A stretch of DNA of 64,000 bases from Eubacteriales bacterium (GTDB taxonomy: Bacteria > Bacillota > Clostridia > Oscillospirales > SIG627), in contig JAZOLO010000009.1 of NCBI GenBank assembly GCA_045653035.1, forward strand, positions 3,277-67,276, written 5' to 3'. Positions 1 through 64,000 of this stretch are shown here, one piece after another (positions within the stretch are counted from its first letter, which is position 1; the number at the start of each line of letters is the position of its first letter). The notes beneath the pieces were generated by a model. The model saw only the letters and a program-made list of their open reading frames with translations, was not told the DNA's origin and did not search any database. Position numbers and translations under genes: made by a program.

Positions 1-402
1 GGTGGAGTATGTAATGATATAAGAATCCTTTAAGGGGTTATCGTCCTTATACATTTCAAAGAGGAATGCCGATTGATCGTATTGAGACACCTGCTTTTCA
101 AGTGCTACTTCTTTGGTTTCAAGGACCGCACTTTCAATTCCCTTGATTGTCATGAGCTTTTCACCGATTTCAGCAACCTCGTGTTCGGATGCATCACGAT
201 CGATAAAGAGAACTATTTTGTTGTATCCGTCAATCTTGTTTACGTTGTAATTTACGTTTTTTATAACGAGGTAAAATGAACCCATAATAACAAGACAGGA
301 AAGTAAAACAAATATAGAGGAAATGGTCATGACAGGATTTTTGATAATACCGTTAAAAGCAAGTTTTAAGTAGTATCCGATCTTAGGAGCCTTAATTTTC
401 AT
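1..402 (-). CDS. ftsX: Cell division permease FtsX (5' part; runs off the window edge)
   Basis: ATG at 402 overlaps the ftsE 3' end. Manual translation MKIKAPKIGYYLKLAFNGIIKNPVMTISSIFVLLSCLVIMGSFYLV...DNPLKDSYII fits the FtsX N-terminus. Confidence 0.85.
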   Translation of the reverse strand, partial: MKIKAPKIGYYLKLAFNGIIKNPVMTISSIFVLLSCLVIMGSFYLVIKNVNYNVNKIDGYNKIVLFIDRDASEHEVAEIGEKLMTIKGIESAVLETKEVALEKQVSQYDQSAFLFEMYKDDNPLKDSYIITYST

Positions 403-1075
403 TGTTGCCACCTCCTGACTTGTCGTCTGCAATTACACCGTCAGTAATAGTGACAACTCTCTTGTGGTAGTACTGAACAAGCTTCATGTCGTGAGTTATA
501 ACGATAACGGTTTTTCCAAGCTCGTTAATTTTTTTAAGAAGCTCCATCATTTCGTATGCCATAAGAGGGTCACTGTTTGAGGTGGGCTCGTCTGCAATAA
601 CAATCTGAGGGTTATTCACAAGAGCACGTGCAAGGGCTATGCGTCTCTGCTCACCGCCGGATAGCTGATTTGGATAGTCGTGAGCCTGATTTTCAAGATT
701 AACAAGCTTTAAAAACTTGTAAACTCTCTTTCCTATAACACTTCTGGGTTCTCCGATTACGTGCATAGCGAAGGCTACGTTTTCAAAAACGGTCATGTGA
801 GGGAAGAGTCTGTGGTCTTGAAAAACAAATCCCATTGTACGTCGAAGATAGGGCACCTTCCTGCTTTTCATTTTGGTCAGTTCATAACCGTTTACTTCTA
901 TTTTTCCAGAGGTAGGAGTTTCCTCTCTGAGAAGAAGCTTTGTAAGTGTCGTTTTTCCCGCACCGTTAGGTCCGACGATGAATACGAATTCACCGTCTTC
1001 AATGGTAAGGTCAACGTTCTTTAAGGCTTGTGTGCCATTATCATAAGTCTTTGTAACGTTTGAAAGTTTTATCAT
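392..1075 (-). CDS. ftsE: Cell division ATP-binding protein FtsE
   Basis: GPNGAGKTT Walker A, VPYLRRTMGFVFQDHRL, LSGGEQ signature; directly upstream of ftsX. Confidence 0.92.
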   Translation of the reverse strand: MIKLSNVTKTYDNGTQALKNVDLTIEDGEFVFIVGPNGAGKTTLTKLLLREETPTSGKIEVNGYELTKMKSRKVPYLRRTMGFVFQDHRLFPHMTVFENVAFAMHVIGEPRSVIGKRVYKFLKLVNLENQAHDYPNQLSGGEQRRIALARALVNNPQIVIADEPTSNSDPLMAYEMMELLKKINELGKTVIVITHDMKLVQYYHKRVVTITDGVIADDKSGGGNNEN

Positions 1076-1131
1076 TTTTATAATCCTTATTGTTCGGTGG
1101 TGGTTTTGTCTCTTTTATTAAACGCAAACAT

Positions 1132-1155
1132 ACTCATTGCAAAAAAGCAATGAGT
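1132..1155 (-). terminator. Hairpin after the CdaR-family gene
   Basis: ACTCATTGC-aaaaaa-GCAATGAGT inverted repeat; weak U-tract. Confidence 0.45.
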
Positions 1156-1163
1156 GATGTTTT

Positions 1164-2249
1164 TTAAAACTTGCCTGGTTTTGAGGAAAGGTATTTCTTT
1201 ACCATCAAAGCAACCTTGAAGGTTATGGCGTGCTCGAATTCCCTCAAATCAAGACCTGTAAGCTTTTTGATTTTTTCAAGTCTGTAAACGAGAGTATTTC
1301 TGTGTACAAAGAGCTTTCTTGACGTTTCGGATACGTTAAGATTATTTTCAAAGAAAGCCTGTATAGTAATAAGTGTTTCGCGATCAAGCACCTCGAAAGC
1401 CCCCTTCTTGAAGACTTCACCGAGGAACATTTCGCAAAGGGTTGTGGGAAGCTGATAGATAAGACGCCCAATACCGAGGTTATCATAACTGATAACGTTC
1501 TTTTCGGTATCAAATACCTTGCCAACCTCAATGGATATCTGTGCTTCCTTATATGAGCGTGCAAGCTCCTTTATTGACTCAACGACTGTTCCTATACCAA
1601 CGAATGTTTTGGCATAAAATTCTGTGTTTACAGTATCTACAATATTCTTTGCAGTCTTGATAATTTCTTTCATATCAGTAGGCTGCTTAATTTCTCTTAC
1701 AAGTACAACCTCGTTTTCACCAACACCTATAACGTAGTCCTTGTTCTTGTCTGGGTAGAGGTTCTGAATAACGTCAAGAGGTACACAGTCGCTCTTGCCG
1801 ATAAACTTTATAAGATAAACAATTCTTGGAACGTCGTTGTTTATGTGAAGCTCCTTTGACTTTATGTAAATATCACTGGGGAGTATGTTGTCGAGAATGA
1901 CGTTTTTAACAAAGCTTGCCTTATCATACTTCTCATCGTAAAGTGCCTTAATATTTGTGAGTGATATACAAAGAAGAGTCGCAAGATTGTCAGCAACACC
2001 ATCAGTGCCTTCAACAAATACAACGTATTCGATTTTTCCGTGATTATTTATGGGATGATGAGTATAGCCGTTTGCTCTGAAGGAATCGTTTGTAAAGGTG
2101 AGCTCTTCTTTTACTCCTTCAAGAGTCTCGCCGATACGTACAAGCTCACTGCACGCGATGATAGAGCCGTTTTTATCAACAACACCGATTGTTCTGTCGA
2201 TGGCGTCCTTCATCTGATGAACTATACTTTGGAAAAGTCTGTTTGACAT
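1164..2249 (-). CDS. CdaR/PucR-family transcriptional regulator
   Basis: N-terminal sugar-diacid-recognition-like region; C-terminal HTH NLNVSETSRKLFVHRNTLVYRLEKI. Confidence 0.88.
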   Translation of the reverse strand: MSNRLFQSIVHQMKDAIDRTIGVVDKNGSIIACSELVRIGETLEGVKEELTFTNDSFRANGYTHHPINNHGKIEYVVFVEGTDGVADNLATLLCISLTNIKALYDEKYDKASFVKNVILDNILPSDIYIKSKELHINNDVPRIVYLIKFIGKSDCVPLDVIQNLYPDKNKDYVIGVGENEVVLVREIKQPTDMKEIIKTAKNIVDTVNTEFYAKTFVGIGTVVESIKELARSYKEAQISIEVGKVFDTEKNVISYDNLGIGRLIYQLPTTLCEMFLGEVFKKGAFEVLDRETLITIQAFFENNLNVSETSRKLFVHRNTLVYRLEKIKKLTGLDLREFEHAITFKVALMVKKYLSSKPGKF

Positions 2250-2263
2250 CTTTTTTTCCTCCG

Positions 2264-3040
2264 TTACTTCAGCATTTTGATTGCATAAAATAATGCAAAA
2301 ACAATAGTTTCAAGACCGATGATAAAATCAAATAGAACGTAAGAACCGATGGAGAACATTCCGAGTAATACGAAGATTACAAAAAGAATAAGTGCTACAA
2401 GCAAAGGAATGATACTTGCACCGGGGGAAATAATTCTAATACCGCAGAAGGTGCCGTCCTTCTTACTTGACAAAACAAATATATAGAAGAACAGAACCGC
2501 AAAAGCAATTACAAGTATTCTTGTTACAATATCCTGTACTCTGTGGTCGATAGGAGAAATAAGGTTAAGCACATAAATTGCGAAAGCACCAAGTGCATTG
2601 AAAAGAGTCATTACAAAATAAGAGCCGGGAAATGATATCGCAATAAAATAAAGCACCGATACGAGAACAACGAAAATAATCGAAGGAACGTATCCCTTGT
2701 AAATAAAGCTCGAAATGAGAGTTGATATTACAAGAAGAGTTGCTGCTACAGAAAGAATAAATGACGATGAAAATACCTTTAAGGAGTCATCAACGCCCTC
2801 TCGTCTTTTCTTTATAAAAAAGAACAGAGAAACAGCAAAAAGTACAAGTGGAAGAACAAAGAAATAAGGTGCAATCTTCATGTATGTTTCAAGATAATCA
2901 AGGAATGAACTAGAAAGAAGCTTGTCCTTCATTGTAAGCAGGGCAAAAACTGCCAGCGACATAAGAACGAATACCGCTACCATTCTGTTTATGAGAGTAT
3001 CGTTTCTCCTTGCTTTGTAAGAATAATTGTTTTTCGCCAT
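2264..3040 (-). CDS. Hypothetical polytopic membrane protein
   Basis: 258 aa with about 8 hydrophobic segments; GAGGAG RBS. Confidence 0.7.
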   Translation of the reverse strand: MAKNNYSYKARRNDTLINRMVAVFVLMSLAVFALLTMKDKLLSSSFLDYLETYMKIAPYFFVLPLVLFAVSLFFFIKKRREGVDDSLKVFSSSFILSVAATLLVISTLISSFIYKGYVPSIIFVVLVSVLYFIAISFPGSYFVMTLFNALGAFAIYVLNLISPIDHRVQDIVTRILVIAFAVLFFYIFVLSSKKDGTFCGIRIISPGASIIPLLVALILFVIFVLLGMFSIGSYVLFDFIIGLETIVFALFYAIKMLK

Positions 3041-3059
3041 TTCTGTGTCTCCTCTTTAT

Positions 3060-3806
3060 TTATAGTCTTGTTTCATAGAGTATCATTGCGAGTACTGCCA
3101 TTCCTGCAGTTTCGGTACGAAGGATGAGCTTCCCAAGAGAAACCGCGGGTATCCCTGCACCTTCAAAAATTTCCGCTTCAAATGGAGCAATACCTCCTTC
3201 AGGACCTATATAAAAGCCAATGCTTGAAAATTCTTTTTCTCTCATAAGGTCTTTGACCGTCTTTTCTTCTGCTGTTTCATAGCAGTAGAAGGACAGGTCA
3301 AGATTTGAAAGAATATCACAACAGTCCTTTATCGAAACAGGGGGGTGTACCTTTGGTATAATCCCCCTTCCGCATTGTTTGGCGGCTTCATGGGCAATTT
3401 TGTTCCATCTTTCAAGCTTTTTCATTTCGCTGTTCGTATCAAGCTTTACAATAGACCTCTCTGCTGTAACGGGATATACGTGATTTACTCCAAGCTCAAC
3501 AGCCTTTTGAATAACTGTGTCCATCTTGTCGTTTTTGACAAGTGCCTGAAACAAATATATCTCTTTGTCCGATTCCTTGTCGCATTTTGAAGTTTGAAGA
3601 ATTTTCAAAATAACGCTTGTTGAGCTTACCGACTCAATTACGCAGTAATAATCAAAACCTGCTGAATCGGTAACAGTCAACGCCTCTCCAACCCTCATAC
3701 GAAGGGTTTTAGATATATGCAAAGCGTCGGAACCTGTGATTTCAATAGTATCGTCAACCTTAAGGCTTTGGCAATTTGCCTCAAAAGTCAGGAAAAATTT
3801 TGGCAT
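3060..3806 (-). CDS. rsmE: 16S rRNA m3U1498 methyltransferase RsmE
   Basis: HISKTLRM, QKAVELGV, IGPEGG and LGKLILRTETA motifs; downstream of prmA. Confidence 0.95.
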   Translation of the reverse strand: MPKFFLTFEANCQSLKVDDTIEITGSDALHISKTLRMRVGEALTVTDSAGFDYYCVIESVSSTSVILKILQTSKCDKESDKEIYLFQALVKNDKMDTVIQKAVELGVNHVYPVTAERSIVKLDTNSEMKKLERWNKIAHEAAKQCGRGIIPKVHPPVSIKDCCDILSNLDLSFYCYETAEEKTVKDLMREKEFSSIGFYIGPEGGIAPFEAEIFEGAGIPAVSLGKLILRTETAGMAVLAMILYETRL

Positions 3807-3963
3807 AATAGTAACCTTTCAGCAAAGTGGGTAAAGGTTTTTACTTTTAATTTGTATATATTCAACAACATTATACTATATAATAGTCGATTTGTCAAAG
3901 AATTTTTGCGTATTTTGGTGATTTTTTAGACTTTTGTTGCTATTTTGCCCTAAATACAGGTAA

Positions 3964-4947
3964 TTACTTTGTAAAAACTATTGCACTCCAGTTGTCAAGA
4001 GTGTAGGTTTTGACGGTTTTGAAGCCTGCTTTTTCAACGGCAACACGAACCTCGTCCTCTCTTTCACTGATTATACCTGATGAAATGAGATATCCGCCCA
4101 CTTTAAGCTTTTCATAGAACATATCTGCCATCATAATTATAATTCCTGCTACAATATTTGCACATATAACGTCGTAGTCTTTGCCTATTTTATCGTATAG
4201 CTCTTTACTACCAAGCACGTCACCGTCGAATACCTGTACTCTGTTCTCACCGAAGCTGTTTTGCTCCATGTTTTCTTTTGCAATTCTTGCTGCAACTTCG
4301 TCTATATCTACCGCAACAGCATATTTGGCACCAAGCTTTAATGCAGCTATAGTGAGAATACCGCTTCCGCAGCCCATGTCAAGCACGTGCTCACCGCCGT
4401 GAATTATATCCTCAAGCTGTTCCATACAAAGCTTTGTTGTAGCATGTGAGCCTGTTCCGAAAGAGGAGGATGGGTCGATTTCGATAACCTCGCGTGCATT
4501 TTTCATATCATGAGGTAGTTCTTCCCACGTGGGCTTTACAACAAGCTTATTGCCCACAGGAAATGGCTTGAAATACTGACGCCAGTTATTTTCCCAGTCC
4601 TCATCCTTAACCTCGTCTCTTTCAAGGATGAGTGTTTTATAGCCATCGTTTTCATTTTTTAGCGTTTTAAGAGAGGAAAGCACGTTTGCGTATAAAGCTT
4701 CGCCTTCCTCGTCGGTGGAAAAGTACGCATATATTACAGGGGATTTTTCCTCATCTGAAAGAAGCTCATCGTCTATGTAGTCATAAAATATTTCACCTCC
4801 TGCAAGTGTCTCCTTTAAATCAGAAAGATCCTCAACAGTAAAGGTATCAACCCCGGATATAATGAGAAGGTTTGAGATTTCCTCAACAAAAAAGGGAGAA
4901 GGAAGCGTATTGTCGGATGTTGTGATTTTAAGTCTAGTCCAGATCAT
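3964..4947 (-). CDS. prmA: Ribosomal protein L11 methyltransferase PrmA
   Basis: DEDWENNWRQYFKP, IDPSSSFGTGSHATT, VLDMGCGSGIL. Start placed at ATG 4947 after an AAGGAG RBS. Confidence 0.95.
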   Translation of the reverse strand: MIWTRLKITTSDNTLPSPFFVEEISNLLIISGVDTFTVEDLSDLKETLAGGEIFYDYIDDELLSDEEKSPVIYAYFSTDEEGEALYANVLSSLKTLKNENDGYKTLILERDEVKDEDWENNWRQYFKPFPVGNKLVVKPTWEELPHDMKNAREVIEIDPSSSFGTGSHATTKLCMEQLEDIIHGGEHVLDMGCGSGILTIAALKLGAKYAVAVDIDEVAARIAKENMEQNSFGENRVQVFDGDVLGSKELYDKIGKDYDVICANIVAGIIIMMADMFYEKLKVGGYLISSGIISEREDEVRVAVEKAGFKTVKTYTLDNWSAIVFTK

Positions 4948-4966
4948 GATATCTCCTTGATACAAA

Positions 4967-4999
4967 TTAACAGGAATGCTGAAAAAGCATTCCTGTTAA
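4967..4999. terminator. Intrinsic terminator-like hairpin
   Basis: TTAACAGGAATGCT-gaaaa-AGCATTCCTGTTAA. Confidence 0.6.
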
Positions 5000-5020
5000 A
5001 GTTATGTTTTAAATAGTAAA

Positions 5021-5431
5021 TTAAAGAATGTACTTATTAAGCTCCTGAGGGAAATCACTGATATCAATAGAAGCGGTAGTGACGAGATTTATTTCTCTTT
5101 GTGTTGCTACCTTATCAAGGGCGTTTATAAGCTTCACAAACTGCTCTTTGTTATTACCGCAAATCTTGAGCGAAGAGTCAATAAATATGTCCTTTATATC
5201 GTAGTTAGCGGAAATAATACCGCAAACCATTCCGTAAAGCTCATCAGCATTTGAGATGCCGAAAGCGTCTGTATCTACAAGTCGTACCTGGTGGCGTACG
5301 TCAAATATGAGCTTGTTGCCTTTCTCAATGCAAACTACGTTACCGGGAGAGGTTTCAACAGCCTTATTTGCCAGTTCAATAAGATGTTTTGTTTTGCCAC
5401 TGCCTTTGAGACCGATGATGATTCTAACCAT
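5021..5431 (-). CDS. Small P-loop protein (conserved clostridial hypothetical)
   Basis: IIIGLKGSGKTK Walker A and DIFIDS Walker-B-like motif; 136 aa. Confidence 0.7.
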   Translation of the reverse strand: MVRIIIGLKGSGKTKHLIELANKAVETSPGNVVCIEKGNKLIFDVRHQVRLVDTDAFGISNADELYGMVCGIISANYDIKDIFIDSSLKICGNNKEQFVKLINALDKVATQREINLVTTASIDISDFPQELNKYIL

Positions 5432-5542
5432 AAAAAATCCTTCCTTTCGTGGATGAAATTGAAGATCCTATCTTCTGTAATTATTGTATAACAAAAGTCT
5501 TGAAAAATCAATAGCTTTTTAACAATTTAACAAAAAATATAG

Positions 5543-6883
5543 CTAAAAATGATAATAAATATTTATTTTTCCCGATGATATAACTATTCTTTCCACGACA
5601 CTTCTTACAATAGCTCTTTTTTCACGCATTCCAAGAGTGTCCCACAAGTCGGAAACGCCTGTTATTTTCTCTTTATAATCCTCTCGTCTAGAGTTCTTTT
5701 TTTCTTTTTCAAGTAATATTTTCTCCTCATCTTTTGCCTTTTCAAGCTTTTTCTTTGTATCTTCTATTACCTTTATCAAAGCATCGTCTCCTTCAGACCA
5801 TAGGTCGTAAAGCTTTACGAGCTTTTTTTCAAGGCGGTCAGCTTTAGAAGTTCTGTCTTTTTGAATTTCCTTTTTGCTTGTTTCTCCTTCCAGCGACATC
5901 GAAAAAATATCGCGAAGAACAGCGTCCTCTACCTCGTCAGCCCAAATTTTTTCAGCCTTGCACAATGGGTCGTGAACAAGATAAGGCTTTGATGTTTGCT
6001 GAGAATAGCAAACAAGCTTATACCCCTTATTGCCCCATTTCTGATATCTCATTCTTGCACCGCATTCACCGCAGTATATAAGCCCTGCAAGAAGGTGAGG
6101 GGAGGAGTCGGATATCCCCCTCTTTCTTTTTTCAAATTCCACCATAGCACGCTCAAAGGTTTCTCTTGAAACAATGGGCTCATGCCCTCCCTCATATTCC
6201 TCTCCCTTGTATTGTATAACTCCGATATTCGTTTTTCTTTTGAGTATCTGTACTACAAGCTTTTCATATTTAAGACCCAACTCAAGGGCAATAGAGTTTG
6301 GAGAGTAGCCCGAAAGAAACATATCGTATATACGCCTTACTGTATCAGCGTCCTCGTTTGGTACAAGTATTCCCTTTACAGGGTCGTAGTCGTAACCAAA
6401 GGGAATTTTACCGCCACCCATCCATAGACCGCCCTTTACTCTTTCTCTCATACCCATTCGGGTCCTTATCTTTATGTTTTCACGTTCAAGCTGTGCAAAA
6501 GCGGAGATAATACCAAGCATAGCCCGTCCGATTGGCGTTGACGTATCCATGTTTTCCGTAAGCGATACAAAATCCACACTGTTCTTATTGAGTACGTCCT
6601 CAATAAGATACAGAGTATCCTTTTGACTTCTTGACAGTCTGTCAAGCTTATACACCGCAACGTGAGAGATTTTCCCGTCTTCAATATCTCTTATCAAAGC
6701 AGTGAGTGCGGGACGGTCAATATTGCTTCCGCTGTAACCGGGGTCAACGTAAAATTCAAAGGATGAAAATCCCTTTGATATACACCAGCCCTCAAGCATC
6801 TTTTTTTGAGCTTCAATAGAGTAGCCTTCCTCTGCCTGCCCCTCGGTGGACACCCTCACGTAAAGAGCCACCTTTTTATTCAT
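5543..6883 (-). CDS. Large serine recombinase (resolvase, recombinase and Zn-ribbon domains; SpoIVCA/SprA/phage-integrase class)
   Basis: ALYVRVSTEGQ catalytic Ser motif, KLDRLSRS, FAQLERENI, GGKIPFGY, HEPIVS, LAGLIYCGECG Zn ribbon, coiled coil. ATG 6883 follows GAGGTG. Confidence 0.93.
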   Translation of the reverse strand: MNKKVALYVRVSTEGQAEEGYSIEAQKKMLEGWCISKGFSSFEFYVDPGYSGSNIDRPALTALIRDIEDGKISHVAVYKLDRLSRSQKDTLYLIEDVLNKNSVDFVSLTENMDTSTPIGRAMLGIISAFAQLERENIKIRTRMGMRERVKGGLWMGGGKIPFGYDYDPVKGILVPNEDADTVRRIYDMFLSGYSPNSIALELGLKYEKLVVQILKRKTNIGVIQYKGEEYEGGHEPIVSRETFERAMVEFEKRKRGISDSSPHLLAGLIYCGECGARMRYQKWGNKGYKLVCYSQQTSKPYLVHDPLCKAEKIWADEVEDAVLRDIFSMSLEGETSKKEIQKDRTSKADRLEKKLVKLYDLWSEGDDALIKVIEDTKKKLEKAKDEEKILLEKEKKNSRREDYKEKITGVSDLWDTLGMREKRAIVRSVVERIVISSGKINIYYHF

Positions 6884-6930
6884 AGAAATCACCTCGGTTT
6901 AACTTTACCTCATTCTACTTATCAAAAAAT

Positions 6931-6960
6931 GTATAAAACGGTAGTAAAAGGCAAAAAATT
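6931..6960 (+). promoter_or_regulatory. Putative SigF/SigG-type (forespore) promoter for the small ORF
   Basis: GTATA-N15-GCAAAAAATT against the recalled SigF consensus GYATA-N15-GGnrAnAnTw (1 mismatch). Confidence 0.4.
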
Positions 6961-6976
6961 ACGTGAGGTGAAAATA

Positions 6977-7084
6977 ATGAAGATAGAAAGATATATAAAC
7001 GGTCAAAAAGCCACTAAAGAAGAGGTTTCAAAAAAGAAGATAAAGATAAAAAATTACGTTCAGCTTGTTAAAAACTTCAAATAA
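6977..7084 (+). CDS. Small basic protein (35 aa) divergent from the recombinase; candidate recombination directionality factor
   Basis: GAGGTG RBS 6 nt before ATG 6977; MKIERYINGQKATKEEVSKKKIKIKNYVQLVKNFK. The function is inference only. Confidence 0.55.
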   Translation: MKIERYINGQKATKEEVSKKKIKIKNYVQLVKNFK

Positions 7085-8421
7085 TTTGTACGCTTAGCTT
7101 CTCTGAAATCCTCATACGGATCGAAATATTCACTTTTCTTTACAGGCACGTCCCCCGGCATAAAGCCTAGTGACATTACTCCGTATCTTAATGCGTCTGG
7201 AGCGTGAGTCAGCTCATGAGGCTCGCCCGATACGTCCTCGGGAACTCTTTCATCAAATGTGAGCCTCGGAAGCGTTCTGATAATGTTAAGACAATTTTCA
7301 AATATAACGAGCTTAGGTATTCCTTCTTCATCGCATCTTAAAAGCTCTCTTATCATTCTCCAGCCTGCAATTCGTGAATTGTTTGCCGCAAGAACTCCTG
7401 AAAGTCCGTTTGACGAAAGAATATCAAAACCTGTTTTACCGCTGTCCTGCCGTCTGCCTCCAAGGTCGGGACTGGCAACTGTCCAGCGTATTTTTTCTTT
7501 GCCTGTCATAGAAGAAATTTCACGTGCCGCATCACTCAGTATTAAATTGGAGCGGTAAAGCTCGCGGTATACGTATATTCTTTTTCTGTCGGGAGGATAT
7601 GCAAACCATAATGAGGCTGTCATATCAAGACCGTAGTCAAAAGCGATAAACCTATTCCAATCCTCTGGAATTTCAAAAGGACGGCACACGTTCTTTTCTC
7701 TTGAGAATTCGGGGAAATACTGTCCCTCAAAGACATCCCAGTCACCGTATAGCATAGCCTTTCGTCTGATGGGGGGCAATGCCTCAAGAGTCCTTACGTA
7801 TTCGGGGTTCTTTGATATTATGTAATCGTTGTCGTATACGGTAGACGGTACAAAGGTATAATCCTCGGCCCTTTCTCCGCTTATGTACTTTTTGTCTATA
7901 AAAAGCCTTTTTACCCATTCGTGTCCTACGCCCCCTGGGTTACAGGTAAAATACATTCTGGGGGTAAAATTCTGAACGTTTCCCGAAAGTCTGTTCGACT
8001 CGGTGAGTGCAACGTACTGCATGTAGGTAAACTGTGTTGCCTCCTCCATTCCTATTACTTCATACGCCTGTCCCTGATACTGAAGAATATCCGACTCACT
8101 CTGACAGTAACCAAGCTTTATTCTGCTTGAATTTTTGAATATAAATTCTTTTGTTGACTCTTTGTAGGTCGCAATTTTATTGAGGGCCTTTTGTAGGGGG
8201 ATTATATGGTTTTCGCGAAGCTCGGGAAAGGTCCGCCTTAAAAGAAGAATTTGTATACCTCTGTGAGACAGTGCAAGCAGAATAAACTTTGTTCTCATAG
8301 CCCAGCTTTTTCCTCCGCCTCTCGCACCGCCGTAGGCTATACGTGTAGTATTTGCGCGGAAAAATTCCTCTTGTTTGGGGTAGGGCTTAATACCTGCTAA
8401 ATAGCGCTCAACCCTCGTCAT
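7060..8421 (-). CDS. terL: Phage terminase large subunit
   Basis: YGGARGGGKS Walker A, IGMEEATQF Walker B, TCNPGG coupling motif, nuclease motifs FIAFDYG and HAPDALRY. ATG 8421 lies 1 nt after the upstream stop. Confidence 0.92.
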   Translation of the reverse strand: MTRVERYLAGIKPYPKQEEFFRANTTRIAYGGARGGGKSWAMRTKFILLALSHRGIQILLLRRTFPELRENHIIPLQKALNKIATYKESTKEFIFKNSSRIKLGYCQSESDILQYQGQAYEVIGMEEATQFTYMQYVALTESNRLSGNVQNFTPRMYFTCNPGGVGHEWVKRLFIDKKYISGERAEDYTFVPSTVYDNDYIISKNPEYVRTLEALPPIRRKAMLYGDWDVFEGQYFPEFSREKNVCRPFEIPEDWNRFIAFDYGLDMTASLWFAYPPDRKRIYVYRELYRSNLILSDAAREISSMTGKEKIRWTVASPDLGGRRQDSGKTGFDILSSNGLSGVLAANNSRIAGWRMIRELLRCDEEGIPKLVIFENCLNIIRTLPRLTFDERVPEDVSGEPHELTHAPDALRYGVMSLGFMPGDVPVKKSEYFDPYEDFREAKRTNYLKFLTS

Positions 8422-8422
8422 G

Positions 8423-8842
8423 CTACACCGTCCATTTCTCAAAAGCCTCTGGCAGAGTATAGTCCCCGTCGTCTGCTTCTGCACCTGCAGCATCATTCCA
8501 TCTGTCGAAATTCACTGCAAGAAATAGCTTAACGCCCGAAAAAGCCTCTTTTGAAAAGAGCCTTTCCTCTGCATACTCTTCGATTCTCATAACAGACATT
8601 TTAAGGAATCTATTTATTTCTGGGTCTTCAAACTTGAAAAGCTCCTCACGGCTTTCCACACCCACCGCAAGGGCAAGTCCAGTCACTGTGTAGGGCAGTA
8701 AAACCTTTTTAATAATTTCTCCTTTTTCATCAGTCAATAGATTTCCGTTTTTGTCCTGAACAGGTGCAAGACGTGAGCGGAAATACTCCTCTACACGCTT
8801 TTTTACTTCATTAAAATTTTTTGGTGCTTTTTTATAATTCAT
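8423..8842 (-). CDS. terS: Putative terminase small subunit (gp3-like DNA-packaging protein)
   Basis: 139 aa directly upstream of terL and translationally coupled to it; PYTVTGLALAVG..SREEL, RIEEYAEERLF, GVKLFLAVNF resemble gp3-type TerS. AAAGGAG RBS. Confidence 0.75.
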   Translation of the reverse strand: MNYKKAPKNFNEVKKRVEEYFRSRLAPVQDKNGNLLTDEKGEIIKKVLLPYTVTGLALAVGVESREELFKFEDPEINRFLKMSVMRIEEYAEERLFSKEAFSGVKLFLAVNFDRWNDAAGAEADDGDYTLPEAFEKWTV

Positions 8843-8863
8843 TTCACCACTCCTTTCAATACC

Positions 8864-8908
8864 ATTATATACTGACATGGACTGCCATACAATGACATAT
8901 ATATGACA
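8864..8908 (-). promoter_or_regulatory. Activator-dependent, late-type promoter of terS
   Basis: TATAAT at 8869-8864, preceded by four TG(T/G)CA repeats (plus-strand starts 8873, 8883, 8893, 8904); no canonical -35 at 17 bp. Confidence 0.6.
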
Positions 8909-8917
8909 ACTTTTAGT

Positions 8918-9022
8918 GTTTGTCTTTGGCAAACGTGATATTTGTACTAACATACAAGTGATATTGCTTCGCAGTGATATTTTCACTTTGTGCAAGTGAT
9001 ATTTTCAAACTTCGTTTGAAAG
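8918..9022. repeat. Multi-hairpin repeat with four GTGATATT units
   Basis: GTGATATT at 8935, 8958, 8974 and 8996, each followed by a short hairpin (e.g. TGC-ttc-GCA, TTTCAAAC-ttc-GTTTGAAA). Confidence 0.7.
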
Positions 9023-9062
9023 TTTCGGAAAATTTTACTAGAGCAAAGTTAAATTTAATTGT

Positions 9063-9101
9063 AAAAATCCCCTTGAAGCAAAGTGCTTCAAGGGGATTTT
9101 T
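9063..9101 (-). terminator. Intrinsic terminator of pgi
   Basis: AAAATCCCCTTGAAGCA-aag-TGCTTCAAGGGGATTTT. Confidence 0.85.
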
Positions 9102-9113
9102 GGTTCAAATATT

Positions 9114-10418
9114 TTATTCAGACTTGCCGAGAAGCTTGAACATGTTCTTCTTGTAAACCTCAACGCCGGGCTGGTCGAAGGGATTAACACCGCCGATATA
9201 ACCTGAAAGAGCACATGCAAGCTCGAAGAAGTAAACCATGTATCCAAAGTTTTCCTCATCCATCTTGTCCAATTCAAGCACAACGTTGGGAACACCGCCC
9301 GAAACGTGAGCATCAAGTGTGCCGAGAAGTGCCTGCTTGTTAATGTAGTGGAAGTCTCGGTCTGCAAGGAAATTGAGGTTATCAATGTTTGATGCATCGA
9401 AAGGCACCTTAACCTCATGATTTGAATTAAGCACGTCAATAACAGTTTCAAAGATAATTCTTCTGCCGTCCTGAAGATACTGCCCCATACTGTGGAGGTC
9501 TGTAGAATAAATTACAGCGGCAGGGAAGAGACCCTTCTTATCCTTGCCCTCGCTTTCGCCGAAGAGCTGCTTGAGCCATTCGTTCATATACATCAAAGAA
9601 GGCTTGTAGGAAACGAACATTTCTATCTCGAAGCCCTTTCTAACAAGAAGATTACGGATAGCAGCATATTTGTAGCAATCGTTCTTTTCGATATCTGTTG
9701 GTGCGAAATCACGCATAGCCTTTTCAGCACCCGACATCATTGCCTTGATATCACAGCCTGCAACTGCAATGGGAAGAAGACCAACAGCAGAAAGCACACT
9801 GTATCTTCCGCCGATATCGTCTGGTACAACAAATGTCTCGTATCCCTTTTCAATAGCAAAATGCTTAAGCTTGCCAGGTACGTCCTTTTTATCTGTTGTA
9901 ACGAATATTCTTTCTCTTGCACCTTCCTCACCGTACTTCTTTTCAAGAAGCTCACGGAAAATTCTGAAAGCTGCCGCAGGTTCGGTAGTTGAGCCCGACT
10001 TTGATATAACGTTTATGGAAATATCCTTACCTTCACAGATTTCAAGAAGCTCGTGAAGAGCATCGGGGTCAATAGTATTACCTGCAAAATATACGTCGGG
10101 AGTATCCTTCTTCTTAGCGTTGTAATAAGAACCCTTAATGAATTCTATCGCTGCCCTTGCTCCGAGATATGAACCACCGATACCTATAGAGATGAAAATT
10201 TGACTATTCTTTTTGATTTTTTCGGATACCTTTAAGATTTTGTGAAATTCTTCCTTGTCAAAATCTACAGGGAGTGTCATCCAACCGATAGGCTTTTCTA
10301 AAGGAGAACCTTTCTTTATAAGCTCCTCGTGAGCAGCAAGAACATTTCCCTGAATAAGGTGGTATTCATGTTGGTTTATGAAACCTTTAAGAAAATTTGT
10401 GTTGAGTTTTATAGCCAT
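9114..10418 (-). CDS. pgi: Glucose-6-phosphate isomerase
   Basis: IGIGGSYLG, ISKSGSTTE, GGRYSV, QLFGESEGK, DLHSMGQ, NPFDQPGVE. Confidence 0.97.
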   Translation of the reverse strand: MAIKLNTNFLKGFINQHEYHLIQGNVLAAHEELIKKGSPLEKPIGWMTLPVDFDKEEFHKILKVSEKIKKNSQIFISIGIGGSYLGARAAIEFIKGSYYNAKKKDTPDVYFAGNTIDPDALHELLEICEGKDISINVISKSGSTTEPAAAFRIFRELLEKKYGEEGARERIFVTTDKKDVPGKLKHFAIEKGYETFVVPDDIGGRYSVLSAVGLLPIAVAGCDIKAMMSGAEKAMRDFAPTDIEKNDCYKYAAIRNLLVRKGFEIEMFVSYKPSLMYMNEWLKQLFGESEGKDKKGLFPAAVIYSTDLHSMGQYLQDGRRIIFETVIDVLNSNHEVKVPFDASNIDNLNFLADRDFHYINKQALLGTLDAHVSGGVPNVVLELDKMDEENFGYMVYFFELACALSGYIGGVNPFDQPGVEVYKKNMFKLLGKSE

Positions 10419-10471
10419 AACTTAACCTCTTCTGAATAAAATATTATTTCAATTTTGTTATAATATCAACC

Positions 10472-12556
10472 TTAAACTCTGTACATTAAGTCAGTGTAGT
10501 CGGGGAAGGGCCAAGCATCTTTCGGAAGAAGGTTTTCAAGAGTGTCACAGTAAAGGCGAAGCTGTTCCATAGCGGGTATTACGTCATCCTTGTAAGATCT
10601 TGCTTTCTTTACAAAGTCTGTAGCCCCACTCGCTGTGCTGTGTGCTTTTTTTAAAGACTCAAGTGCCTCGAATGCATTTTTTAAGTTTTCGCAGATAAGA
10701 GAGAGTTTTTTCTTGGAATGTTCCATAAATCCGCCTGCTGTGTTTGCATGTGTGATGTCACGTCCAAGACTTCCGCAGTAGGACTCAACAGATGGCAGTA
10801 TTGACTTTTCAGCCATAGTTTCCATGGTAAGTGCTTCTATATTCACGACCTTTGAATACATATCAAGGTTAATTTCATATCTTGAAAGTATTTCCGATTC
10901 GGTGAGAATATCGTGCTTTGAAAGAAGCTTTATATTTTTGTCGAGTCTTAGTGCTTCAATAGCATCGACAGTAGTTGGAAGATTGAGAAGACCTCGTTTT
11001 TTCGCTTCAGTTCGCCACTCCTCCGAATAGTTGTTGCCATTATAAAGTATACGCTTATGTTCTTTTATTATCCCACGTATTATTTTATTTATTTTTTCTT
11101 TTTTGTCACTACTTGTTTTATCAAGTTTATCAGCAATAATAGACAGCTCCTCTGCCATTATGGTATTGATAATAAAAGAGGGACGGGAAATGGAAGATGA
11201 GGAACCACACATTCTAAACTCAAACTTATTACCCGTAAAGGCACAGGGAGAGGTTCTGTTTCTGTCGGTGGTGTCCTTTTTAAAGGAAGGAACTGAAGAT
11301 ACGCCCATCTTCATTTCGGATAAGTTTTTTTTCTCTACTTCGTGAGAAAGCTCTATTGCCTCATATATGTCACAAAGCTCATCACCGAGGAAAATTGATA
11401 TAACAGTAGGAGGTGCTTCGTCACCGCCGAGTCTTACGTCGTTTGACGCACCGGAGCAAGAAAAACGGAGAAGATCCTGATATTTGTCAATACCTGAAAT
11501 CATAGCTGCCATAAAAAGAAGGAATGTCTGGTTTTCAGCAGGGTTTTTACCTGGTGAGAGTATATTCACGCCTGTGTCGGTGGAGAGGGACCAGTTTACG
11601 TGCTTACCCGAACCGCTGACTCCTTTGAAGGGCTTTTCATGAAGAAGACACGCAAGGCCTTTACGCTTTGCAACCGTACGCATAGACTCCATTGTTATCT
11701 GGTTCTGGTCACAGGCTATGTTTGAAGTATTGTAGATACATGCAAGCTCGTGCTGTGCAGGAGCTACCTCATTGTGCTTGGTTTTTGCAGAAACACCAAG
11801 CGACCAAAGCTCTCGGTCAAGCTCATGCATATAGTCGGATATTTTGAGACGAAGTCTTCCGTAGTAATGGTCGTCCATCTCCTGACCTTTTGGCGGAGGA
11901 GAGCCGAAAAGGGTGCGTCCACAAAGAAGCAGGTCTAGTCTCTTTTCATAAAGCTCACGGTCAATAAGGAAATACTCCTGTTCAGGCCCCACCGTTGTGG
12001 TTACTTTTGTGGAGGTATTATCTCCAAGATGTCTGAGCACTCTAAGAGCCTGTTTGTTAAGAGCCTCCATAGAGCGAAGAAGGGGAGTTTTCTTGTCAAG
12101 CGCCTCACCTGTATAAGAACAGAATACTGTGGGTATGTAAAGAGTCTTATCCTTTACAAAAGCAGGGGAGGTGCAGTCCCACGCAGTATATCCTCTTGCC
12201 TCAAAGGTAGCACGAAGTCCGCCTGACGGAAATGATGATGCATCTGACTCACCCTTTATAAGCTCTTTTCCCGAAAATTCCATAATAGCATGACCTTCTT
12301 TGTCAAAGGACAAAAAAGCATCGTGCTTTTCGGCAGTCATTTCGTTAAGGGGCTGAAACCAATGGCTGAAATGTGTTGCTCCCTTTGAGGTAGCCCAGGT
12401 TTTCATTGCATCGGCTACTTCATTAGCGGTTTTAATATCGAGAGGGTTCCCGTTATCAATAGTTTTTTTTAGATTATCATAGCACTCTTTTGAAACGTAT
12501 TTTCTTATCATCTCGTTGTTAAAACAAGATTCTGCATAAATATCGGTGATATACAT
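10472..12556 (-). CDS. glnN: Glutamine synthetase type III
   Basis: HWFQP, AEKHDAF, DASSFPSGGLRATFEARGYTAWD, HNEVAPAQHE, DRNRTSP.AFTGNKFEFR. Confidence 0.95.
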   Translation of the reverse strand: MYITDIYAESCFNNEMIRKYVSKECYDNLKKTIDNGNPLDIKTANEVADAMKTWATSKGATHFSHWFQPLNEMTAEKHDAFLSFDKEGHAIMEFSGKELIKGESDASSFPSGGLRATFEARGYTAWDCTSPAFVKDKTLYIPTVFCSYTGEALDKKTPLLRSMEALNKQALRVLRHLGDNTSTKVTTTVGPEQEYFLIDRELYEKRLDLLLCGRTLFGSPPPKGQEMDDHYYGRLRLKISDYMHELDRELWSLGVSAKTKHNEVAPAQHELACIYNTSNIACDQNQITMESMRTVAKRKGLACLLHEKPFKGVSGSGKHVNWSLSTDTGVNILSPGKNPAENQTFLLFMAAMISGIDKYQDLLRFSCSGASNDVRLGGDEAPPTVISIFLGDELCDIYEAIELSHEVEKKNLSEMKMGVSSVPSFKKDTTDRNRTSPCAFTGNKFEFRMCGSSSSISRPSFIINTIMAEELSIIADKLDKTSSDKKEKINKIIRGIIKEHKRILYNGNNYSEEWRTEAKKRGLLNLPTTVDAIEALRLDKNIKLLSKHDILTESEILSRYEINLDMYSKVVNIEALTMETMAEKSILPSVESYCGSLGRDITHANTAGGFMEHSKKKLSLICENLKNAFEALESLKKAHSTASGATDFVKKARSYKDDVIPAMEQLRLYCDTLENLLPKDAWPFPDYTDLMYRV

Positions 12557-12589
12557 ATTTTCTCCGCATTATAAATAAATTTATGTATT

Positions 12590-12618
12590 ATTTTACACTT
12601 TTTTTAACATTTTGTCAA
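12590..12618 (-). promoter_or_regulatory. SigA promoter of the GSIII gene
   Basis: TTGACA-N17-TAAAAT on the minus strand. Confidence 0.7.
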
Positions 12619-12661
12619 CATGAAAATAACGACAAGCAGCAGCTTGGCCGTATTAAAATAT

Positions 12662-15600
12662 TTACGGAGCTCTTAACTTAACTTTTTCGTTGTTCTCGGG
12701 CATATAAACATTAGGAGCAATCCATGAGTCGGGGTTTTCAATTACGTTGTCGTAATCAGTTAGGCCTATCATAACCTTTGCTCTGAGAGGTGCACCAGTT
12801 GTACTTATTCCTCCGTAGGTGAAGGTGTAATCACCTGTAGGTACTGTCACAGAGCCTGTGAAATTAGTTATTTCTTCTGTGTATTTCTGTTTAGTAACTT
12901 TAGTACCATCGTCACCGGTATAATCCTTATAATAATTTATATATGCCTTATTTTCGTCAGGATAATACTCAATATACTCACCTGATTTAAGAGTTACGTT
13001 GAATGTTATTGTATTAGAGCCTATTGTCACAGATGGATTCTGTGCAGGGGTGTCAATTGCTGAACAAACTCTGATATCGTCCATTGTTACACCGCTGACA
13101 TCACCGGTTGTAGAGATAGTAACGTACTTTGAAGTTTCAAGCTTAAACTCATTACGGAAGGTAGCATAGTCGGTAGAGTTATCTGACTTAATGTTTGAGA
13201 ATGAATACCCGTCAAAATCAGCGTTATCGCTATCCATAAGGATGATATCACGCTCACCCGTAAAGTTAAGAGGAATAAAGTAATCTATTCTGTTATTCTG
13301 ATTTACTTTTCCGCCAGAGGTAAGGGTGATAAGAATAGCACCTGTTTCAGAACCGTTACCCTTTACATTTACCTTAAGTACTGGCTTTGATAAAAGCTTA
13401 GTTCCTGTTGTAATCTCAAAGTTTTTTTGATTGTTTTCAAGCGTCGAAAGAACAAGCTTTTCACTAAAGTCAAGTAGTATCTCTTCATTATTACCGTCAG
13501 TAGAATATCTCTGCTCTATTCTGATGAAAGGCTTCTGTGCTCTAAATTGGTTATTACCATTTCCTGTAGCAAATGTGCCGTCTGCCATATCTCTTATAAT
13601 ATTAGCATCGTAATACATTTCGCGGAACGCCCAAGAACCATCGGCCTGCTTAAATATCTTGTATTCCTTGCCTGCTTCAATTCCAACTTTAAGCGCTTCC
13701 TTTACGTCTTCTGAAAAGTAGCCCCCCTCACGTAGTCTTGAATAGGTATTGAAGTAAGTGTAGTTGTCAATGAGTTCAAAGAAATGTTTGAAGTTTGAAA
13801 GGGAGAAGGGCTGAAGAACAGTTGACATATCGTATGCAACTCCCATTACACCGAGTAGGTCAATATCGTCGCGGAAAAGGGTCTTGTTGTAGGTGTTAAT
13901 GTATGTATTACCGCTGCCGGGAGCAAAGTTGAACCATCCGGAGGTAGCTGTAAGATAATCTTTGAAATGGTTCTTGTTTGAATTCAAATGTCCACGATTA
14001 TACTTCTTGTATTGACGGTTGGCATGGTCAACCGCACCTGCCTTACCTCTTGCAGACCAGAAGGATACAGGGAATCTCGAACCTTCCATCATGGGAATCT
14101 TGGAATAATTGCCGTACATCTCATAGCTTGCCTCATATGCTGCTTCGAGCACTGCACGGATAAATTCGGCATAGTAATAGTCTCTGAGGTCTGGGTCACC
14201 GAAAAATTCAATGGACTCGAAGCCGTCGAGGTAAATCATGTCGAATCCGCCTTCAACGCAAGCACGACCTGTAAGATATGCAACGTAATAGTAAAGCTCA
14301 GAGCCAACAATTGGCTGAAGACCGCCGTAGTAGGAGAGGAGCTGTCTGATTTTGCTGTTTTTGTCATGTGCTGTTGCTGTTGTTCCGCACTGTGCACGGC
14401 TAACGGTAAGTGTGCCGTTTGTTGCACTGTAGGATGTAACTAACATGATTTCTTCGTCTACGAGAATATAACCGGAGTAGACATCATTAGCAGATGTACC
14501 AGCAGTTGCACCGCTTTTGTAGAACGTTCTTCCTTCAAGACTTTCGTTAACGTACAATAGTGAAGTTGTAGAAGTTATGTTGTTAGTAAGAGTTAGTACG
14601 TCTTCAGGATAATATTCAATCTGCTGCTGCCACTTGGGCACAGATAGAATTGTTGAAGCCGCAGGAAAAATAAGTGAAGAATAGGTGTGCATACTGAGAA
14701 GAACACCCTCTGCGTTAAGTTTGTCTGCTATTCTTTCTTTGAAGGTAGATGCAGGAATAAAGTCTGTTTCACCTGAGAGTCTCGCTGAAACAAAGTTGAA
14801 GTCACCTTGAATAAAAGAGTTGCTACCCCGATGGAAGTCGATGATTTCAATGGAGTTTGCCTTTGCAACCTGACCTGTTTCGGTAGCGTTAGAAGGGGAG
14901 AGACCGCTACTCTGAATTACATAGTCATAGAATAGGGCATCGTTTTCAGCATCATAGGCGAAAGGAGCCCCCTTTGTTGATGTGATACCTTCCCTGATGT
15001 CGATTGCAAGAACAATTTCCTTGAGGTATTCTCTGTGTTCACCTGTTTTAAGTCCGCCATACTGGGAAAAGGTAATGCCGATTTTAGCACCTATAACGTC
15101 ACCCATCTTAGAAAGAACTCGTCCGATGGTTTTCTTGTAGCTTCCGCCCGGACGGTTGATGGGGTCAGTTGAGGTAGTCATAGGTACTGCTGAAATCCTA
15201 TAAGTGTTATAGTCTGTTTCTGAGAACTCACAGTTAACAGAAATCTGTGCATAATCAAGGTATGCTACGTTGTGAGGAATCTCGGAGTCAAGTTTTACTG
15301 TGAAATAGTTTGGGAAGGCTTCAACAAGGAAGTAAGCCTCGGTATCGTTGGAGAATACTATGTGAAGTCTTCCGTCAACAACGTCAGCATAAATGGGCTC
15401 GAAATAAGCACCCGAGCTGTTTGTAACGCTAGCAAACCAAGGATTCAGTGTTGTTGACAAAACGTTTTCGGTGTTATCTTTATTTATAACTTCGTAAAGA
15501 CGTCCCTTGTTCTTTGAAATAGTAACCTTAACGTGGTCTGTTTCAATGTAGATGAACTCGTCATCTTCTGTTAGACCAGAAGTGTTGTCAATATGTGCAA

Positions 15601-17233
15601 GAGTTTTAACGTTGTCGTTTGATGCAATAAGCACTTGATACTCAGCCCAGTGTCCTTCAATGTCAGGGAACACATTGTCAAGAGTTTCTTTAACTACCGT
15701 GTGTTCATTTGCAGTAAGGTTTATAAGACGGTTTATCATGGTAACAGCTTCCGCTCTTGAAACCTTTGCATCGGGACGGAATGTGCCGTCTGGGTATCCG
15801 TTGATAGTACCTAGCTCTGCAAGATAAGAGATAGCAGGATAATACTTGTAAGTATCCTTAAGGTCGATGAAATTGCTCTTGGATGATTTCTTAACAAATT
15901 TTGCCGCACCGTAGATAAGCTGTGCAAGCTCACCTCTGGTTATATCATCATCGGGATAAAGCTTTCCGCCGTCAAGATAATCGAAAGCCTTGTTATACTC
16001 AAGGAAAGCTACGGCATCGTGATACCACGCATCAACCGTAACATCAGGAATTTTTGAATAGTAGCCACTGGGTAAGGTAAAGCCGTCAAGGGCGAGTCTT
16101 GAAAGAAGAGCTGCAGCTTCAGCCTTTGTAATATTTTCGTCGGGACGGAATGTGCCGTCAGCATATCCCTCAATATATGCTGTGTTAGCACCGTTATACT
16201 GAAGTGCAATAACCATAGCATCATTATTCCAAACAGTGTTATAAGCGGCGGATATGAAGTTTACGGTAAAGCAGGTATTAGTTTTACCTGTTCCCTTAAA
16301 CTGAACGTCTTCTGGAAGGTCACCATAAGGGTAAATTTCAAATCCTACTACCCAACCTGTAGCATTAGGGAAAGCTGACTTTATGGTAGCTGTATGTCTT
16401 GTTCTGTTAGCTTCATTAGTATATGTTGCCATATCTGTCCAGGCATGTGCCGTAACGTTGCCGGTTTCATTCATGGTATAAAGAACAAGCTTTGTTTTAA
16501 GAGGAGCACCCGAAGGGGAGTATGGAATCAAAGATCCCTGTCTTACGCTTACGTCAAATGTTATGTTCTGAAGTTCTTCAATGGGAAGAATTTCATGTGA
16601 CTCGTATGCATAACGGTAAAAAATGCTCTCTACTTCTTCTTCTGCCTGTAATCTGTACTGATTGTTAAGAGGACCGTTTACTGTATCGCCTTTAAGCACG
16701 GCGTCATCAAGAATACTTTTAGAAAGTGAACCCGATATATGAGAGTCCGTTGACATGTAGAGAGGGGTTCCGTTTGGATTAACGTGGAAGGTGTATGGAT
16801 GGGTCCACGTACCTGCAATCCAAGAAGAGGTATACTCTTCTTGAGTATAAACGGCATTTTTACCATGTCCCTTGTAACCTACATCGGAGCGCTCAAGACC
16901 GTCTTCGCCCATCACGTAGAAGAATTTTTTTTCATTATTGAGCTGTTTAAGTCTCACACATATAATGCCGTTTTGTGTAAAAACAGTATTAGAAGTAATT
17001 GTAGTGAAGGTGTTATTATCAAGATTTATTTTGTTTACGGTAAGACCGGCATTATAGTTTTCAAGTGTCACGTAGGTATATTCAGATGCGGTAGATAGAT
17101 TAAGACCTACAAGCTTACCGTTTTCCAAGGTAATGTCGTCAAAAAAACCTGCTGACATTACGGGCAGTGAAAGCAAAACGGCTATAATTATGGTAAGAAA
17201 GAATATGCCAAGCTTTGTTTTGATTTTCTCCAT
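12662..17233 (-). CDS. Secreted SLH-domain protein (1523 aa) with a C-terminal putative glycoside-hydrolase-like module
   Basis: Signal peptide; SLH repeats (GYADGTFRPDENITKAEAA, GYPDGTFRPDAKVSRAEAV); C-terminal ~950 aa paralogous to 17773-22365. Confidence 0.8.
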   Translation of the reverse strand: MEKIKTKLGIFFLTIIIAVLLSLPVMSAGFFDDITLENGKLVGLNLSTASEYTYVTLENYNAGLTVNKINLDNNTFTTITSNTVFTQNGIICVRLKQLNNEKKFFYVMGEDGLERSDVGYKGHGKNAVYTQEEYTSSWIAGTWTHPYTFHVNPNGTPLYMSTDSHISGSLSKSILDDAVLKGDTVNGPLNNQYRLQAEEEVESIFYRYAYESHEILPIEELQNITFDVSVRQGSLIPYSPSGAPLKTKLVLYTMNETGNVTAHAWTDMATYTNEANRTRHTATIKSAFPNATGWVVGFEIYPYGDLPEDVQFKGTGKTNTCFTVNFISAAYNTVWNNDAMVIALQYNGANTAYIEGYADGTFRPDENITKAEAAALLSRLALDGFTLPSGYYSKIPDVTVDAWYHDAVAFLEYNKAFDYLDGGKLYPDDDITRGELAQLIYGAAKFVKKSSKSNFIDLKDTYKYYPAISYLAELGTINGYPDGTFRPDAKVSRAEAVTMINRLINLTANEHTVVKETLDNVFPDIEGHWAEYQVLIASNDNVKTLAHIDNTSGLTEDDEFIYIETDHVKVTISKNKGRLYEVINKDNTENVLSTTLNPWFASVTNSSGAYFEPIYADVVDGRLHIVFSNDTEAYFLVEAFPNYFTVKLDSEIPHNVAYLDYAQISVNCEFSETDYNTYRISAVPMTTSTDPINRPGGSYKKTIGRVLSKMGDVIGAKIGITFSQYGGLKTGEHREYLKEIVLAIDIREGITSTKGAPFAYDAENDALFYDYVIQSSGLSPSNATETGQVAKANSIEIIDFHRGSNSFIQGDFNFVSARLSGETDFIPASTFKERIADKLNAEGVLLSMHTYSSLIFPAASTILSVPKWQQQIEYYPEDVLTLTNNITSTTSLLYVNESLEGRTFYKSGATAGTSANDVYSGYILVDEEIMLVTSYSATNGTLTVSRAQCGTTATAHDKNSKIRQLLSYYGGLQPIVGSELYYYVAYLTGRACVEGGFDMIYLDGFESIEFFGDPDLRDYYYAEFIRAVLEAAYEASYEMYGNYSKIPMMEGSRFPVSFWSARGKAGAVDHANRQYKKYNRGHLNSNKNHFKDYLTATSGWFNFAPGSGNTYINTYNKTLFRDDIDLLGVMGVAYDMSTVLQPFSLSNFKHFFELIDNYTYFNTYSRLREGGYFSEDVKEALKVGIEAGKEYKIFKQADGSWAFREMYYDANIIRDMADGTFATGNGNNQFRAQKPFIRIEQRYSTDGNNEEILLDFSEKLVLSTLENNQKNFEITTGTKLLSKPVLKVNVKGNGSETGAILITLTSGGKVNQNNRIDYFIPLNFTGERDIILMDSDNADFDGYSFSNIKSDNSTDYATFRNEFKLETSKYVTISTTGDVSGVTMDDIRVCSAIDTPAQNPSVTIGSNTITFNVTLKSGEYIEYYPDENKAYINYYKDYTGDDGTKVTKQKYTEEITNFTGSVTVPTGDYTFTYGGISTTGAPLRAKVMIGLTDYDNVIENPDSWIAPNVYMPENNEKVKLRAP

Positions 17234-17280
17234 GTTTTCCTCCTGTATGTTATAGATATGTAATTACGTACTTTTTAGAG

Positions 17281-17508
17281 TTAATTTATATGCTTCTCAA
17301 TGTACTCGCTCATTTTTTTGATAGTTCTGAGTTCTGTAACCTCGTCGTCGGGAATAACTATACCGTATTTATCCTCAATAGTCATAAGAAGTTCAACAAC
17401 GTCAAGTGAATCAGCACCGAGGTCGTCTAAAATGTCAGTTTCTGGAGTAATCTTTGAAGGTTCAATTTTAAGCTGCTTTGAAATTGCTTCGATAATCTGT
17501 TCTATCAT
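17281..17508 (-). CDS. acpP: Acyl carrier protein
   Basis: DLGADSLDVVEL phosphopantetheine site; 75 aa, acidic. Confidence 0.95.
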   Translation of the reverse strand: MIEQIIEAISKQLKIEPSKITPETDILDDLGADSLDVVELLMTIEDKYGIVIPDDEVTELRTIKKMSEYIEKHIN

Positions 17509-17547
17509 GTCTTTGTACCTTTCTTATACAAAATAATTATTCATTAT

Positions 17548-17576
17548 ATTTTACACTTTTTTTAAGCGTTTGTCAA
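17548..17576 (-). promoter_or_regulatory. SigA promoter of acpP
   Basis: TTGACA-N17-TAAAAT on the minus strand. Confidence 0.7.
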
Positions 17577-17722
17577 CGATTAAATAGAACAAATCTACCT
17601 TACTTTTTGAGTGATTTTCACTAAATTTATAAATATACAAAAATGATTGACGCTTTGCTTAATTTGATAATTGTTGAAGTATTTTGTAGTGATGTAGCTT
17701 TTAATAAAATTTGAAAGAATGC

Positions 17723-17756
17723 AAAAAAAGAACGCTTTTTATAAGCGTTCTTTTTA
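17723..17756 (-). terminator. Intrinsic terminator after the SLH gene
   Basis: AAAAAAGAACGCTT...AAGCGTTCTTTTTT. Confidence 0.75.
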
Positions 17757-17772
17757 GTTGGGGTATTATGTT

Positions 17773-20700
17773 TTATTTTATGATAACATCGAGTGATGCA
17801 CCGCCCATGTCAACTTCAGGTGCTACCCAATCAGCAGGGTTAGCAATTACGGCGCCTGAGAAGCCAAGCTTAACCTGTGCACGAAGTGTTGTACCAGTTA
17901 TAGATTCAGCATTATAAGTGTAGGAGAAGGTACCTGCAGGAGCAGTTACGCTGCCTGTGTAGGTTATTTCCTTGGTATGTGCTACTGAGCCTGTCCACTT
18001 GCCAGTTTTTTCGTCGTAGATGTTGTCATAGTAGTTGAGGTAAGCCTTGCCTGTTTCGGGATAGAACTCGATGAATTCACCTGAGTGAATCTCGGTGTTG
18101 AAGGTAATAGTGTTTCCGCCAATTGTAACACTGGGGTTCTTAGCAGGAGCATCAACTGCTGTGTAAGCCTTGATATCGTCTATCTTAACACCTGTAGTAT
18201 CACCTGCAACACCTATCTGTACCTCGTTTATACTCGAACGAGTGGGGTTAGCACGGTAGGTTTCGTAGATGTTGTATGCGTAGTTAAGGTTGCTGAATTT
18301 TGGGCCGGGGTGATCTGCGTTGTCAGCGTCGATGAGTATGAACTCTCTCCATCCTGTATGTGAGGTAGGAATGTAGTAGTCGGTACGTCCCTTTTCAGTT
18401 GATGTAGGTGAGGTAATGGAAATCATTACACCGCCGGTAGAGCTTCCGTTACCGAAAACGTTAACCTTGAATGCATAGTGCTTGGAAAGGTCAACAGGGG
18501 TTGAAAGAGACTTCTTACCTGTGAGAGTTGAAACTTCCTTTGTTTCATCTATATCAAGTAAGAGAACTTCGTTTTCAGAGTTTGTAGAGTATCTTTGCTC
18601 TATTCTGATGAAAGGTGTCTGTGCTGCAAAGGGGTTAGTGCCTTCGCCTGTTACAAAGAGCCTATCTGTCATATCAAATATCCTGTTGTAGATATATGAC
18701 ATTTCACGAAATGCATAAGTACCGTCAGCCTGCTTAAATACCTTGTATTCATATTTGCCGTCGCGTATCTGTGCCTTAACGTCTTCAGCAAAGTAACCCG
18801 CCTTACGAAGTCTTGAGTAAACACTGTAGTACATGAAGTTATCAGAGTGTCTTGTCGAGGATTCGTTTAAAAGCTCTGCAAAGTTGTTGTCAACGTTAGA
18901 GAAGTCGTTAGCGATAGCTATTGAACCCATGTGGTCAAGGTCATCGTGGAACATTGTCTTGTAGATAGTGTTCTTATACTCTTGGTTGCCATCTGGATCA
19001 AAGTTGAACCAACCGAGAATCGCTGTATAGAAAAGCTCGTTCTTTCTGGTTATATTTGCACTGTAGTGACCTATTGTATGAGCCTTGATAGCCTTTGTAG
19101 CAGAGTCGGTAGCACCTACTCGTCCTCTTGCGGGCCAATTAGTTCTGACGCCTGCGGAGTCTTCCATGATAGGAGTCTTTATACACTGAGAAAGAACTCT
19201 GCGATAGAATTCAGAATAGTAGTAATACTGGTGTTCAGCGGGAACAAATTTTATGAATGACTCGAGACCGTCAAGGTAGATGCAGTCGAAGTCACCTTCG
19301 TTGTAAGCCTTTGCTGTAAGGTCAGCTATGTGCCAAAAGAGATCGGAGCCTGCTTTGGGCTGGAATCCACCGTAGTAGCCCTGAAGCTGACGAATAACTG
19401 CACCGTCCGAGTGACGTGCGGGTGTTGTACCGAACATACCTCTCTTACAGTTGAGTAAGCCAGAGGAAGAACCATACTGAACATAAATGATTTCCTCGTC
19501 TATAAGAATGTAGCTTGAATCGCGTGTACCGCTGTACGGGATACCGTTACCACTGAATGCTGAAGCATCCTCGTATGTCTTTACATTTGTACGTGTCTTT
19601 GTAAGGTCACCGCGAAGAGTGTAGGTTGTTTCATTAAACTCGAAATCCTGCTGCCACTTGGGGTCTGACAAAATCGAAGTAGCCTCGCTTTTTACGAGAG
19701 AAGAATAGGTGTGAAGACCTATCTGAAGACCTGCGGCATGTGCAAGGTCAGAAATTCTTTCTTTGAATACAGAGCCGGGGATGAAGGTTCCCTCTTGTTT
19801 TTCAGACTCTGTTCTTGCAGAAATAAAGTTGAAGTCACCCTGTACGAAGATACTACCCTGATGTAAGTCTAACTGGTCAACTGAATACTTCTTTGCTGTA
19901 TCTATAATGTTATTGATGTTTGACAAATCAAAGTTGTTAGTGATGATTGCGTAGTCCTTGAAGAGGTCCTTGTTTTCTTCATCGTATGTGAAGGGGCCTC
20001 CACGTGTGGACATTATACCCTTTGAAGGATCTACTGCAAGAACTAGCTCCTTCATGATTTCCATATGCTCTTCCAAAAGAGTGAAAGCGATACCAACCTT
20101 AACACCCATAGTGTCAAAGCCGATAGTTGTGAGTGTATAAGCACCTACGAGAGAGGTATAGCCTCCGGGTACGGCGAGCTGATTTGCTCTTGTATCCATA
20201 AGGAGGTTTGATGCTCTAAATGTGCCAGGCTCTTCGGATGCGGTATAGTCGAAGTCGATTCTACCGAATGTGAGCTTGGAGAGAGCCTTTGAAATGTTGG
20301 AGTCAAGTTCTACTGTGAAGTAGTTGTCTTTAACGTCAACAATAAAGTAAGCCTCGTATCCGCCCTTAAAGGTGAACTTAAGTCTTCCGTCAACAAGCTC
20401 AAGCTTTGTAGGCTCGAAAAGAGCGCCTGATGCAGTATTAGCAAAAGCAAACCAAGGCTGAGAGTTTGTTGCAAGAACGTTCTTACCTGTGGGAAGGTAA
20501 ATAACGGAATCTACCTTACCGGTCTTCTTGTTAAGTGCAACTTTTATGTGCTTGTTTTGGAATGTAATGGCAGTTGATGTTTCAGTAAATACGTTGGGGT
20601 CAATATTGTAGAAGGAAACACTGTGAACGTTATTATTTGAAGCCATGAGTATCTGATACTCTGCCCAGTGACCTTCAATATCGCTGAATATGTTAGTAAG

Positions 20701-22365
20701 GTGCTCCTTGCTTACAGTATCCTTTGTTGCAAGAAGCGAGAGCATTCTGTTGATAACTGTAACAACCTCAGCTCTTGTGATTGTGGCATCGGGCTTAAAT
20801 GTACCGTCAGCATAACCGTTTACAAGACCTGCAGCTGCACCTGCAACAATTGCGTCATAGTATTTATGAGTTTCTGGAACGTCGGTGAACTTAATGGTTT
20901 CGGTTGCAACAAGGTTGGAAGCAAAGTATGCAAGTTCAACGAATTCAGCTCTTGTTATGGGCTGGTCTGGGAAGTACTTGTCAGAATCATTTGTAAAGTA
21001 GAAACCGTTAGCGTCAAGGTATGCGATGGCATCGTACGCCCAGTGACCTTCAACGTCGGTAAACTTTGTGGTGTTACCTGTGGGAATATCCTGAGTACCT
21101 GCAAGAAGCCTTGCGAAAATAGTGGATGCTTCGGCCTTTGTCATATTGTTGTTGGGCAAGAAAAGATTGCCTGCATAACCGTTGATATAAGCCTTATTTG
21201 CACCATTAGCCTGTGCGGGTGCCTTGGGAAGAAGAGTTACTGGGTCGGGATCGGGAAGGTCTGAAAGATTGAGTTTTACAACAACCTTAGATTCTTCTAT
21301 GTATGCACCAATCTTATTTTCATAGGGGACAGCATATCTGAGGTCAAGAGCACTCTCAGCTTCGGAAAACTTTGCAAGAACAGGAAATGCACCTGAAATG
21401 CTGTATCCGTTAACAAGGTTAGCAAGCACGGAAGCTGTTTCGTAGCCTCTGGCGTTTTTAAACTTGGTTACAACAATGTCTTTACCGGGCTCAGCATTAG
21501 CTGACATTATCATAACGATATTGTCAAACTGAGAAATTGCATAGTTCCATATCTGCTCGCCGTCGAAAGGCTTACCTTTCAATGCCATATTAGTGGTCAA
21601 GGTGGAGTTACCCTTTACAGGAGCGTTGGTGTATGTGTAAACTGTAGGGTCGAACTGTGTAAACATAGCACCGTTCTTGTCAACGAATGATGTCGTAAAT
21701 ACAAACGCTCTCTTGTCGGTGTGTGTAGCGTTAGTGGTCTTGAACCAGTCGAGTACTGCAATCTGAGGATATGCTTCGAGGTTATAAACCACGTACTTTG
21801 TATTACCTTGCTTTACAATAACAGCGAAGTTGTTGTTATCATAGCTGTCGATAACAATATCAGGGGAGCCACCGGTGTAATCCTCTGTTCCAAAATGATT
21901 TGCAACGAAATTGTTACGAACAAGACCCTGTCCGTAGTAGTCGCTCAGATGAAGAGATATACCGTAAGGAACGTTCACTTCTGTGAGAAGGGAAGCAAAA
22001 TTCTTAAGAGTGGTATACTCTTTGATCATTTCCTTGTCGGCATCGTTTTTTGCAATAACGTTGTCAACATTTTTACCGGAATTGCTGTAAAGGTGTTTTG
22101 AGCCGGAAGAAATATTTCCGATAAATCCTACGTACTTAATGTTGTACTTGTTTGCATAGTCAACGAGCCAGTAGCAAGCATCCTCAAGGGGATCGGTATT
22201 AACCAAATCACCTAAGAAGGGCTTTATGCCGTTGAAACTTGCAAGTACAATTTCATCATCAGCTACGTAGTCATCTTCAAAGGGGACGTATCCTGCAACA
22301 GATACAGCCGAAAGAAGAATTGTAATAGCGAGGATAGATAAAATGGTTGCGAGTAATTTTTTCAT
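17773..22365 (-). CDS. Secreted SLH-domain protein (1530 aa) with a degenerate metallophosphoesterase-like N-domain and a putative glycoside-hydrolase-like C-module
   Basis: Signal peptide; SLH repeats (GYADGTFKPDATITRAEVV); shared blocks QGDFNF.SAR, D.IYLDG.ES, GWFNF.P, PFIRIEQRYST. Confidence 0.8.
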   Translation of the reverse strand: MKKLLATILSILAITILLSAVSVAGYVPFEDDYVADDEIVLASFNGIKPFLGDLVNTDPLEDACYWLVDYANKYNIKYVGFIGNISSGSKHLYSNSGKNVDNVIAKNDADKEMIKEYTTLKNFASLLTEVNVPYGISLHLSDYYGQGLVRNNFVANHFGTEDYTGGSPDIVIDSYDNNNFAVIVKQGNTKYVVYNLEAYPQIAVLDWFKTTNATHTDKRAFVFTTSFVDKNGAMFTQFDPTVYTYTNAPVKGNSTLTTNMALKGKPFDGEQIWNYAISQFDNIVMIMSANAEPGKDIVVTKFKNARGYETASVLANLVNGYSISGAFPVLAKFSEAESALDLRYAVPYENKIGAYIEESKVVVKLNLSDLPDPDPVTLLPKAPAQANGANKAYINGYAGNLFLPNNNMTKAEASTIFARLLAGTQDIPTGNTTKFTDVEGHWAYDAIAYLDANGFYFTNDSDKYFPDQPITRAEFVELAYFASNLVATETIKFTDVPETHKYYDAIVAGAAAGLVNGYADGTFKPDATITRAEVVTVINRMLSLLATKDTVSKEHLTNIFSDIEGHWAEYQILMASNNNVHSVSFYNIDPNVFTETSTAITFQNKHIKVALNKKTGKVDSVIYLPTGKNVLATNSQPWFAFANTASGALFEPTKLELVDGRLKFTFKGGYEAYFIVDVKDNYFTVELDSNISKALSKLTFGRIDFDYTASEEPGTFRASNLLMDTRANQLAVPGGYTSLVGAYTLTTIGFDTMGVKVGIAFTLLEEHMEIMKELVLAVDPSKGIMSTRGGPFTYDEENKDLFKDYAIITNNFDLSNINNIIDTAKKYSVDQLDLHQGSIFVQGDFNFISARTESEKQEGTFIPGSVFKERISDLAHAAGLQIGLHTYSSLVKSEATSILSDPKWQQDFEFNETTYTLRGDLTKTRTNVKTYEDASAFSGNGIPYSGTRDSSYILIDEEIIYVQYGSSSGLLNCKRGMFGTTPARHSDGAVIRQLQGYYGGFQPKAGSDLFWHIADLTAKAYNEGDFDCIYLDGLESFIKFVPAEHQYYYYSEFYRRVLSQCIKTPIMEDSAGVRTNWPARGRVGATDSATKAIKAHTIGHYSANITRKNELFYTAILGWFNFDPDGNQEYKNTIYKTMFHDDLDHMGSIAIANDFSNVDNNFAELLNESSTRHSDNFMYYSVYSRLRKAGYFAEDVKAQIRDGKYEYKVFKQADGTYAFREMSYIYNRIFDMTDRLFVTGEGTNPFAAQTPFIRIEQRYSTNSENEVLLLDIDETKEVSTLTGKKSLSTPVDLSKHYAFKVNVFGNGSSTGGVMISITSPTSTEKGRTDYYIPTSHTGWREFILIDADNADHPGPKFSNLNYAYNIYETYRANPTRSSINEVQIGVAGDTTGVKIDDIKAYTAVDAPAKNPSVTIGGNTITFNTEIHSGEFIEFYPETGKAYLNYYDNIYDEKTGKWTGSVAHTKEITYTGSVTAPAGTFSYTYNAESITGTTLRAQVKLGFSGAVIANPADWVAPEVDMGGASLDVIIK

Positions 22366-22563
22366 CTGCTGTTTCTCCTTAAAAATAATTTATTATTATC
22401 CAACAATATTTTACCTTAAATACTTGTGAATGTCAATAACGTTGGTAATGTTAGGAGAAACAGATTTTTTTAAAAAAATATGTGCAAAATAAACAAACAT
22501 AGTTTGTGTTGAGACTAGGTGTTTAATTTTTTAAAACAAATTTGATTGAAAGCGAAAAAACTA

Positions 22564-22592
22564 TTGACTTTTTAAATTTTCTTTGATATAAT
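22564..22592 (+). promoter_or_regulatory. SigA promoter of tRNA-Ser
   Basis: TTGACT-N17-TATAAT. Confidence 0.8.
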
Positions 22593-22614
22593 CTACCAGT
22601 ACATTGAGGTGTAC

Positions 22615-22706
22615 GGAAAGGTGGCTGAGCTGGTCTAAGGCGCACGACTGGAAATCGTGTGTCGGCTAATACCCGACCGAGGGTTCGAATCCCTCCCTTT
22701 CCGCCA
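22615..22706 (+). tRNA. tRNA-Ser (GGA)
   Basis: Acceptor stem GGAAAGG/CCTTTCC, anticodon arm CACGA-CT-GGA-AA-TCGTG, long variable arm, GGTTCGAATCC T-arm, encoded CCA. Confidence 0.97.
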
Positions 22707-22707
22707 G

Positions 22708-22739
22708 AAAAAACCGTCGACATTTGTCGGCGGTTTTTT
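22708..22739 (+). terminator. Terminator after tRNA-Ser
   Basis: AAAAAACCGTCGACA-tt-TGTCGGCGGTTTTTT. Confidence 0.85.
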
Positions 22740-22740
22740 C

Positions 22741-22915
22741 AATGAAATAAATCCCTTTCAGGATTTGTAAAATATGCCTATCGGCATATGCAAAAGCTTC
22801 GCTATGAAATACGCCTTGCGGCGTGTGGGTTTATTTCATTTCACAGAAAGCGTAAGCTTTCTATTTTACAATTTTCAAAGTAAATTATTTCACATCAACG
22901 AAGTTGATATTTCAC
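22741..22915. repeat. Composite palindromic multi-hairpin element
   Basis: Left arm has TGAAAT-like units each followed by a hairpin; right arm has ATTTCAC-like units separated by hairpins. Confidence 0.75.
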
Positions 22916-23095
22916 TCTGAACTTTTCTTTTGAAAAGCTCCACCTCTCTACTTTGACAAGAGTCATGCTTTTTTTATTTTTACAAAAAGTGTCACCCATC
23001 ATTGACAATTACACAGTTTTTTATTTCTTAACCTTGACTCGATTATTATTTTATGCTACAATATATTACAAATAACTGAAAGAGAGGATACTGAT

Positions 23096-24088
23096 TTGAA
23101 AAATACAATAACAGCGGTAAGTTTAGCACTCATTCTTGCGTTTTGTATGATAAGTGTTACCGCTTTTGACGATATGCCAAATGACTGGTCGACTGTGGCT
23201 TTGCAAAGTGCCGTAGATAACGGACTTTTAAAGGGAACAGATAACAAGCTTCTGCCTAAAGACAAGCTTACTCGTGCACAGATGGCTACCATTCTTGTAA
23301 GAGCCCTTGGTGCTACGGAAACTACCGACATATCACAGTTTACCGATGTTCCGAAAAATGCATGGTATTACAGTGCTATGGCAACCGCTTATAAAATGGG
23401 GATTTTTAAAGGCGATGGTGCAGGTAAAATGAGTCCCGATGCCTTTATAACAAGACAGGAAGCCTTTGTAGTGTTGGCACGTGCATTCAATCTTAAAGCT
23501 TCCACAACGTCTGCCATTGAAAAATTTAACGATTTTGATAAGGTTGCCACATGGGCAAGACCAGAAATTGAAGCGCTTGTAGTTAACGGATACGTCGGAG
23601 GAAGCGGCGGTATGCTCAATCCGCTTTCCAATATAACAAGAGCTGAATTTTCACAGGTAATGTATAACCTTAATAAGGCTTACGTTGATAGCCTTTTGGA
23701 TCTTAATTCTCTTGGAAACGTTAAGGGTAACGTTATTATCCGAGGAAGTGAAATAACCAATATACAGAATGTGACAATAAACGGTGACCTTATTATTGGT
23801 GACGGCATGTCGCGGAATATGACCTTCAAAAACGTTAAGGTCAACGGCAGACTCGTTATAAGAACTACAGGTAACGTTTCCTTCGACGGCAGTGCACAAG
23901 AGCTTGTAATTGCCTTTGATAATACAACGGTTACAAAGTCAAGCACTTCTGTTATAAACAAAAGTACAATAAATGGCAATAACTCCTTTCTAAAAACCGA
24001 ATCCGATTTGGGAACAGGCACGGATACGGGTACAGGTACAGTAACTCCTCCTGAAAAAGAAGAAGATATTTGGACTGACTTCCATTAA
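23096..24088 (+). CDS. SLH-domain surface protein
   Basis: TTG start after GAGGA RBS; signal peptide; three SLH repeats (LTRAQMA, ITRQEAF, ITRAEFS); GT-rich tail. Confidence 0.88.
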   Translation: MKNTITAVSLALILAFCMISVTAFDDMPNDWSTVALQSAVDNGLLKGTDNKLLPKDKLTRAQMATILVRALGATETTDISQFTDVPKNAWYYSAMATAYKMGIFKGDGAGKMSPDAFITRQEAFVVLARAFNLKASTTSAIEKFNDFDKVATWARPEIEALVVNGYVGGSGGMLNPLSNITRAEFSQVMYNLNKAYVDSLLDLNSLGNVKGNVIIRGSEITNIQNVTINGDLIIGDGMSRNMTFKNVKVNGRLVIRTTGNVSFDGSAQELVIAFDNTTVTKSSTSVINKSTINGNNSFLKTESDLGTGTDTGTGTVTPPEKEEDIWTDFH

Positions 24089-24092
24089 AAAA

Positions 24093-24127
24093 CAAGTCTT
24101 GCACCGCAGTGCAAGACTTATTTTTTA
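24093..24127. terminator. Bidirectional terminator
   Basis: AAGTCTTGCAC-cgca-GTGCAAGACTT between convergent genes. Confidence 0.8.
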
Positions 24128-25735
24128 TTTCTTTATTTTATTTCTTAAACTTAAAAGCCTACGACCTGCAGGAAGGTCCAGAAGTTCATCGTCATTGAAT
24201 GTTTTTGATGCAAGAATAAGCACACCGTATACGATAACAGCCACAGGGAGAGAAACTACCATTGAGAAAAGCAAGTTGTTGGTTATTGTATTCGTAACGT
24301 AATAAACGGAATAGGTTACGACTCCCATGAAAGCCGATATAAAAACAGGCAGCAAAAAAACGTTTTTTATTTTCGGGGAATAAGATGTTTCTGATTTCAG
24401 CGTAGCGTAGTTAAGAAAAGCTGTGACAAGAGGGAATGTAACGTCGGCTATAAGCCTTGCGTATATTCCAAGCGATGTGAACTTCAAAAGAAAGTAAATC
24501 AAAGCAGTATGAAATGTAAAGGAAATAAATGCATTAACTACAGGAGCTCTCATTTTCCCATTACCCTGTAAAACGGATGTAGTAATAATTGATAATGAAT
24601 AAAATACACAACCTACAGATCCGTATTTAAGCAGAGCAATTGCTACCTCGCGGTAGGTTACAAGACTTGGAAAAAGCACCGTCATTATTGGTCTTGCAAG
24701 AACTGCGAGTCCTACGGCAGAGGGTATCGATACAGCCATCGTAAGCTTAATTACACCATCAATCTTTTGATTTTTTTCTTCATGCCGTCCTTCGGTAAAA
24801 AGTCTTACAACTGCAGGAAGAGTAGAGGCTGCAAGTGCTGTTGAAATAGCAATGGGCAGATTTACAAGTCCTGAATACTGTGTATTGAACACTCCTTGTA
24901 AAGAGGAAATAGCCTTGTCCGTAAGACCATTCGCTTCCATAACATTTCCGAAAATCAAATCGTCAACAGTAAAGCTTATCTGAAATACTGTCTGACTAAG
25001 TATTATGGGAATCATTGTAAGAACTATTTCTCGATATGTGTCACGTTTCCTTTCGGTCTCGTAAGTATCACTGTTTATTTCGATTCTTATCGCACTCAGT
25101 CTTGATATGAAGAAAAGAGAGAGCATTATGAGAGCACCGAAAGCACCAGCTAGAGTACCCATTGTAGCTCCTGCCGCACCGATTGCAGATGAGCCGTAAT
25201 TTTTTATAAAGAGCCAAGTGGCAAAAATACTGACTATTGCATTTATTATTTGTTCAATAATTTGTGAGAGAGCCGTGGGAAGCATATTTGAATGTCCCTG
25301 AAAATATCCTCTGAATACTCCCAAAAGAGCTACGATAAAGGTGGTTGGTGCGAGTACTCGTAAGGGGTACATAAGCCCCGATCTTCCATAAAGTGCTTCA
25401 AGAAATTCCGCACCGAAGAAAAGAACACAAAAGGCAGATGTACCTGCAATAAGAGCAAATACCAAAGCTCTTTTGAAAAGAATATAAGCATTTTTTTTGC
25501 TCTTTACTGCAAGTCTTTCCGACACAAGCTTTGAAAGAGCAAGGGGAAGCGAATAAGAGGAGAGTGTAAGTGCTACGTTATAAATACCAAAGGCCACAGA
25601 GTAAATTCCGTTTCCTTCCTCGCCAAGCATATTCGCCATGGGAATTCTATAAATAAAGCCAATTATTTTAGTTATTATTCCTGCAAGGGCAAGAATTACA
25701 CCCTGAACAATAAGAGAGTTATTTTTCTTTTTCAT
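24125..25735 (-). CDS. MOP-superfamily flippase (SpoVB/MurJ-like polysaccharide biosynthesis protein)
   Basis: KIIGFIYRIP..LGEEG.GIY, RGYFQG..NM.PTA.SQIIEQI; ~14 TM segments. Start placed at ATG 25735 after GAGGTG. Confidence 0.88.
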   Translation of the reverse strand: MKKKNNSLIVQGVILALAGIITKIIGFIYRIPMANMLGEEGNGIYSVAFGIYNVALTLSSYSLPLALSKLVSERLAVKSKKNAYILFKRALVFALIAGTSAFCVLFFGAEFLEALYGRSGLMYPLRVLAPTTFIVALLGVFRGYFQGHSNMLPTALSQIIEQIINAIVSIFATWLFIKNYGSSAIGAAGATMGTLAGAFGALIMLSLFFISRLSAIRIEINSDTYETERKRDTYREIVLTMIPIILSQTVFQISFTVDDLIFGNVMEANGLTDKAISSLQGVFNTQYSGLVNLPIAISTALAASTLPAVVRLFTEGRHEEKNQKIDGVIKLTMAVSIPSAVGLAVLARPIMTVLFPSLVTYREVAIALLKYGSVGCVFYSLSIITTSVLQGNGKMRAPVVNAFISFTFHTALIYFLLKFTSLGIYARLIADVTFPLVTAFLNYATLKSETSYSPKIKNVFLLPVFISAFMGVVTYSVYYVTNTITNNLLFSMVVSLPVAVIVYGVLILASKTFNDDELLDLPAGRRLLSLRNKIKK

Positions 25736-25753
25736 AAAGCACCTCATTGATTT

Positions 25754-25782
25754 ATAATAACACTTTTTGCCTTTACTGTCAA
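25754..25782 (-). promoter_or_regulatory. SigA promoter of the flippase gene
   Basis: TTGACA-N17-TATTAT on the minus strand. Confidence 0.65.
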
Positions 25783-25809
25783 TAACTGCGTTTTCAACAA
25801 TCGACGTTC

Positions 25810-26367
25810 ATGCCAATGATAATCGGTGAAATAAGAAGATACCTTCGAGACAACAACATGATAAGGGTAAGCCGTTCTGTAAGAGATATAGCATATAAAG
25901 CACTATCAGCAAAGGAAAAGCTCAATTCAATACTATCAAGAGAACCAACCCTTGAAGAACTGACAAACGAGGTTAACAGACGTGCCGTTCTTGAGGCAGA
26001 GGAAAAAAAACGTGTTGAGGGGATTGATATACCACCTGTAGTTTATACTGAAAAGATGATATCCAATGCTCTTGATGCTGTGGTAGCACCCGTATCACTT
26101 TTTGAACCTGTGTACTCCGACAACGGTGATTCGATTTTTATAATGGACCAGCTATGCGACAATAAAAACAACGATGGCGTGTGGACTGAGAGTATCGCAA
26201 TATCCGAGGCTATGAAAAAGCTTTCTGAGAGGAAAAGTAAAATAATAAATATGCGTTTCTTTATGGAGAATACTCAGATGGAGGTAGCGGAAGAAGTAGG
26301 CATAAGTCAGGCACAGGTATCCCGTCTTGAAAAGGGAGCGCTTGAGCAAATAAAGAAAAATATATAA
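25810..26367 (+). pseudogene. sigG: 3' half of sporulation sigma factor SigG (regions 2.4 to 4 only; split or truncated gene)
   Basis: PMIIGEIRRYLRDNN.IRVSRS.RDIAYKAL, PVSLFEPVY.D.GD.I..MDQ and TQMEVAEE.GISQAQVSRLEK match SigG rather than SigF. In-frame TAA at 25783-25785, no RBS, ~100 N-terminal residues absent. Confidence 0.85.
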
Positions 26368-26370
26368 AAA

Positions 26371-26400
26371 TAAGATGAACGTCATTTGACGTTCATCTTA
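26371..26400. terminator. Bidirectional terminator between the sigG fragment and yajC
   Basis: TAAGATGAACGTCA-tt-TGACGTTCATCTTA. Confidence 0.8.
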
Positions 26401-26403
26401 AAA

Positions 26404-26778
26404 TTATTCTTTTATTTCGGGTGCTTCTTTATTTGCTTTGGTCTCTTCCTTGGTAGTGTTGTCACGGGGCATAGGGTTAACGATCTCTCTTACTGCCCAG
26501 CGGTAAATTTTCATCTTGGTTCTGTCCTTGTTGATCTCAAGAGTAAGGATATCTTCTTTTATCGTGCAAACTCTGCCAATAATACCGCCGTTAGTACAGA
26601 TCTCATCGCCTACTATTATGCTGTTACGCATATTTGCAATTTCTTTTTCCTGCTTCTTCTGAGGTCTTATCATGAAGAAATACATCACCACAAAAAGAAC
26701 TACCATCATAACAATCATTGACATTCCTCCGCCTGCACCTGCAGTGGTGGCTGTCGATGCTTCAAAAATACCTAACAT
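26404..26778 (-). CDS. yajC: Preprotein translocase subunit YajC
   Basis: YFFMIRPQKKQEK, GDEICTNGGIIG; GGAGG RBS before ATG 26778. Confidence 0.93.
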   Translation of the reverse strand: MLGIFEASTATTAGAGGGMSMIVMMVVLFVVMYFFMIRPQKKQEKEIANMRNSIIVGDEICTNGGIIGRVCTIKEDILTLEINKDRTKMKIYRWAVREIVNPMPRDNTTKEETKANKEAPEIKE

Positions 26779-26855
26779 TTTTATTTCCTCCAAATAATAA
26801 TCATCGTCTTATTATACAGTAATAAAGGTAAAAAAGTCAATAGATAAATTGTAAA

Positions 26856-27728
26856 TCAGAAAAGTTGTGCTACAAGGATTCCTGCAAATACAAGTCCTGA
26901 ACCTATAATTTCAGGAGTTGACATTGCCTGATGAAGAATAACCCAGCCTGCAAGTGCCGCAAAAACCGATTCAAGACTCATAATAAGAGTTGCAAGAGAG
27001 GGAAATGTGTATTTCTGACCTATAATCTGGAAGGTGTAAGCAACACCAGACGACATTATACCTGTATAAAGAATGGGTATAGCCGCAAGCTTAATGTTTG
27101 CAATTGTAGGCTCTTCAAAAAGGAACATACAAACAAGACAGATTGTACCGCAAACAAAAAACTGTATACAGGAAAGCTTTACACAGTCAACGAGAGGGGA
27201 GAATTTGTCCACAACAAGAATGTGAAAGGTAAAAGCAATAGAGCATAGGAAAAGATATATGTCTGCTTTTTCAAGATAAAAGCCATCTTTTACACAGAGG
27301 AGATACATTCCTATAATTGCAAGAAGTACCGCAATCCATATAGTAGCTCTTGGCTTTTTCTTTGTGAAAATTCCTGCAATAGGTACGAAAATTATGTAAA
27401 GAGCAGTAATAAAGCCAGCCTTTCCAGGCTGTGCACCGGCTTCAAGTCCCATTTGCTGAAGAGACGAGGCAATAGCAAGCACGATGCCACAAGAGATGCC
27501 TCCGATAATAAGGGCTTTATCCTTGTGCTTTGCAGAGGACTGGTCTGCTTTCTTAAATTTATTTATTATTAGTATTGCAGGTAGCAGGGTAATAGCACCC
27601 ACGTAATTTCTTACAGTATTAAATGTAAAAGAGCCAACGTTATTGAGCCCCAGTGACTGTGCAACAAAGGCAGTACCCCAAATAAGCGCGGCAACAAGAA
27701 GGAAAATACTTCCCTTAATGTTTTTCAT
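26856..27728 (-). CDS. DMT/EamA-family transporter
   Basis: ALIWGTAFVAQ, KAGFITALY, SGVAYTFQI.GQK, IMSLESVFAA. Confidence 0.9.
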   Translation of the reverse strand: MKNIKGSIFLLVAALIWGTAFVAQSLGLNNVGSFTFNTVRNYVGAITLLPAILIINKFKKADQSSAKHKDKALIIGGISCGIVLAIASSLQQMGLEAGAQPGKAGFITALYIIFVPIAGIFTKKKPRATIWIAVLLAIIGMYLLCVKDGFYLEKADIYLFLCSIAFTFHILVVDKFSPLVDCVKLSCIQFFVCGTICLVCMFLFEEPTIANIKLAAIPILYTGIMSSGVAYTFQIIGQKYTFPSLATLIMSLESVFAALAGWVILHQAMSTPEIIGSGLVFAGILVAQLF

Positions 27729-27894
27729 AAGACCCCCCTTTGAAAATATTGACTTTCCAATTTTATCACAAAAGCTTTTCAAAAGCAATATAAAAATTTA
27801 TGAAAATATTTTTAATAAAAATCCATTGACTTTTATTAAAAATCGTAATATAATTTTACCGCAATTACAGTTAAAAACAATAAGGAGAGAGACA

Positions 27895-28917
27895 ATGAAA
27901 AGAATAGTTACTTTCGGCGAAATAATGCTTCGCCTCGCACCCGAAGGTTATATGAGATTTCTTCAGGCAGATACCTTTGGTGCTACCTTTGGAGGAGGAG
28001 AGGCAAACGTTGCCGTTTCACTTTCTAATTACGGAATGAACGCCGCATTTGTTACAAAGCTTCCTTCTCACGAAATAGGACAGGCGGCAGTAAATTCTCT
28101 CAGACGCTTCGGAGTTGATACCTCAAAGATAACAAGAGGCGGTGACAGAGTAGGTATTTACTTTCTTGAAAAGGGAGCGAGCCAGCGCCCCTCAAAGGTT
28201 ATTTACGACAGAGCGTATTCTTCTATAATGACAGCAAAGCCAGAGGATTTCGATTGGCAGGATATTTTTGAAGGAGCAGATTGGTTCCACTTCACAGGAA
28301 TTACTCCCGCACTTGGCGATAATGTTGCCGACACCTGTCTTGAAGCACTCAAGGAAGCAAAGAAACGCGGTATTACCGTTTCATGCGACCTCAATTACCG
28401 TAAAAAGCTTTGGACAAGAGAAAAAGCAGGAGAGGTTATGGCAAAGCTTATGCCTTTCGTTGACGTTTGTATTGCTAACGAGGAGGATGCAGGTGACGTA
28501 TTCGGAATCCACGCAGCAAATACAAATATCACAGGTGGTAAGATAAGCGAAGAGGGTTACAAGGACGTTGCAAAACAACTTGCTGACCGTTTCGGCTTTA
28601 AAAAGGTTGCAATTACCCTCCGTTCTTCTATTAGTGCCAATGATAACGACTGGGCAGCTATGCTTTATGAAAATGGCGAGTACTTCTTCTCCAAGTCTTA
28701 CAGAATGCACATAGTTGACAGAGTAGGCGGTGGCGACAGCTTCGGTGCAGGTCTCATTTACGCAACCCTTTCCGAAATGACAAGTCAGGAAATAATAGAA
28801 TTCGCAGTAGCCGCAAGCTGTCTTAAGCACAGTATAGAGGGAGACTTCAACATGGTGAGCGTTGCAGAAGTAATGCAACTTGCCGGAGGAGACGGCTCGG
28901 GACGAGTTGTAAGGTAG
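27895..28917 (+). CDS. kdgK: 2-keto-3-deoxygluconate kinase (PfkB family)
   Basis: FGEIMLRL, GGGEANVA, DLNYRKKLW, VDRVGGGDSF; AAGGAG RBS; adjacent to eda. Confidence 0.92.
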   Translation: MKRIVTFGEIMLRLAPEGYMRFLQADTFGATFGGGEANVAVSLSNYGMNAAFVTKLPSHEIGQAAVNSLRRFGVDTSKITRGGDRVGIYFLEKGASQRPSKVIYDRAYSSIMTAKPEDFDWQDIFEGADWFHFTGITPALGDNVADTCLEALKEAKKRGITVSCDLNYRKKLWTREKAGEVMAKLMPFVDVCIANEEDAGDVFGIHAANTNITGGKISEEGYKDVAKQLADRFGFKKVAITLRSSISANDNDWAAMLYENGEYFFSKSYRMHIVDRVGGGDSFGAGLIYATLSEMTSQEIIEFAVAASCLKHSIEGDFNMVSVAEVMQLAGGDGSGRVVR

Positions 28918-28926
28918 GAGGATAAT

Positions 28927-29556
28927 ATGGACGTTATATCAAAGCTTCAGGAGTTTAAGGTAATTCCCGTTGTTACAATAAAGGATATCACAAAGGCAGT
29001 GCCTCTTGCTAAAGCACTTATAGATGGAGGGCTTCCCACTGCGGAGGTTACTTTCAGAACAGCAGGTGCGGCAGACGCTATAAGAGCAATAACAAAGGAA
29101 TTTCCCGACATGTTTGTCGGTGCAGGAACGGTTCTTACCGTTGAGCAAGCGGACGAGGCGATTGACGCAGGTGCTAAATTCCTCGTTGCCCCTGGCTTCA
29201 ACAAAGAGGTAGTTCTTCATTCACTTTCAAGAGGTGTTCCTATGGTGCCCGGTGTGTGCACTCCTACGGAAATAGAAGCAGCCCTCAGCATCGGTCTTAA
29301 GTGTGTTAAGTTTTTCCCTGCTGAAGCAGCAGGCGGAGTTAAGATGATAAAGGCAATATCCGCTCCTTACGGCATGATAAAGATTATGCCCACAGGCGGA
29401 ATATCACCTGAAAATATAGGTACGTATCTCGCTTGTAAGTCTGTTATATGCTGTGGCGGAAGCTGGCTCACACCTTCTGACCTTATTGAAAAAGGCGACT
29501 TTGAGGGTATCACAAAAATAGTTAAAGAAGCAGTAGAGCTTGTTCGCGAAATGTAA
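28927..29556 (+). CDS. eda: KDPG/KHG aldolase
   Basis: AEVTFRT, VGAGTVL, KFFPAEAAGG, PTGGI. Confidence 0.95.
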   Translation: MDVISKLQEFKVIPVVTIKDITKAVPLAKALIDGGLPTAEVTFRTAGAADAIRAITKEFPDMFVGAGTVLTVEQADEAIDAGAKFLVAPGFNKEVVLHSLSRGVPMVPGVCTPTEIEAALSIGLKCVKFFPAEAAGGVKMIKAISAPYGMIKIMPTGGISPENIGTYLACKSVICCGGSWLTPSDLIEKGDFEGITKIVKEAVELVREM

Positions 29557-29557
29557 T

Positions 29558-29590
29558 AAAAAATCCGACTCTGATGAGTCGGATTTTTTT
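29558..29590. terminator. Bidirectional terminator
   Basis: AAAAAATCCGACTC-tgat-GAGTCGGATTTTTT. Confidence 0.85.
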
Positions 29591-29598
29591 ATAATGTG

Positions 29599-30486
29599 TC
29601 AATTTTGCTTTGAGGTAATATTCGTCAGCACTATTGAAAAGATAACGAGAGCAATGCCGAAATACTGTAAAATCGAAAGATTATCACTAAAGAAAACACC
29701 GCCAATAGCAGTTGCTACAACAGGCTCAATCGCGGCGATTACCGCTGCCTTTCCCCCCTCAAGTCTCTCAAGTCCTTTAGTGTAAAAGACGTAAGGTAAA
29801 ACTGCCGTAATAAGACCTGACAGTGCCATTAGAAAGCCTAAAGTGGGTGTTTTTGATACAGTATCCAAAAGCATTCCAAAATCTGTAAAAAACGAAAGCC
29901 CAATTGCCGCAAAAATAAAGGTATATGCGGTAATACTCATTGAAGAATAGCCCCTTTGAAGTGCAAAGCGGGAAAAAATACTGTAAAGGGCATAAGATAC
30001 ACCCGATGCAATTCCGAGTAGTAAAGCGACAAATGAGACTTTTGTATCGCTACCGATAATTCCTGTAACAAACGTACAGCCAACAACGCAGACGATGCAG
30101 GAAAGCACCTTTGAAAGAGTTATCCTTTCTTTGAAAATGAAGAAAGAAAAAATGATTACGAAAACAGGGGAGGTGTATAACAGCACCGCCGCCACAGACA
30201 TAGAGCTTCTTACTATCGTTTCAAAATAACAAACTGTGAATATCATAAGACTGACAAGCCCACTGCCAAGAAAGCACCAAAGGTCACGTAGCTTTATTTT
30301 GAAAAGACGTGTGTCCTTTATGAGTATGTATACTGTCATGATAAGGGACGCGAAAATCAGTCTTATTCCTGCAATGTCAACGGATTTAAGCCCTGTAGAG
30401 CTAAAAAAGTTGACAAACACTCCCATCGTACCCCAAAGAGCACCTGCAATAAGAACAAATATAACTCCTAAATTTTTGCTTTTCAT
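29599..30486 (-). CDS. DMT/EamA-family transporter
   Basis: AGALWGTMG, AAVLLYTSPVF, AAIEPVVAT; ~10 TM segments. Confidence 0.9.
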   Translation of the reverse strand: MKSKNLGVIFVLIAGALWGTMGVFVNFFSSTGLKSVDIAGIRLIFASLIMTVYILIKDTRLFKIKLRDLWCFLGSGLVSLMIFTVCYFETIVRSSMSVAAVLLYTSPVFVIIFSFFIFKERITLSKVLSCIVCVVGCTFVTGIIGSDTKVSFVALLLGIASGVSYALYSIFSRFALQRGYSSMSITAYTFIFAAIGLSFFTDFGMLLDTVSKTPTLGFLMALSGLITAVLPYVFYTKGLERLEGGKAAVIAAIEPVVATAIGGVFFSDNLSILQYFGIALVIFSIVLTNITSKQN

Positions 30487-30674
30487 AATTACCCCATAAA
30501 ACGTAGATAAAATATCAACATCTTTATTTTTGTTAGACGAAGTATAAGATTTTATATCGGAAGTATACCGCGTTTTGTCTTATTAGTCAAGATGCTTTGT
30601 ATCTTTTCCGCTCTTTTGTGAATAATATAAAATGCACGTATAAAGTGCAAACAACATACGAAAGGACGGATTTA

Positions 30675-31922
30675 ATGAATCCATTTGAACAAAAATCAAA
30701 GCCTGTTGACGAAGCCTTTACATCGTGGAAATGCATTTATCCTTGTTCCTATAAGAAGGAGTTTGCAGACCCTTATACCAAAACCCGTATTATTCTCATG
30801 AACGGTACGGAGTTTGAGGCAAACTGGTTTTCTCATCAGTTTTCACGCCACACCGACAACATGGATTTAAGACGCGAGATTGCAGTTACAAGAAGAGTTG
30901 AAAAGCAGCAGCAGATGAAGATTTCGTGTCTCAAGCCTATTGACGAATCACCCCTTGAGCACACTATCGGTTATGAACAGCTAGCCGTTGACCTTACGGC
31001 TATCCTTGCAAAGCGTGAGCCAGACCCGCACGTTAAAGCAGCCCTCGACTTTGCACTGCTTGAGGATTTCGACCATCTTTACAGATATGCCGACCTTCTT
31101 GAAATGGACAGCGGTATAAGAGCAGAAGAGCTTGTTGGCGGATACACCGAAATAATGCCTGGCAGACCTACCATTACCGAGCACAGATATCCTTATGACA
31201 ACGTTAAGCCTGCAACAGATTTCAGAACGGCAGACCCTATAACAAAGCTGAATGTTAATATCATAACAGCCGCAGAACAGCAGACCATGAACTACTATAT
31301 GAATATCGCCCCATTCTATTGCAACGATATCGGCAGACGCCTTTATCAGGAAATAGGACTTATAGAAGAACAGCACGTAAGTCAATACGGAAGCCTTATT
31401 GACCCCAACGGCACGTGGCTTGAAATGGCACTGATGCATGAATACAACGAATGTTACCTCTACTATTCATGCTACTGCGACGAAAAGGACCTCCGGATTA
31501 AACAGATGTGGGAAGAATTTTTTGAAGAGGAGCTTTCACATCTTCATAAAGCCGCAGAGCTTCTCGAAAAATATGAGGGCAGATGTTGGGAAGAGGTTAT
31601 ACCCTGCGGAGAATTTCCCGAGCTTCTTTCCTTTGGTCCCAATATCGAATACGTCAGAGACGTACTTGAAAAAACAGTCAGAAACACCTCTTATTTTGAC
31701 GACTATCCTCACATCAATGATATCCCCGACGACGCAAAATTCTTTTTCTTCCAGAATAAACTCAACTGTGACGTGCCGTCAGTACCTTCCCATGAAGTCA
31801 TCGACAAATATATCTCATGCAAGGGAATGGACTACCGCTACGAAACAAAACCCCATCCCATACCTGAACTTCAGAACAGAACCTGTGACAATACCACCCT
31901 TGGTAGAATTAAGGGTGAATAA
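30675..31922 (+). CDS. Ferritin-like (tandem four-helix, ExxH-containing) conserved protein
   Basis: EDFDHLY, EEQHVSQY and EEELSHLH helical metal-ligand motifs; AAAGGA RBS before ATG 30675. Confidence 0.65.
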   Translation: MNPFEQKSKPVDEAFTSWKCIYPCSYKKEFADPYTKTRIILMNGTEFEANWFSHQFSRHTDNMDLRREIAVTRRVEKQQQMKISCLKPIDESPLEHTIGYEQLAVDLTAILAKREPDPHVKAALDFALLEDFDHLYRYADLLEMDSGIRAEELVGGYTEIMPGRPTITEHRYPYDNVKPATDFRTADPITKLNVNIITAAEQQTMNYYMNIAPFYCNDIGRRLYQEIGLIEEQHVSQYGSLIDPNGTWLEMALMHEYNECYLYYSCYCDEKDLRIKQMWEEFFEEELSHLHKAAELLEKYEGRCWEEVIPCGEFPELLSFGPNIEYVRDVLEKTVRNTSYFDDYPHINDIPDDAKFFFFQNKLNCDVPSVPSHEVIDKYISCKGMDYRYETKPHPIPELQNRTCDNTTLGRIKGE

Positions 31923-31958
31923 AAAAATACCGATTGGAATTATCCAATCGGTATTTTT
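31922..31958. terminator. Bidirectional terminator
   Basis: AAAAAATACCGATTGGA-atta-TCCAATCGGTATTTTTT. Confidence 0.85.
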
Positions 31959-33340
31959 TAACTTCTTGTAATATGTACAACACACTCACAATGCTTTGTT
32001 CCGGGGAAAAGATTTACGGGATAAACTGCACTTGACGTATAACCCTTATGGAAAAGATATCCCATATCCCTTGCAAGAGTGGCAGGGTCACAGGAAATGT
32101 AAAGTATGTCAGAGACACCCTTATCTGAAAGGAAGTCCAGAAGCTCTGTTGTAGTACCCTTTCTCGGCGGGTCAAGAATTACAAGAGAGGGAGGGTATTT
32201 ATCAAACCAGTCGGATTTCGTTATATCAAGTGAATCTGCCGCCATAAAGCGTGCGTTTGAAATACCGTTTCGGGATGCGTTGAGAGTCGCACATTCCGCC
32301 GCCTTTTCAACTATTTCTATACCGAAAAGTCTGTCAGCGGTAGCCTTGATTTGCCCTTTATTCATCATAGAAAACAGGGTAATTCCGATAGTACCCACAC
32401 CGCAGTAAAGGTCGTATACGTTTTCAAAGTGTTTGGCGTCAAGAAGTGAAAAGGCTTTCTTATAAACCTCCTCCGCACCCACTCTGTTTACCTGAAAAAA
32501 GGAGTCGGGGGATAGCTTGAAGCGACAATCGAGAAGCTCGTCCTCAAAGTAGTCCTCACCGTAAATTATACGAAAATCGTCGGATAAAACGACGTTTGTG
32601 TCCTTATTGTTATAGTTTATATATACGTTTACAATTTCGGGAAAACAGCCTGTAATATACTCGGCAAAGCTCTTTTCAAAATCCCTCGAAACAAGCTGTT
32701 TTGTATTTGTTACAACTGTCACCGAGACCTTGTTTTCTTTATTTACCCTATAATATAAATGCCTTACAATACCGCTTTTTGTTTCTTCGTTGTAGCCTTC
32801 AACGTTATGTAACGTAAGGTATGACATAATACTCTTTGTGAAATGTGAAAATGCTTCGTGGTTTATAACACAGTCGGTGCTTTCTTCGATAATTCTGTGA
32901 GAGTGAGGAGCATAAAAACCGCAACGCACAGCATCTTTTTCCTGTGATACGGGGATTTGCGTTTTGTTACGGTAGTGCTTTGTCACAGGGGTTAAAACGT
33001 TTTCAACGGTAACGTCTATTTTTCCTATCCTTTGCATAACCGCTTCTATGTTTTCTTTTTTTATTCTTTCTTCCTCGGAAAGTGTTACGTGTCTGAAAAC
33101 ACAGCCTCCGCATTTTGGGAAAACCTTACAGTCAGGTGCGACTCTTACAGGAGAAGGGGAGATAATACGGAGAAGCTTCCCGACTGAGTAGTTTCTATTC
33201 TCTTTTATAATAACAATTTCGGCTTCGTCACCAACAGAAGCAGCAGGAATGAAAATGACTTCGCCGTCTACTCTTGCAATTCCCGCCCCGTCAGCCGACA
33301 TAGCTTCTATTTTAACACTCAAAACAGTATTCTTTTTCAT
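31958..33340 (-). CDS. rlmD: 23S rRNA m5U1939 methyltransferase RlmD
   Basis: TRAM domain, C..FPKCGGC Fe-S motif, SFFQVN, DLYCGVG, LDPPRKG, YISCDPATLARD, FPGTKHCE. Confidence 0.93.
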   Translation of the reverse strand: MKKNTVLSVKIEAMSADGAGIARVDGEVIFIPAASVGDEAEIVIIKENRNYSVGKLLRIISPSPVRVAPDCKVFPKCGGCVFRHVTLSEEERIKKENIEAVMQRIGKIDVTVENVLTPVTKHYRNKTQIPVSQEKDAVRCGFYAPHSHRIIEESTDCVINHEAFSHFTKSIMSYLTLHNVEGYNEETKSGIVRHLYYRVNKENKVSVTVVTNTKQLVSRDFEKSFAEYITGCFPEIVNVYINYNNKDTNVVLSDDFRIIYGEDYFEDELLDCRFKLSPDSFFQVNRVGAEEVYKKAFSLLDAKHFENVYDLYCGVGTIGITLFSMMNKGQIKATADRLFGIEIVEKAAECATLNASRNGISNARFMAADSLDITKSDWFDKYPPSLVILDPPRKGTTTELLDFLSDKGVSDILYISCDPATLARDMGYLFHKGYTSSAVYPVNLFPGTKHCECVVHITRS

Positions 33341-33387
33341 AAAATGCACCTCCCATAAATTATACAGTAAAATATTACATTTTGCAA

Positions 33388-33416
33388 GAATAAAAGAGAA
33401 ATATCTGAAAATACTA
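33388..33416 (+). promoter_or_regulatory. SigG-type promoter
   Basis: GAATA-N17-AATACTA upstream of the cotF-like pair. Confidence 0.6.
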
Positions 33417-33449
33417 AAAGTGTAAATTTTATGAAAGGCGGTAAAACCT

Positions 33450-33635
33450 ATGGCAAACCTTACAACAAAAGAACTTGACCTTATAAAAGCTCAGCTTGGA
33501 GAGGAGCAAAACCTTATTGCAAAGTACAAGATGTACTCAGCAACTACCTGTGACCCCGTTCTTAAGGAACAGCTCAGCACAATAGCATCAAAGCATCAGG
33601 CACACTTTGACAGACTTGTAACTTTACTTGCATAA
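33450..33635 (+). CDS. Small spore-coat (CotF-associated, ferritin-like) protein
   Basis: LTTKELDLIKAQLGEEQNLIAKY...DP.LK......A.KHQ.HFD.L pattern. Confidence 0.75.
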   Translation: MANLTTKELDLIKAQLGEEQNLIAKYKMYSATTCDPVLKEQLSTIASKHQAHFDRLVTLLA

Positions 33636-33730
33636 TTTAAGTAAGACAAGGACAACAAATTAAATAACACAAAGTATCTGCCGAGAGGCTGTCGTGGTTC
33701 GACTCTCATCGGCTTATAAGGAGGAATATT

Positions 33731-34012
33731 ATGACAAATTGTCCCGAAATCAACAATTTCACCGATAAGAATATTATGACAGACGCACTTGCAACCCAGA
33801 AGGCTGTCACCGCGTGCTACAACTACTCAGCAAACGAAGCTGCAAATCCGAGTGTCAAGAATACAATGATGGACCTTCTCAACGAGGAGCATACACTTCA
33901 GCATCAGGTATTTGACGAAATGTCAAAGAGAGGCTGGTATCCCACAGAAGCGGCAAGTGACACCAAGATAAACGAAGTAAAATCCACCTATACAGGAGCA
34001 AACGCCCAGTAA
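33731..34012 (+). CDS. CotF-family spore coat protein
   Basis: DK..MTDALATQK...YN..ANE.ANP...EEH.LQ...FDEM.KRGWYP. Confidence 0.85.
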   Translation: MTNCPEINNFTDKNIMTDALATQKAVTACYNYSANEAANPSVKNTMMDLLNEEHTLQHQVFDEMSKRGWYPTEAASDTKINEVKSTYTGANAQ

Positions 34013-34015
34013 AAT

Positions 34016-34049
34016 AATGCGGTTATCAAATTTTTTGATAACCGCATTT
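34016..34049 (+). terminator. Intrinsic terminator
   Basis: AATGCGGTTATCAAA-ttt-TTTGATAACCGCATT. Confidence 0.75.
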
Positions 34050-34141
34050 CCTACATATTGAAAAAAGCTATTGTTTATGTTATAATCCTCTGTGAAAAGC
34101 AAAAGAGTGCGAGATTAAAAATCACCTTTGAGGAAGTAAAA

Positions 34142-34717
34142 ATGTACGAAAAGTTCTTGGATTATAAAGTAAAGCACCTACCCAGTATTGAAACAAAGCG
34201 ACTTTTTTTGAGAAAAATGACAGTAAAGGACAGTTCTGATATGTTTCTTTACGCTTCTAATTCAGATGTTACAAAGTTTCTAACGTGGTCTCCCCACGAA
34301 AGCCTTGAATATACCAAGAAGTATCTCAGGTTTCTCGTTAAAAAATACAAAACAGGCGAATTCCTCGACTGGGGAATAATACTGAAAAGCGAAAATAAGC
34401 TTATAGGAACGTGCGGATTTACTTGTATAGATTTAGCTAACTGTAAGGGGGAAATAGGCTACGTTTTAAGTCCTCAGTATCAAAAGAACGGATATGCCGA
34501 AGAGTGCGTAAAAGAGGTTATCCGTTACGCTTTCTCCAGCCTTGAGCTTAACAGAATAGAAGCACGTGTCATGGAGGGGAATTTTTCTTCACAAAGGCTT
34601 CTTGAAAAATGCGGATTTGCCTTTGAGGGCAAATCATCAGAGGAAATATACGTAAAAAAAGAATTCAAAAACATTCTTCATTATGCGATACTGAAATCAA
34701 ACTGTAAATTTTTATGA
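34142..34717 (+). CDS. RimJ/RimL-family GNAT N-acetyltransferase
   Basis: IETKRLFLR, GEIGYVL, GYA.E, LNRIEA, S.RLLEKCGF..EG. Confidence 0.9.
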   Translation: MYEKFLDYKVKHLPSIETKRLFLRKMTVKDSSDMFLYASNSDVTKFLTWSPHESLEYTKKYLRFLVKKYKTGEFLDWGIILKSENKLIGTCGFTCIDLANCKGEIGYVLSPQYQKNGYAEECVKEVIRYAFSSLELNRIEARVMEGNFSSQRLLEKCGFAFEGKSSEEIYVKKEFKNILHYAILKSNCKFL

Positions 34718-36840
34718 AGCGTCCTCTTTGTTTTTGTGTAGGAGTATATGCTCTTTTTGCTTTTTTTACTCTTAATTTTTCTCAAACTTTTTTAATCACA
34801 ACGTCACTTTTAATTACTATTTCTGCAATAGTTTTTCTTTTGAGTTATTTTCTTACTAAAAAGAGGGCTTTTGCACTTATTTTTCTTTTGCTTCTTTTTG
34901 CACTTACCGCTGTTTGTAAAACATACTTTCTTGATTTGAAAAAGCTTGATAACGCAAGAGATTTTGACGGTGAATACATAGCCTGTGAAGGTAGGGTAGA
35001 AAGCTTTTCAAAATCAGCGGATTTTACGGTGCTTACCGTCCTTTGCAGCACGGTCAACAGAGAAGCATCAGATATAAGTGTTTCTCTTATAATTCGCGGA
35101 GCACCCGAGCTTGACGTGGGAAGCACAATAAAGTTTGGAGGAGAAGCAGAGTTCAGCGAAGACAGCTACAATAAAGGAGATGCGAGCTTCCTCACTGTGT
35201 TCGCAACTTTCTTTGAAGTGGAAGAGCCTAAGGGCTTTTTTGATTATTGCATTTTCAAAACAAGAGGGACAATACGAAGTACTGTTACAGATGCACAAAG
35301 CTCCGCACTTCTTAAGGCTCTTATTATTGCAGATAAAACCGAGCTTTCGCCCGAAACAAAAGCGGATTTTCAAAAGCTTGGTATTTCCCATATACTTGCT
35401 ATATCGGGTTTACATTTGTCTATTCTTGTTATGTCAGTATATCTCATCCTGCAAAAATATAATGCCGGAAAATATCTTTCGGTTGCCGTGTCCGTAGCTT
35501 TAACCCTGTTTTATATGTCACTTACAGGATTTTCATATTCAATTATGAGAGCAGGTGGCATGTTGATACTGTATTTTATCTCGCGTCTTATAAGACGGCA
35601 GTCTGACAGTATAACTTCCTTGTTCCTAGCGGGATTTATAATAATTTTAGGAGACTCATGGTCTATATATAGTCTCTCGCTTCAGCTCTCGTTCCTTTCT
35701 ACTTTAGGTATTCTTATATTTCTTCCTCCTGTAACCCGTGCTTACGACAGGTATTTTCATAACACTCTCGTAAAGCCCACAAAACTAAAGTTTATGAAGA
35801 AGAAATTCTTTGAATACCTCTTGGTATCGCTTTTTTCCACCCTTAGTGCAACTCTCGTCACACTTCCAGTAATTCTCCTTAATTTCAATGAAGTGTCTCT
35901 AATATCGCCAATATCGAATCTATTTATTGTTTTTATTGCAAAGTATTTTCTTATATTCGGGTGCGTTGGAACTACCCTGTCACTCTTTCATATCCCCTCT
36001 GCTTTGGCGTTTTTTATTCCCGATGTGATAGCGAAATTTATGCTGTGGTGCGTTAGTCTACTCGTTAAAATTTCACCTCCTCTTGTAGGTATGGATATGG
36101 GCTTTGTTAAAATAGGCAGTGCCGTCATTGTTGTAATGGTTTTACTATCGTTTCCATTTTGCCGAAAGGTGTTAACGCTACCCGTAACAGTTTTATCTGT
36201 GGCGGTTTTCTTTGCTGCTTTTAACATTTTGGTTTCTCACTTTACTTTTGACCATTTACGTGCCAGTACCGTTTGGAAAACAGGGTGTAACACAGTTCTC
36301 GTTTCATCAAAAGGTCAGGTGTGCCTTACTGATATCACATTAACGGATTCGGGACGAGTATCTGATATACTTACTCTTTTATCAAAGAGAAAGCTTACAA
36401 AGGTAGATGAGGCGGTGTTTGTTATAAGAGACAAAGTCCCCGAAAAACGTATAAGTCTTATTTTGAGCCTTGCCGATATTGAAAATGTAACGCTTATGTT
36501 ACCGTCGGGCTTTGAAGATGATTTTATTTCCGTATACTCAATCTGCAAAGAAAGAGGAATAGGATTTACTCCAATTTTTGCATCCCTATACTCACCCTTT
36601 GATACGGTAGAAATATTAAACTTTGAGGATTCATCTCTTTTGAAGCTTGAAAAGAACTCTGATTGTATGACGTTTGTAAGAGTGTATAACGAGGACTCTT
36701 ACGTTCCGTATTTTGAAAAATGCAGCGTTATGTTTTCAGATACGGAATACGTCCCCTTTACCGGTGAGGAGCTGTACGTTAAAAGCTCACTTCCCGTATC
36801 TTTCTGGCGAATGACAGATGATAGAATTATAAGGGAATAA
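34714..36840 (+). CDS. comEC: ComEC/Rec2-family competence protein
   Basis: FQKLGISHILAISGLHLSIL, SIMRAGGM, SLQLSFLST; multi-pass membrane protein. Confidence 0.88.
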   Translation: MKRPLCFCVGVYALFAFFTLNFSQTFLITTSLLITISAIVFLLSYFLTKKRAFALIFLLLLFALTAVCKTYFLDLKKLDNARDFDGEYIACEGRVESFSKSADFTVLTVLCSTVNREASDISVSLIIRGAPELDVGSTIKFGGEAEFSEDSYNKGDASFLTVFATFFEVEEPKGFFDYCIFKTRGTIRSTVTDAQSSALLKALIIADKTELSPETKADFQKLGISHILAISGLHLSILVMSVYLILQKYNAGKYLSVAVSVALTLFYMSLTGFSYSIMRAGGMLILYFISRLIRRQSDSITSLFLAGFIIILGDSWSIYSLSLQLSFLSTLGILIFLPPVTRAYDRYFHNTLVKPTKLKFMKKKFFEYLLVSLFSTLSATLVTLPVILLNFNEVSLISPISNLFIVFIAKYFLIFGCVGTTLSLFHIPSALAFFIPDVIAKFMLWCVSLLVKISPPLVGMDMGFVKIGSAVIVVMVLLSFPFCRKVLTLPVTVLSVAVFFAAFNILVSHFTFDHLRASTVWKTGCNTVLVSSKGQVCLTDITLTDSGRVSDILTLLSKRKLTKVDEAVFVIRDKVPEKRISLILSLADIENVTLMLPSGFEDDFISVYSICKERGIGFTPIFASLYSPFDTVEILNFEDSSLLKLEKNSDCMTFVRVYNEDSYVPYFEKCSVMFSDTEYVPFTGEELYVKSSLPVSFWRMTDDRIIRE

Positions 36841-36898
36841 ATAAAAAACACCCCTTCGGACAAACTAGTAAAAAAACTGTTTGTACGGAGGGATTTTT

Positions 36899-38323
36899 TT
36901 GCAAAAATACGTGTCGCCCGACCTTGAAGTAAACAAGTCAACTATAAGACTCCTTTTTCCCGAGGCTCTTGCTTCGGATATAAAAACCGATACTCTTAAA
37001 ATAGGGGACAGGAATGCTCTTTTTTGCTTTGTCAATGGTTCGACTGACACCGAGTCGGTTGTAAGAATAGAAAAAAGCTTACTTGATGCAGGCAAGGGGA
37101 TAAAAGAATGTTCTGATATGAAAGACTTTATGGAGAAATTTATTCCCTATAACGACAAAAAAGAAGAAAGGGATATTCAAAAACTAACAAACGCACTCCT
37201 TTCACTCATGTCACTTCTCTTTATTGACGGCTTTGACAGTGCAGTTATTCTTGACACCAAGAAATATCCATCACGAGGTATTTCCGAGCCGGAAAAAAAT
37301 AAAACTCTAAGAGGTCCACGTGATGGATTTTCAGAAAGCGTATATACTAACACTTCTCTTATACGAAGAAGAATAAAATCTCAAGATCTTGTATTTGAAG
37401 AATTTGATATAGGCAAAGTAACAAAGACACGCGTCATTATGTCTTATATGAGAGGGAAGGCAAACGACGAGCTTGTTTTGAGATTAAGGGAAACTCTTTC
37501 AAACATGGACGTTACGTCCCTCACTCTTTCACAGCAAACCATAGCAGACCATCTTTTCCATGGCTCACTTTTAAAAAGGCTCAACCCTTTTCCCAAGGTT
37601 AGGTATGTTGAGCGCCCCGATACCGCCTCATCAATGCTTGTTGAGGGAAAAATTGCGATTCTTTGCGATACAACTCCAAGTGTAATATTCTTACCCGTGA
37701 CGCTGTACGATATGATGGAGGAAACCGATGACTACTACTTTCCTCCCGTTACTGCGTCATACCTTCGACTCCTTCGTGTTCTTATGCTTTTTATGTCGGT
37801 ATTTATTTCGCCTCTTTGGCTTCTAGCACTCACTTATTCGCACCTTCTTCCTCCGTCTCTTGAATTTCTGCTAATTGACTCCGAATGCTTTATACCCGTA
37901 TGGCTTCAGCTTTTAACCGTTGAAATAATGATAGATGCCTTGAAGATAGCATCTCTTAACACGCCCGATAACATTTCAAATTCTCTCAGCGTTGTAAGCG
38001 GACTACTTCTCAGTGACTTTGCAGTATCGGCAGGACTTCTTGTTCCGCAGACTATCCTTTATTCTGCAATAGCTTCTATCGCAAACTTTATCCCTACAAA
38101 TTATGAGCTTGGCTATACCTTTAAGTTCTGGCGTATGACTCTTATAACTCTTATTGCACTTTTCGGATTTTTCGGATTTGCGGTGGGAGTTGTTATATTT
38201 CTCGCAATACTTCTGACAAATAAAACTGCAGACAACAAAAACTATCTTTATCCCTTTTCTCCAAATAGCAAAAAGGGTATATTGAAAATTTTTTTCAGAA
38301 TGAGCAAGGGAGATGAAGAATAA
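36899..38323 (+). CDS. GerA-family spore germination A subunit (SpoVAF-like, stand-alone)
   Basis: YPSRGISEPE..KTLRGPRDGFSE, NPFPKVRYVERPD, EETDDYYFPP. TTG start placed after GGAGGG; possible SigG -10 CAAACTA at 36861. Confidence 0.88.
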   Translation: MQKYVSPDLEVNKSTIRLLFPEALASDIKTDTLKIGDRNALFCFVNGSTDTESVVRIEKSLLDAGKGIKECSDMKDFMEKFIPYNDKKEERDIQKLTNALLSLMSLLFIDGFDSAVILDTKKYPSRGISEPEKNKTLRGPRDGFSESVYTNTSLIRRRIKSQDLVFEEFDIGKVTKTRVIMSYMRGKANDELVLRLRETLSNMDVTSLTLSQQTIADHLFHGSLLKRLNPFPKVRYVERPDTASSMLVEGKIAILCDTTPSVIFLPVTLYDMMEETDDYYFPPVTASYLRLLRVLMLFMSVFISPLWLLALTYSHLLPPSLEFLLIDSECFIPVWLQLLTVEIMIDALKIASLNTPDNISNSLSVVSGLLLSDFAVSAGLLVPQTILYSAIASIANFIPTNYELGYTFKFWRMTLITLIALFGFFGFAVGVVIFLAILLTNKTADNKNYLYPFSPNSKKGILKIFFRMSKGDEE

Positions 38324-38326
38324 CTC

Positions 38327-38377
38327 TTTACAAATGCGAAAGTATGTGTTATAATCAAAGTGTACCAAATGATACAC
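38327..38377 (+). promoter_or_regulatory. SigA promoter plus palindromic operator
   Basis: TTTACA-N17-TATAAT with extended TG; GTGTAcC-aaat-GaTACAC at 38360-38377. Confidence 0.6.
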
Positions 38378-38389
38378 ATTGGAGGAAGC

Positions 38390-38998
38390 ATGAAAAATAA
38401 AGAAATTTGCGGGTTTCTTGACAAAATACCTCTTTTCACGGGATTATTTCAAGAAGAGCTTTTTGGTGAAGCCAAAGAGATTTTTCTGAAAGCAGGGGAG
38501 CAGTATGAGATAAAAAATTCGATGGCGGTGCTTTTTCGCGGAAAGGTTGAAATATACAAGAAAAAAGCCTTTTTAAAGAAAGCGGAAGCACCAAGCGTTT
38601 TAGGACTTGCAACGCTTTTCGATGAAAGTCACTCGTATATTTCAACGGTAATTCCAAAGTCAGATACAACGCTACTCATTTTTAACAACAAAGCAGTTGA
38701 AAAAATGATACTCGAAAGTCACGAGTTTTCCCACAGACTTATAGTTTTATTCAGCGAAAAAATAAGATACCTCAACCGCCGTATTGATTTTTATACGTCG
38801 CAAGGGGCGGAGGGAAAGCTCCATGAGTTTCTTGTTGCCATGGCAAAAGGCGAGGAAGATAAATTCGTAGAAATTCCTATGTCTAAGCTTTCGGAAATTC
38901 TTGATATAGGTCGTGCATCTCTTTACCGTGCTATTGCTTCCCTTGAAGAAAAAGGTTGCATAAAAAAACAAGGCAAAAAAATAATTTTAATAAAGTGA
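38390..38998 (+). CDS. Crp/Fnr-family transcriptional regulator
   Basis: cNMP-like domain; C-terminal HTH MSKLSEILDIGRASLYRA; GGAGG RBS. Confidence 0.85.
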   Translation: MKNKEICGFLDKIPLFTGLFQEELFGEAKEIFLKAGEQYEIKNSMAVLFRGKVEIYKKKAFLKKAEAPSVLGLATLFDESHSYISTVIPKSDTTLLIFNNKAVEKMILESHEFSHRLIVLFSEKIRYLNRRIDFYTSQGAEGKLHEFLVAMAKGEEDKFVEIPMSKLSEILDIGRASLYRAIASLEEKGCIKKQGKKIILIK

Positions 38999-39008
38999 GG
39001 ACATTATT

Positions 39009-40022
39009 ATGAAAAAAATCACAACGCTTTTACTTTCGCTTCTTCTTTTGACGGCTTTATTTGCAGGATGTGCAAATGACGAAATTACCCCCCCTGAAAA
39101 TGACGTTCCCGTCGAAGAAGTACAGGATAATCCCAAGACCGCAGAAGTTACCAGAGTAGTTGCTTTAAAAGGCCCGACAGGTATGGGAATGGCAAAGCTT
39201 ATAAGCGATTCAGACCCTAAATATTCCTTTGAACTCACCTCTATGCCTGAGGACGTAACATCGTCGATTATTTCAAAAAACGTTGATATTGCGGCAGTTC
39301 CTACAAATCTTGCATCAGTCCTTTACAATAAAACAAACGGCGGTGTCAAGGTAATAGCACTCAACACTCTTGGTGTTCTCCACATTGTAAATTCAGACGG
39401 TACAATAGAAAATCTTGCTGACCTTAAGGGTAAGACAATCGGTGCAACAGGACAGGCATCAACTCCCGAATATATTCTTCGCTATCTTTTGGAGGCAAAC
39501 GGAATTGACCCCGATACCGACGTTACGATAAACTTCTATACCGACCACGCAGAGCTTGCAACCCACATGATAAGCGGAAACGTAACGATAGGTATGCTTC
39601 CCGAGCCACAGGTAAGCACAGTCCTTATGAAGAATGCAGATTGCAAGGCAGTAATTGACCTTACTGACGAATGGAACAAGGTGTCAGACGGCTCGGCACT
39701 CGTACAGGGGTGCATTGTAGTAAGAAGCGAGTTTTTAGAAGCTTATCCCGATTCTGTTAAGAATTTTCTTCAGGAATATAAAGAATCTGTGGTATTTGCA
39801 AACACCTCCGACAACGCTCCTGCAACGATCGCAGAGCTTGGAATTGTCGGAAGTGCACAGATTGCCGAAAAAGCAATCCCAGGTGCAAATATTTGCTACG
39901 TTGACTCAAACGACAGCATGAAGGAAAAGCTTTCGGGCTTCCTTGCAGTGCTATTTGAAGCTAATCCTAAGTCGGTTGGCGGAGCACTTCCTCTCGACGA
40001 TTTCTATTTTGAAAACAAATGA
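39009..40022 (+). CDS. ABC transporter substrate-binding lipoprotein (NitT/TauT/SsuA type)
   Basis: Lipobox LFAGC; LKGPTGMG, DLKGKTI, LPEP. Confidence 0.88.
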   Translation: MKKITTLLLSLLLLTALFAGCANDEITPPENDVPVEEVQDNPKTAEVTRVVALKGPTGMGMAKLISDSDPKYSFELTSMPEDVTSSIISKNVDIAAVPTNLASVLYNKTNGGVKVIALNTLGVLHIVNSDGTIENLADLKGKTIGATGQASTPEYILRYLLEANGIDPDTDVTINFYTDHAELATHMISGNVTIGMLPEPQVSTVLMKNADCKAVIDLTDEWNKVSDGSALVQGCIVVRSEFLEAYPDSVKNFLQEYKESVVFANTSDNAPATIAELGIVGSAQIAEKAIPGANICYVDSNDSMKEKLSGFLAVLFEANPKSVGGALPLDDFYFENK

Positions 40023-40780
40023 AAATAAGCTTAAAAAAAACTGTTTTCGCGAGCTTAGCAGTACTTTTCTGGATAGCAGTATGGCATTTTTCCGCCATTC
40101 GGGTGGGGAAATCTATATTGCTTCCCAGTCCTGCAGAAACGGTTGAGGTGTTCTTTTCCCTTACCGCCACTGGCGAATTTTGGCTCACTGCCTTAACTTC
40201 ACTTAAAAGCGTTTTTACGGGAGCGCTTGCAGGTGTTGTGTTGGGACTTATTGTAGCACTTCTTTCATACATAAGCCCTATTTTGAAATACCTTTTTGCT
40301 CCTCTTTTTTCTCTTGTTAAAGCGACACCTGTGGCATCCTTTATTATTCTTGCCCTTGTTTGGCTTGGTAAAGATATAATCCCATTTGTAATAGCGTTAA
40401 TGATGGTTGCCCCTATTGTTTCTGCAAACCTCTACGAAGGACTTGTCAGCGTTGACACTCAGCTTTATGAGGTGACAAAGCTTTATAAATTCAGCTTCAG
40501 AAAAAAATGGAAAATGCTATTTCGACCATCACTTCTTCCATATTTTCTTTCAGCGGTAAAAAGCGGAATAGCCCTTTCGTGGAAGGCTGGTATTGCCGCC
40601 GAGGTGCTTTGCACACCCGAAAACTCTATTGGCAAGTACCTCCATGAATCAAGACTTTATCTTGAATTTGAGGCACTTTTCGCATGGACTTTAACCGTTA
40701 TTATTCTTAGCTTCTTCCTTGAAAAGTTTGTTGTCCTTGCTATTGAAAAGCTTCTCGGAAGGGGGGACAGAAAAGCATGA
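40019..40780 (+). CDS. ABC transporter permease (NitT/TauT type)
   Basis: LLPSP, KATPVASFI, SWKAGIAAEV. Confidence 0.88.
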   Translation: MKISLKKTVFASLAVLFWIAVWHFSAIRVGKSILLPSPAETVEVFFSLTATGEFWLTALTSLKSVFTGALAGVVLGLIVALLSYISPILKYLFAPLFSLVKATPVASFIILALVWLGKDIIPFVIALMMVAPIVSANLYEGLVSVDTQLYEVTKLYKFSFRKKWKMLFRPSLLPYFLSAVKSGIALSWKAGIAAEVLCTPENSIGKYLHESRLYLEFEALFAWTLTVIILSFFLEKFVVLAIEKLLGRGDRKA

Positions 40781-41349
40781 TAGAAATAAAAGGTCTCGAA
40801 AAACACTTCAGCGACAAAAAGGTCATTGAAAACTTTTCTCTATTTATCGCACCCACAATGCGCATAGCCCTTATTTCATCATCGGGAAGCGGAAAGACTA
40901 CACTACTTCGTATTATTTCAGGTCTTGACAGAAGATATAAAGGTACAGTCATGACAAAGGGAAAAGTATCTTATATGTTCCAAGAGGACAGACTTTTTTC
41001 CGAAAGCACTGTTTTAGAAAACGTCAGTGCTGTTTGCGACTCGAACGAAATAGCGGAAAAGCTCCTTTCGGCAGTTGAGCTTTCTGAATGTCGTGATATT
41101 TTTCCAAGGGAGCTTTCGGGAGGAATGAAAAGGCGGGTTGCTCTTGCAAGAAGCCTTGCCTATCCTTTTGATATACTTCTCCTTGACGAGCCTTTTACAG
41201 GGCTTGATGAGGAAACGAAAGAAAGAGTTGCTAAAAACATTTTGCCCTATCTTGAAGCAAAAACAGTTGTACTCGTTACCCATTCACCCGATGAAGCTGA
41301 GCTTTTAGGCTGTGACGTTTTACGTCTTGATAACGGATTTATAAAATAA
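40777..41349 (+). CDS. ABC transporter ATP-binding protein
   Basis: SGSGKTT, FQEDRL, LSGGMKRRVALAR, LLDEPF, VTH. Confidence 0.9.
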   Translation: MIEIKGLEKHFSDKKVIENFSLFIAPTMRIALISSSGSGKTTLLRIISGLDRRYKGTVMTKGKVSYMFQEDRLFSESTVLENVSAVCDSNEIAEKLLSAVELSECRDIFPRELSGGMKRRVALARSLAYPFDILLLDEPFTGLDEETKERVAKNILPYLEAKTVVLVTHSPDEAELLGCDVLRLDNGFIK

Positions 41350-41377
41350 AGTGCAGTTCCTATGAACTGCACTTTTT
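41347..41377. terminator. Bidirectional terminator
   Basis: AAAGTGCAGTTC-ctat-GAACTGCACTTT. Confidence 0.8.
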
Positions 41378-41379
41378 CT

Positions 41380-42858
41380 TTACAGTATGATGCAAATGAG
41401 ACCGTTTGATCCTTCGTTTATTATTCTCTGAAGTGTTTCACCGATTTTCTTTCTTGTATCCTCGGGCATGTGTTCAAGCTTAGAATTAAGCCCTTCGTTT
41501 ACAAGGCAGTGAAGAGATTTACCAAACATATTGGATTCCCAAAGCTTTAAGGGGTTTTCCTCAAACTCATTGAGAAGGTATTTCACCATTTCCTCCGATT
41601 GCTTTTCACTGCCAACTATTGGATTTATTTCGGTTTTTATTTTTGCTTTTATCATGTGTATGGTGTCGGCAGATGCCTTGAGCTTTACGCCGTAGCCTCC
41701 CGATTGCTTTATGATTTCGGGCTCCTCAAGTGACAGCTCCTCAACCCCTGGTACAACTATTCCGTATCCGTTATCCTCGGCAGATTTCAGTGCGTCTGCA
41801 ATTTTGTCGTAAGTCTTTTTTGCGCTTGATAGCGTACTTAACAAAGATAAAAGCTCCTTTTGTGAATTTATTTCTTCACCGCTTAAATCGCTTGCAACGC
41901 TGTAAAACAGTGTATCGCCTATATCCACACGTATTGTGCTTTTACCTGTGCCGAGGTCAGTTTTGACAACAGTTGCTTTATCTATAATGTCGTTTTTGGA
42001 CATTGCCTCACAGGCTCCGTGAACAGATGCAACGTTTGTTATCATTTCGGCGGTTTCACGCATTGCGGAGCTTAAAGTTTTTTTGATTTCACTGCTTACG
42101 TCAAGAACAGAGAGCCAGGACGGAATATCTATTTCAAGCTCTGTTACGGGGAACTCGAAAAGGCAAAGCTCCAGTATATGCTCTATATCCTTGCGGTCAA
42201 GCTCGGTACAGTTTATGAGAGCAACGGGCACAGAGTGCTTTTTTTCAAGCTCAAGAGCTACTTCTATGCTTGTATCGGAGTCAGGATATTTTGAATTTAC
42301 TACTATTACAAAGGGCTTACCGGATTTTTTAAGGTCGGAAATAACTCTTTTTTCGCTTTCCTCAAAATCCTTTCTCGAAAGCTCGCCAAAGCTTCCGTCT
42401 GAGGTAATGAGAACACCTATTGTGGAATGCTCGTCAATAACCTTTTTAGTGCCTGTTTCAGCAGCAACCTCAAAAGGAAGAGGGGAGGAGGACCAAGGAG
42501 TCATCACCATTCTGTCCTCGCCGTTTTCACGAAGTCCCTCTGCCCCGTCAACGATGTATCCCACACAGTCAATCATCTTGACGTTAAGACATGCACCCGT
42601 ATCGAGAGTTATGCCCACTGCCTTTTCGGGAACAAATTTCGGCTCGGTAGTCATAACAGTCTTGCCCGTTGCACTTTGAGGCATTTCGTCTGTAGCCCTT
42701 GCTCTCTCACTGTCACTTTCAATATTTGGCAGAACAAGCTCTTCCATGAACTTTTTTATGAAGGTTGATTTGCCTGTTCTTACAGGTCCTACAACGCCTA
42801 TGTAAACGTCGCCGTTTGTTCTGGCTCTTATGTCCTCATATATTCTGGTATTCATCAT
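41380..42858 (-). CDS. spoIVA: Stage IV sporulation protein A
   Basis: IYEDI.ART.GDVYIGVVGPVRTGKSTFIKKFM, MTTEPKFVP, C-terminal RIINEGS.GLICIIL. Confidence 0.97.
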   Translation of the reverse strand: MMNTRIYEDIRARTNGDVYIGVVGPVRTGKSTFIKKFMEELVLPNIESDSERARATDEMPQSATGKTVMTTEPKFVPEKAVGITLDTGACLNVKMIDCVGYIVDGAEGLRENGEDRMVMTPWSSSPLPFEVAAETGTKKVIDEHSTIGVLITSDGSFGELSRKDFEESEKRVISDLKKSGKPFVIVVNSKYPDSDTSIEVALELEKKHSVPVALINCTELDRKDIEHILELCLFEFPVTELEIDIPSWLSVLDVSSEIKKTLSSAMRETAEMITNVASVHGACEAMSKNDIIDKATVVKTDLGTGKSTIRVDIGDTLFYSVASDLSGEEINSQKELLSLLSTLSSAKKTYDKIADALKSAEDNGYGIVVPGVEELSLEEPEIIKQSGGYGVKLKASADTIHMIKAKIKTEINPIVGSEKQSEEMVKYLLNEFEENPLKLWESNMFGKSLHCLVNEGLNSKLEHMPEDTRKKIGETLQRIINEGSNGLICIIL

Positions 42859-42888
42859 ATACCCTTCCTCCGTATTCTTTTTTTGTAA

Positions 42889-42917
42889 AGATTATGCAAA
42901 AGTGTGGGGGAATATTC
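42889..42917 (-). promoter_or_regulatory. SigE-type promoter of spoIVA
   Basis: GAATATT-N14-CATAATCT on the minus strand. Confidence 0.65.
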
Positions 42918-43048
42918 TGAAAACATGAAAATTAACAAAAAAATAAAGGCGAAATTTAAAAAATAATCTTTTCAAATCGACATTTATGTGATATACTGTC
43001 TGTGTGTTAAATAAAATATTCTAAACTTACATAAAAAGGTGAACAGAT

Positions 43049-43507
43049 ATGAAATGTCCCGCATGCGGATTTGCAGAAAGTAAAGTACTTGATTCCCGTC
43101 CCACAGAAGAGGGGGGCGCCATAAGAAGACGAAGAGAATGTCTCTCCTGTCAGAAGAGATTTACCACCTACGAAAGACTTGAGGTAATGCCCATCATCGT
43201 AGTAAAGAAGGATAAATCAAGAGAGGCGTTTGACCGCACCAAGCTTGTCAACGGCATGATACGTGCTTGCGAAAAGCGTCCTGTAACCATGTCCGAGATA
43301 GAGCGTGCAGTTTCAGACATTGAGGCAAGCCTTAACAACTCACTTCAGACAGAGGTGAGCAGTACCGTAATAGGTGAGCTTGTTATGGAAGAGCTTAAAA
43401 AGATTGACGAAGTGGCATACGTGCGATTTGCTTCGGTATACAGACAGTTCAAGGATATCAACACGTTTATGGACGAGCTTAAACTTCTCCTGAAAAATCA
43501 GGACTGA
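43049..43507 (+). CDS. nrdR: Transcriptional repressor NrdR
   Basis: [33 protein letters not shown]-cone, [10 protein letters not shown]. Confidence 0.97.
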
Positions 43508-43523
43508 CCGAAAGGAAAGATAA

Positions 43524-44495
43524 ATGAAATCTCCATCACAAGTTAAAGTTTCAACTATCAGCTTTATAGTAGCTTTGGTTTTATCCATTGCAGTCTTTGG
43601 CTGTATTGCCTTTTTTGCAATATCAGGCTTTCTTGAAGCAGAGCCCGTCGAAGAGAATGGCGATGATATTACCCAGGAATTAGAGAAGAAAGACCCCGAA
43701 TCTGGTGAAGTTATCTCTCCCGACGTGATAGAGAAAATAGAAGGTGACAGCTTCTCTGTGCTTGTTGCGGGCTACGGTCTCGGCGAGGATTCTTTTGATG
43801 CTATGGTAGTTTTAGATGTAAATAAGGAAGAACAGAAGGTTACGATTTACCCCATAAATGTTGACACAAAGGTGTATGTAGGTCATGCAGACGGAATGGG
43901 AAACCTCAATATCAGACTGGGCGACCTTATAAAGTACGAGAATATGCAGTATACCGTTGATAAGATAAAGGCAACTACAGGCCTTAAGGTGTCAAATTAT
44001 CTCACCTTTACTGCAGAAGGATTTATCGAAGCATTTGATAAGTTTAACGCAAACGGCGATTATACATACGTTGTTTCTAAGGACATGGAGCATTTTTATG
44101 CCGATGTTCCCCAAGCGACTGTCGAGGAAGAAGAAGCTGTAGAGGATTTATCCAAATACAACATTTCTTTCAAGAAGGGCGATAAGCTTACGTCAGGTCT
44201 TGACGTTTACAACATGCTGAGATATAAAGGAGATTCCTCCTCTGACCGTATTACAAGACAGGCAGGTTTTGTACGCGACGTTCTTCAAAAGATTATTCCT
44301 GCACACTTCAAGGAAGGAAGCCTCTCAAAAATTGTAGTTGATGCACAGGCACTTCTAAAACTTACACACTCGATTTCTACTAACATTTCGGCAGGTACGT
44401 TTATCACCGAAACCTTTGACCTTATATCCAAGATACCCGAATTTTCATTTGCCACTTCATCAAAGTTCACTAACGGTATCACTAATTTCAAATAA
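43524..44495 (+). CDS. LytR-CpsA-Psr (LCP)-like membrane-anchored protein
   Basis: N-terminal TM; DAMVVLDVN.....VTIYPINVDTKV and DRITRQ resemble LCP blocks, but are divergent. Confidence 0.6.
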   Translation: MKSPSQVKVSTISFIVALVLSIAVFGCIAFFAISGFLEAEPVEENGDDITQELEKKDPESGEVISPDVIEKIEGDSFSVLVAGYGLGEDSFDAMVVLDVNKEEQKVTIYPINVDTKVYVGHADGMGNLNIRLGDLIKYENMQYTVDKIKATTGLKVSNYLTFTAEGFIEAFDKFNANGDYTYVVSKDMEHFYADVPQATVEEEEAVEDLSKYNISFKKGDKLTSGLDVYNMLRYKGDSSSDRITRQAGFVRDVLQKIIPAHFKEGSLSKIVVDAQALLKLTHSISTNISAGTFITETFDLISKIPEFSFATSSKFTNGITNFK

Positions 44496-44522
44496 AAACA
44501 AAAAAGTTAAAAGGGGAAGAAT

Positions 44523-45095
44523 ATGAAAAAAATAACAGTTATTTTGTTATCCGTTTTGCTAGCCGTTTCGGTTATTACCGCACTTTTTTCTGTAAGTGCC
44601 GAATATTCCGATTCCGACCCCCTTGTTACCCTTAGCTACATAAATGAAACGGTAATACCCAAGATTACAGAAGAAGTCAAAAATGCAGTTCTTGCAATCG
44701 TTGACGAAAAGTATGCACCAAAAGCAGAAGACCCCGAAATACCTGAAGAGCCCGAAGTTCCCGAAGAACCTGAAGAACCTGCTACCTCTGCAAAGGACCT
44801 TGACAGCTTGAAATATACAGTTGTATTTCTTGCAAAAGGACAGAAGCTCATGGCAACTGGTGCTGAAACCTCCTCTCTTGAAGTTATTCTCAGAGCAGGA
44901 ACCGTCGTTGCGGTTTCTCCATTCAACGACCAAGGAATAGCCGACCTTACCTCCTCCAAGGAGCTTTATAATAATGACCCCCTTGTAAAAAACAACTATT
45001 GCATCATTCCGAGAGGAAGTGACGGTAGGGGCATATTTGCTGAAAATGGCGATGCCTATATTCTGGTGAGAGGAGAGTACGAAATTGTTCAATAA
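44523..45095 (+). CDS. Secreted hypothetical protein
   Basis: Signal peptide, DPLVTLSYI, EVILRAG, IIPR.DGRG, LVRGEY; PE-rich linker. Confidence 0.75.
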   Translation: MKKITVILLSVLLAVSVITALFSVSAEYSDSDPLVTLSYINETVIPKITEEVKNAVLAIVDEKYAPKAEDPEIPEEPEVPEEPEEPATSAKDLDSLKYTVVFLAKGQKLMATGAETSSLEVILRAGTVVAVSPFNDQGIADLTSSKELYNNDPLVKNNYCIIPRGSDGRGIFAENGDAYILVRGEYEIVQ

Positions 45096-47166
45096 CAACA
45101 AAGCCAAGAAGATGGTTCGTGTAATAGCCCTTATTCTTGCAGTACTTATGGTACTTGGTATAGCGGTTATTGCTTTGGAAGCATTGGCAGAAGACGAAAT
45201 TTCAACAACCGAAACTGTTGAACAGACCGTTAGCGGAGATGAAATCTCCGCTGACGAGTCCAAGGTTCCGTCAACAACAGACGAAACACAGCCCGATGAA
45301 GAAGTGACAGACAAGACAGTTATTCCTGAACTTCCGTCGGGTTATTCTTATCTTACGGATCCCTCTCTTACCCCTAGAAACTTAAACGGTCTTGTACCTC
45401 ACCTTGATACAGTTACTCACTCTGTAAGAGTCGGAGTATTCTATATCTACGGCTCCAATAACTGCCTTGCCTTCAGTCACAACATATCATCGGATAAAGG
45501 TCTTGTTTTTTATACCACAATGAATGACGAGTACCTTTTCTATAAAACGAGCGAAAAAGGCGTTACGGTGATGCGCGACTTTTCTGCCGCAAAAAATTCT
45601 GCCGACAAATATTACCACACAACAAGCGGAAATACACACATAATATATCATTGTATAACCAAGGAAAGCGTTGACCTTGATAAGGTAGATGAAACTATTG
45701 AAGCCTTCAGTTCAAAGCTTCCCGAAAATACTGCAATATTTCCCCTCTACGTTGACGGTAAAGCGTATATAGGAGTTGGCACTTATAAGGACAAGGCGAC
45801 ATCAGAAGCTGATTGCCCTAATATGCAGAGCCTTCTCGGTGTTGAATTTGTACCTCGCACCCCCAATAATTCCTCAATCAGTGTAGTTGAAACTATAAGC
45901 GGGAAAATACTTTTCAAGATTGATACAACAAGCCACCCTCTTTACGTTCGTCCCATGCAGGACGGCGAAAAAGAGAGATATATCAAGAGTGCTGTAGGAA
46001 ATATTTTTGACGGCACCTTTGAATATAAGACCACCATTGACGGCATGTATCTTGTAAATATACTTGATATAGAGGACTATATAAAGAGCGTTTTGCCCTA
46101 TGAAATTTCAGCATCATGGCCCGAGGAAACACTCAAAGCCTTTTCTATAGTAGTGCGTTCATATACCCTTGCCATGCAGTATAAAAACCACCGCAATCAG
46201 GACTTCGATATGTGTGACGAAACTCACTGTCAGGCATACCGAGGCAGACTCCGTTCAATAGATAAAACGGATTTTGCAGTTGAAGCTACGAATAATATAG
46301 TACTGGCATATAATTCCAAAATATGTGAAACATTTTATCATGCAATATCGGGTGGCGTTACAGAATCCGCCGAGCTTGTATGGGGAGGCAAAGGCTATGA
46401 CTATCTTGTTTCACAAAATATACCCGATGAAAAATATGAGAACTATACTAACGGTGTATGGAAATTCGAGGTATCTGAAAAAGAACTTTTCAACTATCTG
46501 CAGACAAACTCCACAGTATCAAAGTACGTTAAGCACCCCATAACGTCGGTACGTATATCGAAATATACCGACGCAGGCTATGCTTACGAGCTTGAAATTA
46601 TTGATGAAAGTGGAACTGTATCCACCTTTACTAAATGTGATAATGTCAGAACTATTCTTTCAAAGTACTGCAAATCCGCAAGACTTACTATCGGTAAATC
46701 CACAGGAGTCAAAGTGAATGACGGTGAGAGCGTTGTGCTCGACCCATATAACATAATAGCAACAGATAAAGACGGAAATGCCGTTCGCTTTACTGCCTCC
46801 GTGGGAGATAATGTAAATTGTAAGACGGTTATCAGTGGAAAAGGCGAAATAACCGAGCTTAAATCCGACAGCAATAACTACGTTATATCGGGAACGGGTT
46901 GGGGACACGGTGTAGGACTCAGCCAGTACGGTGCAAGAGATATGGCAAATAACGGTTATAAATGGCAGGAAATAGCCCTATATTTCTTCCCGAAATCCTA
47001 TCTCGCACACCTCTCGGATCTCTCAACTCCCATAGACGGAACAGATATTCCCGTTATACCAGAGCCCGAACCGGAGCCAGAACCCGAACACCCCGAAGAG
47101 GACGAAGAAGACGAAAAACCTGTTATCCCCGAAAAAGAACCTTTCAAGCCTATTAAAATCGTATAA
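45085..47166 (+). CDS. SpoIID/LytB-domain protein
   Basis: VNILDIEDYIKSVLPYEI..SWP.E.LKA, CDETHCQAY, GTGWGHGVGLSQYGA. Confidence 0.9.
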   Translation: MFNNNKAKKMVRVIALILAVLMVLGIAVIALEALAEDEISTTETVEQTVSGDEISADESKVPSTTDETQPDEEVTDKTVIPELPSGYSYLTDPSLTPRNLNGLVPHLDTVTHSVRVGVFYIYGSNNCLAFSHNISSDKGLVFYTTMNDEYLFYKTSEKGVTVMRDFSAAKNSADKYYHTTSGNTHIIYHCITKESVDLDKVDETIEAFSSKLPENTAIFPLYVDGKAYIGVGTYKDKATSEADCPNMQSLLGVEFVPRTPNNSSISVVETISGKILFKIDTTSHPLYVRPMQDGEKERYIKSAVGNIFDGTFEYKTTIDGMYLVNILDIEDYIKSVLPYEISASWPEETLKAFSIVVRSYTLAMQYKNHRNQDFDMCDETHCQAYRGRLRSIDKTDFAVEATNNIVLAYNSKICETFYHAISGGVTESAELVWGGKGYDYLVSQNIPDEKYENYTNGVWKFEVSEKELFNYLQTNSTVSKYVKHPITSVRISKYTDAGYAYELEIIDESGTVSTFTKCDNVRTILSKYCKSARLTIGKSTGVKVNDGESVVLDPYNIIATDKDGNAVRFTASVGDNVNCKTVISGKGEITELKSDSNNYVISGTGWGHGVGLSQYGARDMANNGYKWQEIALYFFPKSYLAHLSDLSTPIDGTDIPVIPEPEPEPEPEHPEEDEEDEKPVIPEKEPFKPIKIV

Positions 47167-47170
47167 AGCT

Positions 47171-47199
47171 AAAAGAGAGACTTAAGAAGTCTCTCTTTT
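47171..47199. terminator. Bidirectional terminator
   Basis: AAAGAGAGACTT-aag-AAGTCTCTCTTT. Confidence 0.8.
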
Positions 47200-47211
47200 A
47201 TGTTGTATAGA

Positions 47212-47751
47212 CTATTTACTTTGTGTCTTGTACCATATCTTCATTACAAGGCTTTGAGTCTTTCCGTCTGTAATTTCACCTGACATAACCATTTCCACCG
47301 CTTTTTCAAGTGGGATTTTAACAACGTCAAGAAATTCATCCTCGTCGGGATTTGCCACTCCCGCATTAAGTCCCGTTGCAAGATAAAGCCTTATATTCTC
47401 GTCGGAAAATCCTGCTGTAGAAATGAAGTCACCCATATACTCTACATTATCAGCTGTGTACCCGGTTTCCTCTTTAAGCTCTCTTACAGCACAAAGATAA
47501 GGGTCCTCGTCTTTAGTGTCAAGCTTTCCCGCAGGAAGCTCCAAAAGCTCACACCCGAGAGCATAGCGGTACTGCCTAACCATTATAAGCTCGTTTTCAT
47601 CCGTTAATGGTGCAACACATGCAGCCCCCTTGTGCCTTACAACGTCTCTTGTTGAGATAGTGCCGTTTTCAAGCTCAACAGTATCAAGATATACCTTTAC
47701 AACATATCCATCGTATTTAAGCACGCTTTTTATTTGCTTTTCCGTATGCAT
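47212..47751 (-). CDS. nudF: NUDIX hydrolase (ADP-ribose pyrophosphatase, NudF-like)
   Basis: VRQYRY, ELPAGKLD...CAVRELKEETGY, DEDEFLDV, ITDGKT. Confidence 0.85.
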   Translation of the reverse strand: MHTEKQIKSVLKYDGYVVKVYLDTVELENGTISTRDVVRHKGAACVAPLTDENELIMVRQYRYALGCELLELPAGKLDTKDEDPYLCAVRELKEETGYTADNVEYMGDFISTAGFSDENIRLYLATGLNAGVANPDEDEFLDVVKIPLEKAVEMVMSGEITDGKTQSLVMKIWYKTQSK

Positions 47752-47759
47752 TTTACACC

Positions 47760-48962
47760 TCAGAAGCTTATTATTTCATTGTACGTTTCAATGGCAAAAT
47801 TATCCGTCATACCAGAAATATAAGTTATTATTGCTTTTTTGTAGTCATATTCGTTTTCAATATTGAAAATCACTTTGTTTTGGTACGTATCACTCTTAAG
47901 AGCAGTGTATCTCAAAAGCCACGACTTAAAGCCTTCACCCGTTTTAGGATAAACTCTTTCGAGTGTTTCAAGCTCCTTTATGGTGTCCTTTCCCTTGAAG
48001 CATTCGGAGAGCACTTCGTATATTTGTGAAATGATTAGCTCGAAATACTTGTCAGAATATTCAACGCGACGGCATCTGTAGATGTTTTTAAGATTGAATC
48101 GGTTAACTACGTCCATCGCCTTCTTTATTTCGGGAGAAAAGGCAATTCCACGCTCAGGGGATGAGTTTTCACAAACGTCTGAAATAAACCTGTTTATGAG
48201 AATGGTGTTGTTTATTTTTTCACCAAGTATCTCTTTAAGCTCCGCCTGAAGCTCGTCAAGCTTTTCGGGAAGAAGAATACCAAGCCCCATGGCATCGTTA
48301 ATATCTCGTCCGATATACGAAATTTTATCCGAGATTTTAACAACGCAACCCTCGTATGTAAAGGGCTGATACTGGGCAGGGAAGGTGTAAAATTTTTCAA
48401 GGTCGAGAAACTCATCTCTCGGTATAATGCCGTCGTCGCTTACCTCTCCGCAGTGGGAAATAATGCCGTCACGGACTCCATAGGTTAAATTGAGATTTCT
48501 CTTGCACTTTTCATAATCTTCAAGAAGCTCTGTTGAGTCAACAGTCCAAAGCCCGTTTCTCTCGTGCCAGAATTTTTCACCTATTTCTTTTTCTGAAATC
48601 TTTGATAAGAATTTTTCACCCTTATGCCCGAAAGGAGCGTGACCGATGTCGTGTGCTACAGATATCGCACGTGTAAGCTCGGTATTGAGACCGAGAAACT
48701 TTGCAATGGTATAGCTTATTGACTCAACGTGATTTACGTGCTCTATACGAGTGCATATATGGTCGCTTTGAGGGGAGAAGAAAACCTGAGTTTTAGTTTT
48801 CAGCCTTCTGTAAGCGGAGGAATGTATAATTCTTGTGTAGTCCCTTAAAAAGTCACTTCTTATATCTCCGTCTTGATGATAAAGAGGTGTCTCACGGGTA
48901 ATTATTTCTTTCCATTTAGGGTTTTTCATACCTGCCGCATAGGGCTTTAATATATCCTTCAT
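47760..48962 (-). CDS. Deoxyguanosinetriphosphate triphosphohydrolase-like HD protein
   Basis: RDYTRIIHS.AYRRLK.KTQVF, HDIGHAPFGH.GE, YISGMTD.FA. Confidence 0.9.
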   Translation of the reverse strand: MKDILKPYAAGMKNPKWKEIITRETPLYHQDGDIRSDFLRDYTRIIHSSAYRRLKTKTQVFFSPQSDHICTRIEHVNHVESISYTIAKFLGLNTELTRAISVAHDIGHAPFGHKGEKFLSKISEKEIGEKFWHERNGLWTVDSTELLEDYEKCKRNLNLTYGVRDGIISHCGEVSDDGIIPRDEFLDLEKFYTFPAQYQPFTYEGCVVKISDKISYIGRDINDAMGLGILLPEKLDELQAELKEILGEKINNTILINRFISDVCENSSPERGIAFSPEIKKAMDVVNRFNLKNIYRCRRVEYSDKYFELIISQIYEVLSECFKGKDTIKELETLERVYPKTGEGFKSWLLRYTALKSDTYQNKVIFNIENEYDYKKAIITYISGMTDNFAIETYNEIISF

Positions 48963-49007
48963 ATTTACACTCCCTTCTGCAAAAATTATAGCAGATATTT
49001 CCTGATA

Positions 49008-49292
49008 TTACAACAGTTTTTTTGGCTTTACCGTACAGGTACAGGCGGATTTTATAAGAATTGTGTCGCTACCTATCCGTACAATGTCGTCGTAACAGAA
49101 TTTTTTTATTTCACGTGTCTTTGCGAAAGGTGATTTACAAGGTACAGGTACACAAAGAAATCTTATAATACCTCTCTCCGCATCTATTTCTCCGTCTGTG
49201 ACAAAGCCCAGCCTTTCACCCGTTGCCGTATTTATTACTTCTTTTGAAAAAAGCTCACTTATTGTGAGGCATCTTGTTGTAATTTCGCCCAT
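49008..49292 (-). CDS. ylmC: YlmC/YmxH-family PRC-barrel sporulation protein
   Basis: SEL..KEVIN..TGERLG.V.D.EID...G, I.RIG.DTILI. Confidence 0.85.
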   Translation of the reverse strand: MGEITTRCLTISELFSKEVINTATGERLGFVTDGEIDAERGIIRFLCVPVPCKSPFAKTREIKKFCYDDIVRIGSDTILIKSACTCTVKPKKLL

Positions 49293-49307
49293 AAAAGCCT
49301 CCATATT

Positions 49308-50030
49308 TTAGAAAATACCGCTCTGTTTAATTATATCGCGTTTGAGCTCTTTTATGATTCTTTTTTCAAGTCTCGATATATAAGACTGTGAGATTCCCAT
49401 TGTATCTGCAAGCTCCTTTTGAGTAAGCTCACGCCTGCCGTAAAGTCCGAAGCGTTTAATAATTATCTCTCGGTCTCTGTCATTCAGCCTTTCTATGGCG
49501 CGGTGTATTATTATCCTTTCTTCCTCAGCCTCCAGTCCCTTTTGTACCTCGTCTGAATCCGACCCCAGAATATCTCCCAAAAGTAGCTCGTTTCCGTCGG
49601 AATCGGTATTGAGAGGCTCGTCAATTGACACCTCCATTTTAAGAGGAGTTGTCTTTCTTATGAACATCAGTATTTCGTTTTCAATGCATTTTGAGGCGTA
49701 GGTTGCGATTTTTATATTCTTTGTGGGATTGAAGGTGTTGATAGCCTTTACAAGCCCTATAGTACCTATCGATACAAGGTCGTCAGTACCTATACCCGTT
49801 GACTCAAACTTTTTTGATATGTATACTACAAGCCGAAGATTATGTGCAATTAGTGTATCACGACAGCTTTGCACTCTCTTTTCATCGTGACTTATAAGCC
49901 CTTCCATAATCTTTTTTTCTTCTTCTGCTGATAAGGGAGGAGGAAGTGTCCCTACAGAGCCCACGTAGTAGCTTTCGCTTTTAAAAAAAGATAATAAAAA
50001 AGCTTTAATTTTTTTGAAGATTTTTATCAT
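49308..50030 (-). CDS. sigE: RNA polymerase sporulation sigma factor SigE (pro-form)
   Basis: Pro-sequence, LPPPLS, NLRLVVYISKKF, ATYASKCIENEILM, TQKELAD.MGISQSYISRLEKRI; downstream of spoIIGA. Confidence 0.96.
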   Translation of the reverse strand: MIKIFKKIKAFLLSFFKSESYYVGSVGTLPPPLSAEEEKKIMEGLISHDEKRVQSCRDTLIAHNLRLVVYISKKFESTGIGTDDLVSIGTIGLVKAINTFNPTKNIKIATYASKCIENEILMFIRKTTPLKMEVSIDEPLNTDSDGNELLLGDILGSDSDEVQKGLEAEEERIIIHRAIERLNDRDREIIIKRFGLYGRRELTQKELADTMGISQSYISRLEKRIIKELKRDIIKQSGIF

Positions 50031-50794
50031 ATTACTCCCACTATACCGTCATATCCGCCAAACTCGCATCCTGTTGCATCTGGTACGACGATAAACTCCC
50101 TTTTATTGTATTTTTTTATATTAAAATCAAGCCCGTCTGGAATAAACCCGTATTTTACACCGCTTCCCGAAGCAGTCTTAATAGGTATAGCAAATATCTT
50201 TTCACGCTTTAAAAAATCACTTGTATCACCCGTTATATCCCTGATAGACTTTTGCTTTATGAATATTATTCTCCGTCCTGTCACGCTTTCTCTTGCAAGA
50301 TTTCCGCTGTCTATCATAAGACATACCTTTTTCTTTTTATTATTATGTTTTACCGTAGCGGTAACAGAGGTAGTGAGAAGCTTCTTTCTGACAAGTGCCT
50401 CGTATATTTTCTCTGCCCCTAAAATCATGAACACACTTAAAAGAATTACTGCGCCAAACCTTATTCCGCTTTCTGGGAAAAATGTAAAGAGGGAAGAAAC
50501 AGAGGTTACAAGTCCACCCATCAGTGCTTCTGTCAGAATAAAAATAATTGTACCTACAAGAAGCTTTTTCCTGCCTGTCACAGCAAAAACCATAAAACTT
50601 GCTACAGGAATATTAAGAAAATACAAGGATGGAAATAAGATAAACAAAATAGCCCACACTCCGCCAAGAGTTGCACCAATGAGTAGCTTTAACACCGACA
50701 GGGGAATAGACAGAACTTTTTTTGTAGCATAAAGACATATAAAATCTACCCCAAAGTTCAAAAAGAAAAATACGTCAACGTATATTTTCATCAC
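50027..50794 (-). CDS. spoIIGA: Pro-sigmaE processing peptidase SpoIIGA
   Basis: IYVDVFFFLNF..D, TM segments, IDSGN aspartic protease motif; overlaps the sigE start. Confidence 0.9.
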   Translation of the reverse strand: MMKIYVDVFFFLNFGVDFICLYATKKVLSIPLSVLKLLIGATLGGVWAILFILFPSLYFLNIPVASFMVFAVTGRKKLLVGTIIFILTEALMGGLVTSVSSLFTFFPESGIRFGAVILLSVFMILGAEKIYEALVRKKLLTTSVTATVKHNNKKKKVCLMIDSGNLARESVTGRRIIFIKQKSIRDITGDTSDFLKREKIFAIPIKTASGSGVKYGFIPDGLDFNIKKYNKREFIVVPDATGCEFGGYDGIVGVI

Positions 50795-50803
50795 CCCTAA
50801 AAA

Positions 50804-50846
50804 AGTATAATTTATAACAAGGGGAGTATTTTGTCATTTTGTGAAA
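50804..50846 (-). promoter_or_regulatory. spoIIG promoter with long spacer (Spo0A-activated type)
   Basis: ATGACA-N22-TATACT on the minus strand, the same 22-bp spacing known for the B. subtilis spoIIG promoter; degenerate 0A-box-like TGTCATT/TGTGAAA over the -35. Confidence 0.55.
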
Positions 50847-50865
50847 TAAAAATCTGCTGTAAATT

Positions 50866-51336
50866 TTACAGCAGATAATTTTCATTATTAAGTTTTGCCT
50901 GAACAAGTGTGTCACCCTCATATACCAGCTTCATTGAGAAAAACGGCACATCCTTTACCATAAGGTCAAGAAAAAGCTTGTCACCCTCCCATAAAGGCAG
51001 TGAAGTTATTTTATCCTTTTCCACCCATTCAAGAACACCCTCGTCACATTCTTTTATTTCACCCTCAAATTCTTTTCCAAGAAAAAGGTGCATATATTCG
51101 GTTTCCCATATATCCGATACAAACGTGACAATTCCTTTGTATTCAAATGAGGTAAGAGTCAGCCCCGTTTCCTCAAAGGTCTCTCTTATTACACATTCCT
51201 CGGGAGTTTCCTTATCCTCAAATTTTCCACCTACTCCGACCCATTTATCACGGTTTAAGTCATTTTCTTTTTTCGTCCTGTGAAGCATTAAATATCTTCC
51301 GTCTTTTTCTATATAGCAAAGAGTGGTATTTCTCAT
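50866..51336 (-). CDS. mutX: 8-oxo-dGTP diphosphatase (MutX/MutT-type NUDIX)
   Basis: TTLCYI..DG.YLMLHR.KK.ND....KWVGVGGKFE..ETPEECVIRET.EETGL, LPLWEGD. Confidence 0.88.
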   Translation of the reverse strand: MRNTTLCYIEKDGRYLMLHRTKKENDLNRDKWVGVGGKFEDKETPEECVIRETFEETGLTLTSFEYKGIVTFVSDIWETEYMHLFLGKEFEGEIKECDEGVLEWVEKDKITSLPLWEGDKLFLDLMVKDVPFFSMKLVYEGDTLVQAKLNNENYLL

Positions 51337-51392
51337 CCATTTCACCTCTACACTATTTTAACATATTTACCGTATTTTTCAATAGTTAAATG

Positions 51393-51443
51393 TTACGAAA
51401 TATAGTAAAAACATATTGACAATTTACGAAATAGCGTTATAAT
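51393..51443 (+). promoter_or_regulatory. dinB SigA promoter overlapped by two 16-bp palindromic boxes
   Basis: TTGACA(51416)-N16-TATAAT(51438); boxes TTACGAAATATAGTAA (51393) and TTACGAAATAGCGTTA (51424). Confidence 0.6.
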
Positions 51444-51464
51444 TATATAGAAAGCAGGTGTAAA

Positions 51465-52760
51465 ATGAGTATTTTTTACGATATTGAGGAATATGAGGAA
51501 TATTACATGTCAAGAGATAAAAAGGGAGGAAGGGTGATACTTCACTCGGATTTGAATAATTTTTTTGCATCTGTCGAAACCCTTTTCTCAAAAGAACTGA
51601 AAAACGTCCCCCTTGCGATTTGCGGAGATAAAGAGGCAAGACATGGCATAGTACTTGCCAAAAACGAGCTTGCAAAAAAGTATGGTGTGAAAACGGGGGA
51701 TACAATATCTCTTGCTTTAAAAAAATGCCCTTTTCTCGTTACCCGTCCCTGTAGATACGAGGAATACGTAAAAGAGTCCAAAAGGGTGCGAGAAATATAT
51801 CTGTCCTTTGCCACCCGTGTAGAATCCTTTGGAATAGACGAAGCGTGGATTGACGTAACAGACCTTGCCGAGAGGGAGAAAGGGACGGATATTTTCACTT
51901 CGGGCAAAAAAATCGCCGAAAGGATAAGAGAGAGAGTAAAAGCCGAAACGGGTCTTACAGTATCCGTCGGAGTAAGCTTTAACAAAACCTTTTCAAAGCT
52001 TGCCTCTGATATGAAAAAGCCTGATGCCGTAACGGTGATTTCATTTGAGAATTATAAGGAAAAGGTATGGAATTTGCCTGTTGAAAATTTGCTTTTCGTA
52101 GGCAGACGCACCAAGGAGGAGCTTCGGAAATTCAAGATAGAAACAGTGGGCGACCTTGCCCGTCAAAAAAGGATACTCCTCAAAAACGAGCTTGGTAAAA
52201 GCGGTGAGCTTTTATGGGACAGAGCAAACGGATTTGACCTGTCACCCGTTGAATATTATCACAAGAGCACCCCTACAAAATCCGTGTCCGTCAGTACCAC
52301 CATGCCCTATGACGCTACGAACTTTGAGGAGTCGAGTTCAGTAATATCCACTATATCTGACGGTATATCCGAGGAGCTGAGACGAAGAAACACCAAGGGG
52401 GGGACAGTAAAGCTTTTTGTGAAGTACTCCGACCTTTCTTCCTTTGTAAGACAACAAAAGCTTCCCGAGAGAACGTATTCCTCTCTTGATATTTACCTTA
52501 CTGCAGTAGCCCTTTTCAAAGACAGTGTCGATTTTTCAAAGCCAGTTCGGGCAATAGGTGTTGGCGTTGACGATTTTTTGGAGATGAGCGATGAGCAAAT
52601 GAGTATATTCTCCAATGCTTATGAAACCGCACTTGATAGAGTACTTGATAAAACAAGAGAAAAATACGGAGACAGAGTAATACAAAGAGCAAGTGTTATG
52701 AAAAACTCACGGCTTTCGGAGTTTGACAAAAAGCACGTTTGCTTTAATTCTGGAATATAA
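51465..52760 (+). CDS. dinB: DNA polymerase IV (Y family)
   Basis: ILHSDLNNFFASVE, AKKYGVKTG, FGIDEAWIDVT, KLASDMKKPD. The start could alternatively be ATG 51507. Confidence 0.93.
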   Translation: MSIFYDIEEYEEYYMSRDKKGGRVILHSDLNNFFASVETLFSKELKNVPLAICGDKEARHGIVLAKNELAKKYGVKTGDTISLALKKCPFLVTRPCRYEEYVKESKRVREIYLSFATRVESFGIDEAWIDVTDLAEREKGTDIFTSGKKIAERIRERVKAETGLTVSVGVSFNKTFSKLASDMKKPDAVTVISFENYKEKVWNLPVENLLFVGRRTKEELRKFKIETVGDLARQKRILLKNELGKSGELLWDRANGFDLSPVEYYHKSTPTKSVSVSTTMPYDATNFEESSSVISTISDGISEELRRRNTKGGTVKLFVKYSDLSSFVRQQKLPERTYSSLDIYLTAVALFKDSVDFSKPVRAIGVGVDDFLEMSDEQMSIFSNAYETALDRVLDKTREKYGDRVIQRASVMKNSRLSEFDKKHVCFNSGI

Positions 52761-52786
52761 AAGGAGACGTAAAACGTCTCCTTTTT
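52760..52786 (+). terminator. Intrinsic terminator
   Basis: AAAGGAGACGT-aaa-ACGTCTCCTTTTT. Confidence 0.8.
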
Positions 52787-52815
52787 GTCATAATCGGCAG
52801 ACCTCCACATAGCAT
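52787..52815 (+). promoter_or_regulatory. SigE-type promoter of the spoIIIA operon
   Basis: GTCATA-N15-CATAGCAT. Confidence 0.7.
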
Positions 52816-52834
52816 TATAAAAAAGGAGAGTCCA

Positions 52835-53731
52835 ATGGAGAGAATATACCACTATCTTCCAGAAAAAGTCTCATCAGCACTAAGATCTCTTTCGCCTGAG
52901 CTGAAAAAAGAAATTACCGAAATAAGACTGAGGAAAAACGCCCACGCATCACTTTCTACCTATTCAAAAAATCTTTTCTTAAATGTTGACGGAAAGGTAA
53001 CGAATAAGATAAAAGAGAGCCTTACTTGTGACGCAAAGGATATTGCTCTTATAGTAAATCGCTTTTGCCAAGGGTCTGTGTACAGATACATGTCCACAAT
53101 AAATACGGGCTTTATCGTAACGGATGACGGAGTAAGAGTTGGAGTATGCGGAGAGGGAATATATGACGGTGGAAAGATAAACTCGGTATCCTCTTTTTCT
53201 TCGGTGAATATAAGACTCTCACGTGAAATAGACAGTGCAGGGGATGCTATATCAAAATATCTTGCAGCCCACAAAAACGCATCAGTCCTCATAGTATCAC
53301 CTCCGGGCTACGGAAAAACCACAGTCATAAGGTCGGTGGCAAAAGCTATAAGCGGGGGTAAGTTTTCTTCTCCTTTAAGAGTAAGCGTAATAGACGAAAG
53401 AGGAGAGATACTCCTCGGGGAGTGTGACGGACTCATTGACCGCTTTCTCGGGTATTCCAAGCCCGACGGAATAGAAATTGCAGTAAGACTCTTTTCGCCC
53501 GAATACGTAATATGCGACGAAATAGGACTTTCTGACGACACAAAGGCACTCCTTTCCGTTCAAAACAGCGGAGTGCCCTTTATCGCTACAACTCACGGAA
53601 GAACACTTGTCGATGCTTTGAAACGTCCTAATATAAAAGAGCTTGTAGAGCATGGAATATTCGACACCTTTGTGAGAATAGAGAAAAGCGAAAAAGAGTC
53701 GGTTTGTGTATTTGAGGAGATTGAGAGATGA
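52835..53731 (+). CDS. spoIIIAA: Stage III sporulation protein AA
   Basis: EIRLR, G.RVGVCG, SVNIR, SPPGYGKTT, VIDERGEI, SPEYVICDEIG. Confidence 0.93.
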   Translation: MERIYHYLPEKVSSALRSLSPELKKEITEIRLRKNAHASLSTYSKNLFLNVDGKVTNKIKESLTCDAKDIALIVNRFCQGSVYRYMSTINTGFIVTDDGVRVGVCGEGIYDGGKINSVSSFSSVNIRLSREIDSAGDAISKYLAAHKNASVLIVSPPGYGKTTVIRSVAKAISGGKFSSPLRVSVIDERGEILLGECDGLIDRFLGYSKPDGIEIAVRLFSPEYVICDEIGLSDDTKALLSVQNSGVPFIATTHGRTLVDALKRPNIKELVEHGIFDTFVRIEKSEKESVCVFEEIER

Positions 53732-54219
53732 AAACCATAGGGCTCATGATTTTGTTCTTTGTACCTACCGCTACAGGCTTTATAAAATCTCAAAGCTATA
53801 TCGAATCGCGAAATATTTTGCGTGGCTTTATTTCTCTTGTAAACTTTATTAAGCGAGAAATAACGTCTTATCTTACCCCTCAACAGGAAATATATAAAAA
53901 GTTTTACGATAAAAGCCTTGAAAAAAGCACCTTCCTTTCGGCACTTCGTAAATCGGATGGCGACAATCCCTTTGCTCTGGCACTGGGCGAAAGCAAAAAC
54001 AAGCTACTTTTAAGCGAGGATACTTTTGAACTACTTTACGAATTTGGAATTTCCTTTGGAACACTTTCGGAGAAAGAAGAAGTGACAAGATGCGAAAAGC
54101 TGATACTCGAGCTTGAAGAAATATACAAAGCACAAAAAGAAGAAACAATCGAAAAAACAAGACTTTGCAGAACAGTTGGATGCATGACGGGAATAGCACT
54201 TGTTTTGCTTATGTGGTAA
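53728..54219 (+). CDS. spoIIIAB: Stage III sporulation protein AB
   Basis: Operon position; REI.Y..TP; C-terminal G.MTGIALVLL. Confidence 0.85.
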   Translation: MKTIGLMILFFVPTATGFIKSQSYIESRNILRGFISLVNFIKREITSYLTPQQEIYKKFYDKSLEKSTFLSALRKSDGDNPFALALGESKNKLLLSEDTFELLYEFGISFGTLSEKEEVTRCEKLILELEEIYKAQKEETIEKTRLCRTVGCMTGIALVLLMW

Positions 54220-54231
54220 AGGAGAAGAAAA

Positions 54232-54426
54232 TTGGACGTAACTCTTATTTTGAAAATAGCAGGGATTGGAACTCTCGTATCCGTTGTTCATCAAATACTC
54301 AGCCGTTACGGAAGAGAAGAGCAGGCGACAATGGTTGCTGTAGCAGGTGTGGTATTGGTGCTCTTTATATTGGTGGAGGAAATGAGTGACCTCTTTCGCA
54401 CAGTACGGGACCTTTTCGGAATATGA
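54232..54426 (+). CDS. spoIIIAC: Stage III sporulation protein AC
   Basis: MDV.LILKIAGIG.LV...QIL...GREEQA. Confidence 0.93.
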   Translation: MDVTLILKIAGIGTLVSVVHQILSRYGREEQATMVAVAGVVLVLFILVEEMSDLFRTVRDLFGI

Positions 54427-54806
54427 CACTTGACGTGGTGGCACTTTGCTCTATGGTGGTAGGAGCACTTTTCGTGCTTATCCCCATGAAAGAGCTGAAA
54501 AAGGAATATTTCATTTTTGCTACGGCTGGACTTTCCGTTGTTATTTTTGTTTTTGCCTTGAAGGGTGCAAAACCGCTTTTTCAGTACGTTGAAACTCTTG
54601 CCCAAAATGAAGCTTCACTCTATTTAAAAATACTCTTAAAGGTTCTCGGTATAAGCGTTATAACGAGTCTTACCTCTGAATTTGCAAAGGATATGGGGTC
54701 AGAGTCTGTGTCGGGAAAGGTAGAGTTTGCAGGCAAGGTAGCAATTCTTCTTTGTGCTATTCCCATATATGATAATCTTTTTCTTTTGGTGGAAAGTGTT
54801 TTATGA
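54423..54806 (+). CDS. spoIIIAD: Stage III sporulation protein AD
   Basis: YLKILLKVLGI......KD.G..S..GKVEFAGKV.IL...IPI. Confidence 0.9.
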   Translation: MTLDVVALCSMVVGALFVLIPMKELKKEYFIFATAGLSVVIFVFALKGAKPLFQYVETLAQNEASLYLKILLKVLGISVITSLTSEFAKDMGSESVSGKVEFAGKVAILLCAIPIYDNLFLLVESVL

Positions 54807-55918
54807 AAAAGATTTTGCTTGTAGCGTTGCTACTCTTTGTCCTGTCACCATATACCCTCGGCGAGACTCTTGACGAAAGCATAAGAGCGGAGCTTGAAAT
54901 AGAAAAGGCAGCAGAAAATATTCCCGAAACGCTTAAAAACAGTGAGCATAATACCATTTCTTTTAGCCCATCGGGGACACCTGCCGAAAACGGACTTACT
55001 CCCCAAAGTATCGTAAAATATATTATAAACCTTGCTTTTTCCTCACTCGGTGAAGAAATATATTTTGTTATTACATTTATCGCTTTTATCATAATTTCAT
55101 CTATGATACACGAAATTGTAGACGGAATAGGTAAAGGATATATAGCATCCTCTGTGCATTTTGCAGTGTCGGCGGTAATATCCTCACTTCTTATCTCTCA
55201 TGTAAACAATGCCCTTATTTCAGCCGAAACCTACATACAAGAGCTTTCTGTATTTATAACGGGACTCCTACCGTTTTTGGGCTCGGTTGCGCTTGTTGGC
55301 GGAGAAATAACAAGTGCGGCAGTAAATGAAGCTCTAATACTGACAGCCGTTTCATTTCTTCAGTTTATTCTTGAAGAAATTGCCATTCCGCTTATTCGTA
55401 TAGTACTCTCTTTTTCTATCGTGGGCTATGTTTCACGCCTTCCAATCGGGGCACTCTCCGAGCTTATAACAAGCTTTGCCACAAAGCTTGTAACCATATC
55501 CTTCGGTGTTCTTTGTGCTATAATATATTTTCAGAATACCGTGACAACAGTAACAGATTCTTTAGCCCTTCGTTCTTTAAAACTTGCGGCAGGAAATTTT
55601 ATTCCCCTTGTCGGAGGCTTTGTTTCGGAAGCGTCGGGCACCTTGATTTCGGGTGTACGTCTTGTAAAATCCACTCTTGGAGTTTTTGCAATATGCGTTA
55701 TTTTCTATACAACAGCATTACCCCTCGTAAATTTCGGTATAAAAAAGCTATCTCTCAAATTTATAAACGTAATTTCAAAATTTATCAGTGCAGATAAAGA
55801 ATCGAAGGTAATAGGCGAGATTGTGGGTGTATATAATATTTTGTCCGCTACGATGATAGCTTCCTCTTGCTTTTTTATTTTTGCAATATCGGTATTTATA
55901 AAAAGTGAGGTGGGATAA
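54803..55918 (+). CDS. spoIIIAE: Stage III sporulation protein AE
   Basis: Multi-pass membrane protein; GNFIPLVGG..SEA.....G..LVKS..GVF. Confidence 0.9.
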   Translation: MKKILLVALLLFVLSPYTLGETLDESIRAELEIEKAAENIPETLKNSEHNTISFSPSGTPAENGLTPQSIVKYIINLAFSSLGEEIYFVITFIAFIIISSMIHEIVDGIGKGYIASSVHFAVSAVISSLLISHVNNALISAETYIQELSVFITGLLPFLGSVALVGGEITSAAVNEALILTAVSFLQFILEEIAIPLIRIVLSFSIVGYVSRLPIGALSELITSFATKLVTISFGVLCAIIYFQNTVTTVTDSLALRSLKLAAGNFIPLVGGFVSEASGTLISGVRLVKSTLGVFAICVIFYTTALPLVNFGIKKLSLKFINVISKFISADKESKVIGEIVGVYNILSATMIASSCFFIFAISVFIKSEVG

Positions 55919-56401
55919 ATGGCAGAGTATCTTACCCTTATTATAACAGTCTCTCTTTTTTGTGGAATAATAAATATTTTTTTTGACGAAAAAGGAATAG
56001 GGAAGACGTCACGTACAGTTGTGAATCTCGTAATGCTTTCCTGCATTGTAATTCCCGTAATGAAAACCTTGGTATTTTTTCAGGATAACGTTGCAATTCC
56101 CGTCATAAACGAAAATAATGCACATATAAATGAGATAGACGAAAGCGATACTGTGGCATACAGAAAATGGCTTGCAAAAATTACCGCAGATGAGGTAGAG
56201 GATGAAATAGAAAGCTCTGTAAAAAAATACACAGGCTTTGAAGTGCGTGCTGAATGTCCTTGGCACATGGAGGGCGAAGACGTTGTATTTGACACGATAA
56301 AAATATATACGAACAGTGACGAACGCTATCATGAAAAAATAAAAAACTCAGTCAAGCTTCACTATCACCTTGATGCAGAGTGTATATCGGTATCAAAATG
56401 A
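55919..56401 (+). CDS. spoIIIAF: Stage III sporulation protein AF
   Basis: Operon position; two N-terminal TM segments. Confidence 0.75.
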   Translation: MAEYLTLIITVSLFCGIINIFFDEKGIGKTSRTVVNLVMLSCIVIPVMKTLVFFQDNVAIPVINENNAHINEIDESDTVAYRKWLAKITADEVEDEIESSVKKYTGFEVRAECPWHMEGEDVVFDTIKIYTNSDERYHEKIKNSVKLHYHLDAECISVSK

Positions 56402-56901
56402 AGAAATTAAACGAACTTTTTACAAGCAAGAATACTACAATAATTTTCATACTTATATTCCTCTTAGGACTTCTTCTGGTGCTTCTTCCTTCAAATGAAA
56501 AAGAGAAAAATACGACTATTGAGAACACCTTGCGCTTTGATGAAGAAGAATACGAAAAAAATCTTGAAAAAAGGCTTAGGGAAATTGTAGAGGAAATAGA
56601 CGGCGTAGGTGATGTGAGAGTCATGATAACGCTAGAGGGGTCGGCTACCTATTCTTACGCTACCGACGTAACTCATGATGTAAGCGAAAAGGGAAATAGC
56701 AAGAAGGAAAGCACCGTTGTACTCTCGACAGGCACGTCAAGTACAAAAGAAGCTGTAATAAGCGGATATACTCTGCCTAAGGTAAAGGGTGCGGCAGTAG
56801 TATGCTCAAAGGAGCTTTCTGCTACCCTTAAGGGCAAGGTGTTAGAGGTTGTGTCTGCAGCCCTTGGAATTTCAAGTGCAAAAATCAGCGTTACAAATTA
56901 G
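56398..56901 (+). CDS. spoIIIAG: Stage III sporulation protein AG
   Basis: YEK.LE.RL.EIV..IDGVG.VRVMITL, PKVKGAAVV. ATG 56398 overlaps the AF stop. Confidence 0.9.
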   Translation: MKKLNELFTSKNTTIIFILIFLLGLLLVLLPSNEKEKNTTIENTLRFDEEEYEKNLEKRLREIVEEIDGVGDVRVMITLEGSATYSYATDVTHDVSEKGNSKKESTVVLSTGTSSTKEAVISGYTLPKVKGAAVVCSKELSATLKGKVLEVVSAALGISSAKISVTN

Positions 56902-56926
56902 AATTAAATATAATCGGAGGTATCCC

Positions 56927-57667
56927 ATGAACAAACTTGAAAAAATGAAAAGTGAAAGAGTAAACGAAGTGGAAAAGGTAGAATCCCTTGACACCGAGGG
57001 GACGGAAGAGGTAAAGGAAGAAAAGAAATTTTTCTCACTCTTTACCTTCTGGAAAAAGCTCAAAAAAGCAGAAAATGAAGAGGACGGAATAGTAGAGATT
57101 GTAGAAAAAGAAGAAAAGCGAGGCTTCTTAAAATATTTCAATGCTCGCACAGCAGTTCTTTGTGCATCACTCCTCATTATTGCCGTAGCAGGATATCTTA
57201 ACGTGCATTTTGCCACACTTCCAACAGACCTTGAGAAAATCGATGAAAATGGCATTTCTATGGATGCACTCAGCCCTGAAAACACAGGGGAAGTAAACGC
57301 CCTTACCGAAACAGAGGATTATTTCGCACTTTCTGTAATAAACCGCGAAAGAGTGAGAGACGAGGCCTTTGAAATGCTTCAGGACCTCACCACTTCAGAT
57401 GCGGTAGATGCAGTTGCAAAGGCAGATGCATACAGTGAAATGACAAGAATGGCAAATGAGATTACAAGCGAAGCAAATATTGAAAGCCTTGTTAAGGCAA
57501 AGGGCTTCAATAACTGCGTTGCCGTTGTAAGCGGTGAGGACGTAAACGTTGTGGTTGAAAGCAGTGGTCTAACTATAAATCAGGTAGCACAAATCAAAGA
57601 GATAGTATATCTTGAATGCGGAGTCCACCCCGACAATATCAAAATAATTGAAAAAGCAGGCGTTTAA
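56927..57667 (+). CDS. spoIIIAH: Stage III sporulation protein AH
   Basis: IAVAGYLN, DYF....NRE..R, E.NIESLVKAKGF...V.V; GGAGG RBS. Confidence 0.9.
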   Translation: MNKLEKMKSERVNEVEKVESLDTEGTEEVKEEKKFFSLFTFWKKLKKAENEEDGIVEIVEKEEKRGFLKYFNARTAVLCASLLIIAVAGYLNVHFATLPTDLEKIDENGISMDALSPENTGEVNALTETEDYFALSVINRERVRDEAFEMLQDLTTSDAVDAVAKADAYSEMTRMANEITSEANIESLVKAKGFNNCVAVVSGEDVNVVVESSGLTINQVAQIKEIVYLECGVHPDNIKIIEKAGV

Positions 57668-57670
57668 GCC

Positions 57671-57699
57671 TTGACAAAATATTAAAAAACAGTTAAAAT
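57671..57699 (+). promoter_or_regulatory. SigA promoter of tRNA-Arg
   Basis: TTGACA-N17-TAAAAT. Confidence 0.8.
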
Positions 57700-57719
57700 A
57701 TTAAGCGTTAATAACGCTT

Positions 57720-57794
57720 GCCTGTATAGTTAAATGGATATAACAAGCCCCTCCTAAGGGCTAGTTGTGGGTTCGATTCCCGCTGCGGGTACCA
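57720..57794 (+). tRNA. tRNA-Arg (CCT)
   Basis: Acceptor GCCTGTA/TGCGGGT (3 GU pairs), anticodon arm AGCCC-CT-CCT-AA-GGGCT, GGTTCGATTCC T-arm, encoded CCA. Confidence 0.93.
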
Positions 57795-57832
57795 ACCAAA
57801 AGCACAGATGCAAAGCATCTGTGCTTTTGGTT
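57794..57832 (+). terminator. Terminator after tRNA-Arg
   Basis: AACCAAAAGCACAGATGC-aaa-GCATCTGTGCTTTTGGTT. Confidence 0.85.
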
Positions 57833-57911
57833 GTATAAGATTGATAGAACGGGAATCGAACCTGAGAGGGAGACTGTTATTAAGAAAACAGTCAGAAAGA
57901 GAGGTGGCTTA

Positions 57912-58526
57912 TCACCTCTCTTTCATTTTTTCATCACCTATTGTAGTTTTTTCTCCGTGTCCCGGATAAACAGTAAGGCATTCGTTTAAGAAAAATAGTC
58001 TTTCAAGAGACAGGAAAAGGTCGCTCATATTACCTCCGTAAAGGTCGCATCTTCCGTATCCTCCACGGAAAAGAGTATCACCGCTGAACAATGCATTTTC
58101 GCCAACAAGAACACAGGAGCCTTTAGTGTGTCCCGGAGTGTGCATTACGCGAAGCTTTTCTTTGCCGAATTCTATTATACTTCCGTCTTTTAAAAGAATG
58201 TCGGCAGAGGTAATTATAACATCATCGAAAGTCAGATATTTTGATGCGTTTTTTTCAGGAGACACGAGAAGCTCTGCATCTGCCTCATGGATACATAACG
58301 GAACGTTATAAAGCTTACGAAGAAGGTCTGCCGCACCGATATGATCAAAGTGTCCGTGAGTCAAAACAACCGAAACGGGGGAAAGCTTCCTTTCGGAAAT
58401 TATATTTGTTATTCTTGACGGTGAAGAAGCAGGGTCAACAATTATGCATTTTTTACCGTCTTTTTCAGATACTATATAACAGTTAGTGTCGAATGGTGGA
58501 AGTACCAGAGTTATTACGCTTAACAT
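57912..58526 (-). CDS. MBL-fold metallo-hydrolase (glyoxalase II-like)
   Basis: TNCYIV, LTHGHFDHIG, HTPGHT.GS, FSGDTLF, YPGHG. Confidence 0.92.
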   Translation of the reverse strand: MLSVITLVLPPFDTNCYIVSEKDGKKCIIVDPASSPSRITNIISERKLSPVSVVLTHGHFDHIGAADLLRKLYNVPLCIHEADAELLVSPEKNASKYLTFDDVIITSADILLKDGSIIEFGKEKLRVMHTPGHTKGSCVLVGENALFSGDTLFRGGYGRCDLYGGNMSDLFLSLERLFFLNECLTVYPGHGEKTTIGDEKMKER

Positions 58527-58660
58527 ATTTTCACCTCAAAAAAATTATAACATATTGTGATTTTTTTGTCAAACAGTTAAAATATAACTCTTCAATATTG
58601 ACATATTTTGAAAAAAGGTGTACCATAATAAAAATAGTTTTAGTGTTATTTGGAGGAGTC

Positions 58661-59731
58661 ATGGCAGAAAAAGTTTTTAAACGTATAGGTATTCTTACAT
58701 CGGGTGGTGATGCTCCTGGTATGAATCCATGCTACAGAGCGATAACAAGAGCAATTCTGGCAAACGGTACCGAGGCTATGGGTATCAGACGCGGTTATAA
58801 GGGACTTATAGATAACGATATGAAGCTCTTAAACGATAGAGATGTATCGAATATTATAAATATCGGAGGCACGGCTCTGTATTCTGACCGTTGTCTTGAG
58901 TTCAAGACAGAAGAGGGTATGCAAAGGGCTGTGAAGACTTGTATTGATAACAAGATTGACGGTATCGTTGTTATCGGAGGCGATGGAACGTTTAGAGGTG
59001 CACGTGACCTTACAGCAAGAGGAATTCCTTGTATAGGCGTTCCGGGCACTATAGATAACGACATTGCAAGTACAGATTATACTATTGGTTTTGACACTGC
59101 TCTAAATACTGTAGTACAGATGGTAGACAGACTCAGAGACACCTGCGAGTCTCATGCACGTTGCGACGTTGTTGAGGTAATGGGCAACGGCTCGGGATAT
59201 CTTGCACTTTATGCAGGTATTGCAGTTGGTGCTACTGCAGTAATTACGAAGGAAATAGCCTTCGACGAAGATGCTCTTGTAAATAAGATGCTCGAGTCAA
59301 AGCTTAACCAAAAACGTAACTTTATTATTGTTGTTTCTGAAAACATGGGCAAGAATTTCTCTGAAAGTCTTGCGGAAATCATACAACAAAGAACGGGAAT
59401 TGAGACTAAGCACGCAAGACTTTCTCACGTACAGAGAGGTGGATCTCCTACACACAAAGACCGTATGATTGCAGCACTTATGGCATTCAAGGCGGTAGAG
59501 CTTATTTACGAAGGAAAATCAAACCTTGTTATTTGTGAACGTGACGGTCAAATTGATTCACTTGACATCAACTTCGCTCTTGATTTTGATAAGTTCTATA
59601 AAGGTAAGTTCACCGAAGAGGAAATAGCAAAGCTTGACCCGAAAGACAGAATTAAGATGGAAGAAATGGCAAAGAGGAAGAGAGAGCATTTCCTCGAAGT
59701 ATACCATATAAATGATATAATATCCAACTAA
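58661..59731 (+). CDS. pfkA: ATP-dependent 6-phosphofructokinase
   Basis: ILTSGGDAPGMN, IGGDGTFRGA, PGTIDND, IGFDTA, HVQRGGSP; GGAGG RBS before ATG 58661. Confidence 0.9.
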   Translation: MAEKVFKRIGILTSGGDAPGMNPCYRAITRAILANGTEAMGIRRGYKGLIDNDMKLLNDRDVSNIINIGGTALYSDRCLEFKTEEGMQRAVKTCIDNKIDGIVVIGGDGTFRGARDLTARGIPCIGVPGTIDNDIASTDYTIGFDTALNTVVQMVDRLRDTCESHARCDVVEVMGNGSGYLALYAGIAVGATAVITKEIAFDEDALVNKMLESKLNQKRNFIIVVSENMGKNFSESLAEIIQQRTGIETKHARLSHVQRGGSPTHKDRMIAALMAFKAVELIYEGKSNLVICERDGQIDSLDINFALDFDKFYKGKFTEEEIAKLDPKDRIKMEEMAKRKREHFLEVYHINDIISN

Positions 59732-59735
59732 AATA

Positions 59736-59758
59736 AAAGGGGCTGAAAAGCCCCTTTT
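59736..59758. terminator. Bidirectional terminator
   Basis: AAAAGGGGCT-gaaa-AGCCCCTTTT. Confidence 0.8.
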
Positions 59759-60275
59759 ATTTTAAGAATTTTAACTTTTTTCTATAGATATGAACGTATA
59801 ACCATATAAGCTTTGTTATAAGAACATCATAGAGAAAGAATGTGAAATTTGAAATAATAACAAGAATAATGACGGTAAACGTAGAAATTTTTTCTATCAT
59901 AAAAAGCTTTAACGTAAGAAGTACAATAATAGAGAGAACAGCGTTGAAAACCAAAAACTTAAAAATCGTTCCAAATGGCTCTTTTATTTTTTCTATGTGA
60001 GGCTTAATAAATGAGTACCAGCCACAGAAAGCAATGTATAGCACAGCTGCAATTTTTGACGGTATCATAATAAGGCAAAGTACAGTAGAGGAAGTGTATA
60101 CCGCAACTGCAAAAGAAGTGCCGAATTCAACAAGAATAAAAGTTACGATAAGTCCGCAAATTGCAGATGCCGTGTAATCAAACACGTCGATAATTCCCGC
60201 TATAAAAAGCAGTATAACTATAAGTGCAATTGCTATACCCGAAAAGGCCGTGGCAGTTGTTTTTCTTTTTCTCAT
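59757..60275 (-). CDS. Hypothetical membrane protein
   Basis: 172 aa with several TM segments; last gene of a closely packed operon. Confidence 0.75.
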   Translation of the reverse strand: MRKRKTTATAFSGIAIALIVILLFIAGIIDVFDYTASAICGLIVTFILVEFGTSFAVAVYTSSTVLCLIMIPSKIAAVLYIAFCGWYSFIKPHIEKIKEPFGTIFKFLVFNAVLSIIVLLTLKLFMIEKISTFTVIILVIISNFTFFLYDVLITKLIWLYVHIYRKKLKFLK

Positions 60276-60276
60276 A

Positions 60277-60873
60277 TTAACAACACCTTATAAGGTCGCC
60301 GCCCATACATTCACAGCAGCAATCCGCACAGATAAGTCCTGTACACATATCACAGGATGAGCATTCTCCGCCTGTACGTGTGGTGTTGAATCCGCCATAT
60401 ACGTTCTGTGCATTTTGAAGCTGACTGAAAACTGTTTGATATTCTGTGTTTGATGGATCCATCATACAAGCTCGCTGAAGATAGGAATAAGCTTGAGTAT
60501 AGTACTGCCTTTTCATGGCTATACATCCCTTAAGATAGTTCCATTCAGCGTTTCGAGAAGCTTGAGGAGCTGTGTTCAGAATATTGTCTGCCTCGAAATA
60601 TTTGCCGTTCATAATGTACTGACGCACCTGTGAAAAGCTTGTAGATGAAGTGTTTGACGAAGAGTACCTGCCACTGTATCCGCTTTTTCTGTCGTTTACT
60701 ATTTTGTCGTATGCTTCGTTAACCTCCTTCATTTTTTCGTCTGCAAGGTCTTTGAGCGGATTGTTTACGTAATTATCGGGATGGTATTTTTTTGCAAGCT
60801 CTCTATACGCTTTCTTTATTTCATCGTCGCTGGCTTTTGGGTCGACTCCAAGCACCTTGTATGGATCAGTCAT
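60277..60873 (-). CDS. J-domain protein with TPR-like middle and Cys-rich tail
   Basis: DPY.VLGV...[20 protein letters not shown]; C-terminal [25 protein letters not shown]. Confidence 0.9.
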
Positions 60874-61741
60874 TTTTATCTCCGTTCTTTGTCATTATTT
60901 TGTAGCTTTCTTTTGAAAGCCCCATAGTAAGTATGTTTTCAATTATTGCGGAATATGGCGACTTATTGATAAGATTAAAGGTGGTAACCAAATTTTTTGT
61001 ATGCATTGCAAGAGATGCATCAATAGCATTTATATTTTCTTTTACTTCTTTTGAACTGCCAAAATGCTGTATCAGGGGATTAAAAGTACCACCCTTTTCG
61101 TCTCTTTCAAGGTCGTCAATGGCATCTATAGTATAAATATATGTTCCCAGTGCTTTTCCTATAGCTTCTCCTATCAAAGCCTTATTGCCCTTTAGCCCAA
61201 ATGAAAGTATATCTGACATAACGCTTCCAAAAATTTGTGAAAGGTAATCAATATCACCGCAGTTATCTTTTTCCGCTTGTGATAATTCATCAAGGCGTTT
61301 TTTTATTTTTTTTAATAATTCAGTGTACTCAGGAGATTTCTTTTCAAGCTTTTTAATTTTAGCGTTGAAGTATAAATACAGAGGAAAAAGCACTGCTTTT
61401 TTAAAAAGGTGAGTATCACTGTCCGAAAGGTCGTCTTTAATGTTGAGTGTTGTCAGTATAAGAGCCGAATTTGCCGTAAATAAAGCACTTTCTTTGGGGA
61501 TACTGTAAGCTACCTTTTTGAAAGGATTATAGTTACATCTTCCCTTTATCATGACCTGCTTTTCTTCTGTAATTGCTTCTCTCATCATTGTGAGAAAAAC
61601 GAAATCGTAGCTGAGCTTCAAGGGAAGAATAATGGAAACATTTTTTCTTATTGTAGTACATAGTCCGCAATACACGGCTTTGTATAAAGTGAGGTCTTTT
61701 ACAAGTAAATTGTCACGGTCAGGCTTAATGTATCCAAACAT
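60866..61741 (-). CDS. DUF5685-like conserved protein
   Basis: MFGYIKP....L.VKD...[30 protein letters not shown]. Confidence 0.75.
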
Positions 61742-61745
61742 AGTA

Positions 61746-62951
61746 TTATCCTAAAAGAGCATAGAATTTATCTATTTCATTTCTGTTTGAGAAGTCTCTC
61801 GAGGAAAGCTCCTTAACGTAATCTTCTCTAAGCTTTTTGTTTGAAATGAGTTCTTTTAGTCCGCCGTATATTCCGTCAACAGAAATATCGCAAACAGTAC
61901 CAAGCTTACCGCCTTCAAGCTGTTCTTCGGCAGAAAGATAACATGATGCAAGAATGGGTTTTTTCATTATTTTTGCTTCCTCAACTGCAATGGGCTTTCC
62001 TTCGTAGCGAGAGGGCTGAGCATAAATATCACACTCGGCAAGATAGGTGTAAGGATTTGGTGTTGTACCAAGGAAAACAAACCTGTTTTCCAATGAGTTT
62101 TCTTTTACAAGTCCCTTGATATAGTCGGCATAATCATCGTCAGCACCGCCCACAACGTACCATTTTACGTTGAATCCTTCATCAATAAGCTTTTTAAGTG
62201 CAGGAATTGCAAGATCATATCCCTTCTGGTCTGCGATTCTTCCAACTGTTAGAATTCTTGTGCCATCGAAATTATCCTCAAAGCCCTTGCCCTCACGTGA
62301 CATTTTTTCAATAAGCACGGGATTGTTTATATTTTCAATTACCGCACATTTGTCAGAAAGGGAGGGGAGCTCTCTTTTGAGTGCTTCGTCCACGACAGTA
62401 GATACGTTTACTATCTTGTCGCACTTTTCAAAATAGGGCAGATAGATATCATTATCACGCTTGGGGAACGAATAGTCAAAGTGAAGCCATGTTATTTTCT
62501 TTTTAGCCTTTACCTTATCAACCATATAGAACATGGTGCGGTCGCCCCAATAAGCTACTGCAATATCGTATTCCTTTTCTACTATAGGCATTTTATTCAT
62601 GAGGTGAAGCCACATTTTGGTTGCAATTCTCACTCTCTTTTTCTTGAACAAAATAAGTCCCGTAAAATAGGGGAGAATGTCAAAGGCATAAAGAGGATTT
62701 TTCTTTATGTAGGTGTTGAAAATCAGACTGAAGGCGTTTTTGGAACTGAGCTTGAACACTTCACCAAAATGCCCCATATCCATAACGTTTATCCCGTTAG
62801 GGAGAGATGACATGAAAAGTCCTTCTTTTTTTGCAAGGAGAAGGTCTACCTCGAATTTATCAAGGTCAAGGGTGTTTATGAAGGAGAGAAAGGATTTTTC
62901 ACTTCCCGCACAGTTCATCGTGATACCTATAAACAGAATTTTCTTTTTCAT
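61746..62951 (-). CDS. GT4-family glycosyltransferase
   Basis: ILTVGRI..QKGYD, NPY.Y...CDIYAQPSRYEGKPIAVEEA; GGAG RBS before ATG 62951. Confidence 0.9.
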   Translation of the reverse strand: MKKKILFIGITMNCAGSEKSFLSFINTLDLDKFEVDLLLAKKEGLFMSSLPNGINVMDMGHFGEVFKLSSKNAFSLIFNTYIKKNPLYAFDILPYFTGLILFKKKRVRIATKMWLHLMNKMPIVEKEYDIAVAYWGDRTMFYMVDKVKAKKKITWLHFDYSFPKRDNDIYLPYFEKCDKIVNVSTVVDEALKRELPSLSDKCAVIENINNPVLIEKMSREGKGFEDNFDGTRILTVGRIADQKGYDLAIPALKKLIDEGFNVKWYVVGGADDDYADYIKGLVKENSLENRFVFLGTTPNPYTYLAECDIYAQPSRYEGKPIAVEEAKIMKKPILASCYLSAEEQLEGGKLGTVCDISVDGIYGGLKELISNKKLREDYVKELSSRDFSNRNEIDKFYALLG

Positions 62952-64000
62952 TTTAACTCCTCTTTTGTATACGGCTTCCTTTTGATAAAATATCCGCCTT
63001 CTTCGGGGTGTGACATACATCTTGCGTAAATACTGTCAGCAAACATTTCTTTTTCTATAGAAGAAAAAGAATATTTTTTATAATCCCCACCTCTCGACAT
63101 AATAACAGGACCGTCATTGTGTCTTGTACGTGATACTATTTTACGTCCACTGTGATTCATAGCAAGAAGTGTCATATATTCAGGTACTTTGTGCATAAAG
63201 ACGTCATATTCAATATCGAAAAGAACGTTTGTAAGCGTTCTTTCAATTTTTGTTTCAGGGTGCTTTCTTCTTGAAAGAGATGCACGGAATTCTCCGTATT
63301 CAGTATATTTTTCAGCACTCTTTTTTATAATACTTGCAAGCTCGAAATTTCCTGTGTATTTTGTTAAATTCTCAGGGGTTTTTGAAATAATAACCGAATA
63401 TAAAAAATTCTCGTATTTTTTATAATCAAAAGAATTTGATTTTTGAAGCACATTTTTTGCCTCCTCGGGAATATGTGAAAGAAAGTCTCCACCGCCTTTG
63501 AATATTTTTCTTATTGACGTGGCAGAGAGAAACTCTCCATTTTCTGACTCATCGTGGTAGCAGTTACCGACACGCTTTATTGGCAGCGGATTTATTTCAG
63601 GGGCATATTTCTTTATAGCCTTAAGGTATTCTACCGCGAGAATATTGTTTGGTGTTTTTATAAAGCTTGCGGCTTTTTCTCCGAGAAGTGTAAAGACGGC
63701 TTTTTCACGAAGTGTGGCATACGAGAGGGAAGGGCACTTTTCGGTTTCCTTTTTCATTATGCTTTCAAAGTTTTCACTGATAAGAGCTTCGGCAATCTCT
63801 TTTAAAAGCAGAATATCATCATCCTCTACACCGAAGGCAAGGGCTTTAGCACCAAGTCTTTTTGCAAGGTGTATACCGCATTCTGCAAATCCTTCGGCAG
63901 AAAGCAGGGCGTGAACGAGAGGCATTGATACTGCAAGGTCAGCACCTTCTGCTACTGCACATTGTCCTCTTGTATACTTATCGAAAAGGGCAGGCTCACC
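62948..64000 (-). CDS. tmcAL: tRNA(Met) cytidine acetate ligase TmcAL (3' part; starts beyond the window)
   Basis: Frame open to the window edge: GEPALFDKYTR..AVAEGADLAVSMP, SAEGFA, PNNILAVEYLKA, LSATSIR. Confidence 0.85.
   Translation of the reverse strand, partial: GEPALFDKYTRGQCAVAEGADLAVSMPLVHALLSAEGFAECGIHLAKRLGAKALAFGVEDDDILLLKEIAEALISENFESIMKKETEKCPSLSYATLREKAVFTLLGEKAASFIKTPNNILAVEYLKAIKKYAPEINPLPIKRVGNCYHDESENGEFLSATSIRKIFKGGGDFLSHIPEEAKNVLQKSNSFDYKKYENFLYSVIISKTPENLTKYTGNFELASIIKKSAEKYTEYGEFRASLSRRKHPETKIERTLTNVLFDIEYDVFMHKVPEYMTLLAMNHSGRKIVSRTRHNDGPVIMSRGGDYKKYSFSSIEKEMFADSIYARCMSHPEEGGYFIKRKPYTKEELK

Follow-up and report, generated by a model that had tools for sequence, protein, structure and literature searches.

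Gene transfer agents of the RcGTA type, known from Alphaproteobacteria, are made of phage head and packaging genes that have been domesticated, are inherited vertically, lie at several loci and have a dedicated activator. Another agent, FpGTA, has been described in Faecalibacterium prausnitzii, where particles with about 9-kb DNA were obtained experimentally (Nat Commun 2026;17:2046, PMC12946183). The same report gives fragments of 4.6-8.9-kb for particles of the FpGTA type, and RCH50849.1 and RCH50851.1 are proteins of FpGTA I.

Here we have analysed a 64-kb stretch of DNA, which we call the window, from an Eubacteriales bacterium (GCA_045653035.1 JAZOLO010000009.1:3277-67276; contig C9 of the genome that we designate G000). 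It carries terS, terL, a 35-aa ORF and the gene of a large serine recombinase, in this order and all four as intact ORFs. We think it probable that this apparent 3.4-kb "cassette" is really two independent domesticated modules, one in which terS-terL belongs to a particle system, and another in which the recombinase and the 35-aa ORF belong to a system that splits the sporulation gene sigG.

Results

The block is flanked on the terS side by pgi (9114-10418) and on the recombinase side by a P-loop ORF of 136 aa (5021-5431), followed by prmA. ORF calls confirmed that the four genes are intact between these neighbours, as a first-pass annotation of the window had stated, and its remark that there is no other phage gene in the 64 kb was borne out by Pfam searches of 43 further window ORFs, among which there was no phage structural gene, only housekeeping and sporulation families. 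Two details had to be corrected. The terS stop and the terL start do not overlap but lie one base apart, and the 35-aa ORF, although present, is not in line with its neighbours, since it is on the plus strand, converging on terL and diverging from the recombinase. The order pgi-terS-terL-recombinase-P-loop gene-prmA was the same in 7/7 loci of the genus that we compared. In 5/5 other genera pgi adjoins the P-loop gene and prmA, with the junction of pgi and the P-loop gene uninterrupted, so that the four genes must be considered one insertion block.

The product of terL (7060..8421, minus strand; 453 aa) matched the profiles Terminase_3 (9.7e-14), Terminase_6N (1.7e-9) and phrog_979 (9.7e-46). 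Its fold model (pLDDT 77.7) retrieved the full-length D6E terminase (E 3e-19) and the Sf6 terminase (E 4e-14), and compared with the P22 nuclease domain at a TM of 0.68. The ATPase and nuclease motifs reported at first pass are there, with Walker A (G31-S39), E127, D262, D319 and D409 invariant in 14/14 aligned homologues; the Asp residues are, we take it, those of the nuclease site. By its profiles and predicted fold, TerL is a large terminase, with an N-terminal Walker A/B ATPase and a C-terminal RNase H-like nuclease. The 139-aa product of terS (8423..8842, minus strand) bears a weak resemblance to the small terminase P22 gp3, with a match to Pfam GP3_package (E 2.2e-5) that at 25.0 bits is below the 29.4-bit cut-off (E 3.9e-5 when the ORF was extended to 190 aa), and another to phrog_606 (E 1.3e-3). 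The five best Foldseek matches of its model (pLDDT 79.8) were all P22 gp3 chains (3p9a), at E values of only 0.02-0.07. Across 15 sequences from the family, 18 columns of TerS are invariant.

Homologues of TerL were detected in 33/41 related genomes, including 15/15 of the genus and 24/24 of the family. The identities to G000 of TerL and of glutamine synthetase III run in parallel (94/94, 87/84, 84/85, 81/82 and 70/72 %), their trees have the same main clades within the genus, and the pairwise distances of terminase and marker correlate with r=0.953 and a slope of 1.08 (78 pairs, within the genus). Between G000 and G014, dN/dS was 0.049 for terS, 0.021 for terL and 0.046 for the recombinase, against 0.003-0.095 for six housekeeping neighbours, values that are all rough because dS is near saturation (0.8-1.4) even for this closest pair. 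In 5/5 other genera of the family terS-terL has only housekeeping genes around it, at a site that changes from genus to genus, and no prophage context was seen at the block in the seven genus loci or the five other genera examined. Outside the family, terL, portal, scaffold and capsid genes are contiguous in G031, G033 and G040, a portal match follows TerL in 45/80 loci from other Clostridia (within the sequence examined), and there are TerL relatives in MAGs labelled Ruminococcaceae, Oscillospiraceae and Christensenellaceae. The comparison of synteny, phylogeny and dN/dS proposed in the first-pass annotation thus came out on the side of domestication, with the same site in 15/15 congeners, a TerL that tracks the marker and a dN/dS of 0.02; absence from relatives, or a prophage at the site there, had been named as the signs of a recent remnant, and neither was found. 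Judged by these comparisons, terS-terL is a vertically inherited pair under purifying selection and not what is left of a prophage.

The absence of portal and capsid genes does not extend from the window to the genome. A search for dispersed structural genes, also suggested at first pass, located the portal (phrog_156), the major head protein (phrog_267), a fibre and a peptidase on another contig (C16), in an operon that encodes a small membrane protein, the portal, a 579-aa virion protein, a scaffold-like protein, the major capsid protein (of P22-type), a glycine-rich fibre, an M15 peptidase and a 301-aa protein. A locus on C12 encodes a 509-aa protein, and those on C10 and C15 two small RepA_N-domain DNA-binding proteins. 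All four loci contain head, fibre, peptidase and DNA-binding genes only, with none for replication, lysogeny or integration. Among the particle-system proteins no clear family was identified for a tail adaptor, nozzle or holin, and the 509-aa, 139-aa and 301-aa proteins had no family match. The portal and head genes are likewise on a contig apart from terL in G007, G022 and G017, and a portal of 57-96% identity was found in 23/24 family genomes, the sole miss being a 68%-complete genome. In public sequencing runs only small shares of the stretch were recovered, as short contigs.

What these four loci and terS-terL have in common is a putative 52-nt promoter element (8862..8913, minus strand, in the window), consisting of four TGTCA/TGGCA direct repeats at 10-11-bp spacing and, directly after them, a -10 box. 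There are exactly 5 sites in the 1.18-Mb assembly at up to 4/52 mismatches and none at 5-12 mismatches, and a shuffled genome had 0 sites; as the assembly is 85% complete, further particle-system loci may exist. Each congener genome carries its own variant of the core motif, which gave 5, 6, 4, 6 and 10 matches in five congeners vs 0, 1, 2, 0 and 1 for the reversed control; in all five it precedes terS, the portal operon and the 509-aa homologue. In two other genera as well, TGTCA-N5-TGTCA and a -10 box are found upstream of both the terS-terL and the portal loci.

We favour the view that terS-terL encodes the packaging enzyme of a podovirus-derived (P22-type) particle system distributed over at least five chromosomal loci. 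Its gene content, dispersal, shared promoter element, vertical inheritance and purifying selection can be read directly from the genomes. The phased TGTCA-type repeats would replace a -35 box, and a single activator, for which the RepA_N-like proteins are the obvious candidates, would fire all five loci together. Capsids would then be built from the C16 and C12 products and filled with DNA by TerS-TerL, with the opening of the cell left to the peptidase and the membrane protein. From the gene set we would expect the loci to be co-regulated, particles to form and to be packed with host DNA, and the cell to lyse.

The recombinase (5543..6883, minus strand; 446 aa) has Resolvase, Recombinase and Zn_ribbon_recom domains, matches phrog_95 (1e-121) and keeps S12 in 13/13 sequences. 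From its sequence it is a large serine recombinase, with the catalytic serine, the recombinase domain and a zinc ribbon with coiled coil; among phage integrases, the nearest ones share 40-47% identity with it. It adjoins terL in 15/15 congeners, and orthologues were detected in all of these, in 0/9 other family genomes (E<=1e-30) and in 11/251 genomes of the order (E<=1e-110). Seven other genomes have the orthologue at or near a fragment of sigG and without a terminase, beside the 3' half in five of them, beside the 5' half in G183 and 2.7 kb off in G025. Its inclusion in a packaging cassette at first pass did not hold, given that the orthologues elsewhere are recombinases of sigG-intervening elements and that its presence predicts a split sigG.

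The 35-aa ORF (6977-7084, plus strand) appears to be a conserved small partner of this enzyme. The ORF and its ribosome-binding site are kept in 8/8 genus loci, and in G025, G244 and G183 the recombinase is immediately preceded by a small ORF with a similar N-terminus. When modelled with the C-terminal part of the recombinase the complex scored 0.69, a mark reached by 58/80 solved complexes and 2/110 mismatched pairs, and the best of 3 controls scored 0.00; the runs had at least 63% of contacts in common, with a partner pLDDT of at least 66. The model supports binding of the 35-aa protein to the recombinase, for which it would be a candidate directionality factor.

In Bacillus and Clostridium sigG acts in the forespore, that is, in the germ line. 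In G000 the gene is in two pieces. The 3' half (185 aa; 25810..26367, plus strand, with homology from 25792) is in the window, covers positions 88-254 of TIGR02850, aligns to residues 90-268 of the intact SigG of G022 and has no Shine-Dalgarno sequence in front. The 5' half (G000:C8:3731-4018) corresponds to residues 1-96 of the same intact protein and has its own ribosome-binding site. The cut comes after codon ~96 (...AVPM), within a conserved sigma segment that 26 full-length genes have in one piece, and the two halves sum ~365 bits on TIGR02850 vs 343-440 bits for intact genes. At the 3' half there is an attR-like junction (25791..25835, plus strand) made of an element-side arm, a 9-nt core and the start of the half, and the junction at the 5' half (G000:C8, about 4020-4050) has the same 9-nt core and an arm that is the inverted repeat of the former. 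Arm and core are conserved in 6/6 genus genomes, while the sequence further out diverges. A shared core with inverted-repeat arms, as at these junctions, is what attL and attR of a large serine integrase look like.

None of the 23 recombinase-bearing genomes tested had a full-length sigG (21 yielded both halves and 2 a single one), whereas 26/28 genomes without the recombinase did, the gene being cut by contig ends in the other 2; all these genomes are related and do not count as independent samples. Both halves are under selection, with dN/dS of 0-0.135 (5' half) and 0.04-0.07 (3' half). Canonical elements of 6-7-kb, with this type of recombinase beside the sigG 3' half, occur in other families (G257, G222 and G161). 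The one in G257 is on one contig and measures 6.8 kb, with the recombinase 30 bp upstream of the 3' half, spoIIGA-sigE upstream and the same type of arm as a perfect 21-nt inverted repeat. The recombinase is at the element edge beside the 3' half in these three and also in G244 and G138. Within the genus it lies 19-26 kb from the 3' half, on the opposite strand (19 kb in G000, with pgi and glutamine synthetase between). The halves are on different contigs in all 14 genus genomes in which both were found and, if in direct order, they would be at least 127 kb (G001) or 167 kb (G000) apart; the inner side of each half is occupied by housekeeping genes. In the genomes compared we saw neither a rejoined sigG nor the reciprocal junction, and we found no sigG-intervening element in the published literature. 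The genome keeps a large set of sporulation genes. That sigG is split, that the sites are conserved, that the split goes with the recombinase and that both halves are under selection is all evident in the genomes, and we favour the recombinase and the 35-aa ORF as enzyme and small partner of a sigG-splitting system.

Discussion

The two modules are separable, because G025 has the recombinase and the split sigG alone, with no portal and a TerL match of only E 1.3e-4, and the other family genera have the particle genes without the recombinase. Of the initial interpretation, what stands is the idea of terS-terL as part of a split GTA-like system, favoured by vertical descent, purifying selection and portal and capsid genes elsewhere behind the same promoter element; what falls is the recombinase as a part of the packaging cassette. 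Given the joint insertion block, the two may have a historical link. One could also see terS, terL and the integrase as decaying leftovers of a single phage after a recent deletion, and all three genes are of phage type, the recombinase being 40-47% identical to its nearest phage integrases. However, a block at one site throughout the genus, never embedded in a prophage in the seven genus loci or the five other genera examined, with a TerL tree that follows the species marker and dN/dS of 0.02-0.05 like that of housekeeping neighbours, makes this hardly credible. A terS-terL without capsids of its own, which would hijack those of infecting phages as satellites do or act as a phage-triggered defence nuclease, would agree with the physical isolation of the pair among housekeeping genes and with the kept nuclease residues of TerL. 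Both versions had been put forward at first pass and we consider them very unlikely, since portal (23/24 family genomes), capsid, fibre and peptidase genes are co-conserved, the 52-nt element also precedes the genome's own capsid genes, related lineages have these genes in one run with terL, and PADLOC gave 0 matches for the three proteins.

More has to be said for a single mobile cassette, in which promoter, terS, terL, small ORF and recombinase would form a 3.7-kb integrative element, inserted between pgi and the P-loop gene by the recombinase and retained because the latter serves it. Its size is below the 4.6-8.9-kb of particle fragments, so that it could travel in particles (PMC12946183), the uninterrupted pgi/P-loop/prmA neighbourhood in the other genera fits one insertion, and terS-terL sits at a different site in every genus. 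Still, there are no att-like arms at the block borders (in G001 only ~10 bp separate the pgi terminator from the promoter repeats), the conserved sites of the recombinase are at sigG and not at the block, inheritance within the genus is strictly vertical, and the orthologues of the seven other genomes accompany sigG fragments with no terminase. We regard this cassette as unlikely. It would be about equally improbable that the recombinase is an inactive relic and sigG dead or working as two pieces, with a correlation that stems from a single old insertion and nothing ever rejoined. Such a relic would agree with the lack of any joined form in the genomes, with a recombinase that is not linked to its sites and with the great distance between the halves. 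Against it, the recombinase, its partner ORF, both halves and both arms are conserved across a genus with saturated synonymous sites, the 3' half lacks its own ribosome-binding site, the break is inside an otherwise uninterrupted sigma segment, and the sporulation genes persist. Two independent modules are what we continue to prefer.

Recombination between the two junctions would rebuild sigG. As the recombinase is unlinked and the halves are on different contigs with housekeeping genes inward, rejoining would amount either to an inversion on the scale of the chromosome or to the excision of a large segment. It cannot work as skin does, because in the germ line a one-way loss of >100 kb, with pgi, prmA and glutamine synthetase on it, would kill the descendants. 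We can offer, as a tentative idea, that sigG is kept in halves >100 kb apart and is rebuilt by an unlinked, host-owned recombinase and its 35-aa partner, through a reversible inversion or a cycle of excision and reintegration across dormancy; that the recombination occurs, when and in which cell, we infer from the genomes. If this were true, the split sigG would be a heritable switch of genome architecture that gates spore formation. Going further, one could imagine that the particle system fires in the same terminal sporulating cells, the lysing mother cell freeing DNA-filled particles together with the spore.

The closest parallels of the sigG system are skin, which splits sigK with SpoIVCA in B. 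subtilis and C. difficile, and SPbeta, which splits spsM with SprA/SprB. As far as their description goes, they share with it a sporulation gene interrupted at one exact position, a large serine recombinase with a small partner protein, and attL/attR with a common core and inverted-repeat arms (bioRxiv 10.1101/2022.02.25.481979). In the relatives G257, G222 and G161 the likeness extends to the recombinase gene at the element edge beside the 3' gene half. Unlike skin, however, the system has as its target a forespore gene and not a mother-cell gene, and the compact element with the recombinase inside, at the edge next to the 3' half, is not the arrangement of G000. Moreover, the small ORF and the recombinase are on opposite strands, and the sigG halves are, if in direct order, at least 127 kb apart with housekeeping genes between.

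With the agents of the RcGTA type, the particle system has in common scattered domesticated head and packaging genes that would be switched on together by a dedicated activator. Those agents, however, come from an unrelated lineage, siphovirus-like and HK97-type, and their regulators GafA and CtrA have no relation to the RepA_N-like candidates of G000. FpGTA is closer. According to its report it also has a gut Clostridia host, a podovirus-type set of genes of the same kinds (TerL, portal, scaffold, major capsid protein and a TerS in which no DNA-binding domain is obvious), fibre and lysis genes at another place, more than one chromosomal locus, and structural loci without replication or integration genes (PMC12946183). 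It differs in that its terS-terL is contiguous with portal, scaffold and capsid genes in operon I of ~10-kb, whereas here the pair is a separate locus of at least five, and in that neither a shared promoter element nor RepA_N-like regulators are mentioned in the main text of that paper (PMC12946183). In G000 the phage-derived structural and packaging genes come without replication, lysogeny or integration functions of their own, the neighbouring recombinase being assigned to the sigG system, and they are inherited vertically under purifying selection in the host lineage. By analogy, and on the evidence of its genes, the particle system fits the description of a dispersed gene transfer agent like FpGTA.

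Gene content of the locus

Reading along the minus strand, pgi (10418 to 9114) is followed, after a spacer of 271 bp, by terS (8842 to 8423), terL (8421 to 7060), a 176-bp spacer containing a 35-aa ORF (6977-7084) on the strand opposite to terL and the recombinase, the large serine recombinase itself (6883 to 5543, with the three domains of large serine recombinases present), a 136-aa P-loop ORF (5431 to 5021, Walker A at residues 8-15) and, beyond it, prmA and rsmE. TerL matches Terminase_3/6N and phrog_979, and terS has a weak match to P22 gp3. With TerL as the query, a PDB sequence search gave 0 matches at E ≤ 0.01, but the fold search did find them. The TerL model (pLDDT 77.7) matched the full-length D6E and Sf6 terminases plus the P22 nuclease domain, and the five top matches of the terS model were all P22 gp3 chains (E 0.02-0.07).

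The first-pass annotation had reported terS-terL and a serine recombinase amid housekeeping DNA with no other phage gene, and domain searches confirm this: a Pfam scan of 43 further ORFs of the window detected no phage genes outside the cassette, only housekeeping and sporulation ones (spoIVA, spoIIGA-sigE, the spoIIIA operon, gerA and comEC are found there). PADLOC retrieved 0 families for terS, terL and the recombinase, and weak AAA matches and nothing else for the P-loop ORF. As pgi, the P-loop gene and prmA follow one another without interruption in 5/5 other genera, the four-gene block (terS, terL, the 35-aa ORF and the recombinase) was inserted at the base of the genus. The position of the P-loop ORF between pgi and prmA in these 5/5 genera, where the insertion is lacking, rules it out as a member of the cassette. 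This protein (window 5021-5431, minus strand) is always found between those two genes, has no family above threshold and is better conserved than the genes around it, with 94-95% identity where prmA has 72-89%; in other genera its own identity is 59-67%. A search for att-like repeats, direct or inverted, at the two ends of the block from terS to the recombinase gave nothing beyond chance pairs of AT-rich sequence and the hairpin of the pgi terminator.

Inheritance of the terminase genes

TerL homologues were found in 15/15 genomes of the genus and 24/24 of the family. Synteny, phylogeny and dN/dS of TerL had been suggested as a check on possible domestication, and all three came out in its favour. 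The gene order at the locus is unchanged in 7/7 genus loci compared. The TerL and glutamine synthetase III trees have their main clades in common within the genus, with pairwise distances correlated at r=0.953 (78 pairs), and the identities of the two proteins to those of the genome under study run side by side (94/94, 87/84, 84/85, 81/82 and 70/72%). The dN/dS values against the nearest species, which are rough because dS is near saturation, were 0.021 for terL, 0.049 for terS and 0.046 for the recombinase, with 0.003-0.095 for six housekeeping neighbours. The Walker A motif, E127 and three aspartates of TerL are invariant in 14/14 sequences. In five other genera of the family the terS-terL pair stands alone among housekeeping genes, at a site that differs from genus to genus, and in two of the five an unrelated gene intervenes between terS and terL. 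Judged from these comparisons, the pair is inherited and not decaying. A few relatives have in-frame stops, in TerL of G026 (contig C31, 1 TAA) and in the portal of G016 and G023 (1 TGA), which could reflect lineage-specific decay of the system or sequencing error.

Particle genes elsewhere in the genome

The search for dispersed portal and capsid genes, also proposed in the first-pass annotation, was successful. PHROG searches of the whole assembly (85% complete) located the portal and the major head protein on another contig, C16, and in three relatives (G007, G022 and G017) they are likewise on a contig other than that of terL. The C16 operon (63.6-71.3 kb), which lies between a GntR/ABC pair and a GH94 giant gene, starts with a 66-aa membrane protein, a portal of the P22/SU10 type, a 139-aa protein and a 579-aa virion protein, and goes on with a 160-aa scaffold-like protein, the capsid protein, a glycine-rich fibre, an M15 peptidase and a 301-aa protein. 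An ESM Atlas search confirmed that the capsid protein is of the P22-type capsid family; no useful host taxa linking it to Faecalibacterium were among the matches. About 3.3 kb upstream of this operon there is a DpnII-type restriction-modification set of two methylases and an endonuclease (C16, 57720-60426; L041:2721-5427).

The portal is present in 23/24 family genomes, which are related to one another (the one without a match is 68% complete), and its identity declines across the family in parallel with that of TerL. Outside the family, the particle genes are contiguous with terL in G031, G033 and G040, and a portal match was found downstream of TerL, within the sequence examined, in 45/80 loci of other Clostridia. 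The TerL identity to cultured phages is at most 38%, and the closest include several marine phages of Roseobacter and Pelagibacter. Among the "phage" matches of TerL the best (52%) is MT836592.1 (L186), a 9.6-kb scaffold from a human faecal virome with a contiguous set of terS (helix-turn-helix type), terL, portal, scaffold, capsid and virion protein genes. It is as long as the fragments reported from the particles of FpGTA, the gene transfer agent of Faecalibacterium prausnitzii, and may be packaged host DNA rather than the genome of a phage.

A shared promoter element

Upstream of terS there are four TGTCA/TGGCA repeats, spaced by 10-11 bp, that lead into a -10 box. A 52-nt version of it is present in exactly five copies in the assembly (0-4 mismatches); no site with 5-12 mismatches was found there, and the shuffled genome gave 0 matches. 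The five sites precede terS, the membrane-protein/portal operon, a 509-aa protein on contig C12 and two RepA_N-type genes (C10 and C15) coding for paralogous proteins of 115/116 aa that contain the RepA_N DNA-binding domain and nothing else. In five congeners the core motif had 4-10 matches per genome versus 0-2 for the reversed control, and was located upstream of terS, the portal operon and the 509-aa homologue in 5/5, each congener having its own variant of the motif at all its sites. Two other genera have TGTCA-N5-TGTCA and a -10 box before both the terS-terL and the portal loci.

From this distribution we infer that the five loci form a putative activator-dependent regulon. Since iteron-like repeats and the RepA_N-only proteins are found under the same element, these proteins would be the prime candidate regulators, and one activator, possibly RepA_N-like, would switch on all five loci. 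Directly downstream of the C15 RepA_N-like gene lies a tandem array of about 7 copies of an AT-rich unit of ~15 nt (C15 about 16300-16450; L154:120-260), and similar short repeats are found downstream of the C10 paralogue (C10 about 5530-5640; L153); they could be binding sites. A whole family of gut Clostridia with small genomes keeps this probable gene transfer agent in at least five pieces that one promoter element joins. Its repeats, together with the RepA_N-like proteins, provide a handle on how particle production is turned on, and the 52-nt element a sequence signature for locating further loci.

The copies within one genome carry genome-specific changes (e.g., TGTCAT to TGGCAT in G003), G008 has 10 copies of the motif, and several contigs of G008 (L164, L174, L178, L184) and G003 (L156, L175) end exactly in one promoter-repeat variant, all of which looks like concerted evolution or recombination among promoter copies. 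Upstream of the element before terS (window 8950-9030, minus strand) AATATCAC also occurs as four direct repeats, together with a small palindrome; the repeats were ruled out as a conserved element, being private to this genome and not kept in congeners. In G014 their position is taken by a spacer of 683 bp that contains different tandem repeats.

The recombinase and the split sigG

The recombinase orthologue adjoins terL in 15/15 congeners and was not found in the 9 other family genomes searched (E ≤ 1e-30). When split sigma genes of sporulation were looked for, sigG was found in two pieces, an ORF of 100 aa on contig C8 ending in ...FSTYAVPM followed by four foreign codons, and a 185-aa ORF in the window (25810-26367) that carries the matching continuation ...PMIIGEIRRYLRDN... 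Residues 1-96 of the intact SigG of G022 align to the 5' piece and residues 90-268 to the 3' piece. With a sigG family model applied to genomes that are related to one another, a full-length gene was detected in 0/23 of those bearing the recombinase (both halves in 21, one half in 2) and in 26/28 of those without it, the gene being cut by contig ends in the other 2/28. The alternative target sigK (TIGR02846) was discarded, as no split sigK was found and the partial sigma match there was the sigG 5' half. The recombinase is not part of the terminase module. The classical arrangement is seen in G257 (on a single contig), G222 and G161, in which the sigG 5' half, an element of 6-7 kb, the recombinase and the sigG 3' half follow each other, all direct, with spoIIGA-sigE upstream of the element in G257. 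In G183 (C84:70953-72616; L204) the order is non-canonical, the 5' half abutting the 3' end of the recombinase in opposite orientation, and the element may thus also sit inverted.

The dN/dS values (0-0.135 for the 5' half and 0.04-0.07 for the 3' half) indicate that both halves are under purifying selection. A Shine-Dalgarno sequence is present before the 5' half and missing before the 3' half. No synteny was found between the flanks of the intact sigG of G022 and those of either half here. The two junctions have a common 9-nt core, and the non-sigG side of each has one inverted-repeat arm, with a TTTTCAAC-type block outside and a GTTCA-type block inside. The arms are kept in 6/6 genus genomes while the sequence beyond diverges (aligned junctions judged by eye), and in G257 arms of this type make up a 21-nt inverted repeat without a mismatch. 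A shared core with inverted-repeat arms is the attL/attR pattern of serine integrases. Immediately past the 5' junction (C8:4115-6332) come genes of accessory type, two of them unknown, one for a P-loop protein and a RelE/antitoxin pair, which may be what is left of the cargo that the original intervening element carried. C8:232-1104 encodes a XerD-like tyrosine recombinase.

The 35-aa ORF is kept in 8/8 genus loci. In G025, G244 and G183 the recombinase gene is immediately preceded, on its own strand, by a small ORF whose N-terminus is similar; in this genus the ORF is flipped relative to the recombinase. In a complex model its conserved N-terminal strand is placed against recombinase residues 438-446 (the last ones) and 313-333, with a score of 0.69 (best of 3 controls 0.00; the score mark is reached by 58/80 solved complexes and 2/110 mismatched pairs), at least 63% of contacts agreeing between runs and a partner pLDDT of at least 66. 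The model supports a predicted binding of the 35-aa protein to the recombinase.

How could the two halves be rejoined? DNA excised in the mother cell can be discarded. A loss of this kind is no option for sigG, which acts in the forespore. The geometry is also peculiar. The recombinase and the sigG 3' half are on opposite strands and 19 kb apart (26 kb in G001), with pgi, glutamine synthetase and two giant SLH-protein genes in between, and the 5' half is on a separate contig in 14/14 genus genomes with both halves found. If the halves were in direct order, the DNA between them would be no shorter than 127 kb in G001 and 167 kb in the genome under study, and would include prmA, pgi and other housekeeping genes. 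Given the genus-wide split, the detached recombinase and the housekeeping DNA between the halves, excision of the discard type cannot work, and the split points to a reversible large-scale rearrangement in the germ line, in which the halves would rejoin by inversion, or by excision followed by reintegration. Among the public sequencing runs listed for the stretch none is of RNA. Three gut-metagenome runs from one study contain, in short contigs, shares of 0.12, 0.06 and 0.00 of its sequence words, and no contig bridges or skips the cassette or the sigG junction. The giant SLH-domain surface proteins (1523 and 1530 aa; window 12662-17233 and 17773-22365, minus strand) are encoded between glutamine synthetase and the sigG 3' half, and related genes in G007 and G009 are inserted at differing points around the cassette.

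Two modules and their known counterparts

G025 has the recombinase and a split sigG, no portal and a TerL match at E 1.3e-4 only; in the other genera of the family the particle genes are present and the recombinase absent, so neither module depends on the other. That both were inserted between pgi and the P-loop gene may be an accident of history or a mark left by shuffling that the recombinase drove, and a functional link, e.g., both being active in terminal sporulating cells, is speculation. Neighbouring phage-type genes need not be one unit.

The intervening elements of sporulation genes in the literature searched are all in mother-cell genes, while here the gene is sigG, for which the freely accessible papers searched gave no published case. 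Gene transfer agents were considered rare outside the Alphaproteobacteria before FpGTA (2026), and among the same papers FpGTA was the only one found for these taxa. In Faecalibacterium it is encoded in two operons and gives 40-nm particles with about 9 kb of DNA, promoters, regulators and recombinases being unmentioned in the accessible part of the paper (PMC12946183). FpGTA is the closest described system by gene content, with the same kinds of genes, and its two operons contrast with the at least five loci of the particle system described here.

Follow-up and report, generated by a model that had tools for sequence, protein, structure and literature searches.

Among the closest described counterparts of the locus reported here is skin in sigK (Bacillus subtilis, with SpoIVCA and Skr; also Clostridioides difficile skin). 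There a large serine recombinase (LSR), working with a small directionality factor, has its attachment (att) sites at an in-frame split of a sporulation sigma factor gene. In the accounts cited here, Skr is thought to time the rejoining carried out by SpoIVCA (PMC4191935, PMC6957869, PMC5025042). SPbeta in spsM (SprA/SprB) and gin in gerE of Bacillus cereus are likewise described as systems in which a recombinase and a small directionality factor with its own sporulation promoter rebuild a sporulation gene, and gin indicates that non-phage elements can do so (PMC4191935, PMC5499854, PMC5595907). Nearly all of the sporulation intervening elements covered by one of these sources lie in mother-cell-specific genes (PMC6957869), and the rearrangements that it and a second source describe all take place in the mother cell, which dies, the inherited genome never being changed (PMC4191935, PMC6957869). 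Sigma-G is a late forespore factor (PMC4191935). The locus analysed here has the in-frame split of a sporulation gene at recombinase att sites that defines the intervening elements, but unlike the mother-cell genes targeted by skin, SPbeta, vfbin, vrin and gin, its target is sigG.

We analysed a 64,000-nucleotide stretch of DNA from a Eubacteriales bacterium (the window; contig JAZOLO010000009.1 of assembly GCA_045653035.1, positions 3,277 to 67,276). An earlier reading of the sequence alone had pointed to a 3' portion of sigG that begins abruptly, and this was correct. The open reading frame at 25810-26367 (plus strand, 185 aa) starts with MPMIIGEIRRYLRD, an in-frame TAA lies nine codons upstream at 25783-25785, and inspection of the upstream sequence found no purine-rich Shine-Dalgarno before the ATG. 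That ATG, at 25810, is part of a recombinase arm and not a conserved start; the codon preceding CCA ATG is ATG, ATT, GTG or ATC, depending on the genome, among 15 junctions from the genus. Positions 25813-26367 encode the C-terminal two thirds of SigG only. The top NCBIfam matches were NF006071 (220.8 bits) and TIGR02850 (216.5 bits), with SigF at 162.6 bits; in a search of the genome the fragment spanned SigG model positions 88-254 only, and Pfam recognised sigma-70 region 4 (E 4.1e-13) with region 2 absent. The terminator that the same reading had placed after the gene is also present, as a terminator-like hairpin. An att 9-mer occurs twice in this hairpin, which we treat as chance because the hairpin is not conserved in relatives.

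The missing part of the gene, with promoter and ribosome-binding site AAAGGAGG, was found on another contig of the same genome (C8:3731-4033). This 5' half spans SigG model positions 1-102 (154.4 bits) and carries the FSTYAVPM codons intact. A lone 5' half had been proposed as a check, and the one found breaks off at precisely the codon where the 3' half begins, the two having a core in common and att-like inverted repeats; joining the two halves at a CC crossover restores ...YAVPMIIGEIRRYL in frame. A full-length sigG elsewhere, which would have spoken for a duplicate pseudogene, was not found in a search of the genome's own contigs. Both halves were assigned to SigG by best equivalog match (SigG above SigF for the 3' half); the curated SigG cut-off of 457 bits is beyond the reach of either half and was exceeded in none of 41 genomes, the intact sigG of relatives also falling below it.

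Features of the window that bear on the split sigG gene.
Feature	Position	Strand	Basis or content
sigG 3' half (end of region 2.4, regions 3 and 4, stop codon included)	25813..26367	+	NCBIfam SigG equivalogs
attR	25791..25835		P arm TTTTCAAC (25791-25798), 4-nt spacer, GACGTTCAT (25803-25811), CC at 25813-25814, then sigG-derived B' arm
Terminator-like hairpin after sigG	26371-26400	+	Consensus scan, 13-bp stem; sequence not kept in relatives
SpoVB/MurJ-like flippase, flanking attR on the P side	24125..25747	-	Pfam Polysacc_synt, MurJ
Large serine recombinase (LSR), 446 aa	5543..6883	-	Pfam PF00239 Resolvase, PF07508 Recombinase, PF13408 Zn_ribbon_recom
Small ORF, 35 aa (MKIERYING...), divergent from LSR, candidate recombination directionality factor	6977..7081	+	Position, conservation, complex model
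Window share of the inferred invertible segment	1..25812		ABC transporter, PucR, rsmE, prmA, orf136, recombinase, small ORF, terL-like gene, pgi, glnA type III, SLH proteins, tRNA-Ser, flippase (Pfam)

sigG is thus split at the attachment sites of an LSR. Both halves terminate at such sites, with the crossover at CC, the sole dinucleotide that is both invariant and common to attL and attR in every genome across the 15 genus junctions. The motif ATGAAYGTC-N4-GTNGAAA is present in both arms, mirror-symmetric around CC, and TTTTCRAC forms an outer inverted-repeat arm, which the genus conserves and which has its mirror image at the opposite junction. The trinucleotides TTT-TCA-ACA at attR, which the sequence-only reading had taken for a remnant of the FST codons, are this outer arm, the true codons being those on C8. 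In the alignment of 15 junctions, arm conservation (majority fraction) was 0.79 and 0.82, the latter at attR, versus 0.42 and 0.53 for the DNA beyond. A Met codon follows the crossover at every genus junction, and the tails that follow the 5' half differ in length and sequence among genomes.

The divergent promoter that had been noted beside the fragment is real by consensus, with TTGACA-17-TATTAT and an upstream TG matching at 11 of 12 positions (25782-25754, minus strand). It belongs to a flippase that scored 225 bits against NCBIfam spore_V_B, under the cut-off of 372, and that is specific to the genus (57-86% identity inside it, at most 31% outside). Of the 15 attR loci retrieved from the genus, 13 have the flippase next to attR; one exception has a single 357-aa ORF in between (genome G011) and the other is cut off by a contig end (G006).

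The same junction is present in 14 other independently assembled genomes of the genus, so the split is not an assembly artefact, and the chimera that had been raised as a possible explanation can be set aside. None of 15 same-genus genomes had sigG continuous across the junction; what they contain are separate halves that never share a contig, with a 5' half found in 14 genomes and a 3' half in 14. Full-length sigG was present in 22 of 25 genomes of other genera. One genome of another family (G025) has a split sigG and carries an LSR ortholog of 51% identity, and no comparable ortholog turned up in the genera with intact sigG.

The window encodes the only LSR found in the genome, 19 kb from attR with core genes on both sides. 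Its domains and active-site motif place it among the large serine recombinases; at 446 aa and with large-type C-terminal domains it is not a small serine invertase of the Hin/Gin type (~190 aa, working on short inverted sites with an enhancer), and it scored 137 bits against NCBIfam XisF, under the cut-off of 375. An ortholog was found in all 15 genus genomes (57-90% identity) with the catalytic motif ALYxRVSTE intact in every sequence, and in all 13 genus loci with enough context it sits between a terL-like gene and orf136-prmA. We rejected orf136 as a directionality factor; it was present in 39 of 41 relatives, including ones that lack the recombinase.

The candidate that we retain is the small ORF divergent from the LSR. 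It was present in all 14 genus loci that include the recombinase start, with a length of 25-36 aa across the genus, and had no Pfam match. In 26 of 80 related loci, a protein of the same family, 40-55 aa long, is encoded on the recombinase strand and overlaps the beginning of the recombinase gene. Recombination directionality factors are small proteins encoded next to a serine integrase that bind its C-terminal DNA-binding/coiled-coil region and turn it to the attL x attR reaction; the position of the small ORF and its family-wide linkage to the integrase would suit such a factor. A complex model of the small protein with LSR residues 150-445 scored 0.70, against 0.01 for the best control; this mark was attained by 116 of 157 solved complexes and by 2 of 215 mismatched pairs. 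Three runs shared at least 70% of contacts, with a partner pLDDT of 70-72, and residues 1-9 of the small protein paired with the C-terminal strand of the LSR (437-445) and with residues 312-332. The small protein is therefore predicted to bind the LSR, and we regard it as a candidate directionality factor.

Sequence comparison indicates that the LSR belongs to, or descends from, a large family of small mobile elements that insert at the same sigG codon. In 41 of the 80 best related loci one half of sigG lies immediately next to the stop codon of the LSR, and 6 of the loci contain both halves in direct orientation, 2.5-14.7 kb apart. The att sites of related loci match those found here, and the site at attR recurs in 16 attR of the wider family. 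The compact elements share with the genus an orthologous recombinase (50-58% identity), the insertion codon, the att arms and the small-protein family. They are inserts of 2.5-14.7 kb in direct orientation, in which the recombinase abuts attL or attR and its start is overlapped by the small ORF. In the genus, by contrast, the recombinase adjoins neither att site, the small ORF has been turned round and has shrunk to 25-36 aa, and attL and attR lie far from each other and apparently in inverted orientation. The LSR/sigG system of the genus is best read as a fixed, domesticated part of the chromosome. Among the flanks of intact sigG in seven same-family genomes, 4 place the gene within 10 kb of rsmE, PucR, glnA3 or the terL-like gene, a neighborhood in which the recombinase and attR now lie. 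No single-step path to the present layout could be derived from these seven flanks.

Synteny among contigs suggests how the two halves are arranged. The invertible segment would run leftwards from the window through contig C5 and then through C8:1-4033, which holds the sigG 5' half. The join between C9:1 and C5:1 lies inside single contigs of seven genus genomes, and the closest relative shows it at the nucleotide level. Two genomes (G001 and G010) have single contigs that place the groEL end of C5 6-10 kb from the sigG 5' half; on the C5 map, the ends of the two G010 contigs involved are ~1 kb from each other. Because C5 links the sequence upstream of the 5' half to that beyond attR, the halves are probably in inverted orientation around at least 53 kb with essential genes (lysS, ligA and groEL; C5 also carries greA). 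The DNA adjoining both att sites is core chromosome, with the his operon and the main ribosomal-protein cluster beyond attL, and the recombinase lies inside the segment. The locus thus differs from the discrete, dispensable inserts with direct att sites that intervening elements form, if the att sites are inverted as the synteny suggests. In our genome the path crosses two unbridged gaps, with the link between C5 and C8 taken from two more distant members of the genus, and the exact end-overlaps among its own contigs (five, of 141 nt) included none with C5, C8 or C9. One contig runs to the contrary: C6 of G010 leads from glnA3 straight into genes that in our genome lie beyond attL. The G010 assembly has neither the flippase nor the sigG 3' half. 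Gene order also varies elsewhere in the genus, the central block being inverted in G008 and a different gene lying beyond attL in G002 and G008.

On balance we lean towards an inversion switch, domesticated and reversible, by which sporulating cells rebuild sigG. In growing cells sigG would be off because the gene is in two pieces. During sporulation the small protein, as directionality factor, would let the LSR recombine attL with attR; the whole segment would flip and the halves would fuse in frame at CC (...YAVPM-IIGEIRRYL), and sigma-G could then be made in the forespore. Since the forespore genome is inherited, the split state would have to be restored afterwards, and for this return the LSR, acting without its partner on the attB and attP just formed, would turn the segment to its former orientation. 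The known role of sigma-G and the directionality rules of LSRs would lead one to expect this timing, this cell type and this return flip. The halves appear to face away from each other across essential chromosome, and therefore only flipping would rebuild sigG in the inherited cell line. The sequence-only reading had suggested rejoining by inversion or re-integration, which fits this geometry. Its proposal of a developmentally reconstituted split gene stands as far as the split halves, the att sites and the single LSR are concerned; neither a rejoined form nor developmental timing was seen. It may be, although we hold this a little short of an even chance, that the system is a natural, rewritable flip of the germ-line chromosome, reset by the recombinase alone in the outgrowing cell, in which a once-selfish sigG-targeting element has been domesticated, genus-wide, as a heritable two-state developmental switch. 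To our knowledge, a heritable flip that is undone every generation has no characterised natural counterpart.

Neither a rejoined sigG nor the joined element-side site motif was found in any of 16 genus assemblies, in which a consensus would display the majority state only. One public sequencing run contained 0.08 of the sampled words, and no RNA run with the sequence was found; assembly at 80% likeness gave short, low-depth contigs of relatives, none usefully bridging the junction. A scan of metagenomes with the 3' half matched an intact sigG at each of 6 loci; these belong to other lineages, with identities no higher than 59%, and none is from the genus. The uniformly split assemblies are also what one would expect if cells with intact sigG were a minority, as they would be were the same LSR and att sites to form a phase-variable sporulation switch. 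Flipping would then be stochastic or signal-driven in growing cells and uncoupled from forespore development, and a minority with intact sigG would complete sporulation while the majority could not. All of the structural evidence applies equally to such a switch, and the promoters argue only weakly for forespore timing: promoter-like motifs of the forespore type ahead of the small ORF and of the LSR, compared with a consensus by eye, differ between two groups of genus genomes, and a sigma-70 scan of the spacer between the two genes gave one weak match, no more than shuffled sequences did. Against it, the canonical family couples the small ORF and the recombinase translationally, whereas in the genus the two are divergent, with separate upstream regions that carry these sigma-F/G-like motifs. 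A cell locked in the split state would moreover pay a high price, entering sporulation only to die once sigma-G is needed. We consider phase variation unlikely, if still worth weighing.

The orientation of the halves bears on another alternative. If they were in direct orientation, rejoining would excise a circle of more than 160 kb, including the ribosomal-protein cluster, that would have to be kept in the non-dividing forespore and re-integrated at germination. The canonical family does work by excision, the assembly does not say how the contigs are oriented to one another, and GC skew and gene-strand bias are compatible with either layout. The apparent link that C5 makes between what lies upstream of the 5' half and what lies beyond attR nevertheless forces the inverted orientation, and we regard excision of so large a circle as very improbable.

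Substitution patterns indicate that both sigG halves, the LSR and the small ORF are under purifying selection across the genus. The dN/dS was 0.071 for the 3' half (105 pairs, 15 genomes) and 0.072 for the 5' half, with a pS of 0.69-0.75; neither half had a stop codon in 15 genomes at near-saturated synonymous sites. The pN/pS was 0.28 for the LSR, with saturated pS, and 0.24 for the small ORF (codons 2-24). Such strong selection on both halves would also be expected if the DNA were never rejoined and a 100-aa N-terminal piece acted with a C-terminal piece, started at an internal Met, as a split protein. Two-subunit sigma factors exist (SigO-RsoA of B. subtilis), and the universal Met codon after the crossover would suit one here. 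However, the 3' half has neither a Shine-Dalgarno nor a conserved start codon before the crossover, the recombinase arm and the promoter of the divergent flippase gene occupy the 60 nt upstream of it, and the tails of the 5' half vary. A two-piece sigma factor, which would leave the conserved non-coding att arms, the recombinase and its partner unexplained, strikes us as just as improbable as the excised circle.

Substitutions in region 4 had also been read as possible decay of the gene. ERKSK and RFFMENTQ are private to our genome, the 14 other members of the genus having RFF(M/L)GKTQ (RFYMGKTQ in one), and they are not signs of decay because the whole gene is under strong purifying selection. 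That an old recombinase accident broke a sigG the genus no longer uses, as these substitutions, the small genomes (1.18 Mb for ours at 85% completeness) and the failure to find SigF in our genome might suggest, is close to refuted by this selection, and the genus also retains SpoIVA (15 of 16 genomes), SigE (encoded in the window) and SigF (SigF-like matches in 12 of 15 relatives).

A selected, genus-wide split of sigG would mean either that an inherited forespore chromosome is rearranged and restored each generation or that the ability to sporulate is switched at the level of DNA, and in either case bacterial development would gain a new rule. With its halves apparently inverted around essential genes, the locus suggests that domestication can make a large chromosomal toggle out of the recombinase of a mobile element, a natural analogue of integrase/excisionase memory switches built by engineers. 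For annotation, methods that score gene presence would count such genomes as lacking sigG and hence as non-spore-formers. A split forespore sigma factor had been predicted to be new. Our literature searches found no paper on a split sigG, on inversion of a forespore gene or on an element family at this sigG codon; further interrupted genes may be listed in supplementary tables such as Tables S3 and S7 of bioRxiv 10.1101/2022.02.25.481979. The prediction needs the qualifier that the family of sigG-splitting elements also occurs outside the genus.

In skin the insert can be excised, its att sites are direct and its recombinase sits at the edge; removal takes place only in the terminally differentiated mother cell, so the spore keeps the element. 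The sigG case has a forespore target, att sites that are probably inverted around at least 53 kb of essential chromosome, a recombinase 19 kb from attR, and a change that would be inherited unless reversed. SPbeta and gin also differ from it in rebuilding mother-cell genes by excision. Anabaena fdxN/XisF is likewise a developmental DNA rearrangement by a large serine recombinase, but there it is excision in the terminally differentiated heterocyst, whereas we propose inversion in a germ-line cell. The Bxb1 'RAD' module is reportedly an engineered, rewritable inversion switch built from a phage serine integrase and its excisionase. It is said to follow the same logic, the integrase alone converting attB/attP to attL/attR and the added directionality factor flipping the segment back; that module is synthetic and acts on short segments in plasmids or engineered loci, whereas the sigG switch would be natural, chromosomal and tied to development.

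The sequence-only reading had described an orphan 3' sigG fragment with an upstream stop, no ribosome-binding site and a divergent flippase promoter at its side, and had proposed a split gene reconstituted during development. All of these features are present in the sequence. The fragment's ORF contains sigma-70 region 4 and lacks region 2 (Pfam), and its top NCBIfam matches are the SigG equivalogs, at 220.8 and 216.5 bits (SigF, 162.6 bits). An in-frame TAA at 25783-25785 lies nine codons 5' of the ATG, before which no Shine-Dalgarno sequence is present in the window, and within 60 nt 5' of the fragment stands the strong, sigma-70-type flippase promoter (TTGACA-17-TATTAT, 11/12). A hairpin follows the stop codon at 26371-26400. 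Both sides of its stem hold a 9-mer that also forms the inner half-site in the recombinase arms described below; the closest relative has a related hairpin in other letters and the remaining relatives have unrelated ones, and the match is probably due to chance.

Coordinates of sigG halves, recombinase genes and sigE (window positions unless a contig is named; C8 is another contig of the same genome)
Feature	Position	Strand	Remarks
Large serine recombinase	5543-6883	-	Resolvase, Recombinase and zinc-ribbon domains; the only one in the genome
Small ORF, 35 aa	6977-7081	+	MKIERYING...; divergent from the recombinase; ribosome-binding site GAGGTG
sigG 3' half, 185 aa	25810-26367	+	Begins MPMIIGEIRRYLRD
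sigE	49311-50030		SigE model, 322.6 bits
sigG 5' half	C8:3731-4033		Ribosome-binding site AAAGGAGG; reads MYNKVEICGVNT...LFSTYAVPM

The genome assembly comprises 21 contigs totalling 1.18 Mb, is 85% complete and contains the window at C9:3277-67276; we searched it with the SigG model. None of the nine matches in this 85%-complete assembly covers the whole model. The window ORF covers positions 88-254 only, and the second-best match, C8:3737-4042, covers positions 1-102 (154.4 bits). The others are two adjacent RpoD-like genes on contig C3 (123 and 119 bits), SigE, and weak matches. The RpoD-like pair (C3:58367-60296, minus strand, open frames of 387 and 395 aa) is kept in tandem in most genomes of the genus. 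Past LFSTYAVPM, the C8 frame runs through four codons of foreign sequence to a stop. The lone 5' half ending at the same point beside an att-like site, for which the earlier reading had proposed a search, was found, with mirror-image arms: the split is real, and the main idea survives its proposed test.

The junction at the 5' half (attL) reads ...GTG CCA ATG and then AACGTC-AAAA-GTTGAAA, while at the 3' half (attR) TTTTCAAC-AATC-GACGTTC-ATG precedes ...CCA ATG ATA, so that the two flanks are mirror images. Junctions fetched from the genus genomes keep the half-site ATGAAYGTC-N4-GTNGAAA on both arms, with majority fractions of 0.79 and 0.82 versus 0.42 and 0.53 in the DNA beyond. In every genome the CC of gtgCCaatg is present at both junctions, and no other dinucleotide is both invariant and shared by the two; the bases next to the CC differ between the junctions in three relatives (G003, G005 and G007). 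Joining the halves at a CC crossover yields an in-frame ...FSTYAVPMIIGEIRRYL. The triplets TTT TCA ACA, previously taken for leftover F-S-T codons, are actually the outer arm of the recombinase site. The target motif YAVPMIIGEI may also be conserved in SigF.

We compared 40 relatives, 15 of the same genus and 25 of other genera. In all 15 congeners sigG occurs only as halves on separate contigs, none of which crosses the junction; the 5' half is absent only from G013 (71% complete) and the 3' half only from G010 (84% complete), each being present in 14 of 15. Because the same junction recurs in 14 other independent assemblies, the assembly chimera named beforehand as a refuting case is excluded. 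Full-length sigG was found in 22 of the 25 genomes of other genera, and in G024 the gene is cut by contig ends yet continuous across the site. The other two, G018 and, in another family, G025, have sigG split at the same point. In G025 the orthologous recombinase and a co-directional small ORF lie 2.7 kb downstream of the 3' half, a second non-canonical layout with the recombinase outside the position of a simple insert.

Across 105 pairs of 15 genomes, dN/dS (Nei-Gojobori) was 0.072 for the 5' half and 0.071 for the 3' half, with pS near saturation at 0.69-0.75, and neither half has an internal stop in the 15 genomes. The substitutions RFFMENTQ and ERKSK, which had been suspected of marking decay, are private to the window's genome in the genus alignment, and both halves are under purifying selection. 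SpoIVA is encoded in 15 of 16 genus genomes (window 41380-42858). SigF-like matches occur in 12 of 15 relatives; the SigG-model search found no SigF in the 85%-complete assembly of the window's genome.

The recombinase has an intact RVST active-site motif and lies 19 kb from attR, with the terL-like gene, pgi, type III glnA, two SLH proteins of ~1,500 aa, tRNA-Ser and the flippase in between. Orthologs with 57-90% identity occur in all 15 congeners (51% in G025), and genera with intact sigG gave only partial matches of at most 49%. Its pN/pS is 0.28, and in 13 of 13 loci with context it sits between the terL-like gene and orf136-prmA-rsmE, with orf136 a housekeeping gene that 39 of the 41 genomes carry. 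The adjoining terL-like gene (7060-8496, minus strand; Pfam Terminase_3; NCBIfam PBSX family, 63 bits, below the cut-off) has no other phage genes around it and is 67-92% identical within the genus. In G022, a relative without the recombinase, a copy with 68% identity is situated 9 kb from its intact sigG; the gene looks domesticated rather than a prophage remnant of the sigG-splitting element. The SLH paralogs (1,523 and 1,530 aa; 12662-22365, minus strand) are accompanied by a 330-aa SLH protein (23096-24088, plus strand), and tRNA-Ser(GGA) lies among these genes at 22615-22706, between glnA and the flippase. Relatives have three or four giant SLH genes, and contigs often end there.

All 14 genus loci carry the small ORF, a candidate directionality factor gene (25-36 aa, some with TTG, GTG or ATT starts); its pN/pS is 0.24 over codons 2-24. 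When species-representative genomes were searched with the aligned genus recombinases, at least 591 relatives came up, of which we examined the best 80 loci. In 26 of these the recombinase start is overlapped by a co-directional gene for a 40-55-aa protein that shares the N-terminus of the small protein; the gene has therefore been flipped and shortened in the genus. Modelled as a complex with recombinase residues 150-445, the small protein scored 0.70 against 0.01 for the best control. Solved complexes attained the 0.70 mark in 116 of 157 cases, mismatched pairs in 2 of 215. Runs agreed in at least 70% of contacts, with a partner pLDDT of 70-72. In the model, small-protein residues 1-9 pair with the last strand of the recombinase (437-445) and touch residues 312-332, which supports binding of the small protein to the recombinase. 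Directionality factors of other serine integrases are reported to act on the region equivalent to this predicted contact. Promoter-like motifs, read by eye against the B. subtilis consensus, carry little weight: GG(T/G)AATACT ~30 nt before the ribosome-binding site of all genus 5' halves, GTATA-N14/15-GGnnAAAA before the small ORF in six genomes including the window's, and GAATA-N18-CATAATTA before the recombinase in four others.

The surroundings of both sites are fixed. Wherever the contig of a genus locus extends far enough, a GGGtGRT protein, orf234 and pduL are found upstream of the 5' half. Variable cargo of 0-6 kb (toxin-antitoxin pairs and small ORFs) follows attL and is itself followed, in 13 of 15 loci including the window's genome, by a Mur-ligase-like gene and an ECF S-component; the window's genome continues with the his operon and the main ribosomal-protein, rpoA and secY cluster. 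The order flippase, attR, 3' half, yajC holds in 13 of 15 attR loci, again including this genome; G011 has one ORF between flippase and attR, and a contig end removes the flippase of G006. Given these fixed contexts, the housekeeping orf136 and a flippase that is genus-specific, the DNA adjoining the sites belongs to the core chromosome and does not form a dispensable insert. Other cassettes may use the slot just beyond attL (C8:4034-7041 here) as a landing pad: five genomes have the Mur-ligase-like gene at once, and the others carry 1-6 kb with a YafQ/RelB pair, small unknown ORFs or ORFs of 470-877 aa. In relatives from several other families of the order (G033, G022, G035, G032 and G027) the Mur-ligase-like gene lies directly upstream of spoIIAA-spoIIAB-sigF, an adjacency broken in the genus exactly at attL. 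Farther along C8, at ~55-80 kb, an island departs from the otherwise uniform minus-strand coding of the contig: its strand bias is reversed and its GC skew is positive (+0.083 at 70-80 kb).

The DNA past attR extends to C9:1, from where seven genus genomes run on, in single contigs, into greA and lysS, the start of contig C5 of the window's genome; the closest relative shows this join at the nucleotide level. C5 carries greA, lysS, a MatE transporter, D-Ala-D-Ala carboxypeptidase, ribF, ligA and groEL. In G001 and G010, groEL/ligA share a contig with the 5' half, 6-10 kb upstream of it and oriented so as to join the far end of C5 to C8:1, and the 5'-half contig of G010 ends ~1 kb (on the C5 map) from the start of its recombinase contig. 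With these contig links drawn from synteny in relatives, across two gaps unbridged in the window's genome, the order would be 3' half (-), attR, flippase-recombinase-greA, groEL, pduL, 5' half (+), attL. The att sites would then be inverted, enclosing 52.8 kb plus the two gaps, with essential genes inside, an arrangement in which excision cannot rejoin sigG and inversion can. In G008 the central block is inverted and groEL is on the attR contig. The recombinase contig of G010 (C6) passes from glnA3 straight into a ~80-kb run of genes placed beyond attL in the window's genome and ends at the his operon, and its 84%-complete assembly has no flippase and no sigG 3' half; further rearrangement, loss or misassembly could account for this. 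At the synteny-joined ends, C5:327-431 and C9:87-191 form a 79% identical, inverted 105-nt repeat, which may have caused the assembly break.

The best-supported reading, to which we give somewhat better than even chances, is a domesticated developmental inversion switch. The recombinase and small protein would recombine attL with attR during sporulation, assembling sigG. Serine integrases alone act only on attP/attB and need a directionality factor for attL/attR; by this rule the recombinase alone could later recombine the products and split sigG again. Separate promoters for the two genes, which form a coupled pair in mobile relatives, would be what a two-way switch needs. No rejoined sigG was seen among the 16 genus assemblies or anywhere else, the main gap in this account. 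The same flip might instead make sporulation competence phase-variable in a stochastic manner, an appreciably less probable reading to which we allow about one chance in five. Halves in direct orientation, rejoined by excising a very large circle, seem improbable. A two-polypeptide sigma factor is just as improbable. A dead relic, the reading to which decay-like substitutions had pointed, is hardly credible and can be set aside because the halves and the recombinase are under purifying selection, with no internal stop and sporulation genes kept.

Beyond the genus, related loci include compact sigG-intervening elements. In 29 of the best 80, a sigG 5' half on the opposite strand ends 20-90 nt from the recombinase stop, and in 12 the 3' half directly follows the recombinase on the same strand. 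In six, the two halves are both present, in direct orientation and 2.5, 4.35, 4.35, 6.7, 6.8 and 14.7 kb apart; one of these loci belongs to a complete genome. The family junctions among these loci (35 attL, 16 attR) share both the codon position and the arms with those of the genus. Our literature search found no paper on a split sigG, nor any case of a serine recombinase interrupting a forespore sigma gene. Passages of PMC4191935, PMC5595907 and PMC6957869 give mother-cell targets only for intervening elements, the last with the wording "almost all", and those of bioRxiv 10.1101/2022.02.25.481979 list sigG in every spore-former and name skin-like inserts in sigK, cotJC and spoIIID only. Beside the compact elements, the window represents a genus-wide, selected and domesticated form, whose geometry, as reconstructed here, would permit rejoining only by inversion of essential chromosome.
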